Source: Blastocatellia bacterium
GTDB taxonomy: Bacteria; Acidobacteriota; Blastocatellia; HR10; J050
Direction of reading: 5' to 3'
DNA: 64,000 nucleotides
Assembly: GCA_026985075.1 (NCBI GenBank)
Contig: JALSQX010000020.1
Coordinates: forward strand, 158,966-222,965
Shown here: positions 1 through 64,000 of the stretch, piece after piece
How the letters are laid out: every line of letters starts with the position of its first letter
Position numbering within the stretch: the stretch's first letter is position 1
The notes under the pieces: model-generated
Told to the model about the DNA's origin: nothing
The model's database searches: none
What the model saw: only the letters and a program-made list of their open reading frames with translations
Made by a program: the position numbers and the translations under genes

Positions 1-172
1 AGCTCGCGCATATCTCGCTGCGAAGAACCTCGGGGTCGACGCGCCCCCTCAGGATGAGATGAGGATCATCCCATTTCGATCCCACTCGAGCGGTCGTCGC
101 TCGATCCACCACGCTATCTGTGATCGTCACCCTGTGCATCACTCGGTCGATGCTCGGTCCGCGCCGGCCATC

Positions 173-538
173 TCATCTCACACCTTTTTCGGCCAGTATC
201 TTCTCGACCTCCCGGATCAATTCCTCGGGATCGCTCGATTTGACGACGTATCGCTCCGCCAGCCAGGATGTATAATCATCCTGAAACGAGATGTAGGCCG
301 AGCACAGAATCACGGGCACCTCGGGATGGGCTTCGACCATGCGCTGCAATACGTCCAGCCCACTCTCCTGCTCCAACTTGATGTCGAGCACCACCGCGTC
401 GATCGGGTGCTCTTGGAGAATGCGCATCCCTTCAGTCCCCGAGGAAGCGGTGAATACGCGATGTCCGGCTTCGGTGAGAGCGTCTTCGTACAGCAGGCGA
501 ATGCTCTGTTCATCATCAATGACCAGGATCGTGGCCAT
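173..538 (-). CDS. Stand-alone response regulator receiver (CheY-like REC, no output domain)
   Basis: The protein MMATILVIDDEQSIRLLYEDAL...DAVVLDIKL has the phospho-acceptor Asp and conserved Lys typical of REC. The ATG at 538 sits 7 nt after an AAGGAG RBS. The track start at 541 is GTG. It overlaps the 3' end of the upstream kinase gene by about 23 nt, implying translational coupling. Confidence 0.85.
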   Translation of the reverse strand: MATILVIDDEQSIRLLYEDALTEAGHRVFTASSGTEGMRILQEHPIDAVVLDIKLEQESGLDVLQRMVEAHPEVPVILCSAYISFQDDYTSWLAERYVVKSSDPEELIREVEKILAEKGVR

Positions 539-2147
539 CACCCTGCTCCTTTGCTGGAGGAATTCTCACCAACACGGTACATCCATTCCCCCGCTCGCAG
601 ACGACATTGATACTGCCGCCGAGATTGTCGATGATTTGCTTGGCGGTATACAATCCCAGACCGCTACCCGTTGGTTTCGTCGTGAAGAACGGCTTGAACA
701 GATTGCTCAACGCCTCCTCGGGAATCCCCATCCCGGTATCGGCGATCTTGATGATCACCTGACCTTGCCCGACATCCGTCTCAATGAACAGGTCTCCGCC
801 CTCCGGCATAGCTTCGCCAGCATTATTCACCAGATTCTCCAGGCAATTATAGAGCTGCCGGCGATTGGCCATGATGGGAGGAATGTCGGTGTTCAGTTTC
901 AGGTGACAATTGATCCTGGTCGCCTTCCATAACGCTTGCTTTTCCTGACAGAGTACGGTGAGGATATGGTTGACGTCTACCGGCTCCCTCTCCGAAGCGC
1001 GCCGGGCATCGACGAATTTCACGAAATCTTTCAACAGATCCTCCAGGCGCTGAGCCTCGCGCATGATCGCCTGGGTATATTTGGCGTATGGGCTCTCGGC
1101 TCCCAATTTGCGAGTCAATTGACGGGCCAGTCCCCCAATGGCCACGATGGGATTTTTCACCGAGTGCGTTAATTGCAATACCATCTCCCCAGCAGCGATA
1201 TCCTCCTTGAGTCGGAGAATCTCCTCCTGACGCTCCTGAATTTGGCGATGCGCTTCCTCCAGCGTGCGCAGTTTTTCCTGCAGCTCGGCATAAGCCAGCC
1301 CGCGCTCCAGAGCCAGTGAGATTTGTTTGGCGAAAATGTGTACGGCGCGCAGATCATCCGATGAGACGTCCCGCCCGGTAACGAAATTATCGAGCAGGAT
1401 CGCCCCCAGCGGACGCTTCAGGTGAGAGAGCAGGGGGAGGACCCAGAACGTGGTCTGCCCATAGAATTCTCTGAGGGGTTTGGCAATCTCCATCTCGGGA
1501 TCGACGCGGCACACCGCCGCCGACGCGAACACCTGCTGGAATGGCGAATCATCGAGCGAGAAGCGAAACCGCTGGAGCACTCCCTCGAATTTGGTCCGTT
1601 CCCGCTCGTAGATCTCCGGCGAGTAGTGCATCAGATCGAGCGTGGTGAGTTTTCGATCCGAAATCTCATCCCAGATCCGATAGGCCTCATCGCGATCTCT
1701 CGGTCCCAGGGCGAAGACGCCAACGAGTTCCTGGTGGCTGGCCAACAAGGCTACACCTCGATTGAATCCCAGGCTCGTCCCCGCCGTCAGCGCGACCAAT
1801 CCCTTATAAAGGATTTCTTCGGGATCGAGCGCCCACTCGACCGTATTGGAGAGATGGAGAAGCGTGTCCAGAATCTCGTCACGAATCTCCAACATCTCGC
1901 GGAATTGGGTCAACTTATGCCCCCGCCATATGGCCGCCGCGACCAGTCGCATCAGGACATCGGCGACGCGGCGTTGTTCCTCGGAGAGTTGCTCCAGATT
2001 GAGGGGAAACGCCTCACAACTCATGCACATCTTCTGGAGCCGCTCTTTCAGCACATCCAAAGTCGTATCTTCCCGCCCGGTGAGGAAAGGACAAATAGTG
2101 GGATCTTCCGGGAAAAGGAGACAACGATGTGTGGCCACATTATTCAT
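516..2147 (-). CDS. Cytoplasmic GAF-domain sensor histidine kinase with an N-terminal Cys cluster
   Basis: It has an H-box (LTHSVKNPIVAIGGL) and HATPase_c motifs (NLVNNAGEAM, DTGMGIP, GSGLGLY). A central GAF-like region is present and there are no TM segments. The N-terminus carries C10, C20, C42 and C45 (CMSC). The ATG at 2147 follows a GGGGTGAAG RBS. The track start is TTG. Confidence 0.85.
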   Translation of the reverse strand: MNNVATHRCLLFPEDPTICPFLTGREDTTLDVLKERLQKMCMSCEAFPLNLEQLSEEQRRVADVLMRLVAAAIWRGHKLTQFREMLEIRDEILDTLLHLSNTVEWALDPEEILYKGLVALTAGTSLGFNRGVALLASHQELVGVFALGPRDRDEAYRIWDEISDRKLTTLDLMHYSPEIYERERTKFEGVLQRFRFSLDDSPFQQVFASAAVCRVDPEMEIAKPLREFYGQTTFWVLPLLSHLKRPLGAILLDNFVTGRDVSSDDLRAVHIFAKQISLALERGLAYAELQEKLRTLEEAHRQIQERQEEILRLKEDIAAGEMVLQLTHSVKNPIVAIGGLARQLTRKLGAESPYAKYTQAIMREAQRLEDLLKDFVKFVDARRASEREPVDVNHILTVLCQEKQALWKATRINCHLKLNTDIPPIMANRRQLYNCLENLVNNAGEAMPEGGDLFIETDVGQGQVIIKIADTGMGIPEEALSNLFKPFFTTKPTGSGLGLYTAKQIIDNLGGSINVVCERGNGCTVLVRIPPAKEQGDGHDPGH

Positions 2148-2214
2148 CAAGCTTCACCCCGCACCGGACATGAGCGCTCATTCGGCCCGACCGTCCGGCT
2201 CGCACGCCGCTTCA

Positions 2215-2243
2215 ATTGTAGTTTTTGTCTTGGCGGATTGCAA
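2215..2243 (-). promoter_or_regulatory. Near-consensus sigma70-type promoter for the HK-RR operon
   Basis: On the minus strand: -35 TTGCAA (2238..2243), a 17-bp spacer, -10 TACAAT (2215..2220), about 65 nt upstream of the kinase start. It stands out in a roughly 60% GC background. Confidence 0.4.
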
Positions 2244-2388
2244 ACATCCCCACGTGATCGAATCGACGCGACGCCCATTGAGACAGTCTCATCAGCCGTA
2301 AAGTGAGGAGGACAATCCGTAGACGATGCTCCCCCGGTCACCTCATGGAATCCAACATTCGCCAGACGGGATCGCTCTTCACGTATGG

Positions 2389-4149
2389 CTACGGATGGCG
2401 CTCTCTCGATCCACGAGGCCAGGGAATCGGCCACATGTCATCGCCGAATTCAACGACCCCGGCATCCGGCCCGCGCCCGCGAAAATCGCCGAGGTACACG
2501 GGATCGCCGGCATGCCATCTGATCGCCCGGGCCAGCGTCAGCGTGTGGCGCACCGTATCGACATGCCGCACGGCGATGGCCAGTTGCGCGCCGACTTTCA
2601 CGCGATCCCCCGGAATGAATCCGGCCCCATCAGTGAAGTACGAAGCGTCCACCACGGGGACGACGTTCCCCGAACCCGCCGATCTGGTGCGGGTCAATGG
2701 AACGCCGATATCGATACACCCGCACCCCTCGGCCAATCGAACATCGCCGACGGCGGGATCGACCAAGCGCGGTACGACGTGACGGTTCGCCGCGAAGAGA
2801 TTCAACACGCGCAACGGATCGTCCGGGAAGGCCACGGCCGGTTCTCCAAGATCCGCCGTCAGGTCCGTATCCGAACAATTCCCGGCGATGATGAGCGAGG
2901 CGCGAAGACACCGGGCCTCGTCCAGGCTCCCGAGTTGAACGCGACATGTGATGGACTGCTCGTGATCGCGCCAGCCATTCCCATAAAAGACATTATTCTT
3001 GATGACGTTGTCACTGAGATCGACATCGGAGATCCCCCAATTGGTGATCATCACGCCGGTTGATCCGTTACCCACAAACGCATTGTGATACACGCGATTT
3101 CCGTAAATATGCGGAGCCTCATCCCAGCCATTGATGATGAGGCCGCTCTCTTCATTGGCCAGGAACACATTCCGCCGGACGATCGTTTCCGCCGCCGCCA
3201 ATTGCATGCCCGATCCCCCCTTCTTTCCATCCGCTGAACGGCTCGCACCGACGAAGACGTTATATTCGATGAGATTGTGTCGGGCCACGAATTGCTCACC
3301 GGGCGCCCAGCGCGGGTGCACCTGCCAGACGACATCGAGATCTTTCTGCCAGGCGTTCTGGAAGTAATTCCGACGCACGATGGTGAACGACGTATCGATA
3401 TTGACCAGAGCGTGGCCAGCATTCAGGAACGTATTCCCCTCGATGAGCGTGTGATGTGCCCCTCGACTCACGCGGAGAGCATCGCCCCGTCCCGTCCGGG
3501 CATCTCCCCAACCCTCGAATACGTTGCCGATGATGCGATTGTCAGACGCCCCGTCAGAGACGAGGAGCCCAGCATATGCGGCGTGCGATTGTCGTCCCGA
3601 GGCGATGAACCTGTTTCCGATGATCTCATTGTGATGACCGTTTTGGATCTCACCCCAGCCGAACAAGGGATGGCGGAAGGTGATGCCTTCTACAGTGATG
3701 TATGACCTCTCGTTCAGGTTGATGAGCCATTCCGTCCGCTCGATGACCACCGTTTGACCGGGAACGGCACGGTAGGTGATTCTTCGCGCCGCCGTGCCCG
3801 ACCGCCCGGGGCGAAGAGTCTGGCGATACGCGCCGCCGAAAATGAGGACCGTGTCGCCGGGATGAACGGCGGCATTGGCGCGGCCGAGCGTCCGCCATCT
3901 CGTGGCCGGCGTCCGCCCATCATGGTCATCGTCACCTCGACGAACATCGACGTAATACGTCACGCCATCACGGTGTGCCGTCCCTGACATCGCCGTCCAT
4001 CCCATGGCGAGGCTCGCCAGGAATACCAACAGGAGCCAGCGATGCCGCCCGGCGAGAACGGAGCGATCACATGAGGTTCTGATTGTCATCGATAGTTCAT
4101 CGCGGATGTTCGAGATGTCCCCCGGGAAAACGTTCCAGGACGCCTTCAC
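2389..4149 (-). CDS. Secreted right-handed parallel beta-helix repeat protein (pectate-lyase-like fold), function unknown
   Basis: An N-terminal hydrophobic signal (RWLLLVFLASLAMGWTAMSG) is followed by repeated NxxxxN / IxGNxF / GNGxxG beta-helix coil motifs. The start is either GTG 4149 (with a GAGGGG RBS) or ATG 4089. It lies 12 bp downstream of the amidase gene, suggesting co-transcription. Confidence 0.7.
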   Translation of the reverse strand: MKASWNVFPGDISNIRDELSMTIRTSCDRSVLAGRHRWLLLVFLASLAMGWTAMSGTAHRDGVTYYVDVRRGDDDHDGRTPATRWRTLGRANAAVHPGDTVLIFGGAYRQTLRPGRSGTAARRITYRAVPGQTVVIERTEWLINLNERSYITVEGITFRHPLFGWGEIQNGHHNEIIGNRFIASGRQSHAAYAGLLVSDGASDNRIIGNVFEGWGDARTGRGDALRVSRGAHHTLIEGNTFLNAGHALVNIDTSFTIVRRNYFQNAWQKDLDVVWQVHPRWAPGEQFVARHNLIEYNVFVGASRSADGKKGGSGMQLAAAETIVRRNVFLANEESGLIINGWDEAPHIYGNRVYHNAFVGNGSTGVMITNWGISDVDLSDNVIKNNVFYGNGWRDHEQSITCRVQLGSLDEARCLRASLIIAGNCSDTDLTADLGEPAVAFPDDPLRVLNLFAANRHVVPRLVDPAVGDVRLAEGCGCIDIGVPLTRTRSAGSGNVVPVVDASYFTDGAGFIPGDRVKVGAQLAIAVRHVDTVRHTLTLARAIRWHAGDPVYLGDFRGRGPDAGVVEFGDDMWPIPWPRGSRERHP

Positions 4150-4160
4150 CAGTCATCCCC

Positions 4161-5894
4161 TCAACTGGTCAGCGGGGGATGCTTCAGATGAAAATCGGTG
4201 GCATCCTGGTAGGCTTTGGCGACGGCGAGTAATTCGGCTTCACCATAGAGCTTACCGATGAACGTGATACTCGTCGGCGTTCCATCTTTCCTGAATCCGT
4301 TGGGCAGGACCACAGCCGGATGTCCGGTCAAGTTGGTCAACAGGAGATTATGTCCACCGAACGAGGGAGCCACGTAGACATCCACCTGGGACATCACCTC
4401 GGCCATCGCTCGCATGACGAGCGTGCGCACGCGGTTGGCCTGAATGTACTCCACAGCCGGGATAGTGCGCGATTGACGAAAGACGTTGGGCCACGCGTTT
4501 TTGATTTGTCGCACGAGCAGGTCATCCCGGTTGCTGCGGGTGAGCTCATCGAACGCCGCCGCCGCCTCGGCATTGAGGATGAACGAGAGCGCCTCGATGG
4601 GATAATCGGGAAGCGCGATGGGGATGAGCTTCAATCCCATTTGGCGCAGCGTCTCCAGCGTCGCCTGGTCATGCGCTTTCCACTCCTCATCCTTGCGATC
4701 GCGCTCGAATTCGCTCTTGAGATAACCAATCCGCAATTGCCGAATGTCCAGATGGGGATCCCAATTGAACGGCAGATCGACCACGGTGAGATCTTTGCCA
4801 TCGGGTCCATAGATGGCATTGAAGACGACGGCGCAATCCTCCACGCTCCGGCACATCGGGCCGAGCTTATCCATGCTCCAGCTCAACGCCATGGCCCCAT
4901 AGCGACTGACGCGCCCGAAGGTCGGTCGCAGGCCGGTCACGCCACAGCGCGTCGACGGCGAGATGATGGATCCCCAAGTCTCTGAGCCGATGGAGAATCC
5001 CACCAGACCCGCTGCCGTGGCCGCTCCCGGCCCGGCCGACGAGCCGCTCGATCCCTGTTTGAGATTCCAGGGATTCTTCGTCTTCCCTCCGAACCAGACA
5101 TCGCCCCAGGCCAGCGCTCCCAGCGTCAGTTTGGCCACCAACACGGCACCGGCTTGTTCCAACCGCTTGACCACCGTGGCATCCTCATTGATGACTTGAT
5201 CCTTATAGGGCATGGCTCCCCAGGTCGTTCGATAGCCCTTGGTGGCCAACAAGTCTTTGGCGCCCCAGGGAATGCCGTGCAAGGGTCCGCGATAGCGTCC
5301 ACGGGCCAGTTCCTCATCGGCTCGCCTGGCTTGCTGCATGGCCAACTCCTCGGTCAGCGTCACGACGCATTGGAGCTGAGGATCGTATCGCTTCAAGCGG
5401 TCCAGGTACATCTCGGTCAGCTCCACCGAACTCACCTTGCGCGATTTGATCAACCGGCTGAGATGCACGACCGGCCAGAAAGCCAGCTCCTCTCGTCGAG
5501 AAGGGATGTCCGGGATGTTCACCTTGCTCATCTTGAATGGTCGCCGCCGGCGCGAAAACGTCATACCGGGCACGATGGGGTTGAACTGCAGAGCCGGTGG
5601 CACGCTGTTCTCCAGATGAACCGTCCGCAGCTTCTCGTAATTGCCGAGCAACTCATTGACGCCTTCCACCATGAGCTCGCGCTCAGCATCGGTGAACCGG
5701 AGGCCAGCAATCTGCTCGGCACACTGGATGGTCTCTTTGGTGATGCGGAGCTTTTTCTCCTCCTGGATCTTCGCCCAGAGTGCGCCAGGAAAGAGCGTAG
5801 ACGATAATCCCAGGGTGGAAAAATAGGCCATGAATCGGCGACGCGTCAGATGCGGCGCTTCGGCTGTCTCCCAGAGATTCTTTCCGTCAAACAT
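4161..5894 (-). CDS. Amidase-signature (AS) family amidase with a Tat signal peptide
   Basis: The Gly/Ser-rich amidase signature GSSGSSAGPGAATAAGLVGFSIGSETWGSIISPS is present. The N-terminus has a twin-arginine motif (TRRRFMAYFSTLGLSSTLFPGALWA). The ATG at 5894 was confirmed in the sequence. Confidence 0.85.
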   Translation of the reverse strand: MFDGKNLWETAEAPHLTRRRFMAYFSTLGLSSTLFPGALWAKIQEEKKLRITKETIQCAEQIAGLRFTDAERELMVEGVNELLGNYEKLRTVHLENSVPPALQFNPIVPGMTFSRRRRPFKMSKVNIPDIPSRREELAFWPVVHLSRLIKSRKVSSVELTEMYLDRLKRYDPQLQCVVTLTEELAMQQARRADEELARGRYRGPLHGIPWGAKDLLATKGYRTTWGAMPYKDQVINEDATVVKRLEQAGAVLVAKLTLGALAWGDVWFGGKTKNPWNLKQGSSGSSAGPGAATAAGLVGFSIGSETWGSIISPSTRCGVTGLRPTFGRVSRYGAMALSWSMDKLGPMCRSVEDCAVVFNAIYGPDGKDLTVVDLPFNWDPHLDIRQLRIGYLKSEFERDRKDEEWKAHDQATLETLRQMGLKLIPIALPDYPIEALSFILNAEAAAAFDELTRSNRDDLLVRQIKNAWPNVFRQSRTIPAVEYIQANRVRTLVMRAMAEVMSQVDVYVAPSFGGHNLLLTNLTGHPAVVLPNGFRKDGTPTSITFIGKLYGEAELLAVAKAYQDATDFHLKHPPLTS

Positions 5895-5946
5895 AACGCC
5901 TCCTCTCCAATGAATTCGGGTGAACGAGCAGACTGAACCGCCCGCG

Positions 5947-7272
5947 TTACTTCTCCAGCGCTCCTTGGTCGATTTTCAGGATCGTGTGGAGCAGCACATT
6001 GGCCCCATTGGCCATATCCTCGGGCCGGGTGTACTCCTTGGGCGAATGGCTGATACCGCCGACGCTGGGAACGAAGATCATGCCCGTCGGCGCGATACGC
6101 GCCATGTCTTGTGCATCGTGACCGGCGCCGCTCGGCATGAACATGTAACTCAATCCCAATTCCTCAGCAACCTGGGCGATGATCGCTCGCATCCGTTCAT
6201 CGGTGGGCGCAGGCACCGCCGTGACGTCCAGCGGCGTGAAGCGAATCGTGGTGCCCGTTTTTCTGGCGATGACCTCGGCTTCCCGTTTGATCTTTTGAAA
6301 CAGCATGTGAATTTTCTCGGCCGAGAGATCGCGCAACTCCAGGCTCATGACCACTCGACCGGGAATAACGTTGGGCGCGCCCGGTTCGGCGCGAATGCGT
6401 CCAACGGTGCCCACCTGGCGGCCCGGCACGCTGGTCACCACTCGGTTGACGGCGATGATCAGGTGAGCGGCAGCCAGTAGCGCATCGCGCCGATCGTTCA
6501 TCGGCGTCGTACCCGCATGATTGGCGAATCCCTCGATGGTCACCTCCCACCAGTTGATGCCCACAATCCCTTCCACGACACCAATATCGATGCCTCGGGA
6601 ATCGAGGACACTGCCCTGCTCGATGTGGAGTTCGATGAACGCAGCGATGTCGCCTTTGTGACGCACGACCTCCTCTAGCCGATCGGGATCACCGCCAATG
6701 GCGCGAATGCCCTCGCGAATCGTCTGGCCACTCTGACTCACCACCCGAAGCGCTTCCGGCCCCAGATCCCCAATCAGAGCGCGACTCCCCACCAACCCGC
6801 CCTCTTCATCAGAGAAGACGATGACCTCCAATGGATGACGCGTGACGAGGCCATGCTCCTGGAGAACCTGCACGCACTCGATGGCCGCGATGACGCCAAC
6901 ATCGCCATCATAATTTCCCCCGTGGGGAACGGAATCGATGTGCGAACCAAACATGATGGGTGGGAGATGCGGATCGCGCCCCTCCCGGCGACCGATGATG
7001 TTGCCGGCGGCATCGATGTGCACGCGAAGGCCCGCCTGCCGCATGAGCGACATGATGTACTGTCGCCCCTGAATATCGGCCTCGCTGAACGCCAGGCGAC
7101 TGACGCCGCCTTCGGGATTCTTCCCGAACTCGGCGAGTTGCAGAATGCGTTGCTCGATGCGCCGAGCATTGACGCGCAGATGGCGATAGGGGGCTTCGCG
7201 TTGGACAGCCCGAGGAGTGGATGTGAAGCAGACGAACAGACCGACCACGAGCATCGCACATCGATTTCGCAT
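5947..7272 (-). CDS. Secreted M20/M40-family Zn amidohydrolase (N-carbamoyl-amino-acid / allantoate amidohydrolase-like)
   Basis: It matches the M20 dimetal hydrolase family (GSHIDSVPHGGNYDGDVG, dimerisation region, SGAGHDA). The true start is ATG 7272 (MRNRCAMLVVGLFVCF signal peptide) with a GGAGGA RBS 6 nt upstream. The track ORF is N-extended to 7413. Confidence 0.8.
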   Translation of the reverse strand: MRNRCAMLVVGLFVCFTSTPRAVQREAPYRHLRVNARRIEQRILQLAEFGKNPEGGVSRLAFSEADIQGRQYIMSLMRQAGLRVHIDAAGNIIGRREGRDPHLPPIMFGSHIDSVPHGGNYDGDVGVIAAIECVQVLQEHGLVTRHPLEVIVFSDEEGGLVGSRALIGDLGPEALRVVSQSGQTIREGIRAIGGDPDRLEEVVRHKGDIAAFIELHIEQGSVLDSRGIDIGVVEGIVGINWWEVTIEGFANHAGTTPMNDRRDALLAAAHLIIAVNRVVTSVPGRQVGTVGRIRAEPGAPNVIPGRVVMSLELRDLSAEKIHMLFQKIKREAEVIARKTGTTIRFTPLDVTAVPAPTDERMRAIIAQVAEELGLSYMFMPSGAGHDAQDMARIAPTGMIFVPSVGGISHSPKEYTRPEDMANGANVLLHTILKIDQGALEK

Positions 7273-7472
7273 ACACTGTCCTCCACTCATTCGGCGACGT
7301 CTGGCCAATGGTTTCCCAGGATGACTCTCTGAGCGTCGTCCAAGAGAACCGATGGTGAGAGTGCCTCGACCTCGGTACCCACGTCCAGGGTTCTCCGAAT
7401 CCACTCTCCCCATAGCGCGAGCATCGCCTTCATACTATGCGGTGAAGTATAGCCACGGCCATGCCAGCGTCA

Positions 7473-7546
7473 AGGATCGCCCTTTACTGCCGCCGTTCAG
7501 CGATCCGGTTGGGGGAACGTCCCGCGTTTTGTGAAAGGGCGATCCT
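7473..7546. other. Large perfect inverted repeat (13-bp arms, 48-nt loop) between the M55 and M20 genes
   Basis: AGGATCGCCCTTT (7473..7485) and AAAGGGCGATCCT (7534..7546) are exact reverse complements. The element starts 16 nt after the M55 stop. The loop contains a small GGGAacgTCCC hairpin. Confidence 0.35.
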
Positions 7547-7561
7547 CTTGGCCAGAAACCC

Positions 7562-8464
7562 TCACGGCTCCAACGCCGGATTGTAGGTGAGCATGAATTC
7601 CAGAAATTTGGAGATCTCGATCATATCCTTGCCCACGAATCGAATGCTGTGCGAATCGGTGCGCTCAACGATCGGCAGGTAGCTCAAGATCTCCGGCGGA
7701 CGATAACTTTTGAATCGCACATCCAGTCGAATGGGCGTCTTGAGCTTGTAGGGTTTGAACTCATGGATGCGAGCAATCGCTCGTTTGACTTTCCGGCGGA
7801 TGAGGGCATAGGCCGCTTCCGGCGTCAATGTCTTCGCCGAATGGAAACTATAGGCCCATTTGACGATGGCTCCCTCAATATCGCCTAACAGCGCCTGCGC
7901 TTCTTTCACAATGGCATCATCGCCCGAGATCATGATGACCGGTACGTTGAAATGACCGGCGATAGCCGCATTGATTCCGGCCTCGGGCATGGAGATTCCA
8001 TTCAGACGGACATCGGTCAGGCGGGCACTGGAGAGCGTATGAGCGCGGACCCCGGCGAGATTGGTGGTGCTGGCGTGATATCCGAGGAAGATCACTCCAT
8101 CGAACGTCTCATCAATGCCCTGCATCATCATGAGCGGGCGCGGCCAGGAGCGGATGATCGTCACGCTCTTGGGGAGCTTTTCGATGAGGAGATTCTGGCC
8201 ATTGCCATGGGAATCGCTGACCACGATCTCCGTCGCGCCGGCCTCGAACGCCGCTGCGATGGCCGCGTTCACCTCTCCGGTCATGAACTCGCGGAACCGC
8301 TCATATTCGAATCCTCCCGGCCCTAACTGCTCGCCGGTCACCACACCGACGACGCCTTCCATATCGGCCGAGATGTAAATTTTCAGTTTCTCCTGGGCCT
8401 GTCCGGTGATGGCGAAACCCCAGACGAAGATGAAGAGTGCGAAGGAACGCACCACACGGTTCAT
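7562..8464 (-). CDS. Peptidase M55 D-aminopeptidase (DppA family)
   Basis: A signal peptide is followed by ISADMEGVVGV, VVSDSHGNG and other DppA-family hallmarks. The protein is 300 aa. Confidence 0.8.
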   Translation of the reverse strand: MNRVVRSFALFIFVWGFAITGQAQEKLKIYISADMEGVVGVVTGEQLGPGGFEYERFREFMTGEVNAAIAAAFEAGATEIVVSDSHGNGQNLLIEKLPKSVTIIRSWPRPLMMMQGIDETFDGVIFLGYHASTTNLAGVRAHTLSSARLTDVRLNGISMPEAGINAAIAGHFNVPVIMISGDDAIVKEAQALLGDIEGAIVKWAYSFHSAKTLTPEAAYALIRRKVKRAIARIHEFKPYKLKTPIRLDVRFKSYRPPEILSYLPIVERTDSHSIRFVGKDMIEISKFLEFMLTYNPALEP

Positions 8465-8564
8465 CGTCTCTCCCTCCTCAAAACGATGTCTTGAAAGCGG
8501 TCTGGAGACGAGGAAGCGCTGGCCTCATCGATTGCGCTTCCCCGCCTCCACAACCGGATTTCCT

Positions 8565-11500
8565 CTACTGACGATGCTTCCACGATGTGCGATCGATGGG
8601 CGCCGGTCGGGGAACCTCCCGAGGCGGATGCTTCTTGAGCAACTTCAACGCCTCCTCCACCGCGCGCTCCAACTGGGGATCGCGTCCTTGAATGACGAGG
8701 GCCGGCGTCTGTTCGACCTCGATATCGGGAGCCACGCCGACATTTTCCACGTCCCAGTGGCCATCGGTATTATAGAAGGCCACGCGGGGGGCGGTGATGA
8801 ATCCGCCGTCGATGAGCACCGGATAATCGTAGATGCCGATCAATCCGCCCCAGGTGCGCTTGCCGACCAGAGGACCGATCTTTCGCTTGCGGAAGTAATA
8901 GGGGAGCGCGTCGCCGCCGGAACCGGCAAATTGATTGATGATCATCACCTTGGGACCGAACACGGCGGCCGTCGGCGTATGAAAGGTCTTCCCATCACGG
9001 GTCGCCCAGTAATTCAACAGCGGCCGATCCATCAAATCGACCATGTAATCGGCAGCCGAGCCGCCACCGTTGAATCGCTCATCGATGATCATGCCCTGCT
9101 TGTCTTGCTGCGTGAAGTAGTAGCGATTGAAGTATTCGTATCCCGAGCGACCGGTGTTGGGCAAGTAGACGTATCCCAATCGTCCGCCGGAGAGCTCCTC
9201 GACCTTGCGACGGTTGGCCTCCACCCAGGCGCGAGTGCGCAATGCCCTCTCGCTGGCCACAGGCACAACGGTGACCAACCGCGATCCTTCCAACGTCGGT
9301 TGACTGTTGATGCGAATCACCGTCTGCTTGCCCGCCGTGCCTTCGAACAGACTGTACAGGTTCGTCGGAGGTCGAAGCTCTTTGCCGTTCACCTCGAGCA
9401 GGTAATCGCCTTCGGAGATTTGCAACCCTGGAGCGGTCAACGGCGCGCGCAGATCGGGATTCCAGTTCTCGCCGGTATAAATGCGCTTGATGCGATAGCG
9501 CCCATTTTCGATGGCGAAGTCGGCGCCCAACAGGCCCACCGGGACTCGTTCCGGCGTCGGCGCATCGCCACCACCGACATACGCGTGGCCGACGGTGAGT
9601 TCTCCGATGAGCATACTGAGCACGTAAGTCAAATCCGAGCGGTGCCTGACGTGCGGCAAGAAGGGGCGATACTTCTCGTACATCGCCGCCCAATCTTCGC
9701 CGTGCATGTGCTCATCGTAGAAGAAGTCGCGATAGATCCGCCAGGCTTCATGATAGATTTGCTCCCACTCGGCGCGGGGATCGATCTTGATCTCCATGGC
9801 GGCCGTCTTCAATTTCCCATCGCCCACTTTGGCCTTCTTCCCCGTGTCTACGATGCCCCACGTGTCCCCCGCTCGATAGAGGAGCTTCTTCCCCGTAGCC
9901 GACACCTTGTAAAACGTGATGCCGTCCATGAACCTTTCGGCTTTGCGCTTCTTGAGATCATAGCGATGCAACCGCAGACCTTCCTGATGAGGGATGCGTT
10001 CGAGATAAAAGAGCGTGTTGGCCACACCGGCCTGCAGATCCACGTAGTCGCGAGGAGGCACGTCGAGCGCGAGGATGCGTTGGTCGATGCCCTCCAGATC
10101 GATTCGCACAGTCACGCCTTCTTTCTTCTCGGCGGCTTCTTTTTCTTTCTTCGCTTCCTCCTTTTGCGGCTTCTCTGCCTTTTCTTCCTCGCCTTTTTCC
10201 TCATCGCTCTCAGGGAGGAGAGGCGAGGGCTCTTTGGCGCTCAGCACGATCAGATAGACGCCGCGGCGCACCGGTCGTTCGTAGGACGTCATGTCCAGCC
10301 AGCCGGTGTTGAGGGCGTAATTGGTGCTCGCCAGGAAGTAGAGATACTTTCCACTGGCATCGAACGCCGGAGAGATGGCGTCGGACAGCCCATCGGTGAT
10401 CTGGTGAACCTGACCATCTTTGAGCGAGTAGAGGAAGATGGCGTGCATGTGATTATCTAATCGTTTCGTGTAAGCGATCCATTGGGAATCCGGCGACCAG
10501 ACGGGATCGATGGTCCGCTCCGGGTGGCTGTAGGTATCGGTGTCTACTTTGGTCGCCTTTCCTGAATCGACATCCACCACCCAGAGATTCAAATGTTTGT
10601 CGGTGAACAACAGCTTCTGAGAATCGGGCGACCAGGCGGGCGTGTAATAGAAAGAGGGGTTCTCCAACGCGATGACTTTCGGTTTTTCCAATCCTTTTTG
10701 ATCGGAGATGACCAACTGATATTCGCCTCCTCGATCGGAGAACCAGGCGATACGACTCCCATCGGGCGACCAGACGGGATTGCGATCGTGAACGCCGGGA
10801 CTCTCGGTCAGATTCCGAGGATCGCCCTTCTTGGCCGGGACGGTGATGATGTCGCCGCGTGCCTCGAACACGGCTCTCACACCATGTGGTGAGAGGTCGG
10901 CGTGGCGGATCATCTTCCCCACTTTGACGAAATGTGGGCGCGCCCACGGGAGATCGCCATGGACCTCGATGACGAGCTGTTGGGATCGGCGGGTTCGCGG
11001 ATCGAAGAGATGGAGGTATCCAGCTTGCTCATACACGATGACGCCACCGCCCGCCGAGGCGCTCTTGATATCGAAATCCCGATGATGGGTCAATTGCTGG
11101 ACGCGATGGCGACGCAACTGATAGGAAAAGAGGTTCATCGTCCCGTTCCGATCCGAGAGGAAATAGATCGTGTCGCCAATCCACATGGGATCGGTATCAT
11201 TGCTGTCCTGGCGAGGAATTTTTTCGATTGAGTAGTCCGAGAGATCGATGATCCAGATGAACGCGGCCAGCCCCCCGCGATAGTGACGCCACGTCCCGAA
11301 GGCGTCGGGCACAGGGACGTAGGCCATGCGCCGACCATCGGGGGAATAGACGCCTTTATTGGCCATGGGCATGGGGAGCGGCTCGGGCATGCCACCGTCG
11401 ACCGAGATCGTCCAGAGCCGATTATAGGCTCTGGGAACGCTCGTCCGACTAGAGGCGAATACAATGGCCGTCCCATCCGGCGTCCAGCCCCGTACGCGAT

Positions 11501-11831
11501 CCGGTTCTGGATGATAGGTGAGCCGCCGAGGTTGGCCACCAGTGGCGGGAACGACGTACACATCGACGTTTCCATCGTACTCCCCGGTGAAGGCAATCAT
11601 CGATCCATCGGGAGAGAAACGCGGATTGGTCTCGCTGCCCGGCGCGCTGGTCAATCGGCGCGCTCGACCACCACGGCGAGAGACGATCCAGATGTCATTG
11701 GCATAAACGAACGCAATCTGATCGCGGCTCACCGTCGGCTGACGCAGCAGCCGCGTGCCTTGCCCCCGGACGGAGACGACGGAGCCGAGCAGAACGAAGA
11801 TGAGGATGAAAAAGAGGCGTTGGATTTTCAT
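8565..11831 (-). CDS. Tricorn-protease homologue (TolB-like beta-propellers + PDZ + S41 peptidase) with a signal peptide
   Basis: An N-terminal signal peptide (MKIQRLFFILIFVLLGSVVSVRG) is followed by repeated beta-propeller blades, a PDZ domain and a C-terminal S41 catalytic domain. The true start is ATG 11831 after an AGGAGG RBS. The track start at 11861 is GTG. A Glu/Lys-rich low-complexity linker is also present. Confidence 0.85.
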   Translation of the reverse strand: MKIQRLFFILIFVLLGSVVSVRGQGTRLLRQPTVSRDQIAFVYANDIWIVSRRGGRARRLTSAPGSETNPRFSPDGSMIAFTGEYDGNVDVYVVPATGGQPRRLTYHPEPDRVRGWTPDGTAIVFASSRTSVPRAYNRLWTISVDGGMPEPLPMPMANKGVYSPDGRRMAYVPVPDAFGTWRHYRGGLAAFIWIIDLSDYSIEKIPRQDSNDTDPMWIGDTIYFLSDRNGTMNLFSYQLRRHRVQQLTHHRDFDIKSASAGGGVIVYEQAGYLHLFDPRTRRSQQLVIEVHGDLPWARPHFVKVGKMIRHADLSPHGVRAVFEARGDIITVPAKKGDPRNLTESPGVHDRNPVWSPDGSRIAWFSDRGGEYQLVISDQKGLEKPKVIALENPSFYYTPAWSPDSQKLLFTDKHLNLWVVDVDSGKATKVDTDTYSHPERTIDPVWSPDSQWIAYTKRLDNHMHAIFLYSLKDGQVHQITDGLSDAISPAFDASGKYLYFLASTNYALNTGWLDMTSYERPVRRGVYLIVLSAKEPSPLLPESDEEKGEEEKAEKPQKEEAKKEKEAAEKKEGVTVRIDLEGIDQRILALDVPPRDYVDLQAGVANTLFYLERIPHQEGLRLHRYDLKKRKAERFMDGITFYKVSATGKKLLYRAGDTWGIVDTGKKAKVGDGKLKTAAMEIKIDPRAEWEQIYHEAWRIYRDFFYDEHMHGEDWAAMYEKYRPFLPHVRHRSDLTYVLSMLIGELTVGHAYVGGGDAPTPERVPVGLLGADFAIENGRYRIKRIYTGENWNPDLRAPLTAPGLQISEGDYLLEVNGKELRPPTNLYSLFEGTAGKQTVIRINSQPTLEGSRLVTVVPVASERALRTRAWVEANRRKVEELSGGRLGYVYLPNTGRSGYEYFNRYYFTQQDKQGMIIDERFNGGGSAADYMVDLMDRPLLNYWATRDGKTFHTPTAAVFGPKVMIINQFAGSGGDALPYYFRKRKIGPLVGKRTWGGLIGIYDYPVLIDGGFITAPRVAFYNTDGHWDVENVGVAPDIEVEQTPALVIQGRDPQLERAVEEALKLLKKHPPREVPRPAPIDRTSWKHRQ

Positions 11832-12231
11832 GATGATCCTCCTGCGAAATATGATTTCCACACATTCACCGATGAACAGATACGCGTTCTGTCACTCATC
11901 GGTTCATCTTTCATCCTTCGAGCATGCTCATGGCTCATGAGCGATTCTTCGACTCTATGAACCCGCTCGCCGCCCTCCATTGGCATAGCCCGCACGCGAT
12001 TGACCGCTCTCCATTCACCACCCACCTTCCGTACCAATGAACGAGATCCCCGAATGCCTCATTCTGTCGAGCGGAGGAGCGGTTGCGGACGTCGCCGAAT
12101 TTCGATCGAACCGCGAATCCCCACTCCATCTCGTCAGTCCTTTGATGGTCTCTTCGGCCATGATCCGCCATGGCCTCTCTCGCCCGATCGAGTTGACGCC
12201 ATTCACCTGATCGAACCCGATGTCGCTGCAT

Positions 12232-13215
12232 CTATTCATGACCCCGCACCGGTTGTGGACGATACGGTTCCTCCAGATACGCTCTCTCTTCTTCGGAGAG
12301 AGTGATGTCCAATGCGCCGACGGCTTCCTCCAGATGCTCGATCGTCCGCACGCCAATGATCGGGGCGGTGATACCCGGCTGATGGAGTAGCCAGGCCAGC
12401 GCGATTTGAGCTGGCGTGACGCCTCGACGTGCGGCCACAGCGACGACGCGATCGATGATCTCCAGGTTCGCCCGGTCGTAAAGTTGCCGGGTGTATGCAT
12501 CGGTTCGGGATCGTAATGTCTCGCCCCCTCCCTTCTCCGGTCTCGGTCGAGCCAGCAATCCTCTGGCCAGAGGCCCCCAGGGGATGACGCCAATGCCCTC
12601 TTCGCGACAGAGTGGCAGCATCTCTCGCTCCTCCTCGCGATAGAGCAAGTTATAATGGTTTTGCATACTGACCGGTCGCGTCCATCCATGTCGATCGGCG
12701 GTGTAGAGAGCTTTGGCGAATTGCCAGGCGTACATACTCGATGCGCCAAGGTACCTCACCTTGCCCGCCCGAACCAGATCGTCGAGCGTCTCCATCGTCT
12801 CCTCGATGGGCGTCGAAGAGTCCCAACGGTGAATCTGATAGAGGTCGACGTAATCCGTTTGGAGGCGTTTGAGCGAGGCATCGATTTGCGCTCGAATGTG
12901 CTTCCGGGAGAGACCCCGTTGATTGGGCACGCCTTCCTTCATCGGATAGTACACCTTCGTGGCGATGACCACATCGTCTCGATCGGCAACGAAGTCTCTC
13001 ACGGCTCGGCCCAGAATCTCTTCGCTCAGACCGAGGGAGTACATATTGGCCGTGTCGAAAAAATTAATTCCCAGTTCGAGCGCGCGTTGAATGATGGCTC
13101 GGGCTTCGTCCTCACCAATCGTCCACGGACGCCACTGCTTCGACCCGAATGTCATACAGCCCAGGCACAGGCGCGAGACTTGCAGTCCGGATCGGCCGAG
13201 ATTCACGTACTCCAT
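12232..13215 (-). CDS. Aldo/keto reductase (AKR) family oxidoreductase
   Basis: The protein begins MEYVNLGRSGLQVSRLCLGCMTFG and contains the AKR catalytic tetrad region. The start is ATG 13215 after a GGGAGGGG RBS. The track ORF is N-extended. Confidence 0.85.
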   Translation of the reverse strand: MEYVNLGRSGLQVSRLCLGCMTFGSKQWRPWTIGEDEARAIIQRALELGINFFDTANMYSLGLSEEILGRAVRDFVADRDDVVIATKVYYPMKEGVPNQRGLSRKHIRAQIDASLKRLQTDYVDLYQIHRWDSSTPIEETMETLDDLVRAGKVRYLGASSMYAWQFAKALYTADRHGWTRPVSMQNHYNLLYREEEREMLPLCREEGIGVIPWGPLARGLLARPRPEKGGGETLRSRTDAYTRQLYDRANLEIIDRVVAVAARRGVTPAQIALAWLLHQPGITAPIIGVRTIEHLEEAVGALDITLSEEERAYLEEPYRPQPVRGHE

Positions 13216-13394
13216 GTTCCCCTCCCACGAACCGAAGTGTTGACACTCATGCCTTTCACTTCGATGCTGGAGTGTAACAAGGCTTCTCGACAAAAGTAAA
13301 GAACGAATTGAACCGAGATCGGCTTTCTTTTGTCGCCGAAACACAGTAGAATACCGGCCGTGCTGGAAAGCATCACATCCCGACCGAGGAGGAG

Positions 13395-14744
13395 ATGATG
13401 GGACAATATCGACGTGGAACGCTCATCGGGCTCTCGCTCATCATCATTGGGAGCGCAGTCATAAGCTCCCTGTTGGCCGCTTCTGTGGTTGCTCGGGGAC
13501 GCGGCGGGCGCGTTGAGGGAATGGTCGTCTCGGCGACCACGGGCGAGCCATTGGCCGATGTCCGCGTATGGCTCGATCCGGTACCGACGACGGATCCCGC
13601 TCCCCGTCGTCGGGCCCGCACGGACCGGCGAGGGCGTTTCGTCTTCACCGGCGTGCGCCCTGGGCTCTATCGACTGTACGCTCAGAAGCAAGACTATCTG
13701 TTCGCCGAATACGCCGATCCGCAAGCTGGCGAGGCACAGGCGTATCTTCAAGTAGATGACCAGACCATCATCTCCGACATCGTCATCGACCTCCAGCCTG
13801 GGGGTTCGGTGAGCGGGTCCATCTGGGATGAACGGGGCCGCCCGGCCAGCGGCATTATCGTGAAGCTCCTTCCGCTCACTTCATCGGGGGAACGCCCTTC
13901 CACGACCAGAGTGAATAGCACTCGCACGGATGAGCGAGGACAGTACCGGTTGAGCGGTCTCCGTCCGGGACGATATATCCTGCGGGCCGAGCGCCACATC
14001 GTAGACCAAGGATCTGCCCGATTGGCGTTCGCTTATTACCCCGATGCCGACTCCTGGACGTCGGCTACGCCCATCGACATCAATGCTGGCGAGACGCTGA
14101 CGGATATCAATCTGAATTTTCATCCTCGAACCGAATCCGCCATCATCGCTGGTGTGGTGGTCGACGCTCAGACGGGAGATCCGTTGCCCGGCGTGAGCGT
14201 GAGCGTGGTCGATGAATTGAACCTCGGATTGCGTACCAAGACGGCGGCTGATGGACAATACCGACTAGAGGGGTTGCCGCCGGGAACGTATGCTCTCTCC
14301 ACGCACGCTGAGACCATCGGTCAAGGCTACATGCGGACGTGGGAGAACATCACGCTGGCGTCGGGATTGAATGTGATGGATGTCGAACTCCAACCGGCAC
14401 CGTTGATTGCCGGGACGATCGAGTACATCGGTTCCGGGCCACCACCGGCGCCGGGCGATTTCATGATCTCGGTCCACTTCGCCCGCCAGAGCCAGGGCAT
14501 TCGCTACACCGGTCAACCAACGTTCGAATTTCGCGGATTGGAGGCGGGCCGAGCGCGGATCGGCGTGGGATTCGCCGCCCTGCAGTATAAGCTGGCGGCC
14601 ATCCTCTATGGCGATCGAGACATCACCGGACAGGCCATCGAGCTCCATCCTGGAGACCAACTCACCGGCGTGCGGATTCTCATCACCGATGATCTGACGA
14701 CGGCCTCGGAGGTGAAAGAGATCGACGGCGTCCACGATCCTTGA
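13395..14744 (+). CDS. Secreted protein made of tandem carboxypeptidase-regulatory-like (CarbopepD_reg / transthyretin-like) beta-sandwich repeats
   Basis: A signal peptide is followed by repeated GxVxDxxTGxPLxxVxV / YRLxGLxPGxY modules. A GGAGGAG RBS precedes the ATG at 13395. Confidence 0.7.
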   Translation: MMGQYRRGTLIGLSLIIIGSAVISSLLAASVVARGRGGRVEGMVVSATTGEPLADVRVWLDPVPTTDPAPRRRARTDRRGRFVFTGVRPGLYRLYAQKQDYLFAEYADPQAGEAQAYLQVDDQTIISDIVIDLQPGGSVSGSIWDERGRPASGIIVKLLPLTSSGERPSTTRVNSTRTDERGQYRLSGLRPGRYILRAERHIVDQGSARLAFAYYPDADSWTSATPIDINAGETLTDINLNFHPRTESAIIAGVVVDAQTGDPLPGVSVSVVDELNLGLRTKTAADGQYRLEGLPPGTYALSTHAETIGQGYMRTWENITLASGLNVMDVELQPAPLIAGTIEYIGSGPPPAPGDFMISVHFARQSQGIRYTGQPTFEFRGLEAGRARIGVGFAALQYKLAAILYGDRDITGQAIELHPGDQLTGVRILITDDLTTASEVKEIDGVHDP

Positions 14745-14772
14745 GACGCCTCTGACACGGGCTCGTCGGAGG

Positions 14773-14870
14773 ATGCCGCTCTCTCCGTTGGTGGGAATCT
14801 CACTTCCTTCACGTTTTGTTTGTCGGGGTCTGTCTCTGAATGCCGCTCTCTCCGTTGGTGGGAATCTCAC
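14773..14870. repeat. Exact 31-bp direct repeat x2 (ATGCCGCTCTCTCCGTTGGTGGGAATCTCAC) separated by a 36-bp spacer
   Basis: The copies lie at 14773..14803 and 14840..14870 and are identical. They sit in the convergent 3' region, and the second copy overlaps the last codons of the 1203-aa membrane gene. There are only two units and no cas genes. Confidence 0.6.
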
Positions 14871-17800
14871 CCCCTCGAAGTCGAGTCCGCCCGTTCACTC
14901 TCCTTGTCGGCATGCCAAAGGGATGTCGACTGGTTTTTGCCTACGGAATTTCGCCCTGATAGATATTCCATATCGATGGCCATGAGCATACCCGCGATGA
15001 CCAGCGTGGCGATCAAAGGCCACTCCGTCCACCCCATTCTCAACGCCTGTCCGGCTTCGACGAAGAGCAGAAGCCCAATGATGTACATCAAAGGCGGTGG
15101 CATGGCGGTGACGATGAACAGATGCATCGCTGCCACTGCCCCGGCGCCTGAGAGGATGAGATGAATCAAGCGGCCGGTGACGATGAACGTCCAAGCGGGA
15201 TATCCGATGATCAACACCAGCACGATCGCCAGCCCGACGCTCAAGACACGCCGTTTTCCTCCTCGCCCAGGCATTCGAGCCTCACTGGATGGAACGAGCG
15301 ATGATCGCGCAGCCGATGCCGCACCGGAGAGGATCCAGCCGAGATAGATGGCCACCGGAATGAGATAGAACTCCAGCAGCCCAACATGACCGATGCGACC
15401 GATGATGATCCACGCGGAGACGAGGAAAATGGCCGCTATATGCTGATGAAGCGACCGGCGACGAAGCCAATACATATCCATACTGATGAGCGCCAGCAAT
15501 AGCGCCGCCAAAGCGCCACCGAGGTGACGGTGCGCCAGGCCAAACGTCAAGCCACTGCCAATGAGGACGTACACATGCGCCCCATACCACAGGACGCGCT
15601 CGCGCCACCAGTCATCCTCGCGGCGCTCATACCACCACTGTGCCAATACATGCAGTCCCGCCAAGGTAGCGAATGCCAGCCCATAGTGACCGATGCTCAC
15701 ACCATACGTCGCCAAGAATGTGTAGACGAGTACGCCGGAGGCTACTGAGGCGAGAATATAAGCCGTGATGAACGTCGATCGGAATCGTTGCTGGACATAA
15801 GGCGGGAGGATACCCTTCCAACCGATCGTCACGATGATGAAGCCAATGATGGCAATGAGGAGCGCCGACAGATCGTACTGACCCCAGGGAGCATTGACGC
15901 CGAGCAACAATAAGAGCACCCCGTTAGCCAGCCATAATCCCATGTTCGGCAGCCGCGGACGGAATCCATCCTCCCACGTGCGGCGCATCTCCATGCGGCT
16001 GAGAATGAGCAGGAAGAGGTAATAGACGCCCAGGCACAGCGTTGCCGAGATCGCTCCCGCGCCGATGACCAGCACGGCGAGGCCGGCCGTCACCAATCCC
16101 AGGGCGAGGAGCTTCGATGAGGTGGTTTTCTCCCGTTCGGCCAGTATGGTGAACAGGAGACCGAGGGCGAGAAGATAATTCGCTTCCACGCGCGGCGAAT
16201 AATGTTGTCCAATAGCCTGGGGGAGTGGCAGCCGCACGGCGAGATTCGGAATAGTTCGCCAGAGCACGTTGATCACCCCAATCACGATCGCTCCGTAACC
16301 GAGCGCCCTCAAGACGCGGAGAGGATGGAGGCGGCCAGCCACCGGATCAGCCGCCAGGCGACTTTGAACGGTCAGTGCCATCAGCCAGGCCAGCATGGCC
16401 AGGAGATTCAGCGGCGAACGCCAGATGGTCAACCCGATGGCCAGGAGCGAGAAAACGTGCGCGAAATGCATGACGCTGGCCCGACTCAGCAACTGGCGAT
16501 GACGGGCCATCACGGCATACCCGAGCAGATAGATCACGCTCATCACAGCGAAGGCCAATCCATAGATTTCCACTCGAGCACCGGCGAGCTGCAGCACAGC
16601 GAACAGTAAGAATCCCACGGCCACATGGGCCATCTCACATCCGAGGAGCAGGAAGGATCGAACGGCCCGTCCCATGGGCGGAGACCAGGCCGGCTCCCAC
16701 CCATAGCGCATCAAGGGAAACATCGCTGCCAGGATGAAGAAGCTGATCGGGTGGTACTGATTCCCGATGAGGCTGATGAGGAGCGTCGACAGAGCCACGA
16801 GGAGCGCCACACTCAAGGTGAATCGAATCCTGACAACGACACGATGAGAATCCTCGATCCGGCGAGCGCGATTGATCCACCATTGCGTGAGCATCATGAG
16901 CAGGAGAGAGAACACAGCGAGCACCAGCGTCGATTGCGTCGGGAATACACCGAAAGCGACCAGGACGACTCCCGCCGCCAGGTGAATCACGCTCAACGCG
17001 TATGACACAATGGCACCAGTCCATTCCGAGAGGGCGAACAGTATCAACGCTCCGATACCCAATGCCGCCATGACGGCCAACAAACTGTATGCCGCCGTCA
17101 CTGCCGCCAACACGAGCGTCAGGTATCCGGCAACGGCCAGAGCGCGCCGAGGATAGAGATGCCCGAACCATGCACTCGCCCAACTGTAGATACTCCCCAT
17201 GGCGAGGAGGAGGACGATGACCCAAGAGGCTTCTCCGAACAGGAGCACCGTCCCGGCGCTCGACGCGGCGAGGAGGAGGAGCGGCGCGGCGAAACCGATG
17301 AGTCCTTCCACAGCCCGCATCCCTCCTGATGGTGGCCTCGCCGGTTCGCGCTCGGCGCGACGGACAATGAGACCGCCCGCCCAGGAGATGGCCACGAGCA
17401 AGAGCGCCAGAGCGCTCCAGGAGCTTCCCGATGGCATGGTCACCTGAACCGATCCCGACGCTTGAAGCCGATAGGTCAAAACGCCGATCGTGTGCACCTG
17501 GACGAGCCCATCCCAGAACGCTTGCTGAGAAATGACGATCATCCCACCCAGGACGAAGGCGAACCAATAGGCCGACTCGGTCAACGCCGCCCAACGCCGC
17601 GAGCGAAAGCCGTTGCCAATGCCCACCAGCAGCACCACGCCGAGAGCAGCCAGCACGACGTGGTATTGCTGCCCGATTGAGAGAGAGAGCGTACCGGCCA
17701 ACACGAACGCGAGGACTCCCCATCCCAACATGCCCAACAGGATACCGATTCCGATGGCGCGATTGAGCCAGGCGAGGGTGAAGAGCCATCCCGCAGCCAG

Positions 17801-18478
17801 ATACCCGCTGGTCAACAACACGCTCGAGGGATGCGGAAAGAACGACGGCCCGAAGAGGACGACGAGCGTCAGGAGCAACAGGGCACCCGCCGCCGCGTAA
17901 TGCTGTTTCAGCGGAGGATCGAGCGCGTGACAGAGGAGAGCGATGAGCCCGCCTATTCCTACGAGCAACATCGAGGCCAGCGAGGCGGGCAACCCCAGCG
18001 TGAACGGGAGGAAGTAAAGAGGGATGGCCAGATTCACGGCGAACAAATACGCCCGATGAGGACGTCCACTGAGCGGGAGACGCCGCTCGACGAGATCGGC
18101 AAAGATGATGTAAGCCAATGTCACCAGGGCGGCGAAAGAAGCGCTCAACGGCAGGTTCCCGACAATGGGCGGGATGGTCGTCACGCTCACCATGTAGAGC
18201 GTCAGTGGGAGCAACACATCGCCTAACGCGATGAGCCATCGACTGAGCGAAGACGCTGGATCGCTCCGATGAACAGCCCATCCCACCGCCCAGACGACCA
18301 GATTGATCCCCATCCAACTGCCGACGAAACCAACCGATGAGGAGAGCGGAGATCCGGTCAGGCGAATGGCCGAGGCCAGAGCCGCCATCAGGATGAGCAC
18401 TAATCCCCCGTAACTGACAATCGCCATATGCCGGGCGCGCATCGTCAGCCCTTGGTGTCGATGTCCATGGTTGAGCAT
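14867..18478 (-). CDS. Very large (1203 aa) polytopic integral membrane protein of unknown function (DUF2339-like?)
   Basis: It is almost entirely hydrophobic helices, with 30 or more predicted TM segments rich in G/A/L/W. It has no recognisable catalytic motifs. The ATG at 18478 was confirmed. Confidence 0.6.
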   Translation of the reverse strand: MLNHGHRHQGLTMRARHMAIVSYGGLVLILMAALASAIRLTGSPLSSSVGFVGSWMGINLVVWAVGWAVHRSDPASSLSRWLIALGDVLLPLTLYMVSVTTIPPIVGNLPLSASFAALVTLAYIIFADLVERRLPLSGRPHRAYLFAVNLAIPLYFLPFTLGLPASLASMLLVGIGGLIALLCHALDPPLKQHYAAAGALLLLTLVVLFGPSFFPHPSSVLLTSGYLAAGWLFTLAWLNRAIGIGILLGMLGWGVLAFVLAGTLSLSIGQQYHVVLAALGVVLLVGIGNGFRSRRWAALTESAYWFAFVLGGMIVISQQAFWDGLVQVHTIGVLTYRLQASGSVQVTMPSGSSWSALALLLVAISWAGGLIVRRAEREPARPPSGGMRAVEGLIGFAAPLLLLAASSAGTVLLFGEASWVIVLLLAMGSIYSWASAWFGHLYPRRALAVAGYLTLVLAAVTAAYSLLAVMAALGIGALILFALSEWTGAIVSYALSVIHLAAGVVLVAFGVFPTQSTLVLAVFSLLLMMLTQWWINRARRIEDSHRVVVRIRFTLSVALLVALSTLLISLIGNQYHPISFFILAAMFPLMRYGWEPAWSPPMGRAVRSFLLLGCEMAHVAVGFLLFAVLQLAGARVEIYGLAFAVMSVIYLLGYAVMARHRQLLSRASVMHFAHVFSLLAIGLTIWRSPLNLLAMLAWLMALTVQSRLAADPVAGRLHPLRVLRALGYGAIVIGVINVLWRTIPNLAVRLPLPQAIGQHYSPRVEANYLLALGLLFTILAEREKTTSSKLLALGLVTAGLAVLVIGAGAISATLCLGVYYLFLLILSRMEMRRTWEDGFRPRLPNMGLWLANGVLLLLLGVNAPWGQYDLSALLIAIIGFIIVTIGWKGILPPYVQQRFRSTFITAYILASVASGVLVYTFLATYGVSIGHYGLAFATLAGLHVLAQWWYERREDDWWRERVLWYGAHVYVLIGSGLTFGLAHRHLGGALAALLLALISMDMYWLRRRSLHQHIAAIFLVSAWIIIGRIGHVGLLEFYLIPVAIYLGWILSGAASAARSSLVPSSEARMPGRGGKRRVLSVGLAIVLVLIIGYPAWTFIVTGRLIHLILSGAGAVAAMHLFIVTAMPPPLMYIIGLLLFVEAGQALRMGWTEWPLIATLVIAGMLMAIDMEYLSGRNSVGKNQSTSLWHADKESERADSTSRG

Positions 18479-18550
18479 GTGCTTTGAAATACCTGCTGAC
18501 CGGCTCGATCAGAGCAGCTATGGTAACACGGCGCGACGGCCCAACGCAAA

Positions 18551-18649
18551 AGGCTTTTCTTCGGCCAGCAGCACTTTCCGGAGCTGGTTCGGCCCCGCGA
18601 TTGTGGGAAGAGAGGAAGGCTTTTCTTCGATCAGTGGTGCTTTCCGAGG
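18551..18649. promoter_or_regulatory. Imperfect approximately 32-bp direct repeat pair (period 66 bp) in the divergent region between the membrane gene and the fad gene
   Basis: AAGGCTTTTCTTCGgccAGcagCaCTTTCCGgaG (18551..18582) is matched by AAGGCTTTTCTTCGatcAGtggTgCTTTCCGagG (18617..18649). The second copy abuts a TATAAT at 18658..18663. Confidence 0.4.
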
Positions 18650-18868
18650 GCACTGAGTATAATTCGGAAGTTGTGGGGGAAGCATGCCCGTCAAAGGAGA
18701 CGAGAAGAGGAACTCATCGCGCCCGTCCGCACTTTCCAGATCCCAATCCTTCAACGGCGGGAGACGAGATGGGCGGGATGAATCAGAGGGTGGGGGCCGC
18801 AAAGGGCCCCCCGAAACGATGCATCGCGGATCTGATGCATCAGGCTCGATCCCTCACCTCCGGACGGA

Positions 18869-21004
18869 ATGATGATGGCCAAGACATTTTCATTTGAGAT
18901 CGACAGCCAAGGCCTCGGCATCGTGCGCATCGATAAGCCGGGCGAAAAAGTCAACACTCTCTCCCTCTCGCTCCTCGAAGAGGTCGAGGAGCTTCTGGAG
19001 AGCATCGATCGCCAGCCGAATTTGAAAGCCGTCATCCTCATCAGCGGGAAACCGGATAATTTCATTGCTGGCGCCGACATTCACGACTTCTTGACCTTCA
19101 AGACGGCCGCACAAGCCACCGAGATGAGTCGGCGAGGCCAGGCATTCATCGATCGATTGGCGCGCGCCAAGGTTCCCATCATCGCCGCTATTCATGGGTC
19201 GTGTTTGGGCGGCGGATTGGAGCTGGTGCTGGGATGCCACTATCGCCTCGCCACCGATGATCCCAAGACGGTCCTGGGACTTCCCGAGGTCCAACTCGGC
19301 CTCATTCCCGGTGCCGGCGGTACGCAGCGACTACCCCGGCTCATTGGCCTTCAAGCGGCGCTGGACATGATCCTCACCGGCAAGAACGTCTATCCCCGAA
19401 AAGCGCGACGCCTCGGCCTGGTCGATGAACTCGTCCCGCGCGAAGCTCTGCTCGTCGCGGCCAAACGGAAAGCCCTCCAACTGGCTTCCGGTTGGCGACC
19501 GCGGCGAAAGAAACGCGGTCATCCACTCGTTCGCGCCCTCCTGGAAGGCAATCCCATTGGCCGCGCGGTGATGTTCAGGAAGGCGCGAAACATGGTCCTC
19601 AGCAGGACGAGGGGCCACTATCCCGCTCCGCTCAAGGCCATCGAAGCCATCGGGCGCGGATTGGCCGCCGGTATGGAAAAAGGCCTGGAATGGGAAGCCC
19701 GCTTATTCGGCGAATTGGCCGTCTCACCGGTGGCGCGACAACTGATCAACGTCTTCTTCGCCATCACTGCCACCAAGAAAGACACCGGCGTCAGCGATCC
19801 CCATATTCGGCCCCGGCAGGTGCGAAAACTGGGCATCCTGGGCGCCGGATTCATGGGCTCGGGAATCGCCATGGTCGCTGCTGACAGAGGCATCCCCGTT
19901 CGACTCAAAGACAAGGACGACGAGAGCCTGGGGCGAGGATGGCGAGCTTGTTACGAGTACTTCGCCGAGCGACGGAGGAAAGGCATCCTCGATCGCCAGG
20001 AGATGGAGCAGCGATTCAACCTCATCTCGGGCACGACGGACTATGCGGGTTTCCGCACAGTGGATCTCGTCATCGAGGCCGTGTTCGAAGACCTGGCGGT
20101 GAAACACCGCGTGCTCGCCGAGCTGGAAAAAGCGGCGCGGGAAGACTGCATTTTCGCATCCAACACCTCATCCATTCCCATCACAGAGATCGCTCGTGCG
20201 GCCACGCGGCCGGAGAACGTCATTGGGATGCACTTCTTCTCACCGGTACCCAAGATGCCTTTGCTGGAGATCATTGTCACCGAGCAAACCGACGATTCAG
20301 TGACGGCGACCTGCGTCGCGTTCGGCAAGCGACTCGGCAAGACGGTCATCGTGGTGCGCGATGGGGTGGGATTCTACACCTCGCGCATCCTGGCGCCCTA
20401 CATGAATGAAGCAGCTCACCTGCTGGCCGAAGGAGCGGCCATCGAAGACATCGATCGAGCGATGGTCGAGTGGGGCTTCCCGGTAGGGCCGATCACGCTG
20501 CTGGACGAAGTGGGCATCGATGTGGCCGCCCACGTGGCCAAGATCATGCATCGGGCATTCGGTCAGCGATTGCAGCCACCGGACACCATGGAGCGCATCT
20601 TCGCCGATGGGCGCTACGGGCGCAAGAACAAGCGGGGCTTTTACACCTACGATGGAAAGAAGAAGCGCGTCGACGAGACGGTGTATGATGTGCTTCCCCA
20701 CGGTCGCCAGCGAAAGCGATTTCCCATCCAAGAGATTCAAGAACGCTTGGCGCTGGCCATGGTGAACGAGGCGGCCCTCTGTCTCCAGGAAGGCATCTTG
20801 CGCCAACCGCGCGACGGGGACGTGGGCGCCATTCTGGGATTGGGTTTCCCTCCGTTTCGCGGTGGGCCCTTCCGGTACATTGATGCCATAGGAGTGGGTA
20901 CGATCGTTCAGCGCCTGGAGGCCTGGGCAGAGCGGTTGAATGGGCGATTGGCCCCAGCAGAGATTCTCGTGGACATGGCCAGGGCGGGCCGCACATTTTA
21001 CTGA
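18869..21004 (+). CDS. Fatty-acid oxidation multifunctional enzyme (enoyl-CoA hydratase + 3-hydroxyacyl-CoA dehydrogenase; FadB/FadJ type)
   Basis: The N-terminal crotonase fold (VILISGKPDNFIAGADI) is followed by a Rossmann domain (GILGAGFMGSGIAMVAA) and C-terminal 3HCDH domains. The protein is 711 aa. Confidence 0.85.
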   Translation: MMMAKTFSFEIDSQGLGIVRIDKPGEKVNTLSLSLLEEVEELLESIDRQPNLKAVILISGKPDNFIAGADIHDFLTFKTAAQATEMSRRGQAFIDRLARAKVPIIAAIHGSCLGGGLELVLGCHYRLATDDPKTVLGLPEVQLGLIPGAGGTQRLPRLIGLQAALDMILTGKNVYPRKARRLGLVDELVPREALLVAAKRKALQLASGWRPRRKKRGHPLVRALLEGNPIGRAVMFRKARNMVLSRTRGHYPAPLKAIEAIGRGLAAGMEKGLEWEARLFGELAVSPVARQLINVFFAITATKKDTGVSDPHIRPRQVRKLGILGAGFMGSGIAMVAADRGIPVRLKDKDDESLGRGWRACYEYFAERRRKGILDRQEMEQRFNLISGTTDYAGFRTVDLVIEAVFEDLAVKHRVLAELEKAAREDCIFASNTSSIPITEIARAATRPENVIGMHFFSPVPKMPLLEIIVTEQTDDSVTATCVAFGKRLGKTVIVVRDGVGFYTSRILAPYMNEAAHLLAEGAAIEDIDRAMVEWGFPVGPITLLDEVGIDVAAHVAKIMHRAFGQRLQPPDTMERIFADGRYGRKNKRGFYTYDGKKKRVDETVYDVLPHGRQRKRFPIQEIQERLALAMVNEAALCLQEGILRQPRDGDVGAILGLGFPPFRGGPFRYIDAIGVGTIVQRLEAWAERLNGRLAPAEILVDMARAGRTFY

Positions 21005-21096
21005 ACGTCGTCCCCCGCCAGAGACAAAAGTGCGCAGAGGGCCGGGATGCTGTCGTCACCCATTTGGCGCGCGTTCCGCCCAGCGTTTATAATTGA

Positions 21097-24000
21097 ATGA
21101 GTTTTGTGGCGCTCGGGAAATCTCGAACCACGATGGGAGTGAGCATTCGTCATTGGCTCGAAGAGGCCGCCGAGTTCAAGAAACTGCTTGGTGCGGTCAG
21201 GAAGCCTCATGCGGCGATCACGGTTTCTGGTCTCCTCTCCGAGGGCGGTCAGGCGCTGATCATGGCGGCATTGGCTGTCATGAACCGGAAGCCCATCGCC
21301 TATATTTCCTCAAAAATCGAACTCGAATCGCTGGCCGAAGCGGTGCGCTTCTTTTATCGTCTCATGGAAGCCGATCGAGATGACCGCACGCGCGCGCGCT
21401 CCAACCGTTCATCGGCGGAGGCGCTAACCATCAACGAGACGCCATCCACAGTCACTGATGACGAGCATCGCGTCGTCGTTCTCCCCCCGTTCGATGTCGA
21501 CCCCTATCGCGGCGTCTCGCCCCATCCGGCAACATTGGCGGCACGCGCGCACGCCCTGTATCGATTGAGCCGAGGAGACGTCGCCATCGCCTTGATCTCC
21601 TGGAAGGCGCTTCTTGCGCGCACGCTGCCGCCGGCGCATATGGTTCGATGGGGACGGGAACTCCGGGTGGGCGAGACCTGCGAATTCCAAGAGTTGATCG
21701 CTCTCCTCCCTCGGATCGGGTATCGTCGGGAAGATCCCGTCACGGCGGTAGGCGAATTCAGCGTTCGAGGTGGTATTGTCGACGTTTTCACCACGACGCA
21801 CTCGCGCCCGCTGCGCATCGAATTCTTCGGCGATGATGTCGTTTCGATTCGCGAATTCGATCCTGACACGCAACGCTCGGTGGGTCATCTGGAGCGAGTG
21901 CTATTGGCTCCCTTGACCGAGGCGATCTTCGACCCTCAATGCTTGCGCCAGTGGGCGGACGCGGCGATGACGCGCTGGACAGATCCCCTCTTCCGTCGCG
22001 ACATGAAACTCAAGTGCGGCTTCGCCGAAGCCGGAGAAGCGTTTCAGGGATGGGAATTCCAGATCCCGCTGGTCAAACCGCATCGAGGTACGGCGTTTGA
22101 CTACCTCACCGACGCTCTGCTCCTGGTGGATGAGCCGACGCTCCTTGTGAGCGAGATAAAAAAGTTCATCGAGCACATGAACGCCAAGTATGAAGAAGCG
22201 CGCGAAGCTGGCGAACTGGCATTGGAACCGACGACGTTCTTCTTGACGGCGGATGAGGTCGATGAACGCTTGAAGAGCGCCCGGCGAGTGGAACTCTCGG
22301 TGCTCGGCCATGCCGCACGGGTGGAGGAAGCCCTCCTGGAATCGACAACGTCGATCTCGAGCAGCGAGGATTCAGAGTGCGTTCACGAGATCATGCTCCC
22401 CGCCTCGCCCATGCGACGCTTCCGCGGTCAGATCGAGCATGCCGTCGAAGAGATCAAGAAAGCACAGCGCCAGCAGATGTCCGTGTGGATCATCGCGCAC
22501 TCCAGGGGCATGGCCGAGCGATTGACGGACATGCTGAGCGAGTATGAGGTGACCGTCCTCTCCGAAGCCGACCTCTCGTCGGAGTCGCGGTTCGAAAACG
22601 AGACATCTGAGGCCACTTGGCGAATCGCGAACCGGGGCTCACAAGCCCCAATGCCACCGGCGCACGTCATCATTGGGCCGGTACGGAGGGGATTCGCTTT
22701 GCCCTGGGCCAGACTCCTCCTGCTGGCCGAAGGGGACATCTTCCAGGAAGCGGAGACGCCGGTCGCCAGACCGCGCTCTACGTCCGGCGGCGCCAAGCTC
22801 TCGGCCTTCCTCTCCGATTTCCGCGACCTCAAGCCGGGCGACTACGTGGTTCACATCGATCATGGGATCGGGCGATTCCGCGGGCTGGTTGAACTCGATA
22901 TGAATCGCAACGGAGGCGCGCGCGAATTTCTCCTCCTGGAGTATGCCGAGGGGGCCAAACTCTATGTCCCGGTCGAGCGCCTCGATCTGGTGCAGAAATA
23001 CGCCAACGCCGACGGCACGGCGCCCGCACTCGATCGCCTGGGTGGCACGTCCTGGGAGCGGACCAAAGCGCGCGCGCGTCGGGCGCTACGTGACATGGCC
23101 GAAGATCTGCTCAAACTGTATGCCGAGCGTCAACTGGTCAAAGGGTTCGCCTTCAGTCCGGACTCGCCCTGGCAACGAGAATTCGAGGACGGGTTCGAGT
23201 ACGAGCTGACGCCGGATCAGGAAACGGCCATCGCCGACGTCAAGCGCGATATGGAACAACCGGTTCCTATGGACCGTCTGCTGTGTGGCGACGTGGGATT
23301 CGGAAAGACCGAGGTCGCCATGCGCGCGGCGTTCAAAGCCGTGATGGATGGCAAACAAGTCGCCGTACTCGTGCCGACCACGGTCCTCGCGCATCAGCAT
23401 TTTCAAACGTTCCGGCGACGATTCGCGCCGTTTCCCATCAAGATCGAGATGCTCTCTCGATTCCGGCGATCCCATGAGCAGAAGCGCATCCTCGGCGAGC
23501 TGGCCGATGGCCTGGTCGATATCGTCATTGGCACGCACCGCCTGTTGAGTCGGGATGTTCGGTTTCGCGATCTCGGATTGGTCATCATCGATGAGGAGCA
23601 ACGCTTCGGTGTGGTTCACAAAGAGCGATTGAAACAACTTCGGCGTCAGGTCGATGTGCTCACCCTGACGGCGACGCCCATCCCCCGCACGCTCAGCATG
23701 TCATTGATGGGATTGAAACCGATGTCGGTCATCGAAACGCCGCCGCGGGACCGCATGGCCATTCAGACGATTTTCGCGCCCTTCTCTCCCACGGTGATCA
23801 AGACGGCCATCGAGCGCGAACTGGAGCGCGATGGTCAGGTGTTTTTCATCCACAACCGGGTAGAATCCATCCATATGATCGCCGATCTCATCCGCCGACT
23901 GGTGCCCGGAGTTCGGCTGGGCATAAGCCACGCTCAGATGCCCGCTCGCCAATTGGAACGCGTGATGATGAAATTCATCGACTACGAACTGGATGTGCTC

Positions 24001-24819
24001 GTCTCCACGACAGTCATCGAGAACGGCATCGATATCCCCCGAGCCAACACCATCATCATCAATCACGCCGAGCAATTTGGTCTGGCCGAACTCTATCAAC
24101 TCCGAGGGCGGGTGGGTCGTTCTCATCGTCAGGCCTATGCCTATCTCCTCATTCCTCCGGAACAGTCGCTCACGCCGCTGGCGCGACGGCGATTGGCCGC
24201 TCTGAAAGAATTCTCCGATTTGGGCGCCGGCTTTCGTCTGGCGGCCGCCGATCTGGAATTGCGGGGAGCCGGGAACGTGCTCGGCAGGGAACAATCGGGA
24301 CACATTCGGGCCATCGGATTCGAACTCTATTGCCAAATGCTCGAACGAGCCATTCGCGAACTCCAGGGCGAGGTGATCGAGGAAGAGATCAGCACGCAGA
24401 TCGACCTCGACATCGACATTCGCATTCCCGAATCGTACATTCCGGACATGGGGCAGCGGCTGCGCATCTATAAGTGCATCTCTTCGGCGCCGGATGAGAG
24501 TCGGTTGCAAGAGATTTGCGACGAGCTCCTCGATCGCTACGGGCCTCTGCCCGAGTCCGTTCAGCACCTGCTGGAGTACGCCCGCCTGCGGCGAGAAGCG
24601 ATGGCCCTCGGCGTGCTCTCCATCAGCCGGCAGCGCGGATTGATCCATATTGCCTTCGATCGTCGAGCTCGCGTCGATGGTGAGAAGCTCCTCAAGCTGA
24701 TCAATGAACGAGCGGAGGCCCGATTCACTCCCGACGGTGTGCTGCAATTCCGCCCCCAGGTGTCGGATGGCGTGGATCTGCTCAGGGAATTGAAAAGCTG
24801 CTTGCTGGAATTGCGATGA
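21097..24819 (+). CDS. mfd: Transcription-repair coupling factor Mfd
   Basis: The UvrB-homology N-terminus, the RNAP-interacting region (DYVVHIDHGIGRF), the DEAD/DEAH helicase motifs (LLCGDVGFGKTEVA, DEEQRFG) and the TRCF C-terminal domain are all present. The protein is 1240 aa. Confidence 0.9.
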   Translation: MSFVALGKSRTTMGVSIRHWLEEAAEFKKLLGAVRKPHAAITVSGLLSEGGQALIMAALAVMNRKPIAYISSKIELESLAEAVRFFYRLMEADRDDRTRARSNRSSAEALTINETPSTVTDDEHRVVVLPPFDVDPYRGVSPHPATLAARAHALYRLSRGDVAIALISWKALLARTLPPAHMVRWGRELRVGETCEFQELIALLPRIGYRREDPVTAVGEFSVRGGIVDVFTTTHSRPLRIEFFGDDVVSIREFDPDTQRSVGHLERVLLAPLTEAIFDPQCLRQWADAAMTRWTDPLFRRDMKLKCGFAEAGEAFQGWEFQIPLVKPHRGTAFDYLTDALLLVDEPTLLVSEIKKFIEHMNAKYEEAREAGELALEPTTFFLTADEVDERLKSARRVELSVLGHAARVEEALLESTTSISSSEDSECVHEIMLPASPMRRFRGQIEHAVEEIKKAQRQQMSVWIIAHSRGMAERLTDMLSEYEVTVLSEADLSSESRFENETSEATWRIANRGSQAPMPPAHVIIGPVRRGFALPWARLLLLAEGDIFQEAETPVARPRSTSGGAKLSAFLSDFRDLKPGDYVVHIDHGIGRFRGLVELDMNRNGGAREFLLLEYAEGAKLYVPVERLDLVQKYANADGTAPALDRLGGTSWERTKARARRALRDMAEDLLKLYAERQLVKGFAFSPDSPWQREFEDGFEYELTPDQETAIADVKRDMEQPVPMDRLLCGDVGFGKTEVAMRAAFKAVMDGKQVAVLVPTTVLAHQHFQTFRRRFAPFPIKIEMLSRFRRSHEQKRILGELADGLVDIVIGTHRLLSRDVRFRDLGLVIIDEEQRFGVVHKERLKQLRRQVDVLTLTATPIPRTLSMSLMGLKPMSVIETPPRDRMAIQTIFAPFSPTVIKTAIERELERDGQVFFIHNRVESIHMIADLIRRLVPGVRLGISHAQMPARQLERVMMKFIDYELDVLVSTTVIENGIDIPRANTIIINHAEQFGLAELYQLRGRVGRSHRQAYAYLLIPPEQSLTPLARRRLAALKEFSDLGAGFRLAAADLELRGAGNVLGREQSGHIRAIGFELYCQMLERAIRELQGEVIEEEISTQIDLDIDIRIPESYIPDMGQRLRIYKCISSAPDESRLQEICDELLDRYGPLPESVQHLLEYARLRREAMALGVLSISRQRGLIHIAFDRRARVDGEKLLKLINERAEARFTPDGVLQFRPQVSDGVDLLRELKSCLLELR

Positions 24820-24865
24820 GCAGCGTACAATCAAGATTTGAAATTTCGTCATCACGGTGAGGGAT

Positions 24866-25897
24866 ATGAGAATTCTTTCCACGTGTTGTGCCGTTCTGCT
24901 TCTCTCAGCGGGCACGGCGTTCGCTCAGGAAGAAGCTGTTCTCATCGACGGCGTCTGCGCCCGCGTCAATCAGGATATCATCACGCTCTCGGAGTTTCGT
25001 CGCGCGCAACAGGATCTGCTCACGCAGTTGCGACAGCAATACTCGGGTTCCCAACTGGAAGAAGAATACCAGCGCGCCTCCAAGGAGCTGTTGCAGAACC
25101 TGATCGATACGCAATTGCTGGTGCAGAAAGCCGATGAGCTGGGCATCACTGTCGAGGCGGACATCAACAAGTATCTACTGAACATCGCCAAACAGAACAA
25201 CGTCCCTCCATCCAAAATCGATGAGATGCTCAAGCAAATGGGGTTCGATCCCGATCAGGCGCGACAGATGCTCCGGGTTCAATTCCTGCGTCAGCGCGTC
25301 ATCGCCAGCGAGGTTCATCCGAAGATCTTCCAGAACATCTTCGATAAGGACATCGAAGCCTATTACAAAGAGCACATCATCGACTACACCGAGCCAGCGG
25401 GCGTCAAGTTGAGCGAAATTTTCATCAAGACGGACGGTCGCACACCGGAGGCGGCGCGGCAATTGGCCGAGCAACTCGTCCAGCAACTTCGGGCCGGGGC
25501 CGACTTCGCCGAACTGGCCAAGCAGTATTCGGAGCGCCCCTCGGCCTCCAATGGGGGCCAGTTGGGATGGTTCAATCTCGATCCGCGCCCCGAGCTGGGC
25601 GAAGCGCAGCGAAAGGCCATCGAGGGCAAGCAGGTAGGAGAGGTCACCGATCCCATCGCCTTTCCCGATGGGTTCCTCATTCTTCGCGTCGATGAACGCC
25701 GCGAGAAGAAAGAGAAACCGCTCACGCCCGAACTGCGCCGCGAGATCACGATGAAGATTGCTCAGCAGCGATTGGAACCAGCCGTCCAGGAATACATCGA
25801 ACAACTGCGGAAGGACGCCTATATCGAAATCGTCGGTCCCTGCAAGGCCGATGTGGATGAGGAAACGGACGCGGAGGGGACCACGTCTCAACCGTAG
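24866..25897 (+). CDS. SurA-like periplasmic chaperone / parvulin-type peptidyl-prolyl isomerase
   Basis: A signal peptide (MRILSTCCAVLLLSAGTAFAQ) is followed by a SurA N-terminal chaperone domain and one PpiC parvulin domain (SNGGQLGWF). The ATG at 24866 lies 9 nt inside the track's GTG start. Confidence 0.75.
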   Translation: MRILSTCCAVLLLSAGTAFAQEEAVLIDGVCARVNQDIITLSEFRRAQQDLLTQLRQQYSGSQLEEEYQRASKELLQNLIDTQLLVQKADELGITVEADINKYLLNIAKQNNVPPSKIDEMLKQMGFDPDQARQMLRVQFLRQRVIASEVHPKIFQNIFDKDIEAYYKEHIIDYTEPAGVKLSEIFIKTDGRTPEAARQLAEQLVQQLRAGADFAELAKQYSERPSASNGGQLGWFNLDPRPELGEAQRKAIEGKQVGEVTDPIAFPDGFLILRVDERREKKEKPLTPELRREITMKIAQQRLEPAVQEYIEQLRKDAYIEIVGPCKADVDEETDAEGTTSQP

Positions 25898-25942
25898 TGC
25901 GCGGGCACGAGACGGGGACATCGACCGTCGCACCATCGCTCC

Positions 25943-26812
25943 ATGATGGACGTCACGGCGACAGTGCTGAACAATGCGCGCGAGTATGGCGATTATTGGC
26001 GCCTGCGCGTGAAGATCCCAGCTCATTATGCCGTTCGTCCCGGCCAGTTCGCCATGATTCGCCCAAGCGCCCAGTGGGAGCCGATTCTCCGCCGGGCCAT
26101 GGTGTTTTATCGCGTCGAACATAGGGTGCACGCCCTGGAGGCGGAATTCATTTATCGCGTCATGGGTCGGGGAACGCGCCAACTCGCTCAATTACGCTCT
26201 GGCGATCGACTGGACGTCCTCGGACCTTTGGGCAACGGATTCACCATCGGCGAGCGCCCTGCGGTCGGACGCGATGTGGCGCTCGTCTCCGGAGGCATCG
26301 GCATCCCGGCGCTCTATCTGCTGGCCGCGGAGCTTTGCCAGCGCGGCTTCGTCCCCCGGTTGTTTCACGGCGATCGGACGAGCGACGCCGAACGTGGTCT
26401 CATCTGCGTGGACGATTTCTATGCGTTGCTGGGGCGCGATCACGTGCTCTGTGCTACCGAAGACGGATCATATGGCCAACGGGGAGTGGTGACCGATTTG
26501 CTGGAATCGGCGCTGCAGAGTGGTGCCTGGCGCCCCGTCGCCCTTTATGCCTGTGGTCCGGAGCCGATGATGAAGCGCGTCGCTCAGTTGGCCCTTCAGT
26601 TTCATATCCCGGCCGAACTCTCGCTGGAAGCGGCTATGGCCTGCGGATTCGGCGTCTGTCTGGCCTGCGTGCAACGCGTCCGACTCGATGGCCGAATCAC
26701 CTATGTTCGCGTATGTTGCGAAGGGCCCGTCTTCCGCGCCGAAGACATCGTGTGGGAAGAGCCCGTGGTCGATCGATCTCCCGTCGGAGGAATGCGCAAC
26801 GGAGCCCGATGA
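25943..26812 (+). CDS. pyrK: Dihydroorotate dehydrogenase electron-transfer subunit
   Basis: The FAD/NAD-binding ferredoxin-reductase fold is followed by a C-terminal 2Fe-2S motif ([10 protein letters not shown] ... C). Its stop overlaps the pyrD start (ATGA). Confidence 0.85.
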
Positions 26813-27720
26813 TTGATTTGAGCGTCGACATCGCCGGCATTCACTTCAAGAACCCGGTGCTCGCCGCCAGCGGCACGTTCGGATACGGCCTGGAGTTCGC
26901 CGAGTTGATCGATTTGAATCGGTTGGGCGGTTTCTGTACCAAGGGACTCTCCATCGAACCCCTGGAGGGGAATCCTCCGCCGCGCATCGTGGAAACGCAC
27001 GGTGGCATGCTCAATTCGATCGGCCTGCAGAATATCGGCGTCCGCGCGTTCGTCGAACAGAAGCTCCCTCACCTGCGAAAATACAACACTCGCGTGATCG
27101 CCAACGTATTTGGATTCTCGCCCGAAGAGTATGTGGACGTCGTCCGGGTACTGAATGATGGTGACGGTGTGGCCGCCTACGAGCTGAACATCTCCTGCCC
27201 CAATGTCAAGAAAGGGGGCATGGAGATCGGCAACGATCCCAACGAGGCGGCGCGATTGACCGAAGCGGTGAAACGCGTGGCGCATCGTCCCGTCATCGTC
27301 AAGCTCTCGCCGCATGCGAGAAGTATCGCCGAAGTGGCCCGCGCCGTGGAAGCCGCCGGCGCCGATGCTCTCTCGGTCATGAACACCATCCTGGGCATGT
27401 CGGTGGACATCTATACGCGACGCCCTCGATTAGGGACGGTGATGGGCGGGCTCTCCGGGCCGGCCATCAAACCCATTGCCGTGCGGATGGTCTTTGAAGC
27501 CGCTCGAGCCGTGTCCATTCCGGTCATCGGCATTGGCGGCATCGTCACGGCACAGGATGCGCTGGAATTCATCATCGCCGGCGCCTCGGCCATTCAAGTG
27601 GGAACGGCGAATTACGCCGATCCCGGCGTGACGATCAAAATCATCGATGGATTGACAGCCTATTGTCGTCAGCAGAACATCGCACAGATTCGAACGTTGA
27701 TTGGGACGATTCGCTGCTGA
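26809..27720 (+). CDS. pyrD: Dihydroorotate dehydrogenase (class 1B catalytic subunit)
   Basis: The protein begins [27 protein letters not shown] and has the GGI.T. FMN-binding motifs. The ATG at 26809 sits 5 nt after GGAG. The track ORF (from 26335) is a spurious N-extension through pyrK. Confidence 0.9.
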
Positions 27721-27762
27721 GGCATTGGTCCGGCCCATGAGGAGCACCGCGGAGTATCATCT

Positions 27763-28572
27763 GTGAAGAGGATGCCGCGACAAACCATGATGCCGCGAGA
27801 TCGACTGATCATCGCCCTGGATGTGGAGACGCGCGCCCGAGCGCTGGACCTCGTCGATCAATTGAAGGGGCGAGTGGGGTTGTTCAAGATCGGGAGCCAG
27901 TTGTTCACCGCTGAGGGTCCCGATCTGGTTCGAGCGATCGTCGCCCGCGGCGAGAAGGTCTTTCTCGATCTCAAATTCCACGATATCCCGTCCACGGTGG
28001 CTCGGGCCGGCGTCGAAGCCATGCGATTGGGCGTCGCTCTGTTCAACGTTCATGCTCTCGGTGGCGCGACGATGATGCGCGCCGTGGTCGAGGCGATCAA
28101 AGAAGCCGCCGAGCGCGAGCGCCTGACGCCGCCGCGCATCCTCGCCGTGACCATCCTGACCAGCCTCATGCCGCCTGACTTGAAGCAGATCTTCATCGCC
28201 GAGCGCATCGACCGCGTGGTGACGGGATTGGCGCAATTGGCGGCGGAATCAGGATTGGATGGGGTCGTCTCGTCTCCGCAAGAAGCCCTGCTCATCCGTC
28301 ATGCCGTCAATCGCCCGGATTTCATCATCCTCACGCCGGGCATTCGTCCGCTATGGGCGCAGAAACACGACCAGAAGCGAGTGCTGACGCCAGCCGAAGC
28401 GATCCGGGAAGGCGCCGACTACATCGTCGTCGGTCGCCCCGTCACGGCGAGCGACGATCCGGTCGAGGCCGCCCGGCGGATCGTGAGCGAGATCGAAGCC
28501 GCCGAGCGCGAATCACCCTATCCGCAGGGCCCCTACGCCAAATACTCGTCATTTGGCCCCCGCGACTATTGA
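27763..28572 (+). CDS. pyrF: Orotidine-5'-phosphate decarboxylase
   Basis: It has LIIALD, VGLFKIGSQLF, FLDLKFHDIP and the catalytic Asp-x-Lys-x-x-Asp. The GTG at 27763 has GGAG 8 nt upstream. An ATG at 27772 is the alternative start. Confidence 0.9.
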   Translation: MKRMPRQTMMPRDRLIIALDVETRARALDLVDQLKGRVGLFKIGSQLFTAEGPDLVRAIVARGEKVFLDLKFHDIPSTVARAGVEAMRLGVALFNVHALGGATMMRAVVEAIKEAAERERLTPPRILAVTILTSLMPPDLKQIFIAERIDRVVTGLAQLAAESGLDGVVSSPQEALLIRHAVNRPDFIILTPGIRPLWAQKHDQKRVLTPAEAIREGADYIVVGRPVTASDDPVEAARRIVSEIEAAERESPYPQGPYAKYSSFGPRDY

Positions 28573-28649
28573 GCTTCAGTGGGAAGGCTCTCCCTGGGCT
28601 ATTTTGTCAACCAGGGCACCTGCTGCGTTGAAGAAAGGCACGTATCTCT

Positions 28650-29132
28650 TCACCAGGGCCGATACTCCAGATGACGAACTTTCGTCAAGTACTCTTCAAT
28701 GCGGCGGCGAGTGGCCGGCGACGTCGTGTCGGGGAGAGCATCAGGGGGGAAGAAGTCGAAGGCAGCAATTTCCCAACCCGGCCGGATACCGGTGGCATCG
28801 TCGAGCGACGCGGTGAAGACGATGACGTGATCGCTCGCCCCATGACTGAAATTATAGTAGATGCCGTGAAGCCGCTCGACCTGGATGTCCACATGAAGCT
28901 CCTCCTTCACTTCCCGACAGAGCGCCTCCACGAGCGTCTCTTTGCGTTTGACGGCACCGCCGGGCAAGTACCAGAGATGGCGCTGGCCATAATTGTGCCT
29001 GATGAGGAGGAGGCGTCCTTGGTGAACGATGATGCCCCGCACGCCCACGATGAGCGGCGCGCGCCAGCGCCAGTAGAGTTGTTGTCCCCGGAAGAGGAGT
29101 TCCAGGACCCACCTTTTGATGAACGCCTTCAA
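28650..29132 (-). CDS. Nudix hydrolase
   Basis: A Nudix box (GGAVKRKETLVEALCREVKEELHV) is present. It apparently starts at TTG 29132, 4 nt after the upstream gene stop. Confidence 0.75.
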   Translation of the reverse strand: MKAFIKRWVLELLFRGQQLYWRWRAPLIVGVRGIIVHQGRLLLIRHNYGQRHLWYLPGGAVKRKETLVEALCREVKEELHVDIQVERLHGIYYNFSHGASDHVIVFTASLDDATGIRPGWEIAAFDFFPPDALPDTTSPATRRRIEEYLTKVRHLEYRPW

Positions 29133-29136
29133 CGCC

Positions 29137-29625
29137 TCATGATGTCGCCGCCGGAGCGGCCCGGGCGGCTTCGAAGATCCGGGTCAGAAATTCTTTGGTG
29201 ATTTGAGCAATGTGCCATTGAACGCGCGCTCGCGTATTACCGAGCTGCTGCTGGCGCACGTCCGGTTTAATGCCTCGCTCCTCTATGAACGCTTGGAAAT
29301 GGGGAATGATATACTCATCCTGTTCCTGCAACGCCCACTCGTAGATGAACCGCCGAAGCGCCTCGACCTCATCGGATTGACCGAGATGGGACGGCGTCTC
29401 GGGATGTTTCAGGACATGATCGATGATATCGTGACCAAACCGCCGCGTCTCCTCCAACCAGATCTCACAGGCTTCCCAGAGGGGCCCGGGTTGAAGGAGT
29501 CGCCACTGGCCACCGGGAGCATACTTTTTTCTCAACGCCTCTATCCGTTCCTCGGCCCGCTTCCGCCGGTTGGGCGTTTCCGATGCTACGAAAATTCTGG
29601 CCACCTCGACCAATGATGCCGTCAT
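29137..29625 (-). CDS. Hypothetical protein (about 162 aa), operonic between the PCD and Nudix genes
   Basis: The ORF has coding-like composition. The ATG at 29625 follows a GGAG RBS. No recognisable motifs were found. Confidence 0.5.
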   Translation of the reverse strand: MTASLVEVARIFVASETPNRRKRAEERIEALRKKYAPGGQWRLLQPGPLWEACEIWLEETRRFGHDIIDHVLKHPETPSHLGQSDEVEALRRFIYEWALQEQDEYIIPHFQAFIEERGIKPDVRQQQLGNTRARVQWHIAQITKEFLTRIFEAARAAPAATS

Positions 29626-29649
29626 ACGCTTCACTCCGCCAGGTTCACG

Positions 29650-29937
29650 TTATGTCTTCCGGAGCCGCTGCTCGATGAGTTGAGCGGCGCGGATGTCTTT
29701 CTCCGTCACGCCTCCTTCGCTGTGCGTCCAAAGAGTGAGCTTCACCCGCCGGTAATGGATTTCGACATCTGGATGATGGTCGAGCAGCTCAGCCAGATGG
29801 GCCACGGCATTGACGAAGAGGATGGCCTCGGGAAAGCTGGCAAACTGAAACTCCTTGCAGAGAGCGCGGTCTACCAATGCCCAGCCTTCCAATGAGGCGA
29901 GCCGTTGCCGGATGTCGTCTTCACTCAATGTGGCCAT
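29650..29937 (-). CDS. Pterin-4a-carbinolamine dehydratase (PCD/DCoH family)
   Basis: The 95-aa protein has the [E]x3HHP motif (LDHHPDVEIHYRRV). The ATG at 29937 follows a GAGGAG RBS. The track ORF is N-extended into the P5CDH gene. Confidence 0.8.
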   Translation of the reverse strand: MATLSEDDIRQRLASLEGWALVDRALCKEFQFASFPEAILFVNAVAHLAELLDHHPDVEIHYRRVKLTLWTHSEGGVTEKDIRAAQLIEQRLRKT

Positions 29938-30034
29938 CGTTTCGCTCTCCTCATCACCGGGGCTCGGGTTCTTGAATCCGCATTGCGTAGAGCTTCTCCC
30001 GGGCCGATGGCCCACCAGGAGGCCACTCCGCCGG

Positions 30035-31594
30035 TTAATACTTCTCGGCCACCGCCTTGGCCTGCAGGAAGAGCAACAGATAGTCGCGGCCACCGGCCTT
30101 GGAATCTGTGCCCGAGAGATTGAATCCACCAAATGGATGCACATCCACCAATGCTCCGGTGATTTTGCGATTGAGGTAGAGATTGCCGACGTGAAACTCG
30201 CGTCGCGCGCGCTCCAGATGTTGTCGGTTGCGCGAATAGACGCCACCGGTCAACCCGTACACCGTATTGTTGGCAATGGCCAGAGCCTCGTCGAAATTCC
30301 TGGCGCGAAGGCAAGCGAGCACGGGCCCGAAAATCTCCTCTTGAGAGATGCGCGCCATGGGATCGACGTCGCCGATGACCGTCGGCGCGATGAAATAGCC
30401 CGGTCCCAGTTCCTTCAGGGCATGACCGCCCGTCAACAGTTTGCCTTCTCCCTTGCCGATCTCGATGTAATTCAGGATCGAAGTGTACGCCGATTGGCTC
30501 ACCACCGGTCCCATATATGTCTCGCGATTCTTCGTCGGACCGACCACCAGTTGCTCGGCGCGGGCGACGATTTTCTCCACGGCGCGATCATACACATCGT
30601 CGAGGACAATGGCGCGCGAGCATGCCGAACACTTCTGTCCCGAATACCCGAAGGCCGAGACGACGATCCCCTCGGCGGCGGCCTCCAGATCGGCCGAGCT
30701 ATCCACGATAATAGTATCCTTCCCGCCCATCTCGGCGATCACGCGCTTGATCCAGATCTGTCCCTCTTGCGGGCGGGCGGCCAACTCGTTGATGCGCAAG
30801 CCAACGTCTTTGGAGCCCGTGAACGTGATGAAACGCGTCTTGGGATGGGCGACCAGATAATCGCCTACTTTCGATCCACTGCCCGGCAGGTAATTGATGA
30901 CGCCCGGTGGCAACGAAATTTCTTCCATCAATTCCATGAACTTGGCGGCGATCACCGGACTCTCGCTCGACGGCTTGAGGACCACGGTGTTGCCGGCGGC
31001 GATGGCTCCTGTGGTCATGCCCACCAGGATGGCCAACGGGAAATTCCACGGAGGAATGACGACGCCCGCGCCCAGTGGAATGTAGAACCATTCGTTGTGC
31101 TCATCGGGCAACGGCGATGGCGTGACCGGCCGCGGTCCGGAATAGCGGATGGCTTCGCGCCCGTAAAACTCCATCATGTCAATCGCCTCGGCGACATCGG
31201 CGTCGGCCTCCACCCAGGATTTCCCCACTTCGTAAACCATCCAGGCGGCGAACTCCATCCGACGTCGACGCAGAACGGCCGCCGCATTGAACAGATAGCG
31301 GGCGCGATGTTCGGCGGGCATGCGCCCCCAGGACTGGAAAGCCTCCCAGGCTGCGTCCAAGGCCTTATCGGCCAGTTCCTCATTGGCTCGGTGAACCGAA
31401 CCCACCACTTCATCGGGATTGGAGGGATTGATGGAGTGAAGCAGATCGCCCGTCTCGTATCGCACGCCGCCGATGATGAGCGGATATTGACGACCAAATT
31501 GACGCTCGACCGACGCCAGGGCGTCACTCATAGCGGCGGCGGTCGCTTCATCGGTGAAATCGAGTAACGAAGCATTTTTGAAAGGTGGAACCAT
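30035..31594 (-). CDS. 1-pyrroline-5-carboxylate (L-glutamate gamma-semialdehyde) dehydrogenase, ALDH superfamily
   Basis: The N-terminus (MVPPFKNASLLDFTDE...INPSNP) is typical of RocA/PruA-type P5CDH. The ALDH catalytic Cys (GQKCSACS) and Glu (IAEMGGKD) are present. Confidence 0.85.
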   Translation of the reverse strand: MVPPFKNASLLDFTDEATAAAMSDALASVERQFGRQYPLIIGGVRYETGDLLHSINPSNPDEVVGSVHRANEELADKALDAAWEAFQSWGRMPAEHRARYLFNAAAVLRRRRMEFAAWMVYEVGKSWVEADADVAEAIDMMEFYGREAIRYSGPRPVTPSPLPDEHNEWFYIPLGAGVVIPPWNFPLAILVGMTTGAIAAGNTVVLKPSSESPVIAAKFMELMEEISLPPGVINYLPGSGSKVGDYLVAHPKTRFITFTGSKDVGLRINELAARPQEGQIWIKRVIAEMGGKDTIIVDSSADLEAAAEGIVVSAFGYSGQKCSACSRAIVLDDVYDRAVEKIVARAEQLVVGPTKNRETYMGPVVSQSAYTSILNYIEIGKGEGKLLTGGHALKELGPGYFIAPTVIGDVDPMARISQEEIFGPVLACLRARNFDEALAIANNTVYGLTGGVYSRNRQHLERARREFHVGNLYLNRKITGALVDVHPFGGFNLSGTDSKAGGRDYLLLFLQAKAVAEKY

Positions 31595-31737
31595 CGCTCA
31601 CTCTCCTCATCGAAAATCACCACTTCGGCATGGGCCCAATATGTACCACATGGCCGACAGAAACTCAAAGCCCCAAACGCCCCAGAACCCATTCTCCCGG
31701 TTCCTGTTGGCCAGCCGCGGGAACGCTGCTGGGGGCC

Positions 31738-32334
31738 TCATTGTTTCGCTGGCGAGTAATACGGGTTGGTGCCCGCGGCGTGATCGGTCGTATCCAGGAT
31801 CTCGCCGACGTGTGGGATATGCCTCCGAATGAGCTCTTCGACGCCCTGCTTGAGGGTGACATTGGCCATTCCACATCCCTGGCACCCACCGCCCATGCGC
31901 AAATAAACGTTATTATCGATGACGTCGAGAAGCTCGATATATCCGCCATGCATGGCCACGGCGGGATTGATCTCCATATCCAGGAGTTCCTGAACTTTCT
32001 TGCGGATCTCTTCGGATGAGGGCGTGCGCGCCTTGAAATCTTCGGACACCGGCGATACGCCAGATTGCAGCACGCGACGGATGGCCGCGCCAATTTGCTT
32101 GGCCACCGGTAACCAGTCTTCGAAGTCCTCCTTGGTGACCGTCACCAGATGCTTGGAAATCAACACCGAGGTCACGTTGGGGATCTCGAAGATCGCTTCG
32201 GCCAGCGGAGAGCCTTGGGCTTCCTCCTTGCTCCCGAAGTAGGCTGCGCCATCGTAAACGACGCGATCGACGGTGAATCGACATTTAGTGGGATCGGCTT
32301 GAACCTCGGCCGTGATTTTGATTTCCTGTTCCAT
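31738..32334 (-). CDS. nfuA: NifU/Nfu-family Fe-S cluster scaffold/carrier (N-terminal scaffold-like domain + C-terminal Nfu CxxC domain)
   Basis: The C-terminal half (ELLDMEINPAVAMHGGYIELL ... GGGCQGCGMA) is a NifU_C domain. The symbol is given by domain analogy only. Confidence 0.75.
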   Translation of the reverse strand: MEQEIKITAEVQADPTKCRFTVDRVVYDGAAYFGSKEEAQGSPLAEAIFEIPNVTSVLISKHLVTVTKEDFEDWLPVAKQIGAAIRRVLQSGVSPVSEDFKARTPSSEEIRKKVQELLDMEINPAVAMHGGYIELLDVIDNNVYLRMGGGCQGCGMANVTLKQGVEELIRRHIPHVGEILDTTDHAAGTNPYYSPAKQ

Positions 32335-32537
32335 AGTTCCTCTCCTTATTCATCCGGGAAGCGCCAGAGGCATCCCGGGATGGGGTTTCTCTCATCCTCG
32401 CTGTCGGATGAGACCACTCGCGCTTCAGAGTTTCACCCGCCCATCGTTCAAACGAGATGGTATCACATTTTTCTTCTCGATTCCTAGCCTGTGATGTCAG
32501 CTCGCACAGGACCGAACTGGTCCTCGGTCGGCTCCGC

Positions 32538-34043
32538 TCAGCAAAACCACGGCTCGGTCACCCAGGGCGGCCGCTCCGCTCGATCGAGCCGCGGCGGTGG
32601 CGTCAATGTCGGTGACTCCCCGTCGCGCATTTCATAGGCCAACTGGCGGAGGCGATGGAAGGTCCGCGCCGGGTCTTCATGCGCGCGGCTGGCGTGCTCA
32701 ACTAAAGCACTCACCCGCCGATGAAGCTCATCCATACGCCGATCGGGATGAGCCCACCGATAGGTGAAATGGGTTTCATCGAGCGATTCCAGAAACGGGT
32801 GTATCTCCGCTCGCCCGAGGAGCGCCGACCCCGGCGGGATGAGAAGCCGGATCGTATATTGGACGGGGTCCACGTGATACACCAGCCCTTCCGAGTGAAC
32901 GAACTCCAGGATGTCAATATAATCATCCAACGTCGCCCATGGCGTGAACGGAATCCAGGTTGGACGCCAGGCTATCCCCGCTCGACGAACGAGATCGAGC
33001 GCCGCATAGACGTCCGCTCGGGTATGCCCCTTGTTGAGATTGGTCAATACCACATCGCTGAGCGATTCCACCGCCGAAATGATGAACAGGCATCCCAACT
33101 CGGCCAGTTCGAAGAGGATCTTGTGGCGCGCCAGCAGATGCTCGATCTTCGCCGTGAAATCGAACGTCACCTCGGGGAACGCTCGATGCATGGCGCGGAC
33201 CACGCGAAGCGCATGGCCCGGACCGTTCAAGAAATCGGGATCGCCGAACGTGATATGCTGAGCTCCCGCCGCCACCAACTGGCGGATATCTTCGAGGACG
33301 ATTTCGGGAGGAACGACGAAGAACCGCCCCCCATACACCGGTGGGATGGGACAGTGGACGCAATGATGAAGACAGCCCCGACTGGCTTCGACATAGCCGA
33401 CGAGTCGACGCGCCCCCCCGACCTCCACATGAGCATACCGGGACAGCGGCGGAAGCCCCTCTCGGTAGGGCACGGCGAAGGGAAGCCGCCGAAGGACCGG
33501 TTCCTTCTTACGTCCCGGGAAACTGACGCCGGGGACATCCAGAGAGTGTGGAGAATGCCGGGAGGAGTCTCGGGCCTCGTCCTCTCGTTGCCGCCGCAGA
33601 GCGTCGACCAACGCCACGAAGGGTTCCTCGAACTCCCCACCAATCACCGAGTCGGCGATGTGACTGAGCAAGTAGTCGGCATTGAGCTGAGCATAAAGAC
33701 CCAAAAAGCAGATATGACAGGTGGGATTGATCCGACGAATACGTTGAGCGACGGAAACGCCCAACCGCAATGCCGTATGCATGGGCACCGAGATGCCTAC
33801 AACCCGGGCGCGCGCCGCTTTCTGAGCGTCGAACGGCTCAACGGCGATGTCCATAGTCTCACAGGCATAGCCCGCCCGGCGCAGAAATCCACAGACCGAG
33901 GCGATGCTGAAAGGCTGATGGCCGAGATCATAACAGGAGATCAGAAGGATTGACGCTCGATGGGCAATACCATGAGCGGACATACAGTTGTGGTGGTTCA
34001 TGATCTTCTCCACATCGAGCGGGATTAACAACCGGGGAAACAC
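32538..34043 (-). CDS. B12-binding-domain radical SAM enzyme (class B rSAM), unknown substrate
   Basis: An N-terminal B12-binding-like Rossmann region is followed by the radical-SAM motif CLHHCVHC (Cx3Cx2C). The 3' end overlaps the ferritin-like gene by 19 nt. Confidence 0.75.
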   Translation of the reverse strand: MFPRLLIPLDVEKIMNHHNCMSAHGIAHRASILLISCYDLGHQPFSIASVCGFLRRAGYACETMDIAVEPFDAQKAARARVVGISVPMHTALRLGVSVAQRIRRINPTCHICFLGLYAQLNADYLLSHIADSVIGGEFEEPFVALVDALRRQREDEARDSSRHSPHSLDVPGVSFPGRKKEPVLRRLPFAVPYREGLPPLSRYAHVEVGGARRLVGYVEASRGCLHHCVHCPIPPVYGGRFFVVPPEIVLEDIRQLVAAGAQHITFGDPDFLNGPGHALRVVRAMHRAFPEVTFDFTAKIEHLLARHKILFELAELGCLFIISAVESLSDVVLTNLNKGHTRADVYAALDLVRRAGIAWRPTWIPFTPWATLDDYIDILEFVHSEGLVYHVDPVQYTIRLLIPPGSALLGRAEIHPFLESLDETHFTYRWAHPDRRMDELHRRVSALVEHASRAHEDPARTFHRLRQLAYEMRDGESPTLTPPPRLDRAERPPWVTEPWFC

Positions 34044-34678
34044 CGGGTGCCGAGTCTCTCGGCGGTATGCTGGCGCACGGTCGCCGCCAGCTCGATGGTT
34101 CTGGCGGCCGCTTCCCGCGCCATCTGCTGGGCTTCCGCCGTCGTCGCATACGTGGTCAATAACTCTCGTCCTCTCCGGTGATGCCGCCGTTCCTCGGGCT
34201 GGATGACCCGCCGATAGAGATCGACGGTCTCCCGATCGCCCAACTCCTCACAGTACCGTATGAACGTTTCGTTGACCTGATAGGCCAACAATTCCAATGT
34301 GAATTGACCGGCAGCGATCCGCTCTATTGGCGCGCGCAGCGATTTCAAGTAGGCGAACAGAGGATTCTCGTCCGGCGGAGTGAACGCATCGAGCGCGAAT
34401 CCCAAGGCCGTGAGCCGGTCGGCCACTAACCGGAAGTGCTTGGCTTCATCACCGGCTTGCTCGGCCAACGCGATTTTGATATCCCATTCCCCCGTGGATG
34501 GCATCCAGATGGCGGCCAGTTCGCTGACGCTGATCTCATTGGCCAACGCCAGCTGGAGAAGCTGAGAGATATCGGCGCTGCGGGCAGCGCTTTCGCCGAG
34601 CGCGGTCACCTCGCCCCATTGAGCGAGACGCGCGCGAACGAACGCCTCTAGTTCCTCAACGAATGCGCGACTCTCCAT
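34025..34678 (-). CDS. Ferritin-like di-iron carboxylate protein (two E...ExxH motifs), unknown function
   Basis: The helical protein is 217 aa. It carries E..DEAKH and E...EERRHH motifs spaced as in di-iron oxygenases/hydroxylases. It is translationally coupled to the rSAM gene. Confidence 0.55.
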   Translation of the reverse strand: MESRAFVEELEAFVRARLAQWGEVTALGESAARSADISQLLQLALANEISVSELAAIWMPSTGEWDIKIALAEQAGDEAKHFRLVADRLTALGFALDAFTPPDENPLFAYLKSLRAPIERIAAGQFTLELLAYQVNETFIRYCEELGDRETVDLYRRVIQPEERRHHRRGRELLTTYATTAEAQQMAREAAARTIELAATVRQHTAERLGTRCFPGC

Positions 34679-34741
34679 AGTGCTTCGACTCCTCGTTGGT
34701 TCCAGAACCGAACCTCATCCGCCGCGATGACGGGACGCCCC

Positions 34742-35050
34742 TCACTCAACCTTTCCCAGCGAACCCCATTTGGCTTGAAATTCCTCGGCCGATAACTGAT
34801 ACCAGTCAGCGTTCTTGGGGATGAACTCCTGCCACTGTTCGGGAACCTCGTCTTCGGCGAAGATCGCCTCGACGGGACAGGCCGGTTCGCACGCCGCGCA
34901 ATCAATGCACGTCTCCGGATCAATATACAGTTGCTCCACGTCCTCGAAATGCGCTTCCTCCTTTGTCGGATGAATGCAATCAACCGGGCAGACATCCACG
35001 CAGGCGGTATCCTTCGTCCCAATGCACGGCTCGACGATGATATACGCCAT
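34742..35050 (-). CDS. fdxA: 7Fe-type (3Fe-4S/4Fe-4S) ferredoxin, FdxA-like
   Basis: The protein begins MAYIIVEPCIGTKDTACVDVCPVDCIHP and has a second cluster CIDCAACEPACPVEAIF. The ATG at 35050 follows a GGAGG RBS. The track ORF is N-extended. Confidence 0.8.
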   Translation of the reverse strand: MAYIIVEPCIGTKDTACVDVCPVDCIHPTKEEAHFEDVEQLYIDPETCIDCAACEPACPVEAIFAEDEVPEQWQEFIPKNADWYQLSAEEFQAKWGSLGKVE

Positions 35051-35124
35051 AGTGATCCTCCTCTCTCCAGTGAATCTCGCGCGGGAGCATAGCAGAGCGA
35101 CGCCTCCCGAGTTCCCGTTCCGCC

Positions 35125-35490
35125 TCACGCGGGCGCGTCAAGGGCCTCGGTCATCGACGCCCTCTGACACTGATCACAGGGACAGAGTTTCCGCAACGTC
35201 TGAAAGCTGTAGATTCCCGTCCCATGACCGTCGCTCCAGGTGAACTGCAGCGCATACTGGCCGACGAGTTCTGCGCTCAACATCTTCAGGTCGACGGGAA
35301 CGGCATCCGGCGACAACCGCTTCTCGCCCGTCCACTCATCGATGCAAGACGCGCAAGGGCAATGTTGGCGGAGATAACGCGCCGGATACGTGCTCACATG
35401 ACCATCACCCCAGGCGATCTCCAGTGCGGCGTCACCTCTCTTCTTGATGCTGACGGGCGTAGCGATATTGTGGTCTGAGGGGATCGTCAT
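35125..35490 (-). CDS. DUF971 domain protein (duplicated CPCAxC motif; Fe-S assembly-associated)
   Basis: The motif is duplicated: YLRQHCPCASC and LRKLCPCDQC. Confidence 0.7.
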   Translation of the reverse strand: MTIPSDHNIATPVSIKKRGDAALEIAWGDGHVSTYPARYLRQHCPCASCIDEWTGEKRLSPDAVPVDLKMLSAELVGQYALQFTWSDGHGTGIYSFQTLRKLCPCDQCQRASMTEALDAPA

Positions 35491-35542
35491 CCTCGATCAT
35501 CGATTCCACCGGACAACGGATGTTGCCCAGAATCATCTACCC

Positions 35543-36643
35543 TCACGCCGGCACCTCTTCGATGTGAAGCGGCGGGCGCTGGTAGTTTTGAATGCTGATC
35601 TGGGCCGCTAGATTACCCAAGATCTGCTGATAAGCCTTCGCTGACGGGGAATCCGGGTCGGCGATGATAATAGGAGTGCCTTCGTCCGCGCGAATTCTGA
35701 TGCCGATGTCAATGGGGATCTCGCCGAGGAAGGGAATGCCGAGCTCTTCGCTGGCCTTGGCCGCGCCGCCCGAACCGAAGATATCCTCCCGCGCGCCACA
35801 ATGAGAACAGATATGATAGCTCATGTTCTCGATGATGCCTAAAATGGCGACATTGGTCTGCTGAAACATCCGCAGCGTCTTCATGGAGATTTTCCACCCT
35901 ACGTCCTGTGGCGTGGAGACGATCACTCCGCCCGTGACGGGCACGGACTGGACCAGCGTCAGGTGAACATCGCCCGTCCCCGGCGGCAAGTCAACGATGA
36001 GATAATCCAACTCTCCCCAGTCAACCTGGAACAAACACTGCGAAAGAGCCTTATGAGCCATCGGGCCCCGCCAGATGAGCGGCTTCTCGCTGGGCACGAA
36101 TAACCCCATGGAGACGAAGCGCACGCCGTACTTCTCCACCGGGATGATGCGATTGTCACGCAGTTCGGCCTGTTCATGTACGCCCAGCATGATGGGGATA
36201 CTGGGACCGTAAATGTCGGCATCCAGCAATCCCACGCGAGCGCCCGTCCGGGCCAATCCGACAGCGAGGTTCGTCGCCACTGTAGATTTCCCCACTCCGC
36301 CCTTTCCACTGCCTACGGCCACGATGTTTCGCACGCTGGCCAAGGCCGATTTATCGAGACCGGCATGCTGGCGCACCTCAGCCTTCATATTGATGTGCAC
36401 CTCGCTGACCCCGGCCAATGCCATCACGGCCCTCCTGGCCTCGTCCCGCAGCTTCTCTTTCACCGGACAGGCGGGCGTCGTCAGATTAATATCGAAACTG
36501 ACCACCGAACCGTCGATCTTGAGATTGTCGATGAAATTCAGCGAGACGAGATCGCGATGTAAGTCGGGATCCTTCACCCCGCGCAACGCCCTCAAGACAT
36601 CGGCCTCGGTCACCCGTTGGCGATCATCGGTTGGCGAATTCAT
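35543..36643 (-). CDS. apbC: Mrp/NBP35/ApbC-family Fe-S cluster carrier ATPase with N-terminal DUF59 domain
   Basis: A DUF59 domain (VLRALRGVKDPDLHRDLV) is followed by a deviant Walker A (GSGKGGVGKST) and CSHCGARE (CxxC). The ATG at 36643 follows an AAGGAG RBS. Confidence 0.85.
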   Translation of the reverse strand: MNSPTDDRQRVTEADVLRALRGVKDPDLHRDLVSLNFIDNLKIDGSVVSFDINLTTPACPVKEKLRDEARRAVMALAGVSEVHINMKAEVRQHAGLDKSALASVRNIVAVGSGKGGVGKSTVATNLAVGLARTGARVGLLDADIYGPSIPIMLGVHEQAELRDNRIIPVEKYGVRFVSMGLFVPSEKPLIWRGPMAHKALSQCLFQVDWGELDYLIVDLPPGTGDVHLTLVQSVPVTGGVIVSTPQDVGWKISMKTLRMFQQTNVAILGIIENMSYHICSHCGAREDIFGSGGAAKASEELGIPFLGEIPIDIGIRIRADEGTPIIIADPDSPSAKAYQQILGNLAAQISIQNYQRPPLHIEEVPA

Positions 36644-36789
36644 ACTCTCTCCTTCGGGTCGGACGCGCCCATTCCCCGTAGAAGCCGCTCGGCGCGCGCC
36701 CATTGGCGTGGGTGACGCTCCGCTCGCGGAGGGACGACCCCACAAGAGGCACCCCTCCTATTCCCGTCCCGTGCGAGGGCGACGCGCCA

Positions 36790-37125
36790 TCACACCGAAA
36801 AGCTGCTTCCACAGCCACAGCTCCCCGTGGCGTTGGGATTCTTGAAGGTGAAGCCGGATCCCATGATGGAATTCACATAATCCAGCTCGACGCCATTCAG
36901 AAACCGCTTACTCATCGGATCGACGAAAATCCGAATCCCATTGGCCTCGATGATCTCATCATCTTCATTGGGCGTTTCATCGATCACCATGTCGTATTGA
37001 AATCCCGAACATCCACCGGGAATGACTCGAATGCGCAGCCCCGCTTCCGGATTCACGTTCTCCGAGGCGAAGAATTGCTTGATCGCATCAGCCGCTGTGT
37101 CGGTCACGGTTAAGTTCAAGCTCAT
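36790..37125 (-). CDS. erpA: A-type Fe-S cluster insertion/carrier protein (HesB/IscA/ErpA family)
   Basis: The protein is 111 aa and has three conserved Cys (GGCSGF ... SCGCGSSF). Confidence 0.85.
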   Translation of the reverse strand: MSLNLTVTDTAADAIKQFFASENVNPEAGLRIRVIPGGCSGFQYDMVIDETPNEDDEIIEANGIRIFVDPMSKRFLNGVELDYVNSIMGSGFTFKNPNATGSCGCGSSFSV

Positions 37126-37255
37126 GTTGCTCCATCCTCCTTACTGATGATGTTGATGATATGGCCTTTAGAGTTCGACAACCGCCACCTCACACGGTCG
37201 GCCCTGGCGGCGGTTCGTGTCACCCTCACACGCATGCCCACTCGTTCACCGGCAG

Positions 37256-37285
37256 ATTATAACAGACCGGTCCTCTATTTTTCAA
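37256..37285 (-). promoter_or_regulatory. Consensus sigma70-type promoter driving the erpA-apbC Fe-S island, followed by a structured leader of about 120 nt
   Basis: On the minus strand: -35 TTGAAA (37280..37285), an exact 17-bp spacer, -10 TATAAT within TTATAAT (37256..37262). It lies in an AT-rich patch within otherwise GC-rich DNA. The leader contains an imperfect 12-bp inverted repeat (CGAACCGCCGCC / GGTGGCGGTTGTCG) before the AGGAGG RBS. Confidence 0.45.
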
Positions 37286-37413
37286 CATAAAATCCAAAAA
37301 AGCATAAAAACTTGTCTGATCACCCCGGACTCTTCTTGACCGTCTTCTGACCGAAGCGTCGAAGCCACTGGGGCAGAGGGAGGCACGCCCGGCAGGGTGT
37401 CCCTCGGACCTCT

Positions 37414-39834
37414 CTATTCTTCGTTTTCGTCCGACTCACCTTCCTCCTTCCTCTCCAATTGTTCGGCCAATTCTCTGAGGCGACGATCTACAAGATAATT
37501 CAATGTGTCCGGTTCGAACTGGCCGTCGTCGCCGCGCTGGCCAGCTTTCAGACCGGTGAGGAGTTCGGCCGCTTCATCGACGGTCCGCACCGGATAGATA
37601 TGGAACTGTCGATTTCGAATGGCCTCGATGACTTCTTTTTTCAACATCAAATTGGTCACATTCTGATGAGGGATGATGACGCCATGCTCGCCGTTGAGGC
37701 CGTGCGCCTTGCACACATAGTAGAATCCCTCGATCTTCTGGTTGACGCCTCCCACCGGTTGGACCTCCCCTTTTTGATTGATAGAGCCGGTGACAGCCAG
37801 ATTTTGCTTCACGGGCACGCCGGCCAGGCTGGACATCAAGGCGACGACTTCGGCCACCGAGGCGCTATCTCCTTCGACCATCTCATACGTTTGTTCGAAT
37901 CCCAGGCTGGCCGCCAAGGTGAGCGGTTTATCCTGAGCGAACTTGGCGCCCAGGTATCCACTCAAAATCATCACGGCCTTGTTATGGATGTTCCCGCTCA
38001 ACTTGGCCCGTCGCTCGATATTGATCACCCCGGTTCGACCGGCGAACGTCTGGCAGGTGATGCGCACCGGCTTGCCAAACTCATAGTCTCCCAGGTTGAT
38101 CACCGAGAGGCCATTGACCTGACCGACGACGGCCCCATGGGTATCCACCAGGATGAAGCCCCGGGCGATCATTTCCTGGATGCGCTCTTCGACCCGGTTG
38201 GAGCGGTAGATCTTCTCCTCGATGGCTCGCTCTACGTCCTCGCGACGCACAATCTCGCTTTGACGACGGGAGGCCCAGTAACTGGCCTCGGTCATGATAT
38301 CGGCGATCTCGCCGAATCGGGTGGAGAGCTTCTTTTGATCTTCGGCCAACCGCGAGCCATACTCCACCAGGGCGGCGATGCCGCTCCGATCGAAGGGCTT
38401 GAGGTGATCGCGAGCGCAGCAGGCGTTGACGAACTGGGCGTATTGTCGTTCATTCTCCGGCGTGCGATCCATCTGGGAATCAAAATCCGCTTTGACCTTG
38501 AACAGCTTCTGGAAATCCTCGTCCAACAGGTAGAGGAGATGATAGAGAAGAGGATTGCCAATGAGGATCACTTTCACCTGGACCTTGATCGGCTCGGGTC
38601 GCAGGCCGGTCGCACTGATGATCCCATATTGAACGCCGACGTCCTCGATGCGGACTTCCTGATTTTCGATGGCCCGTTTGAGCGTATCCCACACGTATGG
38701 ATATTTGAACAGGTCGGCAGCCTCGACGATCAGGTATCCCCCGTTAGCGCGGACCAGGGATCCAGCCTTGACCATGGTGAAGTTGGTGACCAAGGCGCCA
38801 AAATGCACTTCACGCTCGATCGCCCCGAACAAGTTCATATAAGTGGGATTCGACTCGATGATCACTGGTGCGCCTTTGGTATTGGAGTGATCGACGAGGA
38901 CGTTCACCCGATATTCGACGAAGCGGGACTTCTCGTCCACCATGCGCAACGCTTTGGGGATGGGAGGGCCCTCCTCCTCCTTTCGGCGAAAGTCGGTGAT
39001 ATTCTCCAAGACGTGCTCCTGGACCTCGTTCAGATAGCGGACGATATTCTCATGGGCGGCATATTTTCGCCGATGGTAGGCAAACAGGCTCTGGACGGCG
39101 ATGGCCGCCGTTTGTTTCTCCAGCTCTTTGATTCTCTGCCGCGTCTCCCGCTCGGCTTCCCTGACCAAGTCCATCATCTCGGAGACCTTTTTGTTGAACT
39201 TCTCGATCCGGTAGCGGATGGCCTCCTTCTCCTCATCGGAGAGGGCTTCGTACTGTTCTTGAGAGAGCGGCTTGCCATCTTCGCTGACCACCTGCGTGAT
39301 GATCCCCGCTGGCGTGACCTGGAGGTGAATGCCTTCTTGCCGAGCCTCCCGCTGAATCTGCGAGAACAGTTCCGCCGTCTTCTGCTGATAGGCGCGCAAG
39401 ATGTCCGCCTGCTGCTGTTCATATCGTTTGCTCTCGAACATGCGGGGGATTTCCTGGCGCAAACTCTCGATCAGTTCCTCCATATCCTTCTGCAGTTGTC
39501 GCCCCAGCCCCGGCTGAAGATAGAGGACGCGCGGTTCATCGGGAGCCTGAAAGTTGTTGACCAGACAGATATCGGGCGGGGTCGGTTTCTGTTCGGCCAG
39601 GCGCGTCAATGTCGATTGGATAAGGGTGGTGCGTCCCGTACCCGGCGGTCCAGCCAGGAACAGATTATATCCGCGCGAAGTGATATCCAGTCCAAACCGA
39701 ATGGCCGTCGCCGCCCGCTTCTGACCGATGATGCCCTCGGGTAGAGACAATTCGGCGGTGGTCTCGAAGTCGAATTGATCGGGATCACAGGCGCGATATA
39801 CCTCTTCGGGCGAAAGTTCTCGATGCTCTGGCAT
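37414..39834 (-). CDS. Lon-like AAA+ protease homologue (LonC/YcbZ-type) with a Walker A Lys-to-Arg substitution and an intact Ser-Lys protease dyad
   Basis: The P-loop is GPPGTGRTT (R replaces the conserved K). A long coiled-coil insertion is present. The C-terminal S16 Lon protease domain is intact (GDSAS ... GGVNQK). The ATG at 39834 follows a GGAGAGGA RBS. The track begins at an upstream GTG. Confidence 0.75.
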   Translation of the reverse strand: MPEHRELSPEEVYRACDPDQFDFETTAELSLPEGIIGQKRAATAIRFGLDITSRGYNLFLAGPPGTGRTTLIQSTLTRLAEQKPTPPDICLVNNFQAPDEPRVLYLQPGLGRQLQKDMEELIESLRQEIPRMFESKRYEQQQADILRAYQQKTAELFSQIQREARQEGIHLQVTPAGIITQVVSEDGKPLSQEQYEALSDEEKEAIRYRIEKFNKKVSEMMDLVREAERETRQRIKELEKQTAAIAVQSLFAYHRRKYAAHENIVRYLNEVQEHVLENITDFRRKEEEGPPIPKALRMVDEKSRFVEYRVNVLVDHSNTKGAPVIIESNPTYMNLFGAIEREVHFGALVTNFTMVKAGSLVRANGGYLIVEAADLFKYPYVWDTLKRAIENQEVRIEDVGVQYGIISATGLRPEPIKVQVKVILIGNPLLYHLLYLLDEDFQKLFKVKADFDSQMDRTPENERQYAQFVNACCARDHLKPFDRSGIAALVEYGSRLAEDQKKLSTRFGEIADIMTEASYWASRRQSEIVRREDVERAIEEKIYRSNRVEERIQEMIARGFILVDTHGAVVGQVNGLSVINLGDYEFGKPVRITCQTFAGRTGVINIERRAKLSGNIHNKAVMILSGYLGAKFAQDKPLTLAASLGFEQTYEMVEGDSASVAEVVALMSSLAGVPVKQNLAVTGSINQKGEVQPVGGVNQKIEGFYYVCKAHGLNGEHGVIIPHQNVTNLMLKKEVIEAIRNRQFHIYPVRTVDEAAELLTGLKAGQRGDDGQFEPDTLNYLVDRRLRELAEQLERKEEGESDENEE

Positions 39835-40096
39835 TGTTTTCCTCTCCATAGAATCGTCCATTCTCTGAGCTGCCGGTATATTGTTCACATTCCCGGCGAC
39901 CGATTCAAGCGCTGGAATCAAAATTGGGTGTGCTTCAAGACAGCCGGTCGAATCTCTTCCAACTCCGCATCCCACGCCACGTCCCGGTCAATAGGGAACC
40001 GTACCGTCTCGTCGGTGTCTAATGTGTAAGGCATGCCATGGCTGACCCGAGCTACGGCCCAGTGCGACCTGTTCAGGGCTCATCGGCGGAGAGGAG

Positions 40097-40864
40097 ATGA
40101 TGATGTTCGAAGAAGTCTTACTCGAATCGACCAGCCCGCGATGGATGACTTCGGTCAGACGGCATTTCCTGATCACCATGATCATCTACTCGCTAGGGCT
40201 GGCCATCGTTGTGGTGGCGAGCATCCTCCTCACCACTCCGCAATTCCAAAGGCAGCCCATCTTGACGGCGCTTCTCTCTCCTCTTCGGCTCCCCTCCTCG
40301 GAAGAGGCTCGCTCCCCTGCCCGGTCAAGCCTGAGGAGCGGGCATCGTGTCGTTCGCCCTATCACTATCCCCAGTGTACCGATGCTCTCCTCTCCGGCGA
40401 CGAGGGAAGTTCCTCAGGTAGAGGATGGAACCCAAGGAGGCGAAGGCGATGCTCTCGGCGCGCTCAGGAGGAGTGGGGATGGTTCTGAAGGAGGATGGCT
40501 TGGCGAAGCCCTCCATTCGATCGGCCCGCTGCCCATGCCCACTCCAGCTCGATCATCCGAAGGCGATCCGAGTTTGGACACGACCCGGCATGTCTCAAGC
40601 GGTGTGTTGCTGGGGAAAGCTATCCGTCGCACCACGCCTGTCTACCCTCCACTCGCGCGACAGATGCGGGTGGCCGGCACTGTCCACGTGGAGGTCGTCA
40701 TCGATGAACGCGGGCGCGTGATCTCGGCTTTCGTCATAAAAGGACCACCTTTGCTGTGGTCGGCGGCCCTGGAGGCGGCGCGCCGGTGGGTGTTCCGCCC
40801 TACGTTGCTCAATGGTCATCCGGTGAAAGTCACCGGAGTATTGATTTTTCGCTTCCATCTGTAG
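40097..40864 (+). CDS. TonB-family energy transducer (N-terminal TM anchor, Pro/Ser-rich linker, TonB_C domain)
   Basis: A TM helix (ITMIIYSLGLAIVVVASILL) is followed by a C-terminal TonB fold (VYPPLARQMRVAGTVHVEVVIDERGRV). Confidence 0.7.
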   Translation: MMMFEEVLLESTSPRWMTSVRRHFLITMIIYSLGLAIVVVASILLTTPQFQRQPILTALLSPLRLPSSEEARSPARSSLRSGHRVVRPITIPSVPMLSSPATREVPQVEDGTQGGEGDALGALRRSGDGSEGGWLGEALHSIGPLPMPTPARSSEGDPSLDTTRHVSSGVLLGKAIRRTTPVYPPLARQMRVAGTVHVEVVIDERGRVISAFVIKGPPLLWSAALEAARRWVFRPTLLNGHPVKVTGVLIFRFHL

Positions 40865-40963
40865 GAGCACCCCCGGTCGATCAGATGGGCGCGGATGAAG
40901 GACCAAGCCCGGGGAGGATCAGCACCGATCGGCGGCCAGAAGATCGGCAGATGACCGTGGAGC

Positions 40964-41284
40964 TCACGGCATAATCATGGACGTCCACCCCGAAGGAAGC
41001 GGACTCCAGCCCCGGGTGAAGAAATCGCTCAACGTCAACGCCAGAAGAATGGCCAGCCAGAAAAATCCCGATCCCACGAACACCCAGACCAGTCGGCTGC
41101 TATACTTCACGTGCATGAAGTAGAGAATGACAATGGTAGCCTTGGTGACCGCAATGGCGAGGGCCACGTAGAGATTCAACAACCCCAGATCGTAAAAGGC
41201 GACGTCGACGGTGACCAGGGTGAGGAGAATCAAGGTCGCGAACACCAGGAGATAGATCTTTTGTGGAACGACGTGATGCGCCAT
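40964..41284 (-). CDS. Cytochrome c oxidase subunit IV (bacterial CoxD/CtaF family)
   Basis: The 106-aa protein has three TM helices. It sits directly downstream of subunit III. Confidence 0.7.
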   Translation of the reverse strand: MAHHVVPQKIYLLVFATLILLTLVTVDVAFYDLGLLNLYVALAIAVTKATIVILYFMHVKYSSRLVWVFVGSGFFWLAILLALTLSDFFTRGWSPLPSGWTSMIMP

Positions 41285-41288
41285 GGGA

Positions 41289-41951
41289 TTAACTCCGACT
41301 GATTAAGTAGAGCAACGGGAAGAGGAAGATCCACACGATATCGACAAAGTGCCAGTAGAGGCCGGCGACTTCCACCGGATTATAGTATTCGGATGAAAAC
41401 CGCCCGCGCCAGGCCAGCACCACGAGCACGGCTAATACGCTGACGCCGATGATCATGTGAAGGGCATGCATGCCCGTCATGGCGAAATAGAAAGAGAGGA
41501 ACACATAGAGTTGCTGTGGATCGACGTGAAAGCGAATGAACTCATGAGGCGGAACGAAATTGATCCCGGGAATCAAGTGCTCGTGATATTTATGGGAATA
41601 CTCAAACACCTTGATTCCCAGAAACACCGATCCCAGCAGCATAGTCAACAACAAGAATCCGATGAGCGATCGGCGGCGACCCAACTGGGCGCTGCGGACG
41701 GCCAGAGCCATCGTCAGACTGCTACAGATCAACACGGCCGTATTGATGGCGCCAATGCGGTAATCCAGATGGAGACTGCCTTCGGCGAACGCCAACGGGT
41801 ACTGAGAGCGATACACCGCATAGCCGGTGAATAACCCACCAAAGAACAGAACCTCAGTGATCAAAAACGCCCACATGCCCAGCGTGGACGCTTCGAACTG
41901 CTGTTCCAGATCGTCAAACTGGTGCGCTAAGACCGAGTGCGTTTCAGACAA
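41289..41951 (-). CDS. Cytochrome c oxidase subunit III
   Basis: It is a multi-helix membrane protein of the COX3 family, overlapping coxA by 8 bp. Confidence 0.85.
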
Positions 41952-43602
41952 CTTCTGCCTCCTCCGGATAAGGTTTCGATGCGTAGGCGTAGGCCTCTTC
42001 GGTCACTACCGGCGTCCTCTCGAAGTTATGAGGCGGTGGCGGCGAGGGCGTCGTCCACTCCAATCCCTTCGCCTGCCAGGGATTGGCGCCGGCCAGAGGT
42101 CCATACTTCAGCGACCAGAGCAAATAGATGAACGGGATGATATAGCCGACGGCCAGAATGGATGCGCCCGCGGTGGACATCACGTTCAGCACCTGAAATT
42201 CCGGTGGGTACACGTGATAGCGTCGCGGCATGCCCAGATAACCGAGAACGAACTGCGGAAAGAACGTGAGGTTGAACCCGACGAAGATCACCAGGGCAGC
42301 GAACTTAGCCCATCCCTCGGGATAGAGCCGCCCGGTCATCTTCGGCCACCAGAAATGCATGGCGGCCATATATCCCATGATGGCCCCACCAACCATGATG
42401 TAGTGGAAGTGCGCCACGACAAAATAGGTATCGTGCAGGTGAACATCGGTGGCCAGCGTGGCCAGGAACAGTCCGGTCAATCCGCCAATGGTGAACAAGC
42501 CGATGAACCCCAGAGCATAGAGCATGGGCGCCTGATAGGATACGGATCCTTTGTACAGCGTGGCCGTCCAATTGAATACCTTCACCGCCGACGGAATGGC
42601 CACCAGCATGGTCAACACGGAAAAGATCATCCCGGCATAGACGGATTGGCCAGAAGTGAACATGTGATGCCCCCAGACCAGAAATCCGAGAACGGCGATG
42701 GCCAGACTGGAGAAAGCGATGAACGGATACCCGAAAACGCGTTTTCTGGAGAAACAGGCGATCACTTCGCTGATCACCCCCATCGAGGGGAGAATCATAA
42801 TGTACACCGCCGGATGCGAATAGAACCAGAACAGATGCTGAAACAGCAGAGGATCGCCGCCCAATTTGGGATCGAAAATGCCCAGTTTCAGGAGCCGTTC
42901 CAAGGCGACCAGCACGATGGAGATGGCCACCACCGGCGTCCCCAAAATCTGAATGAGGCTGGTCGCATAGTGCGCCCAGACGAATAGCGGCAACCGAAAC
43001 CAGGTCAATCCCGGCGCGCGCATCTTATGGATGGTGACGATGAAGTTGAGCCCGGTCAGGATCGATGAAAATCCCAGAATGAAGACGCCGACGGCGGTGA
43101 GCGCCACGTTGCTGTTGGAGTAAGTGCTGCTGTAGGGAGCATAGAACGTCCAGCCGGTATCCACGCCGCCGAGCGCCATGGCGGCGAACGTGAACACTCC
43201 CCCGATGGAGTAAATGTACCAACTCATCAGATTCAGTCGGGGGAAGGCCACATCCCGAGCACCGATCATCATGGGGATGAGGAAGTTCCCGAACACGGCG
43301 GGGATGGAAGGGATGAGGAAGAAGAAGATCATGGCCACGCCGTGCATGGTGAACAGTTTGTTGTACATCTCTGAGCTCACCACATCCCCCTCCGGGGTCA
43401 TCAATTCCAGGCGAATGAGGGCGGCAAAAATCCCCCCCAGAGCGAAGAAGATGGTGATCGAGATGAGATAGAGAATGCCGATCCGCTTATGATCGGTCGT
43501 CAGCAGCCAGGATTTGAGCCCGTAGTCGACGTTCAAATAGTTCACCGGGGTGGGCTCCCCTGGTGTTCCTGAATGTGCGTTGATCGGTGTGGCGTCCATC
43601 AC
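41944..43602 (-). CDS. Cytochrome c oxidase subunit I (haem-copper oxidase catalytic subunit)
   Basis: It has the COX1 12-TM architecture with conserved His ligands (WAHHMF, HFHYIM). Confidence 0.95.
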
Positions 43603-44552
43603 TGACTCCTTTCCTCTTTGCTGAGTGATTTGAGGTAGGCGATGATTTGCAGGATCCCCCGCTCGCTGATCTGGCCCTGATAGGTGGACATGATCGTGGG
43701 CGAGGGATAGCCAGCGACGATCTTGGCGTTGGGATTCAAAATGGATTCCCGAATGTAGGCTTCGTCGGCGATGACCGTCTCACCACTGAGCAATCTCACC
43801 GGTTTTCCGAACACGCCCACCAATGATGGCCCCCGGCCCGTTCCATCGGCGCGATGACAGGTGTTACACCCGAGCTGATTGAACAATCGCTCGCCCGCCG
43901 CCTCCATCGATTCGCCAACCACGCCACCACTCAGCCACGCCTGATACTCGGCCGGCTCCATCACCGTCACCCATCCCTTCATCTTCGAATGACCGGTCCC
44001 GCAGTATTCGGCGCAGAACAGGTGATAGCGCCCCGTCTTGGTCGCCTGGAACCAGATCGTCGCGTATCGTCCGGGCACCACATCTTTCTTGAGGCGGAAG
44101 GCCGGGATGTAAAAGCTATGGATCACGTCCTCGGAAGCCATGATGAGTTTGATCGGTCGGCCCACGGGAACGTGTAACTCGTTGATCTCCCGCTTCCCAT
44201 TGGTGTGTTGGATGTGCCACATCCACTGCTTCCCCACCACGTATACCTCTTCCGCGTCGGCGGGCACTTCGTTATACTCATCGAAGTAGAGCTTGGCGCC
44301 CCAGGCGAACATGATCATCACCAGCCCCAGGGGAATCACCGACCAGGCGATCTCCAGCGGAGTCGAGCCGTGAATCGACGGCGGGACGTCCGTCTCCGAC
44401 CGACGCCGATATTTGAGGGCGAACACGGTGAGGGAAATGAAGATCAAAGCGGCGAAGAAGACGGCCACGGCGACCAGGAAGAAATAGAGCGCATCGACCT
44501 TCCCGGCCATGGTCGAGGCCGCCTCAGGGAATAGAGGGACTCCTTGCTCCAT
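43599..44552 (-). CDS. Cytochrome c oxidase subunit II with C-terminal cytochrome c domain (caa3-type)
   Basis: The CuA site ([13 protein letters not shown]) and a CNTCH haem-c motif are present. Confidence 0.9.
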
Positions 44553-44634
44553 AAGACCTCAACCTCCACAGACGAAGGGCGGAGCGGCCAGCCAGAGAGG
44601 CTCCCGATCCACTCCGCGATGTAGCTCCGTCCAT

Positions 44635-45555
44635 TCAACCATCTCGATGCTGTGCCGCTCGCTCTTCGATCGGAGCGTTTTTGAATCGCCGATCCCGACG
44701 AAACATGATGACCATGAACGTCCCGAGCAAAACCACCGTGATCAATCCGGCCACCCGTAATACATTCATAATGATGACGCCATACTTTCCCGTGGCCGGG
44801 TCATATTGGCAGCAGTACAGAATCAACTGATCGACCGGCGATCCGATCTGGCCTGCCGAAGCTTCCACTAATCCCAGACGGAGATCTCGGGACGGGTAGT
44901 CGATACCATAAAAGTAACGCGCGATCTTCCCCTCGGCGGTGAGCACCACGATCCCCGCAGCGTGAATGTAGAGATCCTTCTCCGGGTCATAGCGATAATG
45001 AAATCCCACTGCCTGGGTGAGCTGGTCAATGGCCATCTGATCGCCGGTGAGAAAATGCCACCCGGCGGCCGCGCCTGGCCGACCGTAATCCTCGATGTAC
45101 CGTTGTTTCTTCTTGGCCGCCAGAGCGGGCGTCTCGCGAGGATCGAAGCTCACCGTGAGCACAGTGAAATCCTTCCCCACATCCAGAGAGAGCGGCTTCA
45201 AAGCGCGCGCTAATCCGCTGAGCACCATGTTACAGAGCATGGGGCAGCGGTAGTACACCAGAGCCAGGACGACCGGTTTATCGCCGAAGTACTGACGAAG
45301 CGGCACCACCCGTCCCGCTTCATCCCGGAACACGAGATCCAGCGGGATCTGCTCATCCAGCTTCTGGTCGATGCCCACGCCGCGAAACATTCCCGGCATG
45401 TCGTTGGCCGTGAGCCCTTGCGCCCGCACCACTGAGGTGAATCCGAACGGGCCGGAGAGCATCAACCAGAGGGCCGTTACCACCATGCTCAACCCGCCGA
45501 GCCGTCGGTGGCTCTTCACCGGCTGCGTTCGATGAATTCTGAGATCGATATTCAT
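44635..45555 (-). CDS. SCO1/SenC copper chaperone
   Basis: A thioredoxin fold carries CPMLC (CxxxC). Confidence 0.85.
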   Translation of the reverse strand: MNIDLRIHRTQPVKSHRRLGGLSMVVTALWLMLSGPFGFTSVVRAQGLTANDMPGMFRGVGIDQKLDEQIPLDLVFRDEAGRVVPLRQYFGDKPVVLALVYYRCPMLCNMVLSGLARALKPLSLDVGKDFTVLTVSFDPRETPALAAKKKQRYIEDYGRPGAAAGWHFLTGDQMAIDQLTQAVGFHYRYDPEKDLYIHAAGIVVLTAEGKIARYFYGIDYPSRDLRLGLVEASAGQIGSPVDQLILYCCQYDPATGKYGVIIMNVLRVAGLITVVLLGTFMVIMFRRDRRFKNAPIEERAAQHRDG

Positions 45556-45627
45556 AAATCTCCAAGTTTATCTGAACCGAGCCGCGCGAGCAACGTTTGG
45601 GCCGACCGGGCGAGACGTCGGCTCGGT

Positions 45628-46086
45628 TCACCGATCATGATCCGCCCCCCGAGTTCCTGACGAGGAACTCGAATCTGCCGGCGGCTGCGACCTGGCCGGG
45701 AGCCCTCGTTGCAAGATGAGGTCCATAGCCCGATCGATCGGGATATGGACCACGCCCGCTTCCTTATTCACCCAGCCGTAACTATGAAGGACGGTCTCCT
45801 CCCGAGCGCGCAATCGCTCCAGATCCGTCTCCGGCGTCACCTGGAGTCGAGGTTCCGGCGGAAGCGGCCGCTCGATGGTCACCGGGGGAGGCGGCGGCTG
45901 GAGTTTGGCCTCTCGAGCCTCCAGGTAGTCGAACAGCGCCCACATGCCCACCAGCGCCAGGAGGATTAAAACGCCCAGCGAGACGAAGAAGATCACCGCC
46001 GAACGAGGTTGGATGTCGCGCACCTCATGAGCTGGAGATACCGGAGGAGCAGCGTGCCCCTCTCCTGAAGGCTTCGTCTCAGGCAT
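45628..46086 (-). CDS. Small single-TM Pro-rich membrane protein between actF and sco (possible ActG-like or oxidase assembly subunit)
   Basis: The 152-aa protein has one TM helix (VIFFVSLGVLILLALVGMWALF) and PPPPP repeats. It overlaps the actF stop by 8 bp. Confidence 0.45.
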   Translation of the reverse strand: MPETKPSGEGHAAPPVSPAHEVRDIQPRSAVIFFVSLGVLILLALVGMWALFDYLEAREAKLQPPPPPVTIERPLPPEPRLQVTPETDLERLRAREETVLHSYGWVNKEAGVVHIPIDRAMDLILQRGLPARSQPPADSSSSSGTRGADHDR

Positions 46087-47254
46087 GATGCAATGCCTCC
46101 TGTACCCGTGGATCGTGAACCGGAATCATCGACCGCGCCTTCAACTGACCGGCGAATACGGTCATCCAAATCCCTCCCATTCCCACCAGGATGGCCACAT
46201 GCGTCCAGTGAATGGGGATGCCCGTCGGTTGGAACGCGGGCACGACCAGCCAGAACAAGTCGATCAATCGCATGATGATCATCAATCCAGCCACGGCGAC
46301 CAACATCCGCACCTCGCGCTTCGTCCTTCGAAAGAGGAGCAAAAAGAATGGCACGGCAAAATGAAACAGCATCAGCGAGATGGCCACCGCCTGCCAACTC
46401 CCCTTGATGCGATGCAAGTACCAGGGAATCTCTTCGGGCAGATTCCCCGACCAGATGAGCAGAAATTGGGCAAAGGACATGTAAGCCCAGAGGACGATGA
46501 ACGCCAGCATGAGGTTGCCCAGATCGTGAAAGTGCGAACGGGACACGACCTCGGCCAGCGGTTGATGCCGGGCCAGTACGGCCAAGATGATGATGAGAAA
46601 AGCAAATGTCGTCAGCGCCTGCCCGACGACGATGAGGAATCCGTAGATGGTCGAGAACCAATGCGGCTCGAGCGACATGATCCAATCGATGGCCGCAAAG
46701 CTCATGGTCAAGACATAGAGCACGAGGCCCGGACCGCTCACTGCCTGCAATCGACGCGTCAACCAGGGATCGCCGGTGCGGTCTTGTTCCCAGGACCACT
46801 TGGTGAGCACATGGGCCAGCGCGAACCAGATGACGAAGTAGAGCACGGCGCGCGCCCAGAAGAAGGTGACATTGAGATATGGACTCTTATGGCGCAAGAG
46901 CTCGTCCTGGCCGACGACGTCCTTATGCGTCCACTCATAGAGATCGTGCAGTCCGAACGCCAGGAGGGGAAGAAAGAAGATGGCCATCACCGGAAGCGTT
47001 CGGGCTCCCGATTCGAGCAGGCGCTGGATGACGAATCCCCACCGTCCACTGACCAGATGATGCAGCATGAGAATGGCCAGGCACCCCAGCGTGATACTCA
47101 ACCAGAAGAGCGCGGCCAACAGATAGGACTGGAAGAACTGAGATCGATCGAGGAAAAACCCAGCTCCTCCCAACACCAGTCCGACGACGCCCACCAGGAG
47201 TGACCGTCGCTCGATCCGATTCAAGGTGAGGTGGAGTGATGTCAGTTGATTCAT
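46079..47254 (-). CDS. actF: Alternative complex III subunit ActF (NrfD-like membrane subunit)
   Basis: The polytopic membrane protein is about 391 aa. It occupies the ActF position after actE. Confidence 0.7.
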   Translation of the reverse strand: MNQLTSLHLTLNRIERRSLLVGVVGLVLGGAGFFLDRSQFFQSYLLAALFWLSITLGCLAILMLHHLVSGRWGFVIQRLLESGARTLPVMAIFFLPLLAFGLHDLYEWTHKDVVGQDELLRHKSPYLNVTFFWARAVLYFVIWFALAHVLTKWSWEQDRTGDPWLTRRLQAVSGPGLVLYVLTMSFAAIDWIMSLEPHWFSTIYGFLIVVGQALTTFAFLIIILAVLARHQPLAEVVSRSHFHDLGNLMLAFIVLWAYMSFAQFLLIWSGNLPEEIPWYLHRIKGSWQAVAISLMLFHFAVPFFLLLFRRTKREVRMLVAVAGLMIIMRLIDLFWLVVPAFQPTGIPIHWTHVAILVGMGGIWMTVFAGQLKARSMIPVHDPRVQEALHHA

Positions 47255-47268
47255 CGGTGCTCTGTCCG

Positions 47269-47916
47269 TTATTCGTGATTCGTCGTTGGCGATTGATCGC
47301 CGGTGGTCGATCGCGCCCCACTTGATCCTTGCTCTTGGATTCCCGCATCATGCCTCTTGACGGCCGGTGGCGCCAGCAATTTCGCTCGCTCCTCTGGCGG
47401 CACATCGTCGAGCGTAGCATTCTGGCTCAACTGCAACGCCCGAATGTAAGCCACAATCGCCCATCGATCTCGAGGTGGAATGCGCGACGCATAACTGTAC
47501 ATGCGACCGAACCCATTCGTGATCACATCGTAGAAATGCCCCACCGGGGCCTTCTGGAGCCGTTCGATGTGAAAGGAGGGAGGATGCGGGAATCCGCGCT
47601 CGACGATCATCCCTCGACCGCTTCCCGTCCGATCATGACAGACGGCGCAGAAGATATTATAGCGCTCCCGCCCTCGCTCCAGCACCTGGCGAGTGATGGG
47701 AAAAGGAAACGTATCGACCAACTGACCATTCACTTTGCCCGTGTAGAAGTGCTCGTCCAGTCGGAGATGGCCGCGCGCGACCGTCCCTTTGACCAGCGGC
47801 CGGGCCGATCGCCCGTCGGGGAAGAATCGGCTGGCCGCCAGCGGCTTATATCTCGGTTGATCGTGCATATCGAGGCGACAGCCCGACACCAGCACCAGAC
47901 AGAGGCCGACACCCAT
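47269..47916 (-). CDS. actE: Alternative complex III monohaem cytochrome c subunit ActE (predicted lipoprotein)
   Basis: A single CAVCH is present. The ATG at 47916 gives MGVGLCLVLVSGC with a lipobox (LVSGC). The track ORF is N-extended to 48087. Confidence 0.7.
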   Translation of the reverse strand: MGVGLCLVLVSGCRLDMHDQPRYKPLAASRFFPDGRSARPLVKGTVARGHLRLDEHFYTGKVNGQLVDTFPFPITRQVLERGRERYNIFCAVCHDRTGSGRGMIVERGFPHPPSFHIERLQKAPVGHFYDVITNGFGRMYSYASRIPPRDRWAIVAYIRALQLSQNATLDDVPPEERAKLLAPPAVKRHDAGIQEQGSSGARSTTGDQSPTTNHE

Positions 47917-48076
47917 CCCGATCACCACGTTCGTCCACCGTCTCCTCGGCGCCTCGCCTATCGCCTGCGGTCTTTCATCCTTGATGGGACGTTCGCGGCG
48001 CAGGGTCCACGGCCGGCGACCGGCCATCGACCAAAGAGCGCGGACATCGTTCCTGCGACCACCGACGATGTGTCGT

Positions 48077-48613
48077 TCATTCCTCAACTTCGTGCACCTC
48101 CTGAGGTCCTAAACTCCGCAAGAACTGCTCGGTGGCTGCCCGATCGAATTTGGGATCGCGAGCTTCAATGCACAGGAAGAAGCGATCGCGGCTGGCCAGC
48201 TCGAATCGAGAGACATTGAACACCGGATGATGCGGTCGTGGCAATCCATTCAACGCCAGCATGCCGATGACGGCACCGAACGCGCCGAATAGGATGCCCA
48301 TCTCGAAGGTCACGGGGATGAAGGCGGGCCAACTATGGAACGGGCGCCCGCCGACGTTGAGCGGATAGTCGATGACCGAGATCCAATACTGGAGCAGGTA
48401 ACCGCTCAGGGCGCCGACCAGGCCAGCCACCAGCACGCAGAGGGCGACGCGATTGTGGTAGAACCCGATCGCCTCGGGCAGTCCTTCGATGGGATAGGGC
48501 GTATAGGCCTCCATATGGCGATAGCCTTCCCGGTAGGCCCGACGAGCCGCTTCCAGCAGGCTCTCCGGCGCATCAAATTCGGCCATCAATCCATAGATCC
48601 CCGTCGCGTTCAT
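48077..48613 (-). CDS. actD: Alternative complex III subunit ActD (DUF3341 membrane protein)
   Basis: The 178-aa protein has two TM helices. It is conserved with ActD. Confidence 0.75.
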   Translation of the reverse strand: MNATGIYGLMAEFDAPESLLEAARRAYREGYRHMEAYTPYPIEGLPEAIGFYHNRVALCVLVAGLVGALSGYLLQYWISVIDYPLNVGGRPFHSWPAFIPVTFEMGILFGAFGAVIGMLALNGLPRPHHPVFNVSRFELASRDRFFLCIEARDPKFDRAATEQFLRSLGPQEVHEVEE

Positions 48614-48616
48614 CGT

Positions 48617-53071
<4,455 letters not shown>

Positions 53072-53075
<4 letters not shown>

Positions 53076-53728
53076 CGGTGACACACAGAGCAATCGGTCA
53101 ATCTCTCTTTGGGAATGTGATATTCCTTGATGAGTTTTCGGCCCAGGGCGAGTTGATCGCCGGTCGGCTTCCAGTGGAGATTGAACACCTCTTCGCGCGG
53201 ACGGAGATAGCGTTCCGGCTGACGATGACATTGCAAGCACCACTCCATGCGGAGGGTGTTCACCGCCCACATCAACGGCATCTCATCAACCTGTCCATGG
53301 CAGGTCACACAGCCGACACCCTTGTTGACATGAATGCTGTGATCGAAATAGACGAATTCGGGCAGATCATGGACGCGCACCCACTGGAGCGGTTTGCCCG
53401 TCCGCCAGCTCTCCCGCACCGGTTCTAACATGGCGGCATCCTTATGAATCTGGGAATGGCAGGTCATGCAGGTTTCTACCGGAGGGAGTCCGGCAAACCG
53501 ACTCTCCTCTGCCGTGGTGTGACAATACCGACAATCGATGCCGAGTTGACCAACATGATGTCGGTGACTGAAGGGCACCGGTTGCTCGCGAGGAACATTC
53601 ACCCGCGTCACATAAGATGACCGGTCGATGGCCGCCAGCACCGTGGTCAGAATGGCCAGGACGACCACCGCCCCGACGATGCTCAGCTTGGCAATGACGT
53701 TGAAGCTTCGATGAAAAATCTGAGCCAT
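53072..53728 (-). CDS. actA: Alternative complex III pentahaem cytochrome c subunit ActA
   Basis: Five CxxCH motifs are present (CRYCH, CMTCH, CVTCH, CLQCH, CSVCH) after an N-terminal TM anchor. Confidence 0.85.
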
Positions 53729-53969
53729 CTCACCCTCTCCGCCAAAGTGGCACTGTTCGCCTTACGTCATTCCGTTCAAAAATACGCCCGCGAATAAAAA
53801 GGCCTGGCGCGAAGGAGGCACTCTCCAGGAGCGAGTCTCTCGACCAGCGCGGTCACGCTCATTTTCCCTCAGGTACTTGATTGTTCGACTGATGATGAAC
53901 ACTCGCCGCCTTCGCTCACCCCGTCCAAATCTTCATTCTTTATTTGATGACCTCAGTCAAATAGGCGGA

Positions 53970-53998
53970 AGTATAGCAAAGAAGCCCAGGCAAGTAAA
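53970..53998 (-). promoter_or_regulatory. Candidate promoter for the act operon, followed by an untranslated leader of about 240 nt
   Basis: On the minus strand: -35 TTTACT (53993..53998), a 17-bp spacer, -10 TATACT (53970..53975). It lies in an AT-rich 500-bp intergenic region. Confidence 0.3.
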
Positions 53999-54227
53999 GA
54001 GATGTTTTTGACCTCGCGTTCACGGAGAACCTTCCATCAGCGTGAAGGTATTTCTACCGATCAGTCCCCGATAGGGAGGGATGAACGGGGGCAGAACGCC
54101 GCATCGGTCGTTGAAATGGGGGATCGAATCCGGACGCGTCCTGGTTGATTTCGGGAACACCGTGAGGCAGGAGTGAGCGGAGCGAGGATCGAGCTGGGCC
54201 GATCCCGGTCGATCCTCGCCGCCGGAG

Positions 54228-54902
54228 CTAGTGTTTGCCCGGATCGAGGGGCACGCCTCTCCGCTGATAGGTGATGTACGCTTCCAGGGCCAACATCCGG
54301 GGATCGTCGAGAGCCAACGGTTTCCCTTTGACTGGATTCTCGATGCACCAGTTGATCATATCGCGGAGAGCGGCCACCCGCTTCAACTGCGTTTGGAATT
54401 TGGGGTAGGTCTCCGGGTGCGTATTGGCGGCGTCCGGATGACACATATCGCAGGAGATGCCGATGGTTCCGCCGATGGCCTTCCAGTCGTGAAACAGACG
54501 ACGACCTTCCTCCACCAATCGCTTCTGCTCCCGTTGCCAGATCAATCGATCTCGTCGCGTCCACTTGGACGCCTGCTTGGCCTGTTGCTGAGCGTAGCGC
54601 GCCATCAGGCGACGGGCGACCAGGCGGGCCTTCTCCGGGGGCAGGACCTCTCCCTCGCGGACATCGGCGATCTCCATCTGGGTGCGCCCATCGCAGAGTT
54701 GAACGACCAGGTGACCGTCTTCGCTCTGGGGCTGTGGATGTTGGGATGGCGGGCGCTGTTGAGCGGCAGCCAGCGGGATGATATCCGTCACGACGTTCAA
54801 CCAGCTCCCCGGCGCCGCGCTATCGGACGACAGGGGCCACAGCCCACACCAACCGATGATGAACGCGCCCATGATGATCAGCTTGACATGTCGTATTCTC
54901 AT
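54228..54902 (-). CDS. Secreted monohaem c-type cytochrome (single CDMCH), unknown function
   Basis: A signal peptide (MRIRHVKLIIMGAFIIGWCG) and a Gln/Pro-rich linker precede a C-terminal cytochrome c fold. The ATG at 54902 follows a GGGAGGA RBS. Confidence 0.6.
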   Translation of the reverse strand: MRIRHVKLIIMGAFIIGWCGLWPLSSDSAAPGSWLNVVTDIIPLAAAQQRPPSQHPQPQSEDGHLVVQLCDGRTQMEIADVREGEVLPPEKARLVARRLMARYAQQQAKQASKWTRRDRLIWQREQKRLVEEGRRLFHDWKAIGGTIGISCDMCHPDAANTHPETYPKFQTQLKRVAALRDMINWCIENPVKGKPLALDDPRMLALEAYITYQRRGVPLDPGKH

Positions 54903-54938
54903 GGCATCCTCCCTCATCGCGTGCTGGATCTCAAGGTT

Positions 54939-56066
54939 TCAGTACGATGGAAACTGCGGTGCCGGTGGCCGGGCTTCTTTGCCCCAGGATTCCAGATAGG
55001 CCTTGGCCACGGTGATAGGATTCCGGCTCCACAGGTTATAATGCTTGTCCACGTACCCGCTCCCATACACATCTACTGTCCCATCGCCCGTCCCATCGGC
55101 CTCATCGAACGGATCGGCGCGATCCATCTGCACGGTGAGCTTGGGCAGACCCTCGGGCGCGTAAGGCCATGGCCAGGCTGTGGAGAGCATGCCGTGGAAG
55201 TGGATATTCCTGATCCGATTGGTCAACAACTGGTGCGTATGCCCGTGAATGACGGTGACCGATCGGTAGGGGAAAAGAATCTCCTGCACCGCCTCGGCAT
55301 CTTCGGTCCAGAAGTTCCAGGGGCGGTAGTACTTATACAGCGGCGAGTGAGAGAAGACGATGATGGGCGTCTCTGGAGAAACGTTGGCCAGATCCCGCCT
55401 CAACCACTCGCGTCCCTCGGGACCGACTTCGAACCGGCTCTGAATGGGATTATCCAACCCGGCCACCGTCTTCATCCGCTCCATCGGCGTCATGTTTCGC
55501 GCCGTCCAGAAGTCCTTCTCGTTGACGCTCATCAAGACGATGAAGTGAATGCCCTTATGATCGAAGGAATAGTTGGGCGGGCCGAATAGTTCCTGCCATT
55601 TTTCTCCCATGTCCAGGAACCAATCGTGTTCGCCGACCATCATCTTCACCGGCGCTTTCAATTCGCTCAGAATCTGTTTGCCCAGTTCGAGTTCTTGAGG
55701 TTGACCGAGTTGCGCCAGGTCGCCGCCGAACAGCACGAAGTCGGGTTGAGGATCGAGCGCATTGACATCTTCGACGGCGCGCATGGCCGCTTTGACGAAT
55801 CGTTCGTTCAACCGGCGCTCATAAAGATGCGTGTCGGAAATGTAAGCGAACTGAAACAGCGGCTTCTCATCCTCGCTGGCCCGCACGACATCGACCAGTT
55901 GGAACGAATGGGGCGGCAGGACCGTCTTGGCCGTGGTCACGGCGGCGGCCATACCCGCCACCTTGAGGAACGCGCGGCGGTCAAGGCGCTTGACGGCAGC
56001 GAAGAAGTCGGCCCGCTCCTGGCGGTACTGTTGTTCGCGTTGTTTCCATTTCAATGGCCACATCAT
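54939..56066 (-). CDS. Tat-exported calcineurin-like metallophosphoesterase
   Basis: It carries a Tat motif (DRRAFLKVAGMAAAVTTA) and MPE motifs (ISDTHL, GGDL, GEHD). The ATG at 56066 follows a GGGAGG RBS. Confidence 0.75.
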   Translation of the reverse strand: MMWPLKWKQREQQYRQERADFFAAVKRLDRRAFLKVAGMAAAVTTAKTVLPPHSFQLVDVVRASEDEKPLFQFAYISDTHLYERRLNERFVKAAMRAVEDVNALDPQPDFVLFGGDLAQLGQPQELELGKQILSELKAPVKMMVGEHDWFLDMGEKWQELFGPPNYSFDHKGIHFIVLMSVNEKDFWTARNMTPMERMKTVAGLDNPIQSRFEVGPEGREWLRRDLANVSPETPIIVFSHSPLYKYYRPWNFWTEDAEAVQEILFPYRSVTVIHGHTHQLLTNRIRNIHFHGMLSTAWPWPYAPEGLPKLTVQMDRADPFDEADGTGDGTVDVYGSGYVDKHYNLWSRNPITVAKAYLESWGKEARPPAPQFPSY

Positions 56067-56139
56067 GCACCTCCCTGGTGAGGTTTCGTCGGCGATTCGC
56101 CTTTCGAGTCGCGTTTCATCGCTGACGATTCCGGTTCGC

Positions 56140-57351
56140 TCATTTTCCCGGGGCGATGGTGATCTCTCCTCGGGCCAGCGCCCGGGCATAGGTGCTGGTC
56201 AATGTTCTGAGGAACGCCTCCAGATCGTTCATCTCCTGTTCGGTCAGATGAAGCTCGATGATGCCCCCGTCGAGGTTGGGATTCGGTTCGCCGCCTTTGT
56301 TGTAGAATTCGATGACCTCGCGCAACGTCTTCATGCTTCCATCGTGCATGTAGGGACCGGTCAACGCGACATCCCGGAGCGGCGGCGTCTTGAAGGCGCC
56401 CACGTCCTTAGGCTGTCGCGTGACGAGGAAGCGTCCCAATTCGGAGAAGCCTTCGGCGAGCGAGAGCTTATCGAGTTCGGCCGCGGTGAGCTCTCCACGT
56501 TCGGCCAGTTGCTGCACGCGCCGGGCGAGCGTCTCGAAGTTCTTCGTCGCTTTCATGCCCACGCCGATATTGTGATATTTGAAATCGGTGAAGAACGGCG
56601 ACGAAGGGTTGAACTCGTGACAGGTGATGCAGCGTGCTTTCCCTTTGAACAGTTCCCAGCCCCGTTTGGCCGCCGCGCTGATCGCCTTCTCATCCCCAGC
56701 GATGAACCGGTCGAACGGAGCATCGCCCGACAGTTGAGTCCGTTCGAAGGCGGCGATGGCCTGGACGATATGATCGATGGTGATGGGATCTGTGCCCCCG
56801 AACACTTCTCGAAACCGCTTCACATACTCGGGGATCTGTTTGAGCTTGGCGACCACGGCCTCGTGCGAGGGCATGGCCATCTCCACCGGATTGACGAGAG
56901 GCTGCTTAGCTTGATCTTCGAGCGTCTTGGCCCGCCCATCCCAGAACTGCTCTTCGTTGAACATGGCGTTGAGAATGGTGGGCGCATTTCGCGCTCCTTT
57001 CTTTCCTCCCACTCCCTCGGAGACCGGCTTCCCATCGGTGAAGGCGCGCCGCGGATCGTGACAGGTCGCACAACTGACGGTGTTATCGGCAGACAAACGG
57101 GTATCGAAATAGAGGGCCTTGCCGAGGGCGACTTTGGCCTCGGTCATGGGATTGTCCTCGGGGATCATCAATTCCCATAAATCGGCGGGAATGCCGAGAG
57201 GGAACGTCATCTGGAATTCTTTCGCCTGACCGGCCGCCCACGCCGGCCAGGAGAGCGAACCCGGAGAGCGCCCGGATGAAGTCCCCAGGAGGGCGATCAG
57301 TCCCATGACGAGCATCACCATCTTCACCCTGCGGAGAGATCGTCGTCTCAT
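56140..57351 (-). CDS. Di-haem cytochrome c peroxidase (CCP/MauG family)
   Basis: A signal peptide is followed by two haem motifs (CATCH, CITCH) and FYNKGG. The ATG at 57351 follows an AAGGGGA RBS. Confidence 0.85.
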   Translation of the reverse strand: MRRRSLRRVKMVMLVMGLIALLGTSSGRSPGSLSWPAWAAGQAKEFQMTFPLGIPADLWELMIPEDNPMTEAKVALGKALYFDTRLSADNTVSCATCHDPRRAFTDGKPVSEGVGGKKGARNAPTILNAMFNEEQFWDGRAKTLEDQAKQPLVNPVEMAMPSHEAVVAKLKQIPEYVKRFREVFGGTDPITIDHIVQAIAAFERTQLSGDAPFDRFIAGDEKAISAAAKRGWELFKGKARCITCHEFNPSSPFFTDFKYHNIGVGMKATKNFETLARRVQQLAERGELTAAELDKLSLAEGFSELGRFLVTRQPKDVGAFKTPPLRDVALTGPYMHDGSMKTLREVIEFYNKGGEPNPNLDGGIIELHLTEQEMNDLEAFLRTLTSTYARALARGEITIAPGK

Positions 57352-57593
57352 CGCTTCATCCCCTTCACCGCATCGACGAGCCGCGGCACCAACGCCGATT
57401 CCGCGTTGCTCCATCGACGCGTCTTCTGGTACGTTTTTTCCTCGTTCTTCACTGGGTTATCACAACTGACGGCGCGTTTTATTCCCGAAAAATTTCTTCG
57501 GGGAATAATCGGGCGCTTCGATTGTGATACTGGGTGAGGGGTGCTTCTCCTCGTCGCCACCGACGAGGGCAGTGATCGTTGAGCGAGAAAGGG

Positions 57594-58154
57594 ATGATCC
57601 AGCACGAGGCGGAGCCACTGAAGTCACGAAATGTCGATCAGGAGGTGCTGGCATACCTCGACGCCCTCTATGGCTATGCGATGTCATTGGTGCGAAATCC
57701 AACCGAAGCCGAGGATCTGGTGCAAGAAGCCTGCTTGCGAGCCCTCAAAAGCGCCCGGCGACATCCTCCCACCGGCGATCTGAAAGCGTGGCTGTTCACT
57801 ATCTTGCGCAACCTGTGGATCAACCACCAGAGACGGCGGCAGCGCGGACCCGAGTTCATCTCTCTGGGCGCTGAGAGCGACGAACAGGAACTCCCTCTGG
57901 ACGGGATGACCGATCACCGACATCGTCCGGACCGACTGCTGGACCGCAGCTTGCTTCAAGCGAACATTCGAGCCGCCATCGAGAGCCTTCCGGCCATCTT
58001 CCGCGAAATCATTCTCCTGCGTTACGTGGAGGGATTCAGCTACAACCAGATCGCCGGCATTCTTGGCTGCCCGGCGGGAACGGTGATGTCGCGTCTCAAT
58101 CGGGCTCGGGCGGCGCTTCGTCAACGACTGTTGGTCAGTGACCGAGGACCATGA
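57594..58154 (+). CDS. ECF-subfamily RNA polymerase sigma factor (sigma-70 regions 2 and 4)
   Basis: Region 2 (LVQEACLRALK ... WLFTILRNLWINH) and region 4 (LRYVEGFSYNQIAGILGCPAGTVMSRL) are both recognisable. The ATG at 57594 follows GAGAAAGGG. Confidence 0.85.
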   Translation: MIQHEAEPLKSRNVDQEVLAYLDALYGYAMSLVRNPTEAEDLVQEACLRALKSARRHPPTGDLKAWLFTILRNLWINHQRRRQRGPEFISLGAESDEQELPLDGMTDHRHRPDRLLDRSLLQANIRAAIESLPAIFREIILLRYVEGFSYNQIAGILGCPAGTVMSRLNRARAALRQRLLVSDRGP

Positions 58155-59008
58155 CTGGTGAGGGAGAGGCAACGGTGAGCGATCACGTCATCGACCACAT
58201 CACGCTCTATCTGGACGACGAGCTGCAGGAGGAAGAGCGCGTCGCCTTCGAGGCGCACGTCCATCAGTGCCCCGAGTGTTGGGCGCGGCTGGAGGAGGAG
58301 CGTGAATTGGTGATGGCGATTCGCCAGGCTGCCGCGCCGCCTTGCGCTCCCCAATATTTGCGAGCGCGCATTGAAGCCATGCTCGGCCGCTCGTCGCTCA
58401 GGGATGGTGTGAGGAATATTCGTCTCTGGCTTCCCCTCGCCGCAGCGGCCATGGTGATCATGAGCGTGATGGCGTGGCTGGCGATGCGATCTGGCCCTCG
58501 CTCCACCGCTCAACCCTCCGCTTTCGCCCGCCTGGCTGTGGATACCCACCAGAGATACACGCGCGGCCAACTCCCGCTGGAGATCACCAGCCGTTCGCCA
58601 CAGGAGATCTCCAACTGGTTTGCCGGGAAGCTCCCCTTCAATCTCAAGCTCCCGGACTACCCCGAAGGCCCCGGTCAGTCGAAGCCCTACGAGGTGGTGG
58701 GTGCGCGACTGATCGGATTCCAGCAGGATTACGCGGCGTACGTGGCCTATCGCCTGCGCCAACGCCCCATCTCGCTCCTGGTGACCTCCGAGACGGTCGC
58801 CCAACCCACCGGCGGCGAGGAGATCGCCTGGCGGGGATTGCGATTTCACTTTGACGCCATCGACGGCTGGAAAGTGCTCACCTGGTCAGATAACGGCCTC
58901 ACCTATGCCCTGGTGTCCGACTTCGAGGAACGCGGCCAAGCCTCCTGTATCGTGTGCCATCCCGGAGCGCAGGATCGGCCAATGCTGGAGGGATTGAATC
59001 GGCGATGA
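58151..59008 (+). CDS. Zinc-finger (ZAS-type) anti-sigma factor with TM helix and periplasmic domain
   Basis: The HxxxCxxC motif (HVHQCPECW) and one TM helix are present. Its start overlaps the sigma factor stop (ATGA). Confidence 0.7.
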   Translation: MTGEGEATVSDHVIDHITLYLDDELQEEERVAFEAHVHQCPECWARLEEERELVMAIRQAAAPPCAPQYLRARIEAMLGRSSLRDGVRNIRLWLPLAAAAMVIMSVMAWLAMRSGPRSTAQPSAFARLAVDTHQRYTRGQLPLEITSRSPQEISNWFAGKLPFNLKLPDYPEGPGQSKPYEVVGARLIGFQQDYAAYVAYRLRQRPISLLVTSETVAQPTGGEEIAWRGLRFHFDAIDGWKVLTWSDNGLTYALVSDFEERGQASCIVCHPGAQDRPMLEGLNRR

Positions 59009-59178
59009 TCCGACGATGACATCTCTTATGTCTCGCCCACCGTCGAGCTGAAAAAACCACCGCGGAGGCACAGAGAACGCAGAGATCCTGCAACAGGCTC
59101 TTTTCATCCCCTCGATGTGGCTCGAGCGCGCCATAGGCGACTCCCTCGATGGTCACAGACGGAGAGCGCCTCTATTCG

Positions 59179-62100
59179 TCATTGGAACGCCACGGAGGAT
59201 GGACGAGGCTTCTCTGAAGCCGTCACCGGCGACTGGGGAGTGGCCGGAGAACGCGACGGGCTGCGAAGTCGTCCGATGCCTCGTCGCTCCCACTTGAGAT
59301 ACTGAGTGGCGACGGCGTGAATTTTCTGGCCGGTGAGCTGATGAAGCCGCTCGGCGTAATGCTCGACGTCAACCGGGCGCTCACCGAGGAAGACGTGCCG
59401 CGCGTAAGCGAGTACGCGGGCCGGATGGGCTTGCAGGCGATCGCGCTGAGCGCCGATGGCGGCATTGATGCCCAACGTCACCATTTCCTCTTCGATGGGA
59501 CCGGCCACCAGCCACTGCAGGTGACGCTGTACCTCAGCGAGCACTTCTGCTTCATCGGTCGCACTCGGCGTCATCCAAACGAAAAAGGCGCTGGCCAGCG
59601 CGCGGGGATCGAACCGGGCGCCCACCCGATAAGCCCATCCGTGGCGATCGCTCAACGACGCGGTCAATCGACCGCCGGGTCCAACGAGGATCTGCTCGAT
59701 GACGTCGAAAATCTCTCGCTCGACGACTTGATGAGCGGGCACGAGGAATCCGATGGCCAGCGCTGGCATCCGAGACGTCGCCGTCTGCTGGCGAGGAGCG
59801 GGTTGGAGTTGAGGAATCCGGGCGCGAAACGTCCGTTGAATCTCGCGGCGATGAAACTGGCGAGCGATGATCGTCGAGATGAGCGTCGATCCATCGGTAT
59901 CTCCTACGACGATCACCAGCGGATATTGACGGCCGATCGTCTGACGGTGCCAGTCTCGCAACCGCTCGGGCGTCAGTTGCTCGACGGTCTCCACCCGTCC
60001 CCATGGAGGCACGCTATAGCTATGCTCACCGACCAGTGCGCGCCAGGCCAGATCGACCGGTCGGGGGGAGCGATGGCGGAGTTCGTAAAGGAGTTCGGCG
60101 CGGGCCCGCTCGACCTCGGCCTCGTCAAACAGGGGGCGTTCCACAATGTCGACGAGCAACTGCAAGGCCTGATCCTGATTGCGCGATAAGACGTGGAGGA
60201 TGAACCCGAAGAAATCCGGCTCGTTCACCCATTGGAGTTCACCGCCTAACTGCTCCAGCTTCATGATCACCTGTCCGGCCGGGAGCGTCACTTCCTGGCC
60301 GCGTTTCAGCTCCTCTCCGGTTTGATAATCCCAGTGGCTCTTGACGCCGCGCCACATGGTGCGCAACATGAGCTCGGTAATGCCATAGTTAGTGGCATCT
60401 TCGAATAAGCGCCCTCCATGAAAAAAGAGGCCCATGGCGATGGTGGGACGCGATTGATCGACGCGCACGTAGGCGCGCGCTCCGTGCAGCACCGAATAAT
60501 TACGGATCGGCTCCGGCTGCGGAGAGAAGATCACCGCCTCCAGTTCCTCACCCGGTCGCCGGCGCTGTCCCTGCCGAATGAGGGGCACGGCCGGCGCCCG
60601 CTTCGCCCGAGCCGCCGAGATCGCTTCATCAAGGCCGGGAACTTTGCTCGCGATCCACTGAGCGAACGTCTCACCGGTCACTCCCTGGGCGGCGACCCGC
60701 CGAGGTAAAACTTCATAGACCGTCGTCCGGGAGAGCGTCAAATACCGGGCCGCTGCGCGGCGTACCTGCTCGGCGGTCACGGCGCGCATCCGTTCCAGGA
60801 CGCGGTCAGCCTCTCGGTAATCGCCGACGGTTGCTTCAGCGACGGCCAGATCTTCGGCCTCTTGCTCCAGACGGGCGCGCCGATCATAAAAGGCGTGCTC
60901 CAGGAGCGCTTGAGCGCGCTGAAGCTCGCCCGGAGAGAGAATCTCGCGCCGCAGGCGCTGAATGGCTTCGAAGAAGACAATTTCAGCCTGGTTGAGATTG
61001 TCCGGAGGCACGCGAAGTTGAAACGTCCACAGCTCCCTGTTGCCGAACTCGATCCTCCGCATGAAGATCTCGCGGACGAGGGGATTGGTTTCCTGAAGCG
61101 CCCAGCGCAATCGCGCCCCGCGACCCGTCATGAGCACCGCCGCCAAGACATCGAGTGCCGGACGATCCGCCGTTCTCACTTCATCGAACCAATAGCCGAT
61201 ATTGAGCAGAGCGGGATCGATCTCGGCGATGCGCTGAGCATACCGGAGTTGCTCTCTGGCCGGCTGCTCGCCCGCCGCCGCCTCCCTCGCTTCCCCACTC
61301 GACTTGGATTTCTGAGCCGTCGATGGCATCTGGTGAGGCTTCTCGCCCCGCTCCTCATCCCCCCTCTCCAGGCCGGGACGCACCGGCCATCCCCCATAGG
61401 CGCGCTGGATCGTCTCCAGGACGGCGAACGGACTGATCGCTCCGACGATGCTGATGACTACGTTCTCCGGCCGATAGCGCGATCGGTAGAAGTCGAGAAC
61501 CTGATCCCGCGTTATCGAGCGCACCTCGCCCCCACCGAGAGCGCGGTCGGCGAGACGATCGCGGAGGATCAACTCCACGAGCGCGGCTTGAGCCCAAACA
61601 GAGGGGGCGGCGAACTCACTCTGACGCTCCTTCTGCATCAATCGAGCCTGACGCTGGACGACCTCCGGCTCGAACAGCGGATGTTGGAGGATGTCTGCCA
61701 GAATCTCAATGGCCGATGTGGCTTTCTCCGGGGAGAGGACGAGCCGATAGCTCGTATACTCGCTGGCGGTGCGCGTCTGAATGACGGCGCCCAGCGCTCG
61801 CAACGCGCGCGCCGCTTGAGATCCCGGACGGGCAGTCGTACCCTGCCAGAGGAGGCGGGCGACCAGCTCGGCGACACCTCGCGCTGAAGCGGGCTCATCC
61901 TGTCGCCCCGCCCGGACGACGGCGGTGATGGCCACCAGCGGCAGGGCGTATTTCTCGCGCACGATGAGGGTGAGTCCGTTGCTCAACGCGAATCGGCTGG
62001 TGGCCGTCCTGGGATCGAGTTCGCGTTTCTTGATCTCACCGCCTGGAGGAATAGGCGCCGACGGCCGCGTCGGCGACGGCTTCTCGGGCGGTTTGGTGGG

Positions 62101-62298
62101 CGGTTTCTTCGTCTCAGTGGGCGGTGGCCTTCGCCGAGTCGGGCGCCGACGGCCACTCTGCGGCCAGCTCCCGGCGGGGAGAACGAGAGCGAACACGATG
62201 AGAAGCGCGACGCCGAGCGTGAGCGTTCTCTTCACCCCCTGAAAAATGGAGCGCACGATGCTATCTTGCGCCACGTCTCTCAACGAGTTCATCCTCAT
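59179..62298 (-). CDS. Membrane-anchored tandem M16 (pitrilysin-fold) protein with both HxxEH zinc sites replaced (predicted non-catalytic)
   Basis: Two M16 + M16_C units are present. The positions equivalent to GxAHxxEHMxFKGT read GVAELVARLLWQGT and GITELMLRTMWRGV. An N-terminal TM helix is followed by a Pro/Lys-rich linker. The ATG at 62298 follows GAGGGG. Confidence 0.7.
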   Translation of the reverse strand: MRMNSLRDVAQDSIVRSIFQGVKRTLTLGVALLIVFALVLPAGSWPQSGRRRPTRRRPPPTETKKPPTKPPEKPSPTRPSAPIPPGGEIKKRELDPRTATSRFALSNGLTLIVREKYALPLVAITAVVRAGRQDEPASARGVAELVARLLWQGTTARPGSQAARALRALGAVIQTRTASEYTSYRLVLSPEKATSAIEILADILQHPLFEPEVVQRQARLMQKERQSEFAAPSVWAQAALVELILRDRLADRALGGGEVRSITRDQVLDFYRSRYRPENVVISIVGAISPFAVLETIQRAYGGWPVRPGLERGDEERGEKPHQMPSTAQKSKSSGEAREAAAGEQPAREQLRYAQRIAEIDPALLNIGYWFDEVRTADRPALDVLAAVLMTGRGARLRWALQETNPLVREIFMRRIEFGNRELWTFQLRVPPDNLNQAEIVFFEAIQRLRREILSPGELQRAQALLEHAFYDRRARLEQEAEDLAVAEATVGDYREADRVLERMRAVTAEQVRRAAARYLTLSRTTVYEVLPRRVAAQGVTGETFAQWIASKVPGLDEAISAARAKRAPAVPLIRQGQRRRPGEELEAVIFSPQPEPIRNYSVLHGARAYVRVDQSRPTIAMGLFFHGGRLFEDATNYGITELMLRTMWRGVKSHWDYQTGEELKRGQEVTLPAGQVIMKLEQLGGELQWVNEPDFFGFILHVLSRNQDQALQLLVDIVERPLFDEAEVERARAELLYELRHRSPRPVDLAWRALVGEHSYSVPPWGRVETVEQLTPERLRDWHRQTIGRQYPLVIVVGDTDGSTLISTIIARQFHRREIQRTFRARIPQLQPAPRQQTATSRMPALAIGFLVPAHQVVEREIFDVIEQILVGPGGRLTASLSDRHGWAYRVGARFDPRALASAFFVWMTPSATDEAEVLAEVQRHLQWLVAGPIEEEMVTLGINAAIGAQRDRLQAHPARVLAYARHVFLGERPVDVEHYAERLHQLTGQKIHAVATQYLKWERRGIGRLRSPSRSPATPQSPVTASEKPRPSSVAFQ

Positions 62299-62598
62299 CC
62301 CCTCGGCGTGGCCCATAGGGTCATGGGTGAGTCCTTTGATCGGTGCTCGCCGGGACGTTCTCCCAGGCCTCGACCGGCGGCTCGGGTCGAACAGCCAGCG
62401 GATCAAAAGTGGGGAAGTATTGGCGGCGCTGCGCCGTTTGGAATTAATGCCCACACCCTAATTGTACCTTTTGGATGAGCGCGGGTCCAGGTGGGCATAT
62501 TCGCCGGATGCATCAATCAAACATTGGGATCTCCTCATTCGAGCGAGGAGGACCATGATCACCGGAGAGCAGCCCTCAGGGCAATGAGCCCCTCCTGC

Positions 62599-63123
62599 TC
62601 AGAAGCGATAAACCACGCCGCCCACCCGCCTACTCAACAGATGCTGAGGAGAACCCGGCAAAGGATAGTAGGGCGTCTCCCCCGTCCGAATGATCTCGTC
62701 GCGCGCTTCCAGCCGCACTCCCAGACGTTCCCGGAAGAAATATTTGATCCCCCCACCCGGTCGGATCACCCATTGGCTCGGAATCTCCGTGGGATCGGTC
62801 GATGTCTTTCCCACGCCCGCCGTGCCGTAGGGAATCGCTCGATGCGTCTCGCTCTGGGAGCGGAAATGATAGACGACGGCCACTTGCGCCCCGATGAAAT
62901 CGTCTCCCTCGATCCAGAACAACTCCAGGGCCCCTTCCACCGCCAGATGATCGGTGAGACTCCTGGTGTAGGCCAATGTCGCGACGGGAATGGAAATGCT
63001 CTGTCCATCGCTCGCCAGACCACCACCGCCCGCCGTCACGCTCACTTCATTTCGCTGCGCCCAGACGCTCATTGGGAGCATCATGAACAACCAGCACATC
63101 GCAAAGATGAATGTCCGCATCAT
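62599..63123 (-). CDS. Small outer-membrane beta-barrel protein (OmpA-like/OmpW-like porin family)
   Basis: A signal peptide (MMRTFIFAMCWLFMMLPMSVWAQ) is followed by alternating amphipathic beta strands and a C-terminal aromatic F. Confidence 0.6.
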   Translation of the reverse strand: MMRTFIFAMCWLFMMLPMSVWAQRNEVSVTAGGGGLASDGQSISIPVATLAYTRSLTDHLAVEGALELFWIEGDDFIGAQVAVVYHFRSQSETHRAIPYGTAGVGKTSTDPTEIPSQWVIRPGGGIKYFFRERLGVRLEARDEIIRTGETPYYPLPGSPQHLLSRRVGGVVYRF

Positions 63124-63316
63124 CCCTCCTCATGCCCCATCTGTTGAGAGAACACGATCCTCCATGCTCGATGTCTCACACCTGCTATCGCTAACCGGCT
63201 TGAAGAGAATACAGAAACCGTTCAGTTCGATTATGACCCCTGCCCCAGTATCACTCTTCAGAGGGCCACTCACTCACTGCACTTCCCGGTGAGCATCATG
63301 CCCGGATTTTCCTCCC

Positions 63317-63937
63317 TCAACTGGGCCGCCGGGTCGTATAGGAGATCCTCACCGCTTCGATCCGCACCTCCCCCGGATTGGTATCCTGCGGATTGTCCTC
63401 AGCCTGCCGCCCAAGCTGAATGGTGAGCAGCTTCGACCCCGCCAGGACCGGATCAACCGTCGTCCCGAATACTGCCCGATACAGACCACCACCGCTGGCC
63501 TCCACAGGCTGATCCACCGGAGCGAGGGTGATCTCGCCTCCCTCCCCCACGGCGCGCAACACGAAGTTCAGGACGACAGTCCCCGGCGGCGAGGGAAGGG
63601 GGAAAGAGCCCACCGAGAACCACACCTCCACCCTCAGTCGCTGATTGAATTGCAGATCGGGCGGCGTAGCCACGGTCTGGGTGATGAAGCTGTCTTCCCC
63701 CGGAGGGAACACGACGCCTGGCCTGTGGAGCGGGACGCCGCGAAAGGTCTCCACAGATAGACTCTCAATCGATGCGCCCCCGCTCGGCACCCCCACCGTC
63801 ACGCTGAACGGGATGAGTTTCTTTTGTCCCCCAGCGCTCCCCTGATCATCAAGGCTCTGGCCGCTCGCCACCCAGACCAGCAAAACCAGAATGACGCTGA
63901 TTGCACCAAACCATACGCTCCTGGAATACCGTCTCAT
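63317..63937 (-). CDS. Secreted hypothetical protein
   Basis: It has a signal peptide and a beta-rich composition, with no recognisable motifs. Confidence 0.45.
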   Translation of the reverse strand: MRRYSRSVWFGAISVILVLLVWVASGQSLDDQGSAGGQKKLIPFSVTVGVPSGGASIESLSVETFRGVPLHRPGVVFPPGEDSFITQTVATPPDLQFNQRLRVEVWFSVGSFPLPSPPGTVVLNFVLRAVGEGGEITLAPVDQPVEASGGGLYRAVFGTTVDPVLAGSKLLTIQLGRQAEDNPQDTNPGEVRIEAVRISYTTRRPS

Positions 63938-64000
63938 AGGCTTCTCCTCATCGCATGTGTTCTGACCCGCCTTACATCCCCACCTCCGGCAATGATCCTC

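Follow-up and report, generated by a model that had tools for sequence, protein, structure and literature searches.

Do eight neighbouring genes on one strand of a Blastocatellia genome, five of them encoding exported hydrolase-type proteins and two of them a histidine kinase and a receiver, form a single functional system? We examined this question in the window, the stretch of 64,000 nucleotides that was analysed, using gene boundaries from an independent gene call on the source contig (L173; window coordinate = 15895 − L173 coordinate). This call recovered all eight genes on the minus strand where the preliminary description had placed them, and searches with Pfam and family profiles returned the domains it had named. 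The five hydrolase-type products had also been described as extracytoplasmic, in agreement with the signal-like hydrophobic N-terminal segments of the tricorn, M55, M20 and beta-helix proteins and with the Tat motif of the amidase. The source-contig gene call extends the co-directional run past the left edge of the region with a GalT-like gene, QueF and a thioredoxin-family gene. We conclude, with a probability of about 70%, that this 13-kb stretch brings together at least four independent units, side by side and in the same direction, in an arrangement specific to the lineage, and that the kinase-receiver pair opens a separate sugar-metabolism operon. The first unit would be a cytoplasmic aldo-keto reductase (AKR), the second a Sec-exported tricorn-type protease with an exported M55 aminopeptidase, and the third an exported M20 ureido-amidohydrolase with a Tat-exported AS amidase and an exported beta-helix protein. 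The fourth would be a cytoplasmic two-component pair heading an operon of kinase, receiver, GalT-family and then QueF genes that continues past the left edge.

Gene-order conservation does not bear out the earlier view that the 13-kb stretch is a single functional supercluster with the kinase and receiver at its end. The order was kept only in a sister genome that is 94% identical (L081) and was absent from all other kinase loci. Amidase orthologues (72–75% identical) had unrelated neighbours in all three loci surveyed, which came from Gemmatimonadota, KSB1 and a JGI contig. The same was true of M55 orthologues (75–83% identical) in 31 of 31 loci of at least 6 kb, of which 25 had space for a tricorn gene and 23 for an M20 gene. 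The M20, amidase, beta-helix and AKR genes and the kinase-receiver pair were absent near M55 in all 31 loci, and a tricorn homologue was found 6 kb from M55 in one. The M55 orthologue adjoined another exported hydrolase in 15 of the 31 loci, so some loose functional clustering of exported hydrolases is possible; the neighbours varied by lineage, with Amidohydro_3, beta-lactamase family and M28 genes in five loci each. These neighbourhoods speak neither for nor against a dedicated pathway for D- or N-blocked peptides. The peptidase supercluster is a set of ordinary, independently distributed exported hydrolases. We would regard them as individually conserved and individually mobile housekeeping enzymes with a presumed role in periplasmic or extracellular peptide and amide scavenging.

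The intergenic distances fall into two groups. Wide gaps come before the tricorn (approximately 400 nt), M20 (289 nt) and kinase (241 nt) genes, and narrow ones separate tricorn from M55 (100 nt), M20 from amidase (52 nt), amidase from beta-helix (11 nt) and kinase from receiver (−23 nt). Upstream of the kinase gene, the sigma-70-like element TTGCAA-17-TACAAT (2215..2244, minus strand) forms an island of perfect conservation between the window and L081; the rest of the spacer is 66% identical, with many indels. It is a candidate promoter from which the kinase-receiver pair would be transcribed apart from the hydrolases. The best sigma-70-like match of the region, TTGACG-16-TATACT (7446..7473, minus strand; 10/12), lies 5′ of the M20 gene and is likewise conserved in L081; the M20, amidase and beta-helix genes are probably expressed from it as one transcript. 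The region contained no convincing intrinsic terminator, and transcription may continue from the beta-helix gene into that of the kinase.

Archaeal tricorn is a cytosolic giant protease. Its counterpart in the window, an S41 protease of 1088 aa (8565..11831, minus strand), contains Tricorn_C1, PDZ_Tricorn, S41 and PD40 domains (Pfam), and its propeller-C1-PDZ-S41 architecture is collinear over the full length with the T. acidophilum enzyme (1K32; residues 37–1078 against 15–1036, E 3e-102). It differs from 1K32 in an insert rich in K and E and in a signal-like peptide at its N-terminus, and is therefore probably exported. The M55 protein (7562..8464, minus strand) matched Peptidase_M55 with 321 bits against a cut-off of 25 (Pfam, E 6e-96) and belongs over its whole domain to the family of the B. 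subtilis D-aminopeptidase DppA (1HI9, E 5.9e-46). Its assignment as a DppA equivalog was rejected (211 bits against an NCBIfam cut-off of 430). In contrast to DppA, it has a signal-like N-terminus and sits outside any dpp transport operon. The M20 protein (5947..7272, minus strand; 441 aa) cleared the hydantoinase/carbamoylase model TIGR01879 (442.8 against 204) as well as NF006771 (469 against 399). Of known enzymes it is closest to N-carbamoyl-L-amino acid hydrolase and the allantoate amidohydrolases, and the nearest solved structure is the N-carbamoyl-L-amino acid hydrolase 3N5F (E 4.6e-109). Unlike these enzymes it bears a 34-aa signal-like extension, which makes a periplasmic location probable. 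Its start at 7272 was taken from the source-contig gene call, and a longer reading frame was ruled out because a 1-nt indel lies upstream of this position in L081. No hydantoinase or ureide-pathway partner gene was found near it.

The AS amidase (4161..5894, minus strand; Pfam Amidase, E 6.3e-80) carries the Tat signal TRRRF, seen in the window as TRRRFMAYFSTLGLSSTLFPGALWA, a twin-arginine motif followed by a hydrophobic stretch. The RRxF residues (R18, R19 and F21) are invariant in nine orthologues from several phyla, as are K213, the G281–S286 stretch and S309, which presumably supply the catalytic triad. It shares the amidase-signature fold and catalytic stretch with the peptide amidase Pam (1M21) and GatA at the level of remote similarity only; in contrast to them, it belongs to a distinct and very highly conserved Tat-exported family (orthologues 71–80% identical across phyla) that is extended at the N-terminus by about 140 aa. 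The beta-helix protein (2389..4149, minus strand) is a right-handed helix by its Beta_helix and NosD matches (Pfam) and carries a precomputed Pel9A-like_beta_helix annotation. Its N-terminus is akin to GH120 xylosidase (3vst, E 6.5e-7) and lacto-N-biosidase, and the protein appears more like carbohydrate-active enzymes than like peptidases. The AKR (12232..13215, minus strand; 327 aa; Aldo_ket_red, E 2.6e-86) is predicted to be cytoplasmic, and it is its gene that the gap of about 400 nt separates from tricorn.

The hydrolases alone, as tricorn-M55 and/or M20-amidase-beta-helix, could represent a recently assembled functional island of this lineage, not kept elsewhere, whose products work one after another on a single class of extracellular substrate. 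The short gaps of 100, 52 and 11 nt and the export of all five products are in keeping with such an island, as are the frequent location of the M55 orthologue beside another exported hydrolase in other lineages and the presence, in L092, of an AKR 69% identical to that of the window directly upstream of the amidase orthologue. However, no pairing among the five was seen in the three amidase or 31 M55 loci, the partners change with every lineage, and the high identity that the amidase and M55 retain across phyla points to enzymes that are sufficient on their own. An island of this kind is possible, and we consider it rather unlikely.

The remaining two genes encode the two-component pair. The sensor histidine kinase gene ends at 516 and starts at 2147 (ATG) or 2150 (TTG) on the minus strand. 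The preliminary description took its product to be soluble, and this held, since no 19-residue window exceeds a Kyte-Doolittle value of 1.27 and there is no transmembrane segment. The catalytic part has a HATPase_c match (E 2e-22) and a DHp/HisKA match of 26.8 bits, just below the Pfam cut-off of 26.9; the H-box histidine H329 and the ATP-binding boxes, N439/N443 (N), D471–G475 (G1) and G495–L500 (G2), are invariant among the aligned orthologues, and so are the cysteines C436, C518 and C524. A GAF-like domain occupies about residues 105–290 (1281..1838, minus strand). It includes an alpha/beta domain at residues 110–260 predicted by AF2 with pLDDT of about 90 or more. GAF_3, GAF_2 and GAF matches there had E values of 2e-4 to 4e-3, all under the gathering scores, and remoter homologues bear annotated GAF domains. 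The predicted fold resembles those of ZraS, the top Foldseek match, and HK853. The protein is an NtrB/AtoS-type HisKA kinase whose input consists of an invariant four-cysteine (Cys4) module followed by the GAF-like domain.

Conservation of the four N-terminal cysteines had been set beforehand as a refutation check. They are invariant and fixed in spacing in 32 of 34 orthologues, and the two exceptions look like start-codon miscalls. Counted from the TTG at 2150, they are C10, C20, C42 and C45, each number being one lower if the ATG at 2147 is the start. Their pattern, C-x9-C-x21-C-x2-C (codons 2016..2123, minus strand), is invariant in alignments A1 and A2 and is kept as C-x10/11-C-x21-C-x2-C in distant relatives. 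The module had no Pfam match at E ≤ 10; the best PDB match of its profile, at E 0.17, was noise, and it occurs in only eight cluster representatives among the 1.84e9 protein clusters searched. AF2 confidence over the module was low (pLDDT 52 or <55), and the models are unreliable there. Cys4 is the only modestly novel element of the locus, an undescribed candidate sensor module whose genomic associates are glucan and nucleotide-sugar genes.

The stand-alone receiver (REC; 173–538 by the gene call, alternatively 173..541, minus strand; 121–122 aa) is encoded by a gene that overlaps that of the kinase by 23–26 nt. As described earlier, it is without an output domain: Response_reg (E 1.3e-21) was its only Pfam domain. 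The acidic pocket (D9 and D10), the phospho-acceptor D53 and the conserved S81 and K101 are invariant in ten orthologues, and the same ten share an invariant alpha4-beta5 face, LCSAYxSFQxDxxSWLA. Identification of the receiver as CpdR (50.3 bits against a cut-off of 180) or as DVU0259_DivK (47.3 against 160) was rejected. Nothing was found in support of the earlier suggestion that it acts on a protease.

The neighbourhood of the pair points instead to sugar metabolism. Kinase and receiver are adjacent in 12 of 12 loci, and in the surveyed kinase loci the gene after the receiver is always a sugar gene and never a peptidase gene, often 0–12 nt away or overlapping. An amylopullulanase-like GH57 gene and a GalT gene lie downstream of the receiver in four loci (L082, L089, L084 and L174), and another four (L086, L087, L088 and L001) have in that place an NTP-transferase/PGM fusion, a sugar-1-phosphate nucleotidyltransferase/phosphohexomutase of about 832 aa. 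The GH57 gene matches the Aquifex aeolicus amylopullulanase AaApu (8ZYI, E 1e-106), although its products are about 680–707 aa compared to 477 aa for AaApu. In the genome studied here, the GH57 gene is missing from the operon and a GalT-family gene directly follows the receiver on the source contig, starting 161 nt past the REC stop. Its first 11 nt (ATGCGCGAGCT, M-R-E-L) lie in the window (1..11, minus strand), where the edge truncates it. The product is a GalP_UDP_transf protein of 362 aa that scores 118.7 bits against a cut-off of 102.1 for TIGR00209 (galT_1). The kinase loci form two deeply separated clades, with kinases 45–52% identical, and in both of them a hexose-phosphate or NDP-sugar enzyme comes right after the receiver, whereas the other flanks differ between the clades. 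QueF, ROK and Pan_kinase flanks are also syntenic within each clade, and common descent, rather than selection, may account for part of the synteny that the closer Acidobacteria-like loci show, with ROK upstream and QueF downstream.

We tentatively propose a mechanism for the pair. The Cys4 module would bind a metal or Fe-S centre, or present redox-active thiols, and so set autokinase activity; the phosphoryl group would pass to D53 of the single-domain receiver. The latter, lacking a DNA-binding domain, would use its invariant alpha4-beta5 surface to act on a protein partner, which would in turn control alpha-glucan or nucleotide-sugar metabolism. A more specific version is possible and still the less probable outcome: Cys4 would be an undescribed Fe-S or metal/redox sensor domain found only in a small family of soluble GAF kinases from Acidobacteriota, Dadabacteria and Thermodesulfobacteriota, and the kinase would work at the post-translational level via its receiver, whose direct binding to GH57, GalT or the nucleotidyltransferase/mutase fusion would gate alpha-glucan breakdown or NDP-hexose supply.

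Known systems offer partial parallels for the pair. Hik2/Chloroplast Sensor Kinase (CSK) is likewise a soluble histidine kinase with an N-terminal GAF region as input, in which a cysteine-ligated [3Fe-4S] cluster exerts redox control of the autokinase; it lacks a recognisable Cys motif, and the one cysteine implicated is C19 within the GAF domain (PMC6949291). Compared with this published description, the kinase of the window has a separate module of four invariant cysteines before its GAF-like domain, with a putative cofactor. NreB, the staphylococcal/Bacillus O2 or sulfide sensor, is described in PMC13478379 as a cytoplasmic kinase whose Cys cluster binds Fe-S. The NreB cysteines lie inside a PAS domain, whereas Cys4 has no Pfam family or PDB match. 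The best partial HisKA-HATPase matches of the kinase were AtoS (E 1.3e-46) and ZraS (E 1.9e-36), and those of the receiver were the NtrC and AtoC receiver domains. All of these scores are far under the equivalog cut-offs of the AtoS/ZraS-NtrB/NtrC systems; unlike AtoS and ZraS the kinase is without a membrane or periplasmic sensor, and unlike NtrC-type regulators the receiver is without AAA+ and HTH output domains.

Alternatively, the pair could sense redox or metal stress in general and signal to a distant pathway, for instance as a phosphate sink or a phosphorelay branch, and lie next to sugar genes through inherited gene order. A receiver without an output domain, non-sugar flanks (QueF, ROK and Pan_kinase) that are likewise syntenic within clades, and the lack of GH57 in the operon of this genome would all fit such a sensor. 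Against it, two deeply separated clades share the post-receiver sugar enzyme, often translationally coupled, while their other flanks differ, and we consider it unlikely. A model in which the eight genes together make up a single extracytoplasmic system for the catabolism of unusual (D- or N-blocked) peptides, with the Cys4 kinase and the receiver as dedicated regulators and the receiver acting on a protease, is highly improbable: the genes are co-directional with five products exported, their order is kept in the sister genome, and M55, the carbamoylase-type M20 and the AS amidase are chemically compatible with processing of blocked or D-peptides, but the order is lost beyond that 94%-identical genome, the kinase-receiver pair goes with sugar genes and is preceded by a conserved promoter-like island of its own, both its members are cytoplasmic while the hydrolases are exported, and the beta-helix protein resembles carbohydrate-active enzymes.

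Suggestive co-directional neighbours in a MAG do not by themselves warrant a pathway reading without a synteny check, which here dissolves the 13-kb supercluster into independently distributed exported hydrolases. Among these, the Tat-exported AS amidase (>70% identical across phyla) and the exported M55 peptidase represent abundant soil enzyme families without a characterised close relative. The check also brings out a two-component pair with an invariant, unannotated Cys4 input; in poorly studied phyla, the genes of this pair consistently occur with those for glycogen and nucleotide sugars. If Cys4 binds a cofactor, it would be a new sensor domain and the pair a candidate redox-to-carbon-storage switch. 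If the pair indeed gates sugar metabolism, it would couple cellular redox or oxygen status to the use of stored carbon.

The minus strand of the window between 173 and 13215 carries eight consecutive genes, as established by ORF listing and profile searches. They encode a cytoplasmic aldo-keto reductase (AKR; 12232–13215), a tricorn-type S41 protease (8565–11831), an M55 peptidase, an M20 amidohydrolase of the hydantoinase/carbamoylase family (start at 7272), an amidase-signature amidase (4161–5894), a right-handed beta-helix protein, a HisKA/HATPase kinase whose GAF match falls below threshold (516–2150) and a receiver-only protein (stop at 173). The M55 gene lies between those of the tricorn and M20 proteins, and the beta-helix gene between those of the amidase and the kinase. 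Genes called independently on the source contig (L173; 255,763 bp) matched the boundaries of the preliminary description exactly, from the AKR start at 13215 to the receiver stop at 173, with probable starts at 11831 for tricorn, 7272 for M20 and an ATG at 2147 for the kinase. Signal-like hydrophobic N-terminal segments were present in the tricorn, M55, M20 (a 34-residue extension) and beta-helix proteins, and the amidase N-terminus shows TRRRF followed by a hydrophobic stretch. No such segment was found in the kinase, the receiver or the AKR, and no stretch of the kinase is hydrophobic enough for a transmembrane segment (maximum KD19 1.27). The four kinase cysteines, C10, C20, C42 and C45, were present. 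Since the genes, boundaries, domains, export segments and cysteines were all as described, the original sequence observation is confirmed.

Two additional reading frames were considered. A longer M20 ORF from 7413 was ruled out because a 1-nt indel in the sister genome L081 breaks its frame and the gene call starts at 7272; a plus-strand ORF of 684 aa (8406–10460) was set aside as antisense to the tricorn gene. Just upstream of the region, 14867–18478 on the minus strand encodes a highly hydrophobic, apparently polytopic membrane protein of 1203 aa with no Pfam or NCBIfam match. A 36-nt direct repeat (14773–14808 and 14840–14875; 94% identical, 67-nt spacing) coincides with the 3′ end of this gene or falls a little downstream of it.

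The eight genes had been read as a single 13-kb supercluster for peptide and amide catabolism ending in the kinase and receiver. Comparative genomics was decisive on this question and did not bear the reading out: the gene order is absent from the amidase and M55 loci, and the kinase-receiver pair is found with sugar genes. A search with the M55 protein returned 80 metagenomic loci (75–83% identity, mostly soil metagenomes). Neighbours were counted in the 31 of these with at least 6 kb of sequence, 25 of which had room for an upstream tricorn gene and 23 for a downstream M20 gene. None of the 31 contained an orthologue of the M20, amidase, beta-helix, AKR, kinase or receiver genes, and a tricorn homologue was seen in a single locus, 6 kb from M55. 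The neighbours instead varied by lineage, with Amidohydro_3 proteins, beta-lactamase-family hydrolases and M28 peptidases in 5 of the 31 loci each. This variation indicates at most a loose tendency of exported hydrolase genes to co-locate, without a defined pathway. The differing exported hydrolases adjoining exported M55 orthologues can be seen, for example, at L119:8248-9954, L094:8488-9939 and L099:7132-9012; the Amidohydro_3 partners belong to a D-aminoacylase-type family and the beta-lactamase-family partner carries DUF3471.

The Tat-exported amidase is one of an abundant family, with more than 8000 homologues at E ≤ 1e-30, the best 120 being 71–80% identical to the window protein; the family spans Calditrichota, Planctomycetota, Gemmatimonadota, KSB1, Acidobacteria and others. 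Its N-terminal extension of about 140 aa is conserved, with the twin-arginine RRxF invariant across phyla. No close characterised or solved relative was found; GatA (E 1e-58) and the peptide amidase Pam (E 1e-46) are remote matches only. Three orthologues on long contigs had neighbours entirely different from those in the window, and tblastn of all window proteins against these loci recovered the amidase alone, plus an AKR in one. In that locus (L092:7663-10704; JGI 3300037722), the amidase orthologue has the AKR, 69% identical to that of the window, as its immediate upstream neighbour. The tricorn, M55 and M20 genes intervene in the window, where 6.3 kb separates AKR from amidase. The adjacency could be an ancestral arrangement or a coincidence.

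The spacing of the genes is uneven. Wide gaps separate AKR from tricorn (about 400 nt), M55 from M20 (289 nt) and beta-helix from kinase (241 nt), and the gaps are tight between tricorn and M55 (100 nt), M20 and amidase (52 nt) and amidase and beta-helix (11 nt); the kinase and receiver genes overlap by 23 nt. The top sigma-70-like match in 15 kb, TTGACG-16-TATACT at 7446–7473, precedes M20, and a second candidate, TTGCAA-17-TACAAT at 2215–2244, precedes the kinase. Spacers were compared with L081, an Acidobacteria MAG and the sole close relative, whose proteins are 82–96% identical. The beta-helix/kinase spacer is 66% identical with large indels, and a perfectly conserved island within it holds exactly the TTGCAA-17-TACAAT element. 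The M20 promoter-like element is also kept in L081. The M55/M20 intergenic region (7273–7561, minus strand, against L081:4488-4778), about 170 nt of which follow the promoter-like site as a leader, is 89% identical, far above the value for the beta-helix/kinase spacer. A structured leader upstream of M20, suggested by this conservation, was rejected, as the fold was no better than shuffled sequence (z-score −0.03). Searches of the intergenic regions gave no Rfam match at E ≤ 0.1, no tRNA and only chance-level repeats, and no convincing terminator was found in the region.

The peptidase part of the region is ordinary. Over its whole length the tricorn homologue can be aligned with Thermoplasma tricorn, from which it differs by a signal-like N-terminus and a Lys/Glu-rich low-complexity insert; the latter, ESDEEKGEEEKAEKPQKEEAKKEKEAAEKKEG, occupies approximately residues 555–590, separating the propeller region from the C1 domain. 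The M55 protein matches Bacillus subtilis DppA and scores below the equivalog cut-off. The M20 protein is closest to N-carbamoyl-L-amino-acid hydrolases and ureidoglycolate or allantoate amidohydrolases. The beta-helix protein resembles carbohydrate-active proteins of the pectate-lyase, GH120 and GH136 types rather than peptidases. The hydrolases plausibly serve for scavenging in the periplasm or outside the cell; that they specifically process D- or N-blocked peptides is speculation.

The kinase and receiver have a different genomic association. Full-length orthologues of the kinase number about 50 (44–94% identical), with named sources in Acidobacteria, bacterium HR10, Candidatus Dadabacteria and Thermodesulfobacteriota/Deltaproteobacteria. 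A genome-collection scan with the kinase alignment left one usable locus (L001), as generic HATPase peptides drew 79 unrelated kinases among 80. The receiver gene directly follows the kinase in all 12 loci compared. In the Acidobacteria/HR10-like loci (L082, L089, L084 and L174; kinase 49–63% identical), a GH57 enzyme and a GalT-family nucleotidyltransferase come next, and a ROK glucokinase-like gene is often upstream. In the Dadabacteria/Thermodesulfobacteriota loci (L086, L087, L088 and L001; 45–49% identical), the next gene encodes a fusion of about 832 aa between a sugar-1-phosphate nucleotidyltransferase and a phosphohexomutase. The receiver and downstream genes are often 0–12 nt apart or overlapping. 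The operon GH57 protein matched the characterised Aquifex aeolicus amylopullulanase at E 1e-106; no GH57 gene was found in the entire 64-kb window. The gene that follows the receiver in L081 starts with MRELRFDPLRNRWVIV and continues to CPFC, a GalT-type N-terminus. Window positions 11–1 on the minus strand read ATGCGCGAGCT, encoding MREL, and past the receiver the source contig carries a GalT-family gene of 362 aa (L173:15884-16972) followed by QueF. The kinase and receiver genes are thus the first two of a probable operon cut by the left boundary of the region, rather than the end of a peptidase cluster. The GalT-family protein has a CPFC zinc-type motif and H-T-H-S-Q, where classical GalT has H-P-H-x-Q; it is 70–77% identical among Acidobacteria-like loci and more conserved than the kinase, with UDP- or ADP-hexose as candidate substrates. 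A literature search for a kinase/GH57/GalT system returned nothing relevant.

The specific claims about the kinase, that it is soluble and that its cysteines are conserved, were supported. In an alignment of 34 orthologues, the N-terminal C-x9-C-x21-C-x2-C was invariant with fixed spacing (consensus YCWxIxDDPSVCPYI...R.REKCIxCEEL); two sequences without the first cysteine begin three residues past it and look like start-codon miscalls. The preliminary description had named a lack of cysteine conservation in orthologous kinases as a refutation, and this did not occur. H329 and the N, G1 and G2 boxes are also invariant, so the kinase should be catalytically competent. The family also conserves three cysteines of the catalytic domain, C436 in the N-box (YNCLEN) and C518 and C524 near the C-terminus (VxCExxxGC). 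The 95-residue N-terminus had no Pfam match even at E 10, and a profile of the four-cysteine (Cys4) module matched no PDB chain. Against 1.84 billion cluster representatives, this profile recovered 8 proteins at E ≤ 1e-3, mostly kinases of about 540 aa, and distant matches retained the cysteines as C-x10/11-C-x21-C-x2-C. AF2 modelled the GAF-like, DHp and catalytic domains of the full-length kinase with confidence, and Foldseek matched the model to standard kinases such as ZraS and HK853. Residues 1–60 had pLDDT values of 34–56 and the module alone a mean of 52, too poor for a fold search or cysteine geometry. The closest functional precedents for this kinase are soluble Fe-S-containing kinases: Hik2/CSK, with a GAF domain and a [3Fe-4S] cluster (PMC6949291), and NreB, with a PAS domain (PMC13478379). 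In the Pfam and PDB searches the Cys4 module showed no homology to either.

The receiver is more conserved than the kinase, with ten orthologues 53–92% identical. Residues D9, D10, D53, S81 and K101 are invariant among them, as is the segment LCSAYxSFQxDxxSWLA in beta4-alpha4-beta5. Receivers usually pass on their output through this face, and its invariance in a protein with no output domain suggests that the receiver acts by protein-protein contact. Cut-offs for CpdR, DivK-type and other named families were not reached; the nearest relatives are NtrC/AtoC-type receiver domains, in keeping with the AtoS/ZraS-like kinase core. What is modestly novel in the region is the Cys4 input module, which is invariant and unannotated. 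The small kinase family that carries it is, together with its single-domain receiver, consistently associated with genes of alpha-glucan and nucleotide-sugar metabolism.

Follow-up and report, generated by a model that had tools for sequence, protein, structure and literature searches.

A gene on the minus strand of the 64-kb stretch of DNA analysed here (the window) almost certainly encodes a radical SAM selenoprotein of the NF040546 family, in which the in-frame UGA that ends the annotated reading frame is read as selenocysteine (Sec). The overall reading that we favour, with moderate confidence, is that the protein is a Sec-containing, Nfu-linked relative of ArsL, more tentatively with 3-amino-3-carboxypropyl (ACP)-type chemistry, and that the ferritin-like gene beside it is a lineage-specific addition. 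The features of the locus are listed in Table 1.

Table 1. Features of the radical SAM locus in window coordinates (L161, closest relative; L109, a locus of a distant lineage)
Feature	Position	Strand	Details
Terminator-like hairpin after PCD	29597-29613		terminator scan
Pterin-4a-carbinolamine dehydratase (PCD) homologue	29650..29937	-	matches PCD of L109; Pterin_4a at same place in L161
Aldehyde dehydrogenase (ALDH), downstream of nfu	30035..31594	-	PF00171, 486.6 bits; L161 keeps order
Nfu, Fe-S carrier (Nfu_N + NifU C-terminal domain)	31738..32334	-	Pfam matches
CUAEP-tail radical SAM selenoprotein	32484..34001	-	505 aa including Sec488; NF040546 match
bSECIS-like hairpin	32507..32525	-	nt 16-34 past U of UGA; covariation
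In-frame UGA = selenocysteine (Cys-Sec dyad), almost certain	32538..32540	-	TGA/Cys-codon alternation among 77 loci
Ferritin-like di-iron-carboxylate protein, 217 aa, weakly DUF455	34025..34678	-	invariant C-terminal G-T-x-C-[FL]-P-G-C tail
FdxA-type ferredoxin	34742..35128	-	Pfam Fer4 families; NCBIfam FdxA models under own cutoffs; gene callers: 102 aa
DUF971 / GBBH-like_N protein	35125..35490	-	PF06155, 98.6 bits
ApbC/Mrp Fe-S carrier ATPase	35543..36745	-	PF10609, 330.8 bits, and PF01883; gene callers: 366 aa
ErpA / A-type Fe-S carrier	36790..37125	-	NF010147, 124 bits vs cutoff 117
Promoter-like site TTGAAA-18-TATAAT, TG extended, upstream of erpA	37256..37285	-	consensus scan, 11/12 matches; pattern only

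Family membership and recoding of the UGA

As far as the TGA, the radical SAM reading frame scored 667.4 bits against the NCBIfam model NF040546 (cutoff 500), a named, uncharacterised family ("CUAEP/CCAEP-tail radical SAM (seleno)protein") that is mentioned in Haft 2022 (bioRxiv 10.1101/2022.07.06.499078). When the frame was read through the TGA, with U written as C for scoring, the score rose to 689.9 bits and the coverage of the model from 457 to 467 of its 468 positions, the match spanning positions 1-467. The window protein is a full-length member of this family above the curated cutoff; it shares the C-U-A-E-P tail and the Sec/Cys alternation, and the protein itself showed no differences from the family. 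It consists of an N-terminal Rossmann/B12-binding-like domain (Pfam B12-binding PF02310, 38.5 bits, cutoff 32.1), a CxxxCxxC core (CLHHCVHC; Pfam Radical_SAM, 51.6 bits) and a C-terminal tail, ...PWFC-U-AEPTEDQFGPVRADITG. The gene has relatives in at least 549 species-level genomes from many phyla, and members of the family are very common across soil, groundwater and marine phyla.

A Cys codon stands directly before the TGA, and in frame behind it come AEPTEDQFGPVRADITG and a TAG at 32484-32486, so that the local sequence ...PWFC-TGA-AEPTEDQ... gives, on readthrough, the C-terminus ...PRLTEPWF-Cys-Sec-AEPT. The first-pass annotation of this DNA had placed the 3' end of the gene at 32538, which is the recoded codon, and had missed both the recoding and the hairpin behind it. 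Across 77 homologous loci, the codon at this site was TGA in 57 and TGC or TGT in 20, and the downstream AEPT.. frame was open and conserved in nearly all. The hairpin pairs positions 17-22 with 28-33 in the window (the full stem extends to 16/34) around the apical loop A-G-U-U-C; across homologues the loop reads AGUUN, with G24 invariant and U25 conserved. Compensatory changes occurred in five of the seven pairs, and 33 double-change cells were observed vs 12.9 in shuffles, none of the 500 shuffles reaching 33. Slid registers, used as a control, scored far lower, and the hairpin also appears in the MFE fold. Stem pairing averaged 5.47 of 6 positions in TGA loci vs 2.89 of 6 in Cys loci, the hairpin being largely missing from the Cys forms. 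An Rfam search around the UGA gave only chance-level hits and no SECIS family match. There was no tRNA in the 64-kb window, and selA, selB, selC and selD were absent from the window ORFs scanned, a set with partial annotation. That the TGA is a true stop, with the protein ending at ...PWFC and the downstream conservation coincidental, would agree with the public gene calls, which stop there, and with the absence of visible Sec machinery from the window, but it is extremely improbable because Cys codons in 20 of the 77 homologues lead into the same AEPT... continuation, the frame is conserved across nearly all TGA loci, the covarying hairpin is specific to those loci and the read-through tail adds 22 bits to the score on the curated model.

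Public annotations mis-terminate the gene, including the RefSeq entry of cultured Thermomicrobium roseum DSM 5159 (WP_012643191, locus TRD_RS12835), where AEPLEDPSGP follows the UGA. Natural CCAEP forms occur, for example, in the Nitrospira or Nitrospirales loci L023 and L080. Among the nearest 120 homologue clusters, 17 carry CCAEP and 102 end at WFC; since these 102 end at the Sec codon, the Cys-Sec tail is missing from the databases. A stop directly after Cys with a conserved frame downstream may serve as a cue to check for a selenoprotein.

Relationship to ArsL and predicted chemistry

The second-best NCBIfam match of the radical SAM protein was the ArsL model NF040542, at 331.9 bits and thus under its cutoff of 450, over model positions 1-411 of 423. 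The protein is 36-38% identical to ArsL (about 36% over about 85% of its length in tblastn alignments) and 36% identical to plasmid proteins with an RCCLKC tail. All NCBIfam models of class B radical SAM enzymes (such as TsrM, MgmA/QCMT, TokK, OxsB, BchE and HpnR) gave scores of 24-48 bits vs cutoffs of 360-650. ArsL is the nearest characterised relative, and the NF040546 family is its sister. ArsL transfers the ACP group of SAM to As(III) in arsinothricin biosynthesis, independently of cobalamin; it cleaves SAM to MTA and an ACP radical while the arsenic is bound on Cys residues of its C-terminus, and its Cys-rich tail is functionally essential. Like the window protein, ArsL has a Rossmann-like N-domain, a CxxxCxxC core and a C-terminal domain that ends in the tail, but its tail is RCCLKC (CCxxC, arsenite-binding, three ligands), whereas C-U-AEP offers two chalcogen ligands. 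The loci differ as well: ArsL sits in arsenic operons, while NF040546 loci lack ars genes and have Nfu, DUF169 and L-amino-acid-ligase (LAL) neighbours, although in B. cereus ArsL too has an ATP-grasp gene nearby.

The first-pass annotation had correctly recognised a radical SAM protein with an N-terminal B12-binding-like domain, and had expected methylation or cyclisation chemistry of the B12-dependent kind. Such activity is unlikely, since the family is the sister of ArsL, and ArsL homologues and AprD4 are reported in a 2026 review not to bind cobalamin; by homology to ArsL, the N-terminal domain would make no use of it. In the structural model of a natural CCAEP homologue (P0135), the Rossmann-like N-domain is predicted together with a partial TIM barrel, and the best structural match of the family model was AprD4. 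Sequence searches of the PDB returned no ArsL or CUAEP structure, the top matches being MgmA (9ccb, 33 bits) and AprD4 (23 bits).

We propose that the [4Fe-4S] cluster of the CxxxCxxC motif would reductively cleave SAM, probably at the C-gamma-S bond, to yield an ACP radical. A flexible Cys-Sec tail, in place of the CCxxC arsenite-binding tail of ArsL, would then position a soft heteroatom, either a metalloid or S/Se, so that a C-X bond can form. This ACP-radical/heteroatom chemistry is put forward tentatively, as a proposal that may well prove wrong; the substrate and the regiochemistry of SAM cleavage are extrapolated from ArsL, given the score under the ArsL cutoff, the two-ligand tail and the lack of an arsenic operon. 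If true, it would add to ArsL another case of non-canonical radical SAM chemistry, now with a role for selenium, in a family whose sole characterised relative carries out a rare reaction, the radical transfer of ACP to a metalloid. The best-surviving alternative keeps the identity of the protein and assigns it a canonical 5'-deoxyadenosyl radical that abstracts hydrogen from an amino acid or peptide, with the Cys-Sec dyad as H-atom donor or redox pair. The CxxxCxxC motif and the partial TIM barrel of the model are canonical, ArsL is so far the sole exception with this fold to canonical radical SAM chemistry, and the identity of the family to ArsL is low. However, the homology runs through nearly the whole ArsL model, the essential Cys-rich tail of ArsL lies at the equivalent position, and CU dyads have been associated by Haft with heavy-metal/organometallic systems. 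We consider the canonical radical rather unlikely.

Conserved neighbours of the radical SAM gene

The minus-strand order at the locus is erpA-apbC-DUF971-fdxA-(ferritin-like)-(radical SAM)-nfu-ALDH-PCD. Pfam and NCBIfam matches bear out the Fe-S genes named in the first-pass annotation, with erpA, apbC, DUF971/GBBH-like_N and fdxA upstream of the two genes, nfu downstream and all on one strand. The FdxA-type ferredoxin is a possible electron donor. The promoter-like site may mark the start of the operon and, together with the terminator scan, lends pattern-level support to one long predicted operon. The closest relative (L161, 82% identical) has the same gene arrangement. For the NF040546 family this neighbourhood is a variant, with the gene inside an erpA-apbC-DUF971-fdxA...nfu string and a ferritin-like gene upstream, and without LAL and DUF169, which are common elsewhere; LAL, DUF169 and SagB-like genes were searched for within the 64-kb window and not found.

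The radical SAM gene had been described as inserted into an Fe-S island, whereas Nfu is in fact its most conserved neighbour: of 80 homologous loci from many phyla, 37 have nfu next to it in the same orientation. Among the 80, erpA occurs in 9 and apbC with DUF971 in 2. In other phyla the Cys-rich DUF169 takes the position of Nfu, and one or the other directly flanks the gene in 56 of the 69 loci with room. DUF971 lies directly upstream in L108/L109 and in L039. An LAL ATP-grasp gene was found within 4 kb of the radical SAM gene in 24 of 49 loci; an MFS transporter gene is also frequently linked to it, as is a gene for a PLP-dependent Orn/DAP-type decarboxylase in Planctomycetes. Published work on DUF169 yielded no functional study; the domain is mentioned there only in passing, as a neighbour of HgcA-like genes of Nitrospina and in a list of genes that co-occur with YedE.

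A functional link between the enzyme and Nfu is likely, although the adjacency could reflect shared regulation only. From these neighbourhoods, Nfu would supply or repair the cluster of the enzyme, and in about half of the genomes the amino-acid product would pass to the LAL-type ATP-grasp protein. NfuA acts with LipA or MiaB in a comparable way, as an Fe-S carrier that re-supplies the cluster of a radical SAM enzyme, and here too an Nfu-type carrier is genetically tied to such an enzyme. The NF040546 family differs in having no conserved auxiliary-cluster cysteines, so that any repair by Nfu would concern the radical SAM cluster itself.

An auxiliary Fe-S cluster in the N-terminal domain, with LipA-style repair by Nfu, was considered and rejected. 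Its candidate ligands C23, C95, C98 and C304 are invariant in close homologues only and, in the alignment, are unconserved in T. roseum, the distant L109 member and ArsL; the two families have no cysteines in common other than those of the radical SAM motif and the one in the tail.

The Fe-S neighbours also raise the alternative that the radical SAM selenoprotein is a factor for Fe-S biogenesis or repair and makes no small molecule. Its Cys-Sec tail would then be a redox-active selenenylsulfide (compare the GCUG tail of thioredoxin reductase) or an S/Se relay, with the clusters of the carriers Nfu, ErpA or ApbC as its target. Consistent with this are the links to Nfu, ErpA, ApbC with DUF971 and, in several phyla, ferredoxin, the place of the gene inside a carrier operon here, and the positional replacement of Nfu by Cys-rich DUF169. 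On the other hand, the frequent LAL ATP-grasp, the MFS transporter and the Planctomycetes PLP decarboxylase are signs of a small-molecule pathway, ArsL, the nearest homologue of known function, produces a free amino acid, and no extra Cys for an auxiliary cluster is conserved. We judge a role in Fe-S biogenesis or repair unlikely. 

With ACP-type chemistry retained as the preferred reading, the radical SAM protein with its Cys-Sec tail, Nfu or DUF169 and the LAL ATP-grasp might form a previously unrecognised module for C-heteroatom bond formation and dipeptide assembly, an idea that we offer with considerable doubt. In it, the enzyme would draw on the ACP group of SAM to make a C-Se, C-S or C-metalloid bond on a selenocysteine-held substrate; its cluster would be kept loaded by a dedicated Fe-S carrier, and a dipeptide containing the unusual amino acid would then be made. 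At the present locus the enzyme would be wired into a housekeeping Fe-S carrier operon, beside a putative di-iron oxidase with a Cys tail of its own. The linkage to Nfu/DUF169 and to an amino-acid ligase yields testable hypotheses on the chemistry of radical SAM selenoproteins.

The ferritin-like gene and its pairing with the radical SAM gene

The 217-aa ferritin-like ORF is present as first described. Its motifs DEAKH and EERRHH, both named in the first-pass annotation, belong to an E...ExxH...E...ExxH ligand pattern of the ferritin-like type on a four-helix core, and the di-iron ligands E48, E78/H81, E129 and E163/H166 are invariant in a 19-sequence alignment. Pfam DUF455 (PF04305) matched at 36.0 bits vs 34.3, only over profile positions 100-210 of 247; the literature on DUF455 holds incidental mentions and no functional study. 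MiaE and Coq7 gave no Pfam or NCBIfam match at E <= 0.01, and a search of the ferritin-like profile against PDB sequences returned nothing significant. The ferritin-like/heme-oxygenase-like di-iron oxidases (Dps-like PA4880, CADD, HrmI, BesC, UndA, MiaE-like ADO) served for comparison; the window protein has no sequence-level membership of MiaE, Coq7, CADD or other characterised families, and its invariant C-terminal Cys tail is unique. The HMM searches suggested at the outset thus led to the uncharacterised NF040546 for one protein and to no MiaE/Coq7-type assignment for the other; neither has a known substrate, as had been stated.

The two genes had been described as translationally coupled through a 19-nt overlap, which requires the radical SAM gene to start at the GTG at 34043. 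The longest ORF (501 aa, 32538-34043, minus strand) does begin there; the gene callers start at the ATG at 34001, with GGAG 7 nt upstream and 487 aa to the TGA, and the alignment to the NF040546 model begins only at residue 32 of the 501-aa ORF. The ATG is the probable start and the GTG an unlikely one. With the ATG, a 23-nt gap separates the genes (41 nt in L161).

As a two-gene unit the pair is not conserved. The ferritin-like gene is missing from all 80 radical SAM loci examined; reciprocally, none of the 66 ferritin-like loci with room has the radical SAM gene immediately downstream, and only 2 of 80 have it anywhere, so that the non-synteny named beforehand as counting against the pair was largely what we found, while the other part of the expectation, that the radical SAM gene travels with Fe-S carrier genes, held for nfu and erpA. 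The ferritin-like gene is usually accompanied instead by a gene for a SagB-like nitroreductase-fold protein (15 of 80 loci) or by PCD (8 of 80). The adjacency is retained only in L161 and, with LAL in between, in L108/L109.

These counts bear on the proposal that the two proteins form an obligate, translationally coupled pathway in which a single substrate, for example in cofactor or tRNA modification, passes through an aerobic step by the di-iron oxygenase and an anaerobic one by a class B radical SAM enzyme that depends on cobalamin, with Fe-S carriers required on site. In its favour, the two genes lie side by side in one orientation both here and in L161, the B12-binding match is above its Pfam cutoff, both proteins end in conserved C-terminal Cys/Sec tails, and the L108/L109 string holds both genes. 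Nevertheless, the pair is absent from nearly all loci on either side, the ferritin-like gene keeps other company, the overlap depends on the unlikely start codon, cobalamin is reportedly not bound by ArsL-clade enzymes, and MiaE and Coq7 found no match. An obligate pathway is therefore quite improbable, and the ferritin-like protein appears, from the distribution of its gene, to be a lineage-specific addition and a non-obligate partner. It may oxidise the product of the radical SAM enzyme, or work via its C-x-P-G-C tail as a redox-active element. In L108/L109, a distant lineage, DUF971, a CCAEP radical SAM gene, LAL, the ferritin-like gene and PCD stand in one string, a recurrence that possibly reflects a real functional link between the two genes.

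Reading through the UGA of the radical SAM gene

The radical SAM protein scored 667 bits on the NCBIfam model NF040546 ('CUAEP/CCAEP-tail radical SAM (seleno)protein'), whose cutoff is 500. Its reading frame ends in ...PWFC-TGA and goes on AEPTEDQFGPVRADITG-TAG; the first-pass annotation had placed the stop at 32538, but this TGA is predicted to encode selenocysteine (Sec, U), and the gene is a mis-terminated selenoprotein gene of this named family. When U was written as C, the score rose to 690 bits and the match reached model position 467 of 468. Among the 120 nearest protein clusters, 102 stopped at ...WFC and 17 showed WFCCAEPT.... Across 77 genomic loci of a species-level genome collection, WFC was followed by TGA in 57 and by TGC or TGT in 20, and the downstream AEPT[EQRK]xQ... 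frame was kept in nearly all of them. A hairpin lies 16-34 nt past the U of UGA, with the loop A-G-U-U-N in which G24 never varies and U25 hardly does, and five of its seven pairs showed compensatory changes (33 double-change cells, where column shuffles gave 12.9 and none of 500 reached 33). Pairing was 84% in the true register and fell to 21-57% in slid registers, and core pairing covered 5.47 of 6 positions in TGA loci versus 2.89 of 6 in Cys-codon loci. This hairpin, tied to the UGA, is the signature expected of a bacterial SECIS element. No Rfam model matched the hairpin, no tRNA gene was found in the 64-kb window and no sel gene among the window ORFs scanned. Our search of the full-text literature found the CUAEP family only in a 2022 preprint, whose single mention calls it 'uncharacterized' and describes the CU motif as rare and found elsewhere in heavy-metal/organometallic systems (Haft, 2022, bioRxiv 10.1101/2022.07.06.499078). 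The accessible portion of a 2026 review of prokaryotic selenoproteins names radical SAM selenoproteins only under TIGR04167 and TrsS NF045646.

The other end of the gene was also revised. A 19-nt overlap with the ferritin-like gene had been claimed, which needs a GTG start at 34043, but in public gene calls the protein begins at ATG 34001 and has 487 aa, and a GGAG sits 7 nt before that start. The NF040546 profile alignment begins only at residue 32 of the long ORF, and the two genes are separated by 41 nt in the closest relative (L161, 82% identical). The GTG is a by-product of conserved Cys-Phe codons in the tail of the ferritin-like gene.

Gene string and conserved partners

All the relevant genes lie on the minus strand, at 29.6-40 kb of the window.

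Features of the window (all on the minus strand)
Feature	Coordinates	Strand
Respiratory cluster	40964-53270	-
LonC-like protease	37414-39975	-
Extended -10 promoter-like site	37285-37256	-
erpA	36790-37125	-
apbC/mrp	35543-36745	-
DUF971/GBBH-like_N protein	35125-35490	-
fdxA-type ferredoxin	34742-35128	-
Ferritin-like ORF, 217 aa	34025-34678	-
C-terminal Cys motif of ferritin-like ORF	34025-34060	-
Radical SAM ORF, longest form	32538-34043	-
UGA, predicted Sec codon	32538-32540	-
nfu	31738-32334	-
Aldehyde dehydrogenase	30035-31594	-
Pterin-4a-carbinolamine dehydratase (PCD) homologue	29650-29937	-
Terminator-like hairpin	29613-29597	-
Hydrophobic ORF, 1203 aa	14867-18478	-

This order agrees with the first-pass annotation, which had set the ferritin-like and radical SAM genes between nfu and fdxA-DUF971-apbC-erpA. 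In pattern scans, the only strong minus-strand promoter-like match was a near-consensus site (TTGAAA-18-TG-TATAAT) upstream of erpA, and the only minus-strand terminator-like hairpin followed the PCD gene; these pattern matches are consistent with one long erpA-to-PCD transcript. The PCD gene closes the gene string both in the window and in L161.

Relatives of the radical SAM gene occur in at least 549 genomes (one genome per species scanned), including Acidobacteriota, Rokubacteria, Methylomirabilota, Nitrospirota, Planctomycetota, Poribacteria, Gemmatimonadota and Bacteroidota/Ignavibacteria, among others. In the best 80 loci among these genomes, 37 had nfu next to the radical SAM gene and in the same orientation, 9 had erpA, and apbC, DUF971 and fdx occurred in 2 each. 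Unbiased clustering of neighbour ORFs yielded four families: Nfu (36 loci), an ATP-grasp protein with the L-amino-acid-ligase domains PF13535, PF18603 and PF18130 (LAL; 33-37 loci), DUF169 (23-28 loci) and, in Planctomycetota, a PLP-dependent Orn/DAP-type decarboxylase. The radical SAM gene was directly flanked by Nfu or DUF169 in 56 of the 69 loci with enough sequence, and LAL lay within 4 kb of it in 24 of 49. The usual orders were LAL-rSAM-Nfu, rSAM-Nfu-LAL, rSAM-DUF169-LAL and ErpA-Nfu-rSAM (rSAM, radical SAM), with ApbC-DUF971-rSAM-Nfu-DUF169-LAL in one Fuerstiella locus. The window itself holds no LAL or DUF169 gene. Nfu is conserved beside the radical SAM gene more often than any other neighbour, so the proposed insertion of that gene into an Fe-S island does not hold; by gene neighbourhood, its conserved partners are Nfu/DUF169 and the amino-acid ligase.

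In Nitrospirota and Planctomycetota, the first gene after the radical SAM gene encodes a Cys-rich DUF169 protein (e.g., L008 3154-3861, L030 and L047), in the position held by Nfu in other phyla, which suggests that the two have interchangeable roles. In nine planctomycetotal loci (L019, L030, L047, L048, L052, L053, L056, L076 and L078), rSAM-DUF169 is followed by a conserved 160-aa protein without a Pfam match and the decarboxylase.

Elsewhere the window encodes housekeeping functions and aerobic respiration, the latter with an alternative-complex-III-like cluster, cytochrome oxidase and SCO1, so the host is probably an aerobe. The respiratory cluster comprises an ActB-like Fe-S subunit, an NrfD-like subunit, SCO1, COX2 with a cytochrome c domain, and ORFs assigned to COX1, COX3 and COX4 by match to the equivalent L161 genes; it points to an aerobic host for a radical SAM enzyme that is sensitive to O2. 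The very hydrophobic 1203-aa ORF resembles a polytopic membrane protein, has no Pfam match and explains why the AT skew is so strong (0.335) between 16 and 18 kb.

The ferritin-like protein

The di-iron motifs quoted for the ferritin-like ORF are present, and E48, E78-x-x-H81, E129 and E163-x-x-H166 were invariant in a 19-sequence alignment of the family. These six metal ligands are common to homologues 52-82% identical to the window protein, many of them annotated from Acidobacteriota/Terriglobia MAGs. The protein had no NCBIfam match and a marginal, partial match to DUF455 (36.0 bits against 34.3). All 19 aligned homologues end in G-T-x-C-[FL]-P-G-C, which may serve as a redox shuttle or metal ligand; this second conserved Cys tail adjoins a protein with a Cys-Sec tail.

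In this lineage a Cys-tailed ferritin-like di-iron protein is encoded upstream of the radical SAM gene, but the two do not form a conserved pair. The ferritin-like gene was absent from all of the best 80 radical SAM loci; conversely, the radical SAM gene was directly downstream in none of the 66 ferritin-like loci with room and present anywhere in only 2 of 80 metagenomic ones (L108 and L109). Recurrent neighbours in that sample were a SagB-like nitroreductase-fold protein (15 of 80) and PCD (8 of 80: L103, L107, L108, L109, L115, L122, L125 and L153). The richest version of the module is at L109 (1296-9046), where one strand encodes SufU-like, Nfu, 2OG-oxygenase-like, Rieske, YggX, FNR and DUF971 proteins, then a CCAEP radical SAM protein (40% identical), LAL, a ferritin-like protein (55% identical, ...CLPGC) and PCD; most of these names come from reading ORF translations. 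The L109 lineage is the only other one that links the two genes. Thus the ferritin-like gene joined the module at least two times, yet it lies outside the core.

Likeness to ArsL

The CLHHCVHC motif was present in the radical SAM ORF, and the Pfam Radical_SAM and B12-binding thresholds were passed. The first-pass observations stood for gene order, di-iron motifs and these domains and failed for the overlap and the 3' end, and their interpretation was partly supported. A B12-dependent methylase or cyclase is not the best reading because of homology to ArsL (NF040542, RCCLKC-tail), the second-best model (332 bits, short of the 450-bit cutoff, over positions 1-411 of 423); identity to plasmid-borne ArsL-family proteins was 36%. 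ArsL departs from canonical radical SAM chemistry: it converts SAM to MTA and a 3-amino-3-carboxypropyl radical and makes a C-As bond on arsenite bound to three C-terminal cysteines; removing or mutating the tail abolishes its activity. When the window protein, one CCAEP homologue, the Thermomicrobium roseum member, the distant L109 member and Bacillus cereus ArsL were aligned, only the radical SAM cysteines and the tail Cys were universal. The N-terminal cysteines, invariant in close homologues, were not conserved in this wider alignment, so an auxiliary cluster is unlikely. The enzyme is ArsL-like and probably cobalamin-independent, and as the best-supported reading we infer an ArsL-like mechanism in which a Cys-Sec dyad would replace the CCxxC tail.

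The neighbourhoods differ, ArsL lying with ArsR, ACR3, ArsC, MIP, GNAT and an ATP-grasp gene, whereas the CUAEP family lies with Nfu, DUF169 and LAL. On B. cereus pAH820_272 (L164, 447-11218), an ArsL-family (RCCLKC-tail) gene accompanies ArsR, a MIP channel, GNAT, ACR3 and ArsC, and the ATP-grasp gene near it parallels the LAL link of the CUAEP family. A Sec-type member from a cultured organism is encoded on the megaplasmid of T. roseum DSM 5159 (NC_011961.1, L163, 7941-9440); RefSeq ends it at ...SWFC, the sequence runs on TGA-AEPLEDPSGPVASQVRMVDQPLR, and genes for a PLP aminotransferase, an MFS transporter and a large GNAT protein lie beside it.

Follow-up and report, generated by a model that had tools for sequence, protein, structure and literature searches.

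In the periplasmic, thiosulfate-oxidising Sox system (SoxAX, SoxYZ, SoxB), SoxB is a Tat-exported binuclear enzyme of the metallophosphoesterase superfamily; haems with His/Cys ligation are used by SoxA and also by the thiosulfate dehydrogenase TsdA. On the regulatory side, the SigR-RsrA and SigH-RshA pairs (ECF12-type) and RsiW, a membrane-bound ZAS anti-sigma, bring an ECF sigma factor together with an HxxxCxxC anti-sigma domain, RsrA being a soluble protein. In the di-haem enzymes MauG, MbnH and BthA, two c-type haems are accompanied by an inter-haem Trp, and the pocket of the five-coordinate haem reacts with H2O2. BthA is reported to form a bis-Fe(IV) state as in MauG while retaining turnover of H2O2, and its gene always adjoins that of a putative purple acid phosphatase, a partner that its authors propose to be oxidised by BthA (PMC6405878).

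The locus described here, situated in a 64 kb stretch of Blastocatellia DNA (hereafter the window), encodes relatives of these proteins in five genes, all of which are real and positioned as claimed by a first-pass annotation. Three are co-directional on the minus strand with spacings of 76 nt and 21 nt: leading the operon, a di-haem enzyme of the MauG/MbnH type within the CCP_MauG superfamily (56140..57351, 403 aa), followed by a Tat-exported metallophosphoesterase, or MPE (54939..56063, 374 aa), and a monohaem SoxA/TsdA-type cytochrome c (54228..54917). Divergently, on the plus strand and across an intergenic region of about 227-242 bp, lie an ECF sigma factor (57594..58154, with an alternative TTG start at 57579) and a membrane-anchored ZAS-type anti-sigma factor (58151..59008). 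The open reading frame of the di-haem protein covers 56140..57414, and alignment of homologues places its likely true start at ATG 57351 (MRRRSL...); that of the MPE covers 54939..56189, with the true start at ATG 56063 (MWPLKWK...). The adjacency to ACIII pointed out in the same annotation is present here (ActA, 53072..53728), but behind a 499-bp spacer, and of about 95 related loci the near-identical L014 alone shows it again; the ACIII neighbourhood is a lineage-specific accident and the ACIII genes stand outside the five-gene unit.

The di-haem enzyme and the metallophosphoesterase

The di-haem protein matches PF03150 (2.5e-63), and its original label of cytochrome c peroxidase (CCP) is correct at the level of the CCP_MauG superfamily but not beyond it, because a Tyr occupies the position at which peroxidases have the Met haem ligand. 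This Tyr, in the motif EFYNK and invariant among seven orthologues, aligns with Tyr294 of MauG (LFYNK) and with the Tyr of MbnH (DIYSEGG), where the Paracoccus CCP has Met (VKIMSS). The residues of the peroxide pocket (Gln and Glu), the inter-haem Trp (QFWDGR), an RNAPT motif and the Ca-site residues are kept, and apart from the RNAPT motif these are common to the bacterial CCPs (bCCPs), whereas the distal His of the reductively activated bCCPs is replaced by Val. The second haem is thus predicted to be of the MauG/MbnH His/Tyr type next to an intact peroxide-binding haem pocket, and with Tyr instead of Met on its electron-entry haem the enzyme is not a canonical bCCP. Neither is it assigned to MauG or MbnH proper: it scores under both equivalog cut-offs (268.9 against 443.85 and 256.9 against 362.85, respectively), and the locus contains neither a mau cluster nor MbnP.

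The first-pass annotation had viewed the locus as a peroxide-detoxification module, in which the di-haem protein would be a working CCP, the monohaem cytochrome its electron donor and the ZAS anti-sigma a sensor of thiol or redox stress inducing the whole. The intact haem pocket argues for this view, as do the N-terminal domain, which is closer to bona fide bCCPs (203 bits) than to MauG (151 bits), and the H2O2 turnover of BthA, a bis-Fe(IV)-forming relative. We nevertheless consider it rather unlikely, given the Tyr on the electron-entry haem and the presence of a highly conserved Tat-exported MPE (66-89% identity over Acidobacteriota, Myxococcota, Binataceae and Methylocystis) that would be left without a role.

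The MPE belongs to PF00149 (9.6e-18) and carries, as annotated, a twin-arginine (Tat) export motif of the invariant form RRxFLK (here DRRAFLK), in which R29, R30 and F32 do not vary in 49 homologues. Its motif III reads GEHD in 120/120 homologues and GNH[DE] in none. The AF2 model (pLDDT 68) finds its best match in GpdQ (E 7e-14), followed by Rv0805 and then by purple acid phosphatases, and the SoxB family models gave no match. The protein is therefore predicted from its sequence and modelled fold to be a binuclear, GpdQ-like metallophosphoesterase whose motif III always carries Glu in place of Asn.

The vicinity of these two genes could be understood in another manner, namely that the di-haem enzyme, by way of a bis-Fe(IV) state, modifies the MPE (or the cytochrome) post-translationally to give a protein-derived cofactor, in parallel to MauG/preMADH, MbnH/MbnP and the proposed BthA/PhosA couple. 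The Tyr ligand, identical in position to MauG Tyr294, and the adjoining gene for a secreted metallophosphoesterase-type protein, as for BthA (PMC6405878), speak for such a role, together with invariant Trp/Tyr-rich loops of the MPE (STAWPWPYAPEG and YKYYRPWNFW) that AF2 does not place with confidence. Yet BthA is only a distant relative of the di-haem enzyme (71.8 bits), and the MPE signatures are kept in type-B loci, S. meliloti and Ralstonia (see below) with no di-haem gene nearby, so that the di-haem enzyme is not an obligatory maturase; a maturation function seems to us improbable.

A monohaem cytochrome of the SoxA/TsdA family

The cytochrome contains, as first described, a single haem motif, CDMCH. 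The accompanying statement that it has no obvious characterised homologue turned out to be wrong: it matches PF21342, the SoxA/TsdA cytochrome c domain (4.9e-14, 52.5 bits for a cut-off of 27), it aligns to the structures of TsdA and SoxA, those of TsdA with an E-value of only 1e-4, and the databases hold 6740 homologues. Its segment MINWCIE aligns to the region of the axial Cys, corresponding to RIGDCFE in TsdA and to MINACRT or FRGCIRD in SoxA. Among 120 homologues, a single CxxCH is found in all 120, INWC in 117, an N-terminal [LVIM]CDG in 113 and G[KR]H at the C-terminus in 118; in the protein itself these last two correspond to an N-terminal module with the conserved Cys75 (LCDG) and to a C-terminal GKH. 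Many of the homologues carry the JGI annotation "thiosulfate dehydrogenase".

The haem is consequently predicted to be His/Cys-ligated and, judged from these alignments, the protein is a member of the catalytic His/Cys SoxA/TsdA family and not of the class-I electron carriers, which argues against its being simply the donor of a peroxidase; a putative electron transfer from the monohaem cytochrome to the di-haem enzyme is nonetheless possible. It shares with TsdA the catalytic-domain family and a Cys aligned to the haem-1 ligand region, but TsdA is di-haem. It differs from SoxA in being monohaem, in its extra N-terminal Cys module and in a score (47.5) that is below the SoxA equivalog cut-off of 110.

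The sigma/anti-sigma pair and its divergent promoters

The sigma factor, which is SigR/SigH-like, comprises Sigma70_r2 and r4_2 domains (TIGR02937 score 110.9, cut-off 42.9); among specific models it scores highest with SigH_actino, at 132.7 bits but under the cut-off of that model. The anti-sigma matches zf-HC2 (2.9e-9) with a cytoplasmic HxxxCxxC domain, which is followed by a transmembrane helix (around residues 90-113), a periplasmic alpha/beta domain (around residues 120-257) and a C-terminal tail with an invariant S-C-x-V-C-H motif (residues 265-270). The HxxxCxxC motif seen in the first-pass annotation is invariant in 65 aligned homologues and occurs in 96/96 full-length matches; the conservation of the Cys and His residues, on which that annotation had made its proposal depend, is thus borne out. 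The residues invariant in the 65 sequences are H36, C40, C43, H133, H233, C266, C269 and H270, and all 120 of 120 homologues have the C-terminal CxxCH.

Thiol sensing, as it had been proposed, is not inferable from the ZAS motif in a protein whose transmembrane helix leads to a conserved periplasmic domain bearing an invariant CxxCH. Resemblance to RsrA and RsiW is confined to residues 1-75 (RsrA score 46.3, under the cut-off of 62.5), and the membrane anchor, the periplasmic domain and the CxxCH set this anti-sigma apart from soluble RsrA, which again disfavours the peroxide-detoxification view. The AF2 model has a pLDDT of 83, exceeding 90 in the periplasmic domain, with a disordered CxxCH tail. 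For this domain of approximately 140 residues, Pfam yielded no match and a fold search of the PDB no significant one, apart from a weak RseB/MucB/PsbP-like resemblance. The architecture points to periplasmic sensing, and the CxxCH probably binds a c-type haem covalently; an anti-sigma with a haem motif of this type was not found described in our literature search.

The inverted repeat previously noted in the intergenic region (TATTCCCGAA / TTCGGGGAATA, 57480..57507) is indeed present, with a one-base bulge. We assign it to two back-to-back -35 boxes (GGAATA) with 16 nt between them, belonging to two ECF-type promoters of the form GGAAT-N15-TTGT(GATA), one directed toward the sigma gene (57502..57525, plus strand) and the other toward the di-haem/MPE/cytochrome operon (57462..57485, minus strand). 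A -35 box GGAAT combined with a -10 element rich in G and T resembles the published SigR/SigH consensus (GGAAT...GTT), which, together with the closeness of the sigma factor to SigH, is a point in favour of a response to peroxide. The suggestion that the palindrome is an operator, here of a separate dimeric repressor or activator, is retained by us only as a highly improbable alternative. Conservation of the 10/11-bp repeat in L010 and L011 speaks for such an operator, but among 50 loci the boxes lie anywhere from 1 to 166 nt apart, while each arm stays at a fixed 15-16 nt from the downstream KTGT on its own side (15 nt in 89/100 sites), and single, non-palindromic copies occur upstream of trios unlinked to a sigma gene.

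The search with a consensus promoter, which the first-pass annotation had itself named as a possible refutation, found the motif at the trio operon. The 64 kb window contains just two copies of GGAAT-N15/16-KTGT (1.45 would be expected per window by chance), both of them in the sigma/di-haem intergenic region and facing apart. Of 78 related loci, 59 have it on the sigma side, 65 on the divergent side and 49 on both, where shuffled controls gave about 0.3. Sigma pair and trio are arranged divergently in the window, as they are in L010, L011, L014, L028, L040, L043, L048, L052, L055 and L072; in the sigma-unlinked trios L001 and L013 the strict motif precedes the di-haem gene by 74 and 66 nt, the genome bearing L001 having its sigma pair on a separate contig (L021). 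The motif, which flanks the sigma gene at both ends in 49/78 loci and lies upstream of the unlinked trios, makes the regulatory link well supported: on this basis the sigma/anti-sigma pair very probably switches on the trio operon, and the sigma factor is predicted to autoregulate through its own-facing promoter, as in the SigR and SigH systems. Of the redox circuit originally envisaged, the tie between sigma factor and operon therefore stands, whereas control of peroxide detoxification is doubtful in view of the Tyr ligand and of the SoxYZ company described below.

Variant loci and a proposed Sox-like function

The trio recurs with changed neighbours in Blastocatellia, Binataceae, Cystobacter fuscus and on a Methylocystis plasmid, and the MPE and the His/Cys cytochrome form its invariant core. 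In eight type-B loci, from Tectomicrobia, Binatia, delta-proteobacterial MAGs and Eisenbacteria, one gene order is found throughout (8/8): a cupredoxin-like / CarboxypepD_reg-domain protein (245-289 aa), the MPE family, the cytochrome family and a SoxY-SoxZ fusion with a conserved GGC motif (PF13501, 2.4e-18; PF08770, 2.6e-17). Genes for a multihaem cytochrome and COX1 come next in most of those loci that are long enough to show them. The same sigma/anti-sigma type adjoins all eight, with the operon-facing motif in 6/8, and the MPE keeps both GEHD and SWPWPYAPEG. On pSymA of S. meliloti (Sinorhizobium), genes for SoxY, SoxZ and a c-type cytochrome, together with those for an FAD oxidoreductase, an SCO protein and a cbb3-type oxidase, adjoin the MPE/cytochrome pair. 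This persistence of the pair beside SoxYZ, with no di-haem enzyme, is a further argument against peroxide detoxification. In Ralstonia, the sole partner of a GEHD MPE is a CuA-like cupredoxin, the two being under a related sigma/anti-sigma. Elsewhere genes for another two-haem protein and for a propeller resembling glucose/sorbosone dehydrogenase lie next to the same regulator type, and an MPE is lacking there; such association with other di-haem proteins would suit a peroxide response, and the regulator may accordingly answer a general periplasmic oxidant and not a sulfur substrate.

The Ralstonia arrangement fits a redox-active MPE better than a pure hydrolase, and thus bears on another explanation, in which the GEHD MPE, instead of being a hydrolase, would be a binuclear-metal enzyme with redox activity toward another periplasmic substrate (e.g. 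a phosphate-like oxyanion or a metal ion), always with a small electron carrier, be it the His/Cys cytochrome, a cupredoxin or a di-haem protein. An electron-transfer gene does lie beside the MPE in every case, Ralstonia with its minimal version included; through the replacement of Asn by Glu, all 120 of 120 members gain a carboxylate at the metal site, and Tat export suggests metal loading in the cytoplasm. However, no non-hydrolytic enzyme of the MPE fold is known to us, and the recurrent linkage to SoxYZ is more simply explained by SoxB-like hydrolysis, so that we see only a slim chance for this explanation.

Our own reading, to which we would give an even chance of being correct, is that the unit is an inducible periplasmic Sox-like redox module instead of a generic peroxide defence. 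In this self-contained five-gene unit, the membrane-spanning anti-sigma holds the ECF sigma, which once released fires the two back-to-back promoters of its own operon and of the three-gene periplasmic operon; the comparison of loci shows this part or lends it strong support. In the mechanism that we infer, the His/Cys haem would oxidatively couple a sulfur oxyanion (thiosulfate-like) to a thiol, carried by SoxYZ in the variant loci and here possibly by the cytochrome's own LCDG cysteine, and the MPE would hydrolyse the terminal sulfonate in the fashion of SoxB. Electrons would leave here through the di-haem enzyme to H2O2, and in other lineages they would pass by way of the cupredoxin-like protein to a haem-copper oxidase and so to O2.

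The likeness to the Sox system lies in the periplasmic location, the SoxA-family domain with its axial-Cys position, the Tat-exported enzyme of the metallophosphoesterase superfamily and the encoding of the MPE/cytochrome pair with SoxY and SoxZ in the variant loci. Against it, the MPE is GpdQ-like with GEHD and not of the 5'-nucleotidase type of SoxB, SoxX, SoxYZ and SoxCD are lacking from the locus, where a MauG-type di-haem enzyme is added, and SoxY and SoxZ are absent both from the window and from within 8-10 kb of any type-A trio. Our literature search found no paper on the di-haem/MPE/cytochrome trio. The trio operon is widely conserved yet uncharacterised, and its chemistry looks more like the redox conversion of sulfur compounds than like ordinary peroxide detoxification.

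Divergent promoters between the sigma pair and the trio

Analysis of the unit at 54228–59008 reveals two divergent groups of genes. The reverse strand carries a gene of the CCP_MauG di-haem family, in an open reading frame reaching up to 57414 whose start is placed by homologue alignment at the ATG at 57351 (MRRRSL...), followed by a metallophosphoesterase gene (open reading frame up to 56189, conserved start ATG at 56063, MWPLKWK...) and a monohaem cytochrome gene (54228–54917), with intergenic gaps of 76 and 21 nt. About 230–240 bp from the di-haem gene, the forward strand carries the genes of an ECF sigma factor (57594–58154) and, overlapping it, of an anti-sigma factor (58151–59008), both families being confirmed by Pfam and NCBIfam. 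An Rfam scan of 53000–59500 returned no RNA families. Its nearest relatives place the source of the window among uncultured, Blastocatellia-like Acidobacteriota.

The palindrome described in the first-pass annotation as a possible operator is present at 57480–57507, with a one-base bulge, and its arms are conserved in the aligned intergenic regions of the window and of two related loci from other genomes (L010 and L011). Both arms are -35 boxes, each belonging to one copy of the bipartite motif GGAAT-N15/16-KTGT, so that one ECF-type promoter is directed towards the sigma gene (57502–57525, forward strand) and another towards the di-haem gene (57462–57485, reverse strand). Of 78 related loci, 59 carry the motif on the sigma side, 65 carry it on the divergent side and 49 have it in both places, against about 0.3 in shuffled controls; the resulting consensus is gGGAATA(A/T)-N-cGTGTTaT. 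In 89 of 100 sites the two promoter elements are 15 nt apart, whereas anything from 1 to 166 nt separates the two GGAAT boxes, which is the signature of two independent promoters and not of one dimer-binding operator. An operator function of the palindrome was rejected on these spacing statistics and appears highly improbable. A scan for sigma-70 promoters and terminators gave nothing informative in this intergenic region, its sole output being a site upstream of ActA of alternative complex III (ACIII).

Promoters of the SigR/SigH type have the form GGAAT...GTT, which we take the motif of the window to resemble. This likeness fits the finding that, of the specific models, SigH_actino matches the sigma factor best; the sigma factor scores 110.9 bits against TIGR02937 (cut-off 42.9) and contains the Sigma70_r2 and r4_2 domains, i.e. 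regions 2 and 4 only. Moreover, in two acidobacterial trios without an adjacent sigma gene the strict motif is found 74 nt (L001) and 66 nt (L013) upstream of the di-haem gene; in the genome of L001 the sigma pair is located on a different contig. A regulatory link between the sigma factor and the trio had been proposed from the sequence alone, together with two checks that might refute it, a promoter search and the conservation of the anti-sigma Cys/His residues. The consensus-promoter search yielded just two matches in the 64-kb window, for which a Markov model predicts 1.45 scattered ones, and both lie between the sigma and di-haem genes; the HxxxCxxC motif of the anti-sigma factor is invariant in 65 aligned homologues. 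Both outcomes therefore favour the link, and it is strongly supported that the sigma pair, through divergent promoters of the autoregulated type, drives the trio.

The other side of the trio is separated from actA (53072–53728) by a spacer of 499 bp. A hairpin at 54182–54219, starting 9 nt past the cytochrome stop codon and consisting of a perfect 11-bp stem (GCGAGGATCGA / TCGATCCTCGC) and a 16-nt loop with no T-run, may be where the trio transcript ends, before a separate ACIII promoter region; the sigma-70-like site upstream of ActA lies within this spacer. No ECF motif precedes actA, and adjacency to ACIII, remarked on in the first-pass annotation, is limited to the window and the near-identical locus L014. 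ACIII was accordingly rejected as a member of the unit. Directly downstream of the anti-sigma gene, a protein of 1091 residues (59179–62454, reverse strand) comprises two tandem M16 (insulinase-like) peptidase units after an N-terminal region rich in Pro, Lys and Arg; its gene is also a neighbour in L014 (73% identity) and is absent beside the other loci. Elsewhere in the window, a strong AT-skew anomaly at 16–18 kb (0.335) overlaps a highly hydrophobic polytopic membrane protein of 1203 residues (14867–18478, reverse strand); its cause is compositional and no mobile element is involved.

A membrane-anchored anti-sigma factor with a CxxCH tail

The assignment of the anti-sigma factor to the ZAS type holds for its N-terminal part, where zf-HC2 is matched at 37.3 (cut-off 22.2). 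A sequence-profile search of the PDB finds it RsrA/RsiW-like over the first ~75 residues only; the remainder consists of a transmembrane helix and a periplasmic α/β domain predicted with confidence by AF2. In this it differs from the thiol-switch anti-sigma factors of the RsrA type, which are soluble and cytoplasmic, and its score against the RsrA model TIGR03988 (46.3) stays below the cut-off of 62.5. The periplasmic domain has no Pfam relative and no match in the PDB sequence-profile search, and a fold search gave only weak resemblance to RseB, MucB and PsbP.

C-terminal to the transmembrane helix, the protein ends in a tail with the motif S-C-x-V-C-H (residues 265–270, window 58943–58960), invariant in the 65 aligned sequences and present in 120/120 homologues; its carriers belong to Acidobacteriota, Tectomicrobia and Chloroflexota-labelled and delta-proteobacterial MAGs. 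Judging from this motif, the CxxCH probably carries a covalently bound c-type haem, which makes this anti-sigma factor a candidate for sensing through c-type haem. A literature search for anti-sigma factors bearing a CxxCH haem motif found no description.

The three proteins of the trio

The di-haem protein matches PF03150 (2.5e-63), contains two CxxCH motifs and has the CCP_MauG fold. The label "CCP" attached to it by the first-pass annotation finds agreement in the N-terminal peroxide-binding domain, which is nearest to true peroxidases (203 bits), and in the retention of the peroxidatic Gln/Glu pocket (LEDQAKQP...NPVEM), the inter-haem Trp (QFWDGR) and the Ca-site Asn (RNAPT). Canonical bacterial peroxidases, however, have His/Met ligation on the high-potential electron-transfer haem, and at the position of the Met ligand of Paracoccus CCP (VKIMSS) the protein has a Tyr (EFYNK), invariant in seven orthologues from three phyla. 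This residue coincides with Tyr294 of MauG (LFYNK, residues 292–296), the axial ligand of the six-coordinate haem, and the C-terminal domain searched alone has MbnH and MauG as best matches. The resemblance to MauG extends neither to the equivalog score (TIGR03791, 268.9, cut-off 443.85) nor to the gene context, no mau (methylamine dehydrogenase) genes being present at any locus examined. The MbnH equivalog TIGR04039 is likewise below cut-off (256.9 against 362.85), and whereas MbnH is adjoined by its partner MbnP, the present protein is flanked by the metallophosphoesterase and the cytochrome. Taken together, the Tyr at the Met-ligand position and the sub-cut-off scores therefore lead us to regard it, on sequence grounds, as a distinct MauG-type His/Tyr di-haem enzyme and not as a canonical peroxidase. 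Periplasmic peroxide defence, the function that went with the peroxidase label, is unlikely to be the role of the unit.

The metallophosphoesterase (PF00149, 9.6e-18) contains the motifs SDTH, GGD, FSHSP and GHTH, corresponding to DxH, GD, H and GHxH. Motif III reads GEHD in 120/120 homologues and GNH[DE] in none, which puts Glu in place of the Asn ligand; no literature description of a GEHD metallophosphoesterase was found. The twin-arginine motif DRRAFLKVAGMAAAV is of the S/T-R-R-x-F-L-K type, is followed by a hydrophobic stretch and has R29, R30 and F32 invariant, and the protein is predicted to be a Tat substrate. It is unusually conserved, with 66–89% identity from Acidobacteriota to Myxococcota, Binataceae and a Methylocystis plasmid. 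The AF2 model (pLDDT 68) is nearest to GpdQ and Rv0805 and next to purple acid phosphatases; it lacks the two-domain 5'-nucleotidase-type architecture of SoxB, and a search with the SoxB model returned nothing at E ≤ 0.01. Residues 1–43, ahead of the twin-arginine motif (window 55935–56063; MWPLKWKKREEQY..ER..FF.AVK.L), are conserved in different phyla and include a predicted helix (H3–25 in the AF2 model), which is unusual for the n-region of a signal peptide. A Tat proofreading chaperone may dock here; no gene for such a chaperone was seen near the metallophosphoesterase gene.

The cytochrome, initially considered novel, belongs to the SoxA/TsdA family, with a PF21342 match at 4.9e-14 (52.5 bits, cut-off 27) and 6740 homologues in the database. 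In alignments, its MINWCIE segment falls on the part of TsdA and SoxA that contains the axial Cys, and the INWC Cys is the predicted axial ligand of the haem. Exactly one CxxCH is found in all of the best 120 of the 6740 homologues, which distinguishes them from the di-haem TsdA; in the same 120, INWC is conserved in 117, an N-terminal [LVIM]CDG Cys in 113 and a G[KR]H end in 118. The score against the SoxA equivalog TIGR04484 (47.5 bits) is below the cut-off of 110, and the loci examined showed no SoxX gene beside the trio.

Genomic contexts and proposed function

The trio is found as a block among unrelated neighbours in Blastocatellia-like MAGs, Binataceae, Cystobacter fuscus and Methylocystis, and has the divergent sigma pair beside it in related loci L010, L011, L014, L028, L040, L043, L048, L052, L055 and L072. 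Among 80 genomic loci fetched with the anti-sigma factor as bait, the first divergent gene encodes a two-haem protein in 39. This is either the ~400-residue Tyr type, with the metallophosphoesterase and cytochrome genes after it, or a distant type of ~465 residues, often followed by a propeller resembling glucose/sorbosone dehydrogenases. The latter arrangement is seen in loci within the range L029–L093 (e.g. L046, 5924–7330, and L030, 1485–2771), many from Pyrinomonadaceae, where the same type of sigma pair and motif faces a two-CxxCH protein with Phe at the position of the MauG Tyr (VEFFNLVL); its gene is usually followed by those of the β-propeller, a prolyl-oligopeptidase-family protein and an Asp/Glu racemase.

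A different arrangement, referred to as type B and lacking the di-haem enzyme of the trio loci (type A), is represented by eight loci in Tectomicrobia, Binatia, delta-proteobacterial MAGs and Eisenbacteria. They encode a metallophosphoesterase of the same family (45% identity) that keeps GEHD and SWPWPYAPEG, a 152-residue cytochrome of the common family without the N-terminal Cys module, a cupredoxin-like/CarboxypepD_reg-domain protein and a SoxY-SoxZ fusion (PF13501, 2.4e-18; PF08770, 2.6e-17) with the conserved GGC carrier motif; most of those of sufficient length also have a multihaem cytochrome and a COX1-type oxidase. The window contains no SoxYZ, type-B multihaem cytochrome or cupredoxin-like genes. 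The type-B core also resides on pSymA of many S. meliloti strains (L095; L097, CP140920.1, 458670–463832), near annotated SoxY, SoxZ, c-type cytochrome, FAD oxidoreductase, SCO, hemA, groEL and cbb3-type oxidase genes; in strain RCAM1115 an IS66 insertion has split the cluster's first gene. On the Ralstonia solanacearum megaplasmid (L098, CP052087.1, 1948743–1951671; the unit occurs in 137 Ralstonia plasmid records), a related sigma factor (38% identity) and anti-sigma factor (24%, no CxxCH) are divergent, across back-to-back GGAATAA boxes, from a Tat-signal GEHD metallophosphoesterase (32%) and a 125-residue CuA-like cupredoxin (CDIFCGTGHETM). From these arrangements it follows that the invariant core is the GEHD metallophosphoesterase with an electron-transfer protein, the di-haem enzyme being one of several interchangeable partners.

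Searches of the literature on the trio (MauG, or MauG-like, with metallophosphoesterase or phosphoesterase; SoxYZ with metallophosphoesterase) and on Sinorhizobium SoxY yielded nothing relevant except a paper on BthA (PMC6405878). Every part of the unit comes from a known superfamily and its regulatory logic is classical for ECF factors; what comes closest as a precedent is the BthA-PhosA pairing, itself unexplained, for which MauG-style maturation has been proposed (PMC6405878). By this parallel the di-haem enzyme might mature the metallophosphoesterase, a possibility weakened because the type-B, Sinorhizobium and Ralstonia metallophosphoesterases have no di-haem neighbour, and which we consider improbable.

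The output we favour, although tentatively when it is taken alone, is a Sox-like redox function of the trio; for the composite explanation, a regulated periplasmic unit with such an output, we see the chances as even. The conserved domain of the anti-sigma factor, with its CxxCH tail, would be the periplasmic sensor of the signal, probably via c-type haem. The predicted His/Cys haem of the cytochrome could then carry out oxidative S–S coupling, as in SoxAX and TsdA, and the metallophosphoesterase, predicted to be binuclear and Tat-exported, could take a SoxB-like hydrolytic role. Electrons would leave through the di-haem enzyme to H2O2 or, in type B, through the cupredoxin-like protein and the oxidase to O2. 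The LCDG Cys, confined to cytochromes of loci without SoxYZ, is a candidate built-in carrier thiol. Against a Sox-like function stand the absence of SoxYZ near every type-A trio and the GpdQ-like, not SoxB-like, fold of the metallophosphoesterase. Regulators of this type also accompany unrelated di-haem/propeller genes, and a general oxidant could therefore be the signal. Finally, the minimal pair of Ralstonia suggests a redox role of the metallophosphoesterase itself; that this protein is non-hydrolytic and redox-active nevertheless has little probability in our view. The Sox-like proposal can be stated as one joint reading, unlikely to hold in its entirety: the trio would be an unrecognised form of Sox-like periplasmic sulfur oxidation, widespread in soil bacteria, in which a GpdQ-type GEHD Tat-exported metallophosphoesterase stands for SoxB and a monohaem His/Cys cytochrome with its own N-terminal Cys module for SoxAX and SoxYZ, a MauG-type enzyme provides coupling to H2O2, and an ECF sigma factor with a haem-sensing anti-sigma factor provides control.

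The unit is of greater interest than a peroxide-stress module would be: it is widespread and uncharacterised, is linked by context to sulfur-carrier proteins, and can be tested with a clean promoter consensus and in cultured carriers. The pair of metallophosphoesterase and His/Cys cytochrome, with no assigned function, is present in thousands of soil and sediment bacteria, among them Acidobacteriota, Myxococcota, Binatia, Methylocystis and Sinorhizobium and, more distantly, Ralstonia. The unit as a whole adds a third to the natural settings of MauG-type His/Tyr di-haem enzymes, beside a metallophosphoesterase as in BthA-PhosA. It further offers a testable ECF promoter consensus and, in the anti-sigma factor, a candidate periplasmic sensor based on haem; an anti-sigma factor sensing the periplasm through a covalent c-type haem would, if true, be a new sensor class. 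Cystobacter, Corallococcus, Methylocystis and S. meliloti field strains are cultured carriers that make the unit tractable. If the pair of metallophosphoesterase and cytochrome represents a SoxB-independent route for sulfur oxyanions, sulfur-cycling potential would be under-counted in dominant soil phyla annotated as lacking Sox.

Follow-up and report, generated by a model that had tools for sequence, protein, structure and literature searches.

Can a protein that is built like an M16 peptidase, and that carries the zinc-binding HxxEH motif in neither of its halves, still act as a peptidase, and if not, what might it do? The question is raised by a gene on the minus strand (59179..62298) of the 64,000-nucleotide stretch of DNA analysed here, which we call the window. 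The gene lies in a single minus-strand open reading frame spanning 59179..62454 and encodes a fused two-unit protein, in which Pfam detects Peptidase_M16 and Peptidase_M16_C in two stretches each (E 2.7e-28 and 9.4e-37). A length of 1039 aa had been given for it, which is what an ATG at 62298 yields, but the likelier start is the ATG two codons downstream at 62292: it is preceded by a ribosome-binding site (GAGGGG, 6 nt away), gives 1037 aa and is the start of the database version of the protein (P0001, 100% identical). A promoter-like site of its own stands in front of the gene, and Rfam and tRNA scans of the whole window returned no matches.

The AF2 model of the protein (pLDDT 85, pTM 0.85) is matched by Foldseek to closed IDE and to the P. 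gingivalis M16 structure 9ldy (TM 0.65-0.77), which together with the Pfam matches places it in the M16 fold family (PF00675 and PF05193). All features of the gene given below are on the minus strand. The N-half, formerly the catalytic one (domains D1 and D2; residues ~96-535, 60694..62013), has its Pfam M16 match at residues 122-232 and M16_C at 261-466, and aligns with 3amj_C and 4nnz. A low-complexity insert at the D1/D2 junction (residues 306-350, 61249..61383; pLDDT <50 at 310-348; columns 380-460 of our family alignment A2) varies within the family in both length and sequence. The inter-half linker (residues 536-599, 60502..60693), delimited in alignment A2, terminates in a conserved FS-x-QPEP-I-R-N-Y-S segment; QP[EL]P[ILV][RK][DN][YF]S[VT] was picked as a search pattern as the most conserved stretch. 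The C-half (D3 and D4; residues 600-1015, 59254..60501) aligns with 3amj_B, an inactive subunit.

Where active enzymes have G-x-x-H-x-x-E-H-M-x-F-K-G-T, the N-half reads GVAELVARLLWQGT (residues 141-154, 61837..61878), and the C-half reads GITELMLRTMWRGV at the HxxEH positions (residues 639-652, 60343..60384). The original prediction had located these motifs by eye and reported E-L-x-x-R in place of HxxEH in both; phmmer, MAFFT and hmmalign confirm the placement as well as the reading. In phmmer comparisons with PDB chains, GVAELVARLL (141-150) is aligned to G.sHalEHmm of 4nnz and 3amj_C, and GITELMLRTM (639-648) to GvaHalEHmm of 3amj_C; the same register is found in a 30-sequence MAFFT alignment and in an hmmalign alignment of 219 full-length fused relatives, 147 of them without HxxEH and 72 active. 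His1, the catalytic Glu and His2 are thus replaced by E144, A147 and R148 in the N-half (E-L-V-A-R, 144-148) and by E642, L645 and R646 in the C-half (E-L-M-L-R, 642-646). No HxxEH string occurs anywhere in the protein, nor in the 64 family proteins from Blastocatellia genomes. These results support a two-unit M16 clam-shell whose zinc site is absent from both halves. In the AF2 model the motifs lie in helices 142-152 and 640-648. Glu and Arg would sit one helical turn apart (i, i+4), exactly at the zinc-His positions, as a candidate ion pair that, with the retained distal acidic residue, may fill the vacant metal site.

The distal Glu, the third zinc ligand in active M16 enzymes, is kept in both halves: as E224 (61627..61629), placed by the PDB-chain and MAFFT alignments and retained in 91 of the 147 HxxEH-less relatives, and as E739. 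Seven residues upstream, where active enzymes have a second Glu, stand Q217 (N-half) and A732 (C-half). One Glu by itself, without the two His, cannot hold zinc. We consider it improbable that the protein is still an enzyme, whether a peptidase with unconventional metal or catalytic chemistry or one with a new D3 activity around TELMLR and DTDGS. The retained distal Glu and the many near-invariant, clade-specific polar residues of D3 (E642, R646, R612, D614, N707, E720 and D800-T-D-G-S) would fit such an enzyme, but neither site has a His/Cys metal triad, and a precedent for such an activity was not found. In the HxxEH-less relatives, moreover, the distal position of the C-half is unconserved (E 39, D 34, A 24, S 18).

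The remainder of the catalytic apparatus has also decayed. Leaving HxxEH itself aside, all residues of D1 or D4 with at least 85% conservation among HxxEH-bearing relatives are degenerate in the HxxEH-less clade; they include MxFK, the NAxT substrate strand, H248, Y908 and, from the R/Y pair, Y890. In active M16 enzymes the D4 Arg/Tyr pair completes the active site and binds substrate (PMC12731061). Alignments of relatives place the pair (R-x6-Y) at 59629..59652 in the window protein, where the Arg is lost (S883) and Y890 is present; essentially all HxxEH relatives have it. In these alignments, then, the zinc ligands, the catalytic Glu, the D1 MxFK and NAxT docking elements and the D4 R/Y pair are shown to have lost constraint together on the line of descent of the window protein. 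With the zinc motif gone and this wider decay seen across the 147 relatives, the prediction of a non-proteolytic protein stands: very probably, it no longer cleaves peptides.

Constraint has not simply disappeared. Although the active and inactive sets differ in overall divergence, mean pairwise identity is 0.41 in D1 and 0.30 in D3 of the active relatives and 0.47 in D3, 0.32 in D1 and 0.27 in D4 of the inactive clade, whose D3 value exceeds that of any domain of the active relatives. D3 is the family's most conserved domain and holds 41 of the 70 positions conserved at 85% or more, with TELMLR, DFFG, LSRN, ERP and VGDTDGS as its conserved elements; a few D2 residues have also gained conservation in the inactive clade, for which 21 conserved residues are specific. 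VGDTDGS (residues 798-804, 59887..59907), which emerged from the conservation comparison and was also used as a search pattern, is specific to the clade: T801, G803 and S804 are 89-99% conserved there and at most 4% conserved in active relatives. A shift of constraint from domain 1 to domain 3 is shown by this comparison of sequences. It bears directly on the idea that the gene is a pseudogene-like relic heading for loss, for which one could cite the lost catalytic residues and the freely drifting N-half motif. Intact ORFs of ~1000 aa persist in at least 61 species-level genomes, however, and the N-terminal and D3 motifs are invariant; the conservation data, including the high D3 identity, effectively refute the relic reading, and we give it next to no weight.

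We wondered whether the two halves had changed alike, as was originally claimed: the same change in both, not random decay. On this rested a model of parallel selection to E-L-x-x-R in a membrane-tethered, peptide-binding chaperone or scaffold, working through the normal M16 chamber and functionally linked to an anti-sigma factor, a model that we find unlikely. Both motifs of the window protein do read E-x-x-x-R, and in a survey for these substitutions an acidic His1 position combined with a basic His2 position (Arg or Lys) occurred in 15 of the 147 N-halves, on several branches of the tree. Nevertheless, the N-half motif is among the least conserved stretches in these relatives: RR is the commonest His1/His2 pair (31), followed by ER and RK (11 each), QR (9) and others. 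The C-half signature G-x-T-E-L-M-L-R, on the other hand, is almost invariant, with E-L-R in 111 of the 147 and, among the 64 genome loci, Glu in all 64 and Arg in 61. Four relatives with an intact N-half HxxEH (P0050, P0097, P0105 and P0194) already bear E-L-M-L-R in the C-half, and Arg stands at the His2 position in 36 of the 72 C-halves of active relatives; the C-half motif is therefore ancestral and predates inactivation. The claim of a common change does not hold, since the shared E..R pattern amounts to no more than coincidence and ancestry. Internal duplication was rejected as its source, because the halves are only 22% identical and each resembles its counterpart in heterodimeric M16B proteins more than it resembles the other half. 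The comparison of relatives, with a simple, midpoint-rooted neighbour-joining tree, shows a family descended from active fused M16 enzymes (D1 HxxEH, D4 R/Y) that already had the D3 E-L-M-L-R helix. The use of the normal chamber fares no better: the NAxT strand and the R/Y pair have both decayed, which speaks against peptide binding of the canonical kind, and the D1/D4 cleft probably no longer binds peptides.

The protein begins with a signal sequence (residues 1-46, 62161..62298; hydrophobic core ~25-40), defined from alignment A2 and the N-termini of 60 homologues; the AF2 model has a low-confidence helix at 16-38. In the homologues the hydrophobic segment ends at a signal-peptidase-I site (A-x-A); position -1 is occupied by A, S or G in 57 of the 60, and position -3 mostly by A or V. 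Next comes QSGRRR (residues 47-52, 62143..62160), a cationic motif with which the mature protein is predicted to begin. Its residues Q47, G49, R50 and R52 do not vary in alignment A2, and the 60 homologues carry the motif (family consensus QSGR[GR]R). It is followed by a Pro/Lys/Thr-rich linker, or stalk, of low confidence (residues 53-95, 62014..62142; pLDDT below 50-65), and in the homologues the Pro fraction averages 22% over the 40 aa behind QSGRxR. The protein had been described as membrane-anchored. The Pro-rich linker is indeed there, but the N-terminus resembles a cleavable signal peptide (A-x-A followed by QSGRGR) rather than a dedicated anchor, which makes the anchor doubtful. In the window protein the segment ends in S-W-P, and the Pro at -1 makes its own cleavage at the conserved site uncertain, so that anchoring may persist here, in keeping with the tethered-chaperone model. 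After Sec export, the signal peptide would normally be removed in this family, leaving a mature protein that begins with QSGRGR and the Pro-rich spacer; this N-terminal segment may serve as a tether to some anionic component of the envelope. We rejected QSGRxR as a general sorting signal: among the window's other ORFs, and those of ~1 Mb of family loci, none that starts with a signal peptide carries it. The motif therefore looks family-specific, although the sample is small.

The neighbouring genes give little support to a function shared with them. A zf-HC2 anti-sigma factor gene (58151..59008, plus strand; Pfam) converges on the M16 gene, and an ECF sigma gene (57579..58154; Pfam) lies beside it. 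The original prediction had drawn attention to this anti-sigma factor as a neighbour, but a functional link is not supported: the factor is absent beside the homologue in 62 of the 64 loci and occurs only in the window and in an 88%-identical relative (L007). For this reason we judged the sigma and anti-sigma genes not to be part of the M16 protein's system, which also counts against the chaperone model. When all ORFs of 110 aa or more that lie no further than 6 kb from the gene were clustered over the 64 loci, no conserved neighbourhood was found: the best neighbour cluster reached 17 loci and reflects sub-clade synteny, and the window's own neighbours (sigma and anti-sigma factors, an OMP beta-barrel, a 206-aa protein and a di-haem peroxidase) are found again in the near-identical relative alone. 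Further away, 6-17 kb from the M16 gene, lies an alternative-complex-III-like and cytochrome oxidase cluster, with ActB-like Fer4, NrfD and COX1 genes at 41.9-53.3 kb of the window. This could suggest that the protein is a structural scaffold for a membrane complex, respiratory or otherwise, a role for which bc1 provides a precedent: in yeast, core 1 and core 2 pair up as two M16 units, both of them inactive (PMC12731061). The linkage to respiratory genes is not conserved across the 64 loci, however, and the M16 gene has its own promoter-like site and is separated from the cluster by several unrelated genes; we regard a scaffold of this kind as very improbable.

The reading that we favour, with moderate confidence, is an exported, single-chain, four-domain M16 pseudopeptidase that serves as a non-catalytic binding or regulatory module and acts through domain 3. 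The functional surface would lie on D3, at the pseudo-symmetric counterpart of the old active site, facing D2. A bolder version, which we put forward only tentatively, is that the D1/D4 site was abandoned while the pseudo-symmetric, previously silent D3/D2 site came under strong constraint as a place where a ligand or partner binds, or where catalysis even takes place, in a family-specific envelope regulator held by QSGRGR and the Pro-rich tether. The residues of this putative site are the TELMLR helix, R612/D614, N707, E720, the VGDTDGS loop and Y353/E439/R451/E529. High D3 conservation could also come from a folding or interface constraint instead of a binding site.

As defined here, the TELMLR pseudopeptidase family has a signal peptide with QSGRxR, lacks HxxEH, and carries G-x-T-E-L-M-L-R in D3 and VGDTDGS; all four features occur in the window protein, in most of the 64 genome loci and in ~110 cluster representatives. 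It is a large family, mainly confined to the class Blastocatellia of the Acidobacteriota, with soil and hot-spring members; its basal members, which are active or partly degenerate, likewise come from Acidobacteriota. The family thus forms an evolutionary series within one phylum, from active through partly degenerate (HxxER, RxxEH) to fully degenerate. Because the series reveals which residues decay jointly and where new constraint arises (domain 3), it is well suited to studying how a clam-shell protease is re-used. Database labels for family genes currently read 'zinc protease', 'insulinase family protein' or 'pitrilysin family protein', and are probably wrong if taken to mean an active enzyme. 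NCBIfam gave just sub-threshold, uninformative matches (YfmF/YfmH and pitrilysin), and a literature search combining Acidobacteria with M16 or insulinase found nothing relevant.

How unusual is such a protein? That a doubly inactive M16 fusion was not something characterised proves overstated: degenerate M16 homologues are widespread, BipP (YhjJ) has been characterised, and about a quarter of UniProt PF00675 proteins have no HxxEH (PMC11789061). What does stand is that no description of a single-chain M16 protein with both halves inactive was found in the literature. The protein is a real yet only moderately unusual case of a known phenomenon.

Like the window protein, alpha-MPP and the bc1 core 1 and core 2 proteins are dead M16 units used for binding or scaffolding, and alpha-MPP has an HxxDR motif with Arg at His2 (PMC11266112). 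These proteins, however, are mitochondrial, are separate subunits and rely on a glycine-rich loop, and alpha-MPP works with an active partner; the window protein shares only family-level sequence similarity with them. By eye, a short GPGG precedes R-L at residues 874-879, compared with the extended glycine-rich D4 loop of the alpha-MPP/core type. The best PDB sequence match for both halves is Sph2681/Sph2682 of Sphingomonas A1 (3amj): the N-half matches the active subunit (E 3e-21), and the C-half matches the inactive 3amj_B best (E 4.6e-14). Unlike the window protein, 3amj is a two-gene heterodimer with one active subunit, and its inactive subunit has S-M-T-A-S in place of E-L-M-L-R.

In layout the protein is closest to PqqL (6ofs), FusC (6b03/6b05) and 9ldy, which are likewise single polypeptides with a four-domain clam-shell and an N-terminal export signal, and which are its top structural matches (9ldy, TM 0.69-0.77; PqqL and FusC, E 1e-33 to 1e-32). 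Its active sequence relatives P0015-P0040 share the same architecture. PqqL, FusC and 9ldy have the D1 HxxEH and the D4 R/Y pair, whereas the window protein has neither and so lacks the active N-half of this type. It is a derived, inactive offshoot of PqqL/FusC-type single-chain M16B-like peptidases.

For function, the comparison is with BipP of E. coli, a periplasmic, degenerate and non-proteolytic M16 homologue that inhibits the NlpI-Prc protease system: it binds NlpI and blocks Prc-dependent degradation of peptidoglycan hydrolases (PMC11789061). Orthology was rejected, as the BLASTP match (E 6e-5) covers 38 residues and the architectures differ. BipP is one M16 unit of 498 aa, in contrast to the fused double unit of ~1040 aa in the window, and has none of the TELMLR, QSGRGR and VGDTDGS signatures. 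Neither nlpI nor prc was seen beside the gene among the window neighbours or at the 64 loci. To our knowledge, BipP is the only bacterial M16 pseudopeptidase with a known job. Both proteins are exported M16 folds without HxxEH and with Arg at His2; the BipP motif, H-A-I-P-R, was read from the translated sequence by extending, without gaps, a profile alignment that stops just past His1. Arg at this position thus recurs in inactive M16 halves, in alpha-MPP, in BipP and in half of the C-halves of active relatives. BipP is the best functional analogy, and by that analogy the likeliest mode of action would be periplasmic binding of a partner protein or peptide, as BipP binds NlpI.

The M16 gene lies in an ORF spanning 59179..62454 on the minus strand and encodes 1039 aa when read from the ATG at 62298. 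The identical database protein (P0001), 1037 aa long, takes the following ATG, 62292, as its start. This second ATG is the likelier start codon, since it is preceded at a distance of 6 nt by a GAGGGG ribosome-binding site, a sequence that is immediately adjacent to ATG 62298; a longer, GTG-initiated version reaching 62454 found no support. Pfam places Peptidase_M16 and Peptidase_M16_C twice each in the protein. An AlphaFold2 model built from 30 homologues is confident (mean pLDDT 85, pTM 0.85) and has four well-defined α/β domains (D1 and D2 in the N-half, D3 and D4 in the C-half), with disorder at the N-terminus (1-23), in part of a Pro-rich stretch (40-57), in an insert (310-348) and in the C-terminal tail. 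The top Foldseek match in the PDB is a putative zinc protease from P. gingivalis (9ldy, TM 0.69/0.77), followed by PqqL, closed-state human IDE (TM about 0.65-0.71) and FusC. By its Pfam domains, the model and these matches, the protein is a single-chain M16 clam-shell.

Active M16 peptidases carry the motif HxxEH (His1, catalytic Glu, His2), and the original prediction held that both halves of the window protein instead have E-L-x-x-R. This reading stands: in phmmer comparisons with PDB sequences, GVAELVARLL (141-150) falls on G-l-s-H-a-l-E-H-m-m of 4nnz and 3amj_C, and GITELMLRTM (639-648) on G-v-a-H-a-l-E-H-m-m of 3amj_C, MAFFT and hmmalign give the identical register for both motifs, and no HxxEH string occurs anywhere in the protein. 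His1, the catalytic Glu and His2 thus correspond to E144, A147 and R148 in the N-half and to E642, L645 and R646 in the C-half. The distal zinc-ligand Glu is kept in both halves (E224 and E739), while the Glu seven residues upstream of it is replaced by Q217 and A732.

A word-indexed search returned 14 close relatives without HxxEH (31-56% identity, about 1000 aa) and more distant fused M16 proteins of 850-900 aa that have it. Scanning one genome per GTDB species gave 61 family loci, each an intact ORF matching the family profile and nearly all in MAGs labelled Blastocatellia, Acidobacteriota or Acidobacteria. The named basal members, active and partly degenerate alike, are also from Acidobacteriota, and in an HMMER search of 1.84 billion cluster representatives the matches form a continuum. 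Only one copy among 64 loci is disrupted, in L057 (7620..10722, plus strand), where the gene is split into ORFs 7620-10076 and 9820-10722 by either a frameshift or an assembly error. Nine loci with typical members (L012, L013, L015, L016, L025, L033, L036, L038 and L045) come from MAG records titled 'uncultured Clostridia' or 'uncultured Heliomicrobium' ('binchicken', SRP co-assemblies); that taxonomy is probably wrong, because their proteins cluster with Blastocatellia sequences.

Key positions were tabulated in 219 full-length sequences aligned to the family profile, 72 with HxxEH and 147 without. The two halves had been thought to have changed in the same way rather than by random decay, and the survey contradicts this. 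The C-half has E-L-R at the His1, catalytic Glu and His2 positions in 111 of the 147 HxxEH-less sequences, and across 64 genome-derived proteins the Glu is invariant (64/64) and the Arg nearly so (61/64) within an almost unchanging G-x-T-E-L-M-L-R. The same motif is present in four relatives which keep the N-half HxxEH (P0050, P0097, P0105 and P0194), and Arg occupies the C-half His2 position in 36 of the 72 active relatives, so the C-half E..R is an old feature of a half that was always inactive. The N-half, in contrast, is highly variable among the 147: His1 is R in 75, Q in 14, E in 11 and H in 9, the catalytic Glu is Q in 47, A in 34, E in 28 and G in 20, and His2 is R in 77, K in 14, H in 10 and Q in 10, with other residues in the remainder. 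The commonest His1/His2 pairs are RR (31), ER (11), RK (11) and QR (9), intermediate states (HxxER, HxxQR, RxxEH, QxxEH) occur in the family, and N-half E..R is limited to the window protein's sub-clade and a few scattered sequences. Recent duplication is ruled out as the source of the shared E..R, because the two halves are only 22% identical. The resemblance is best read as ancestry in the C-half combined with, in the N-half, just one of the many states that relaxed selection can yield; Arg may be slightly favoured at His2.

Arg in place of His2 recurs elsewhere: in α-MPP, whose motif is HxxDR (PMC11266112), in half of the active relatives' C-halves, in about half of the dead N-halves, and in E. 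coli YhjJ/BipP (L068 6445..7941, minus strand), which reads H-A-I-P-R, although there the profile alignment stops directly after His1, the remaining residues being read by ungapped extension. It is possible that Arg at this position is a general 'zinc-substitute' solution.

The M16 active site is completed by an Arg/Tyr pair in D4 that nearly every M16 enzyme has kept (PMC12731061). Essentially all HxxEH-bearing relatives have R..Y (the exception, P0097, has R..H), and the pair has decayed in the HxxEH-less clade, the window protein having S883 and Y890. A scan comparing the two groups, with thresholds of at least 85% conservation in the active relatives and no more than 40% in the inactive clade, found losses in D1 (the H, E and H of HxxEH, the following M-x-F-K, the N-A-x-T strand, the upstream Glu at position 213, V220 and H248) and in D4 (Q844, Y890, Y908 and G949). 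Such joint decay of two sequence-distant parts of one active site is hard to explain unless peptidase function was abandoned, and it also makes peptide binding in the canonical cleft less likely.

Constraint has shifted within the protein. From the active relatives to the inactive clade, mean pairwise identity goes from 0.41 to 0.32 in D1 and from 0.33 to 0.27 in D4, and from 0.31 to 0.36 in D2 and from 0.30 to 0.47 in D3. The 70 positions conserved at 85% or more in the inactive clade include 41 in D3, 14 in D2, 10 in D1 and 3 in D4. Clade-specific conserved residues in or next to D3 include R612, D614, E642, M644, L645, N707, E720, P793, T801, G803, S804, L806, S808 and R817; those in D2 are Y353, E439, R451 and E529. 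A V-G-D-T-D-G-S loop (59887..59907, minus strand), which holds T801, G803 and S804, replaces the V-G-D-V-x-P-E of active relatives, and its T, G and S reach 89-99% conservation in the inactive clade, against no more than 4% in active relatives. The D-x-D-G-S pattern recalls metal- or phosphate-binding loops. In M16 proteins D1 lies opposite D4 and D2 opposite D3 across the chamber, and the new constraint would accordingly lie at the position that mirrors, by pseudo-symmetry, the old active site.

Family N-termini consist of a hydrophobic segment and then an invariant Q-S-G-R-[GR]-R, whose Gln has a median position of 27, followed by a Pro-rich spacer (22% Pro). The motif (62143..62160, minus strand, in the window; also at the N-termini of P0002-P0091) directly follows a predicted cleavage site, and no other ORF with a signal peptide, in the window or the retrieved family loci, carried it there. 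In 57 of 60 proteins an A, S or G precedes the Gln, and position -3 is A in 25 and V in 19, the remainder being S, G and others. Because these residues fit a signal-peptidase-I site, the family norm is predicted to be removal of the signal peptide, leaving a mature protein which begins QSGRGR and has no transmembrane anchor. The membrane anchoring proposed earlier is therefore doubtful. The window protein is atypical: its N-terminus is extended by 20 residues, and S-W-P stands in front of the Gln. A Pro at -1 disfavours cleavage; either the cut falls slightly further upstream in this protein, perhaps after L-P-A, or the protein remains anchored. The mature N-terminal Gln of the family could cyclise to pyroglutamate; in one case, L006, a glutaminyl cyclase is encoded two genes downstream of the homologue.

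The M16 gene has a promoter-like site of its own upstream and is convergent with an ECF sigma and zf-HC2 anti-sigma pair. A functional link to the anti-sigma factor had been suggested, but among the 64 loci the pair recurs beside a homologue only in an 88%-identical relative. No neighbour is common to more than 17 of the 64; for example, the relative P0006 is flanked by HemN/SecA and the Suf operon, and downstream of P0009 come NicO, an S9 peptidase and a glutaminyl cyclase. Since neighbours differ among loci, gene context offers no functional lead. In 16 of the 64 loci, all of one sub-clade (for example L045 1677..2108, plus strand), a gene for a small single-pass membrane protein of ~140 aa lies about 125 nt upstream on the same strand; this gene is absent from the window.

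Elsewhere in the window, all on the minus strand, a 1203-aa ORF (14867..18478) without a Pfam match encodes a very large polytopic membrane protein with dozens of hydrophobic segments and falls in the strongest AT skew (0.335 at 16-18 kb). A respiratory cluster at 41944..53270 (COX1, an NrfD-like protein, a 1077-aa Fer4 protein and a multihaem cytochrome) resembles alternative complex III plus an oxidase in its predicted content. A SoxA/TsdA-like cytochrome c, a metallophosphoesterase and a di-haem cytochrome c peroxidase (54228..57414) come just before the sigma/anti-sigma pair, and two further large protease genes encode a tricorn-like protease (8565..11861; PD40 repeats, Tricorn C1 and PDZ, S41) and a LonB/LonC-like AAA protease (37414..39975).

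Judged from its sequence, we conclude that the window protein is a real, conserved and exported M16 pseudopeptidase. The earlier interpretation is thus upheld in part. That the protein is non-proteolytic is very probable. It most likely acts through D3 as a non-catalytic binding or regulatory protein, although a specifically D3-mediated binder or regulator is a tentative assignment that we rate somewhat below even; the explanation as a whole, which blends the two, we favour modestly. The main attraction of the family is that it offers, within one phylum, a series from active to dead enzyme with relocated constraint.

Degenerate M16 homologues are common: 34,941 of 141,599 UniProt PF00675 proteins lack HxxEH, and E. 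coli BipP/YhjJ has been characterised as a periplasmic, non-proteolytic inhibitor of the NlpI-Prc system (PMC11789061). The suggestion that a doubly inactive M16 fusion is uncharacterised is thus overstated. No description of the window protein's family was found in the literature searched. Orthology to BipP/YhjJ was rejected by sequence comparison. The classical inactive M16 units are the eukaryotic α-MPP and bc1 core proteins (PMC11266112, PMC12731061). Compared with these and with BipP, the window protein stands apart as a single polypeptide with two inactive units, a D3 signature that is strongly conserved and an N-terminal motif specific to its family.
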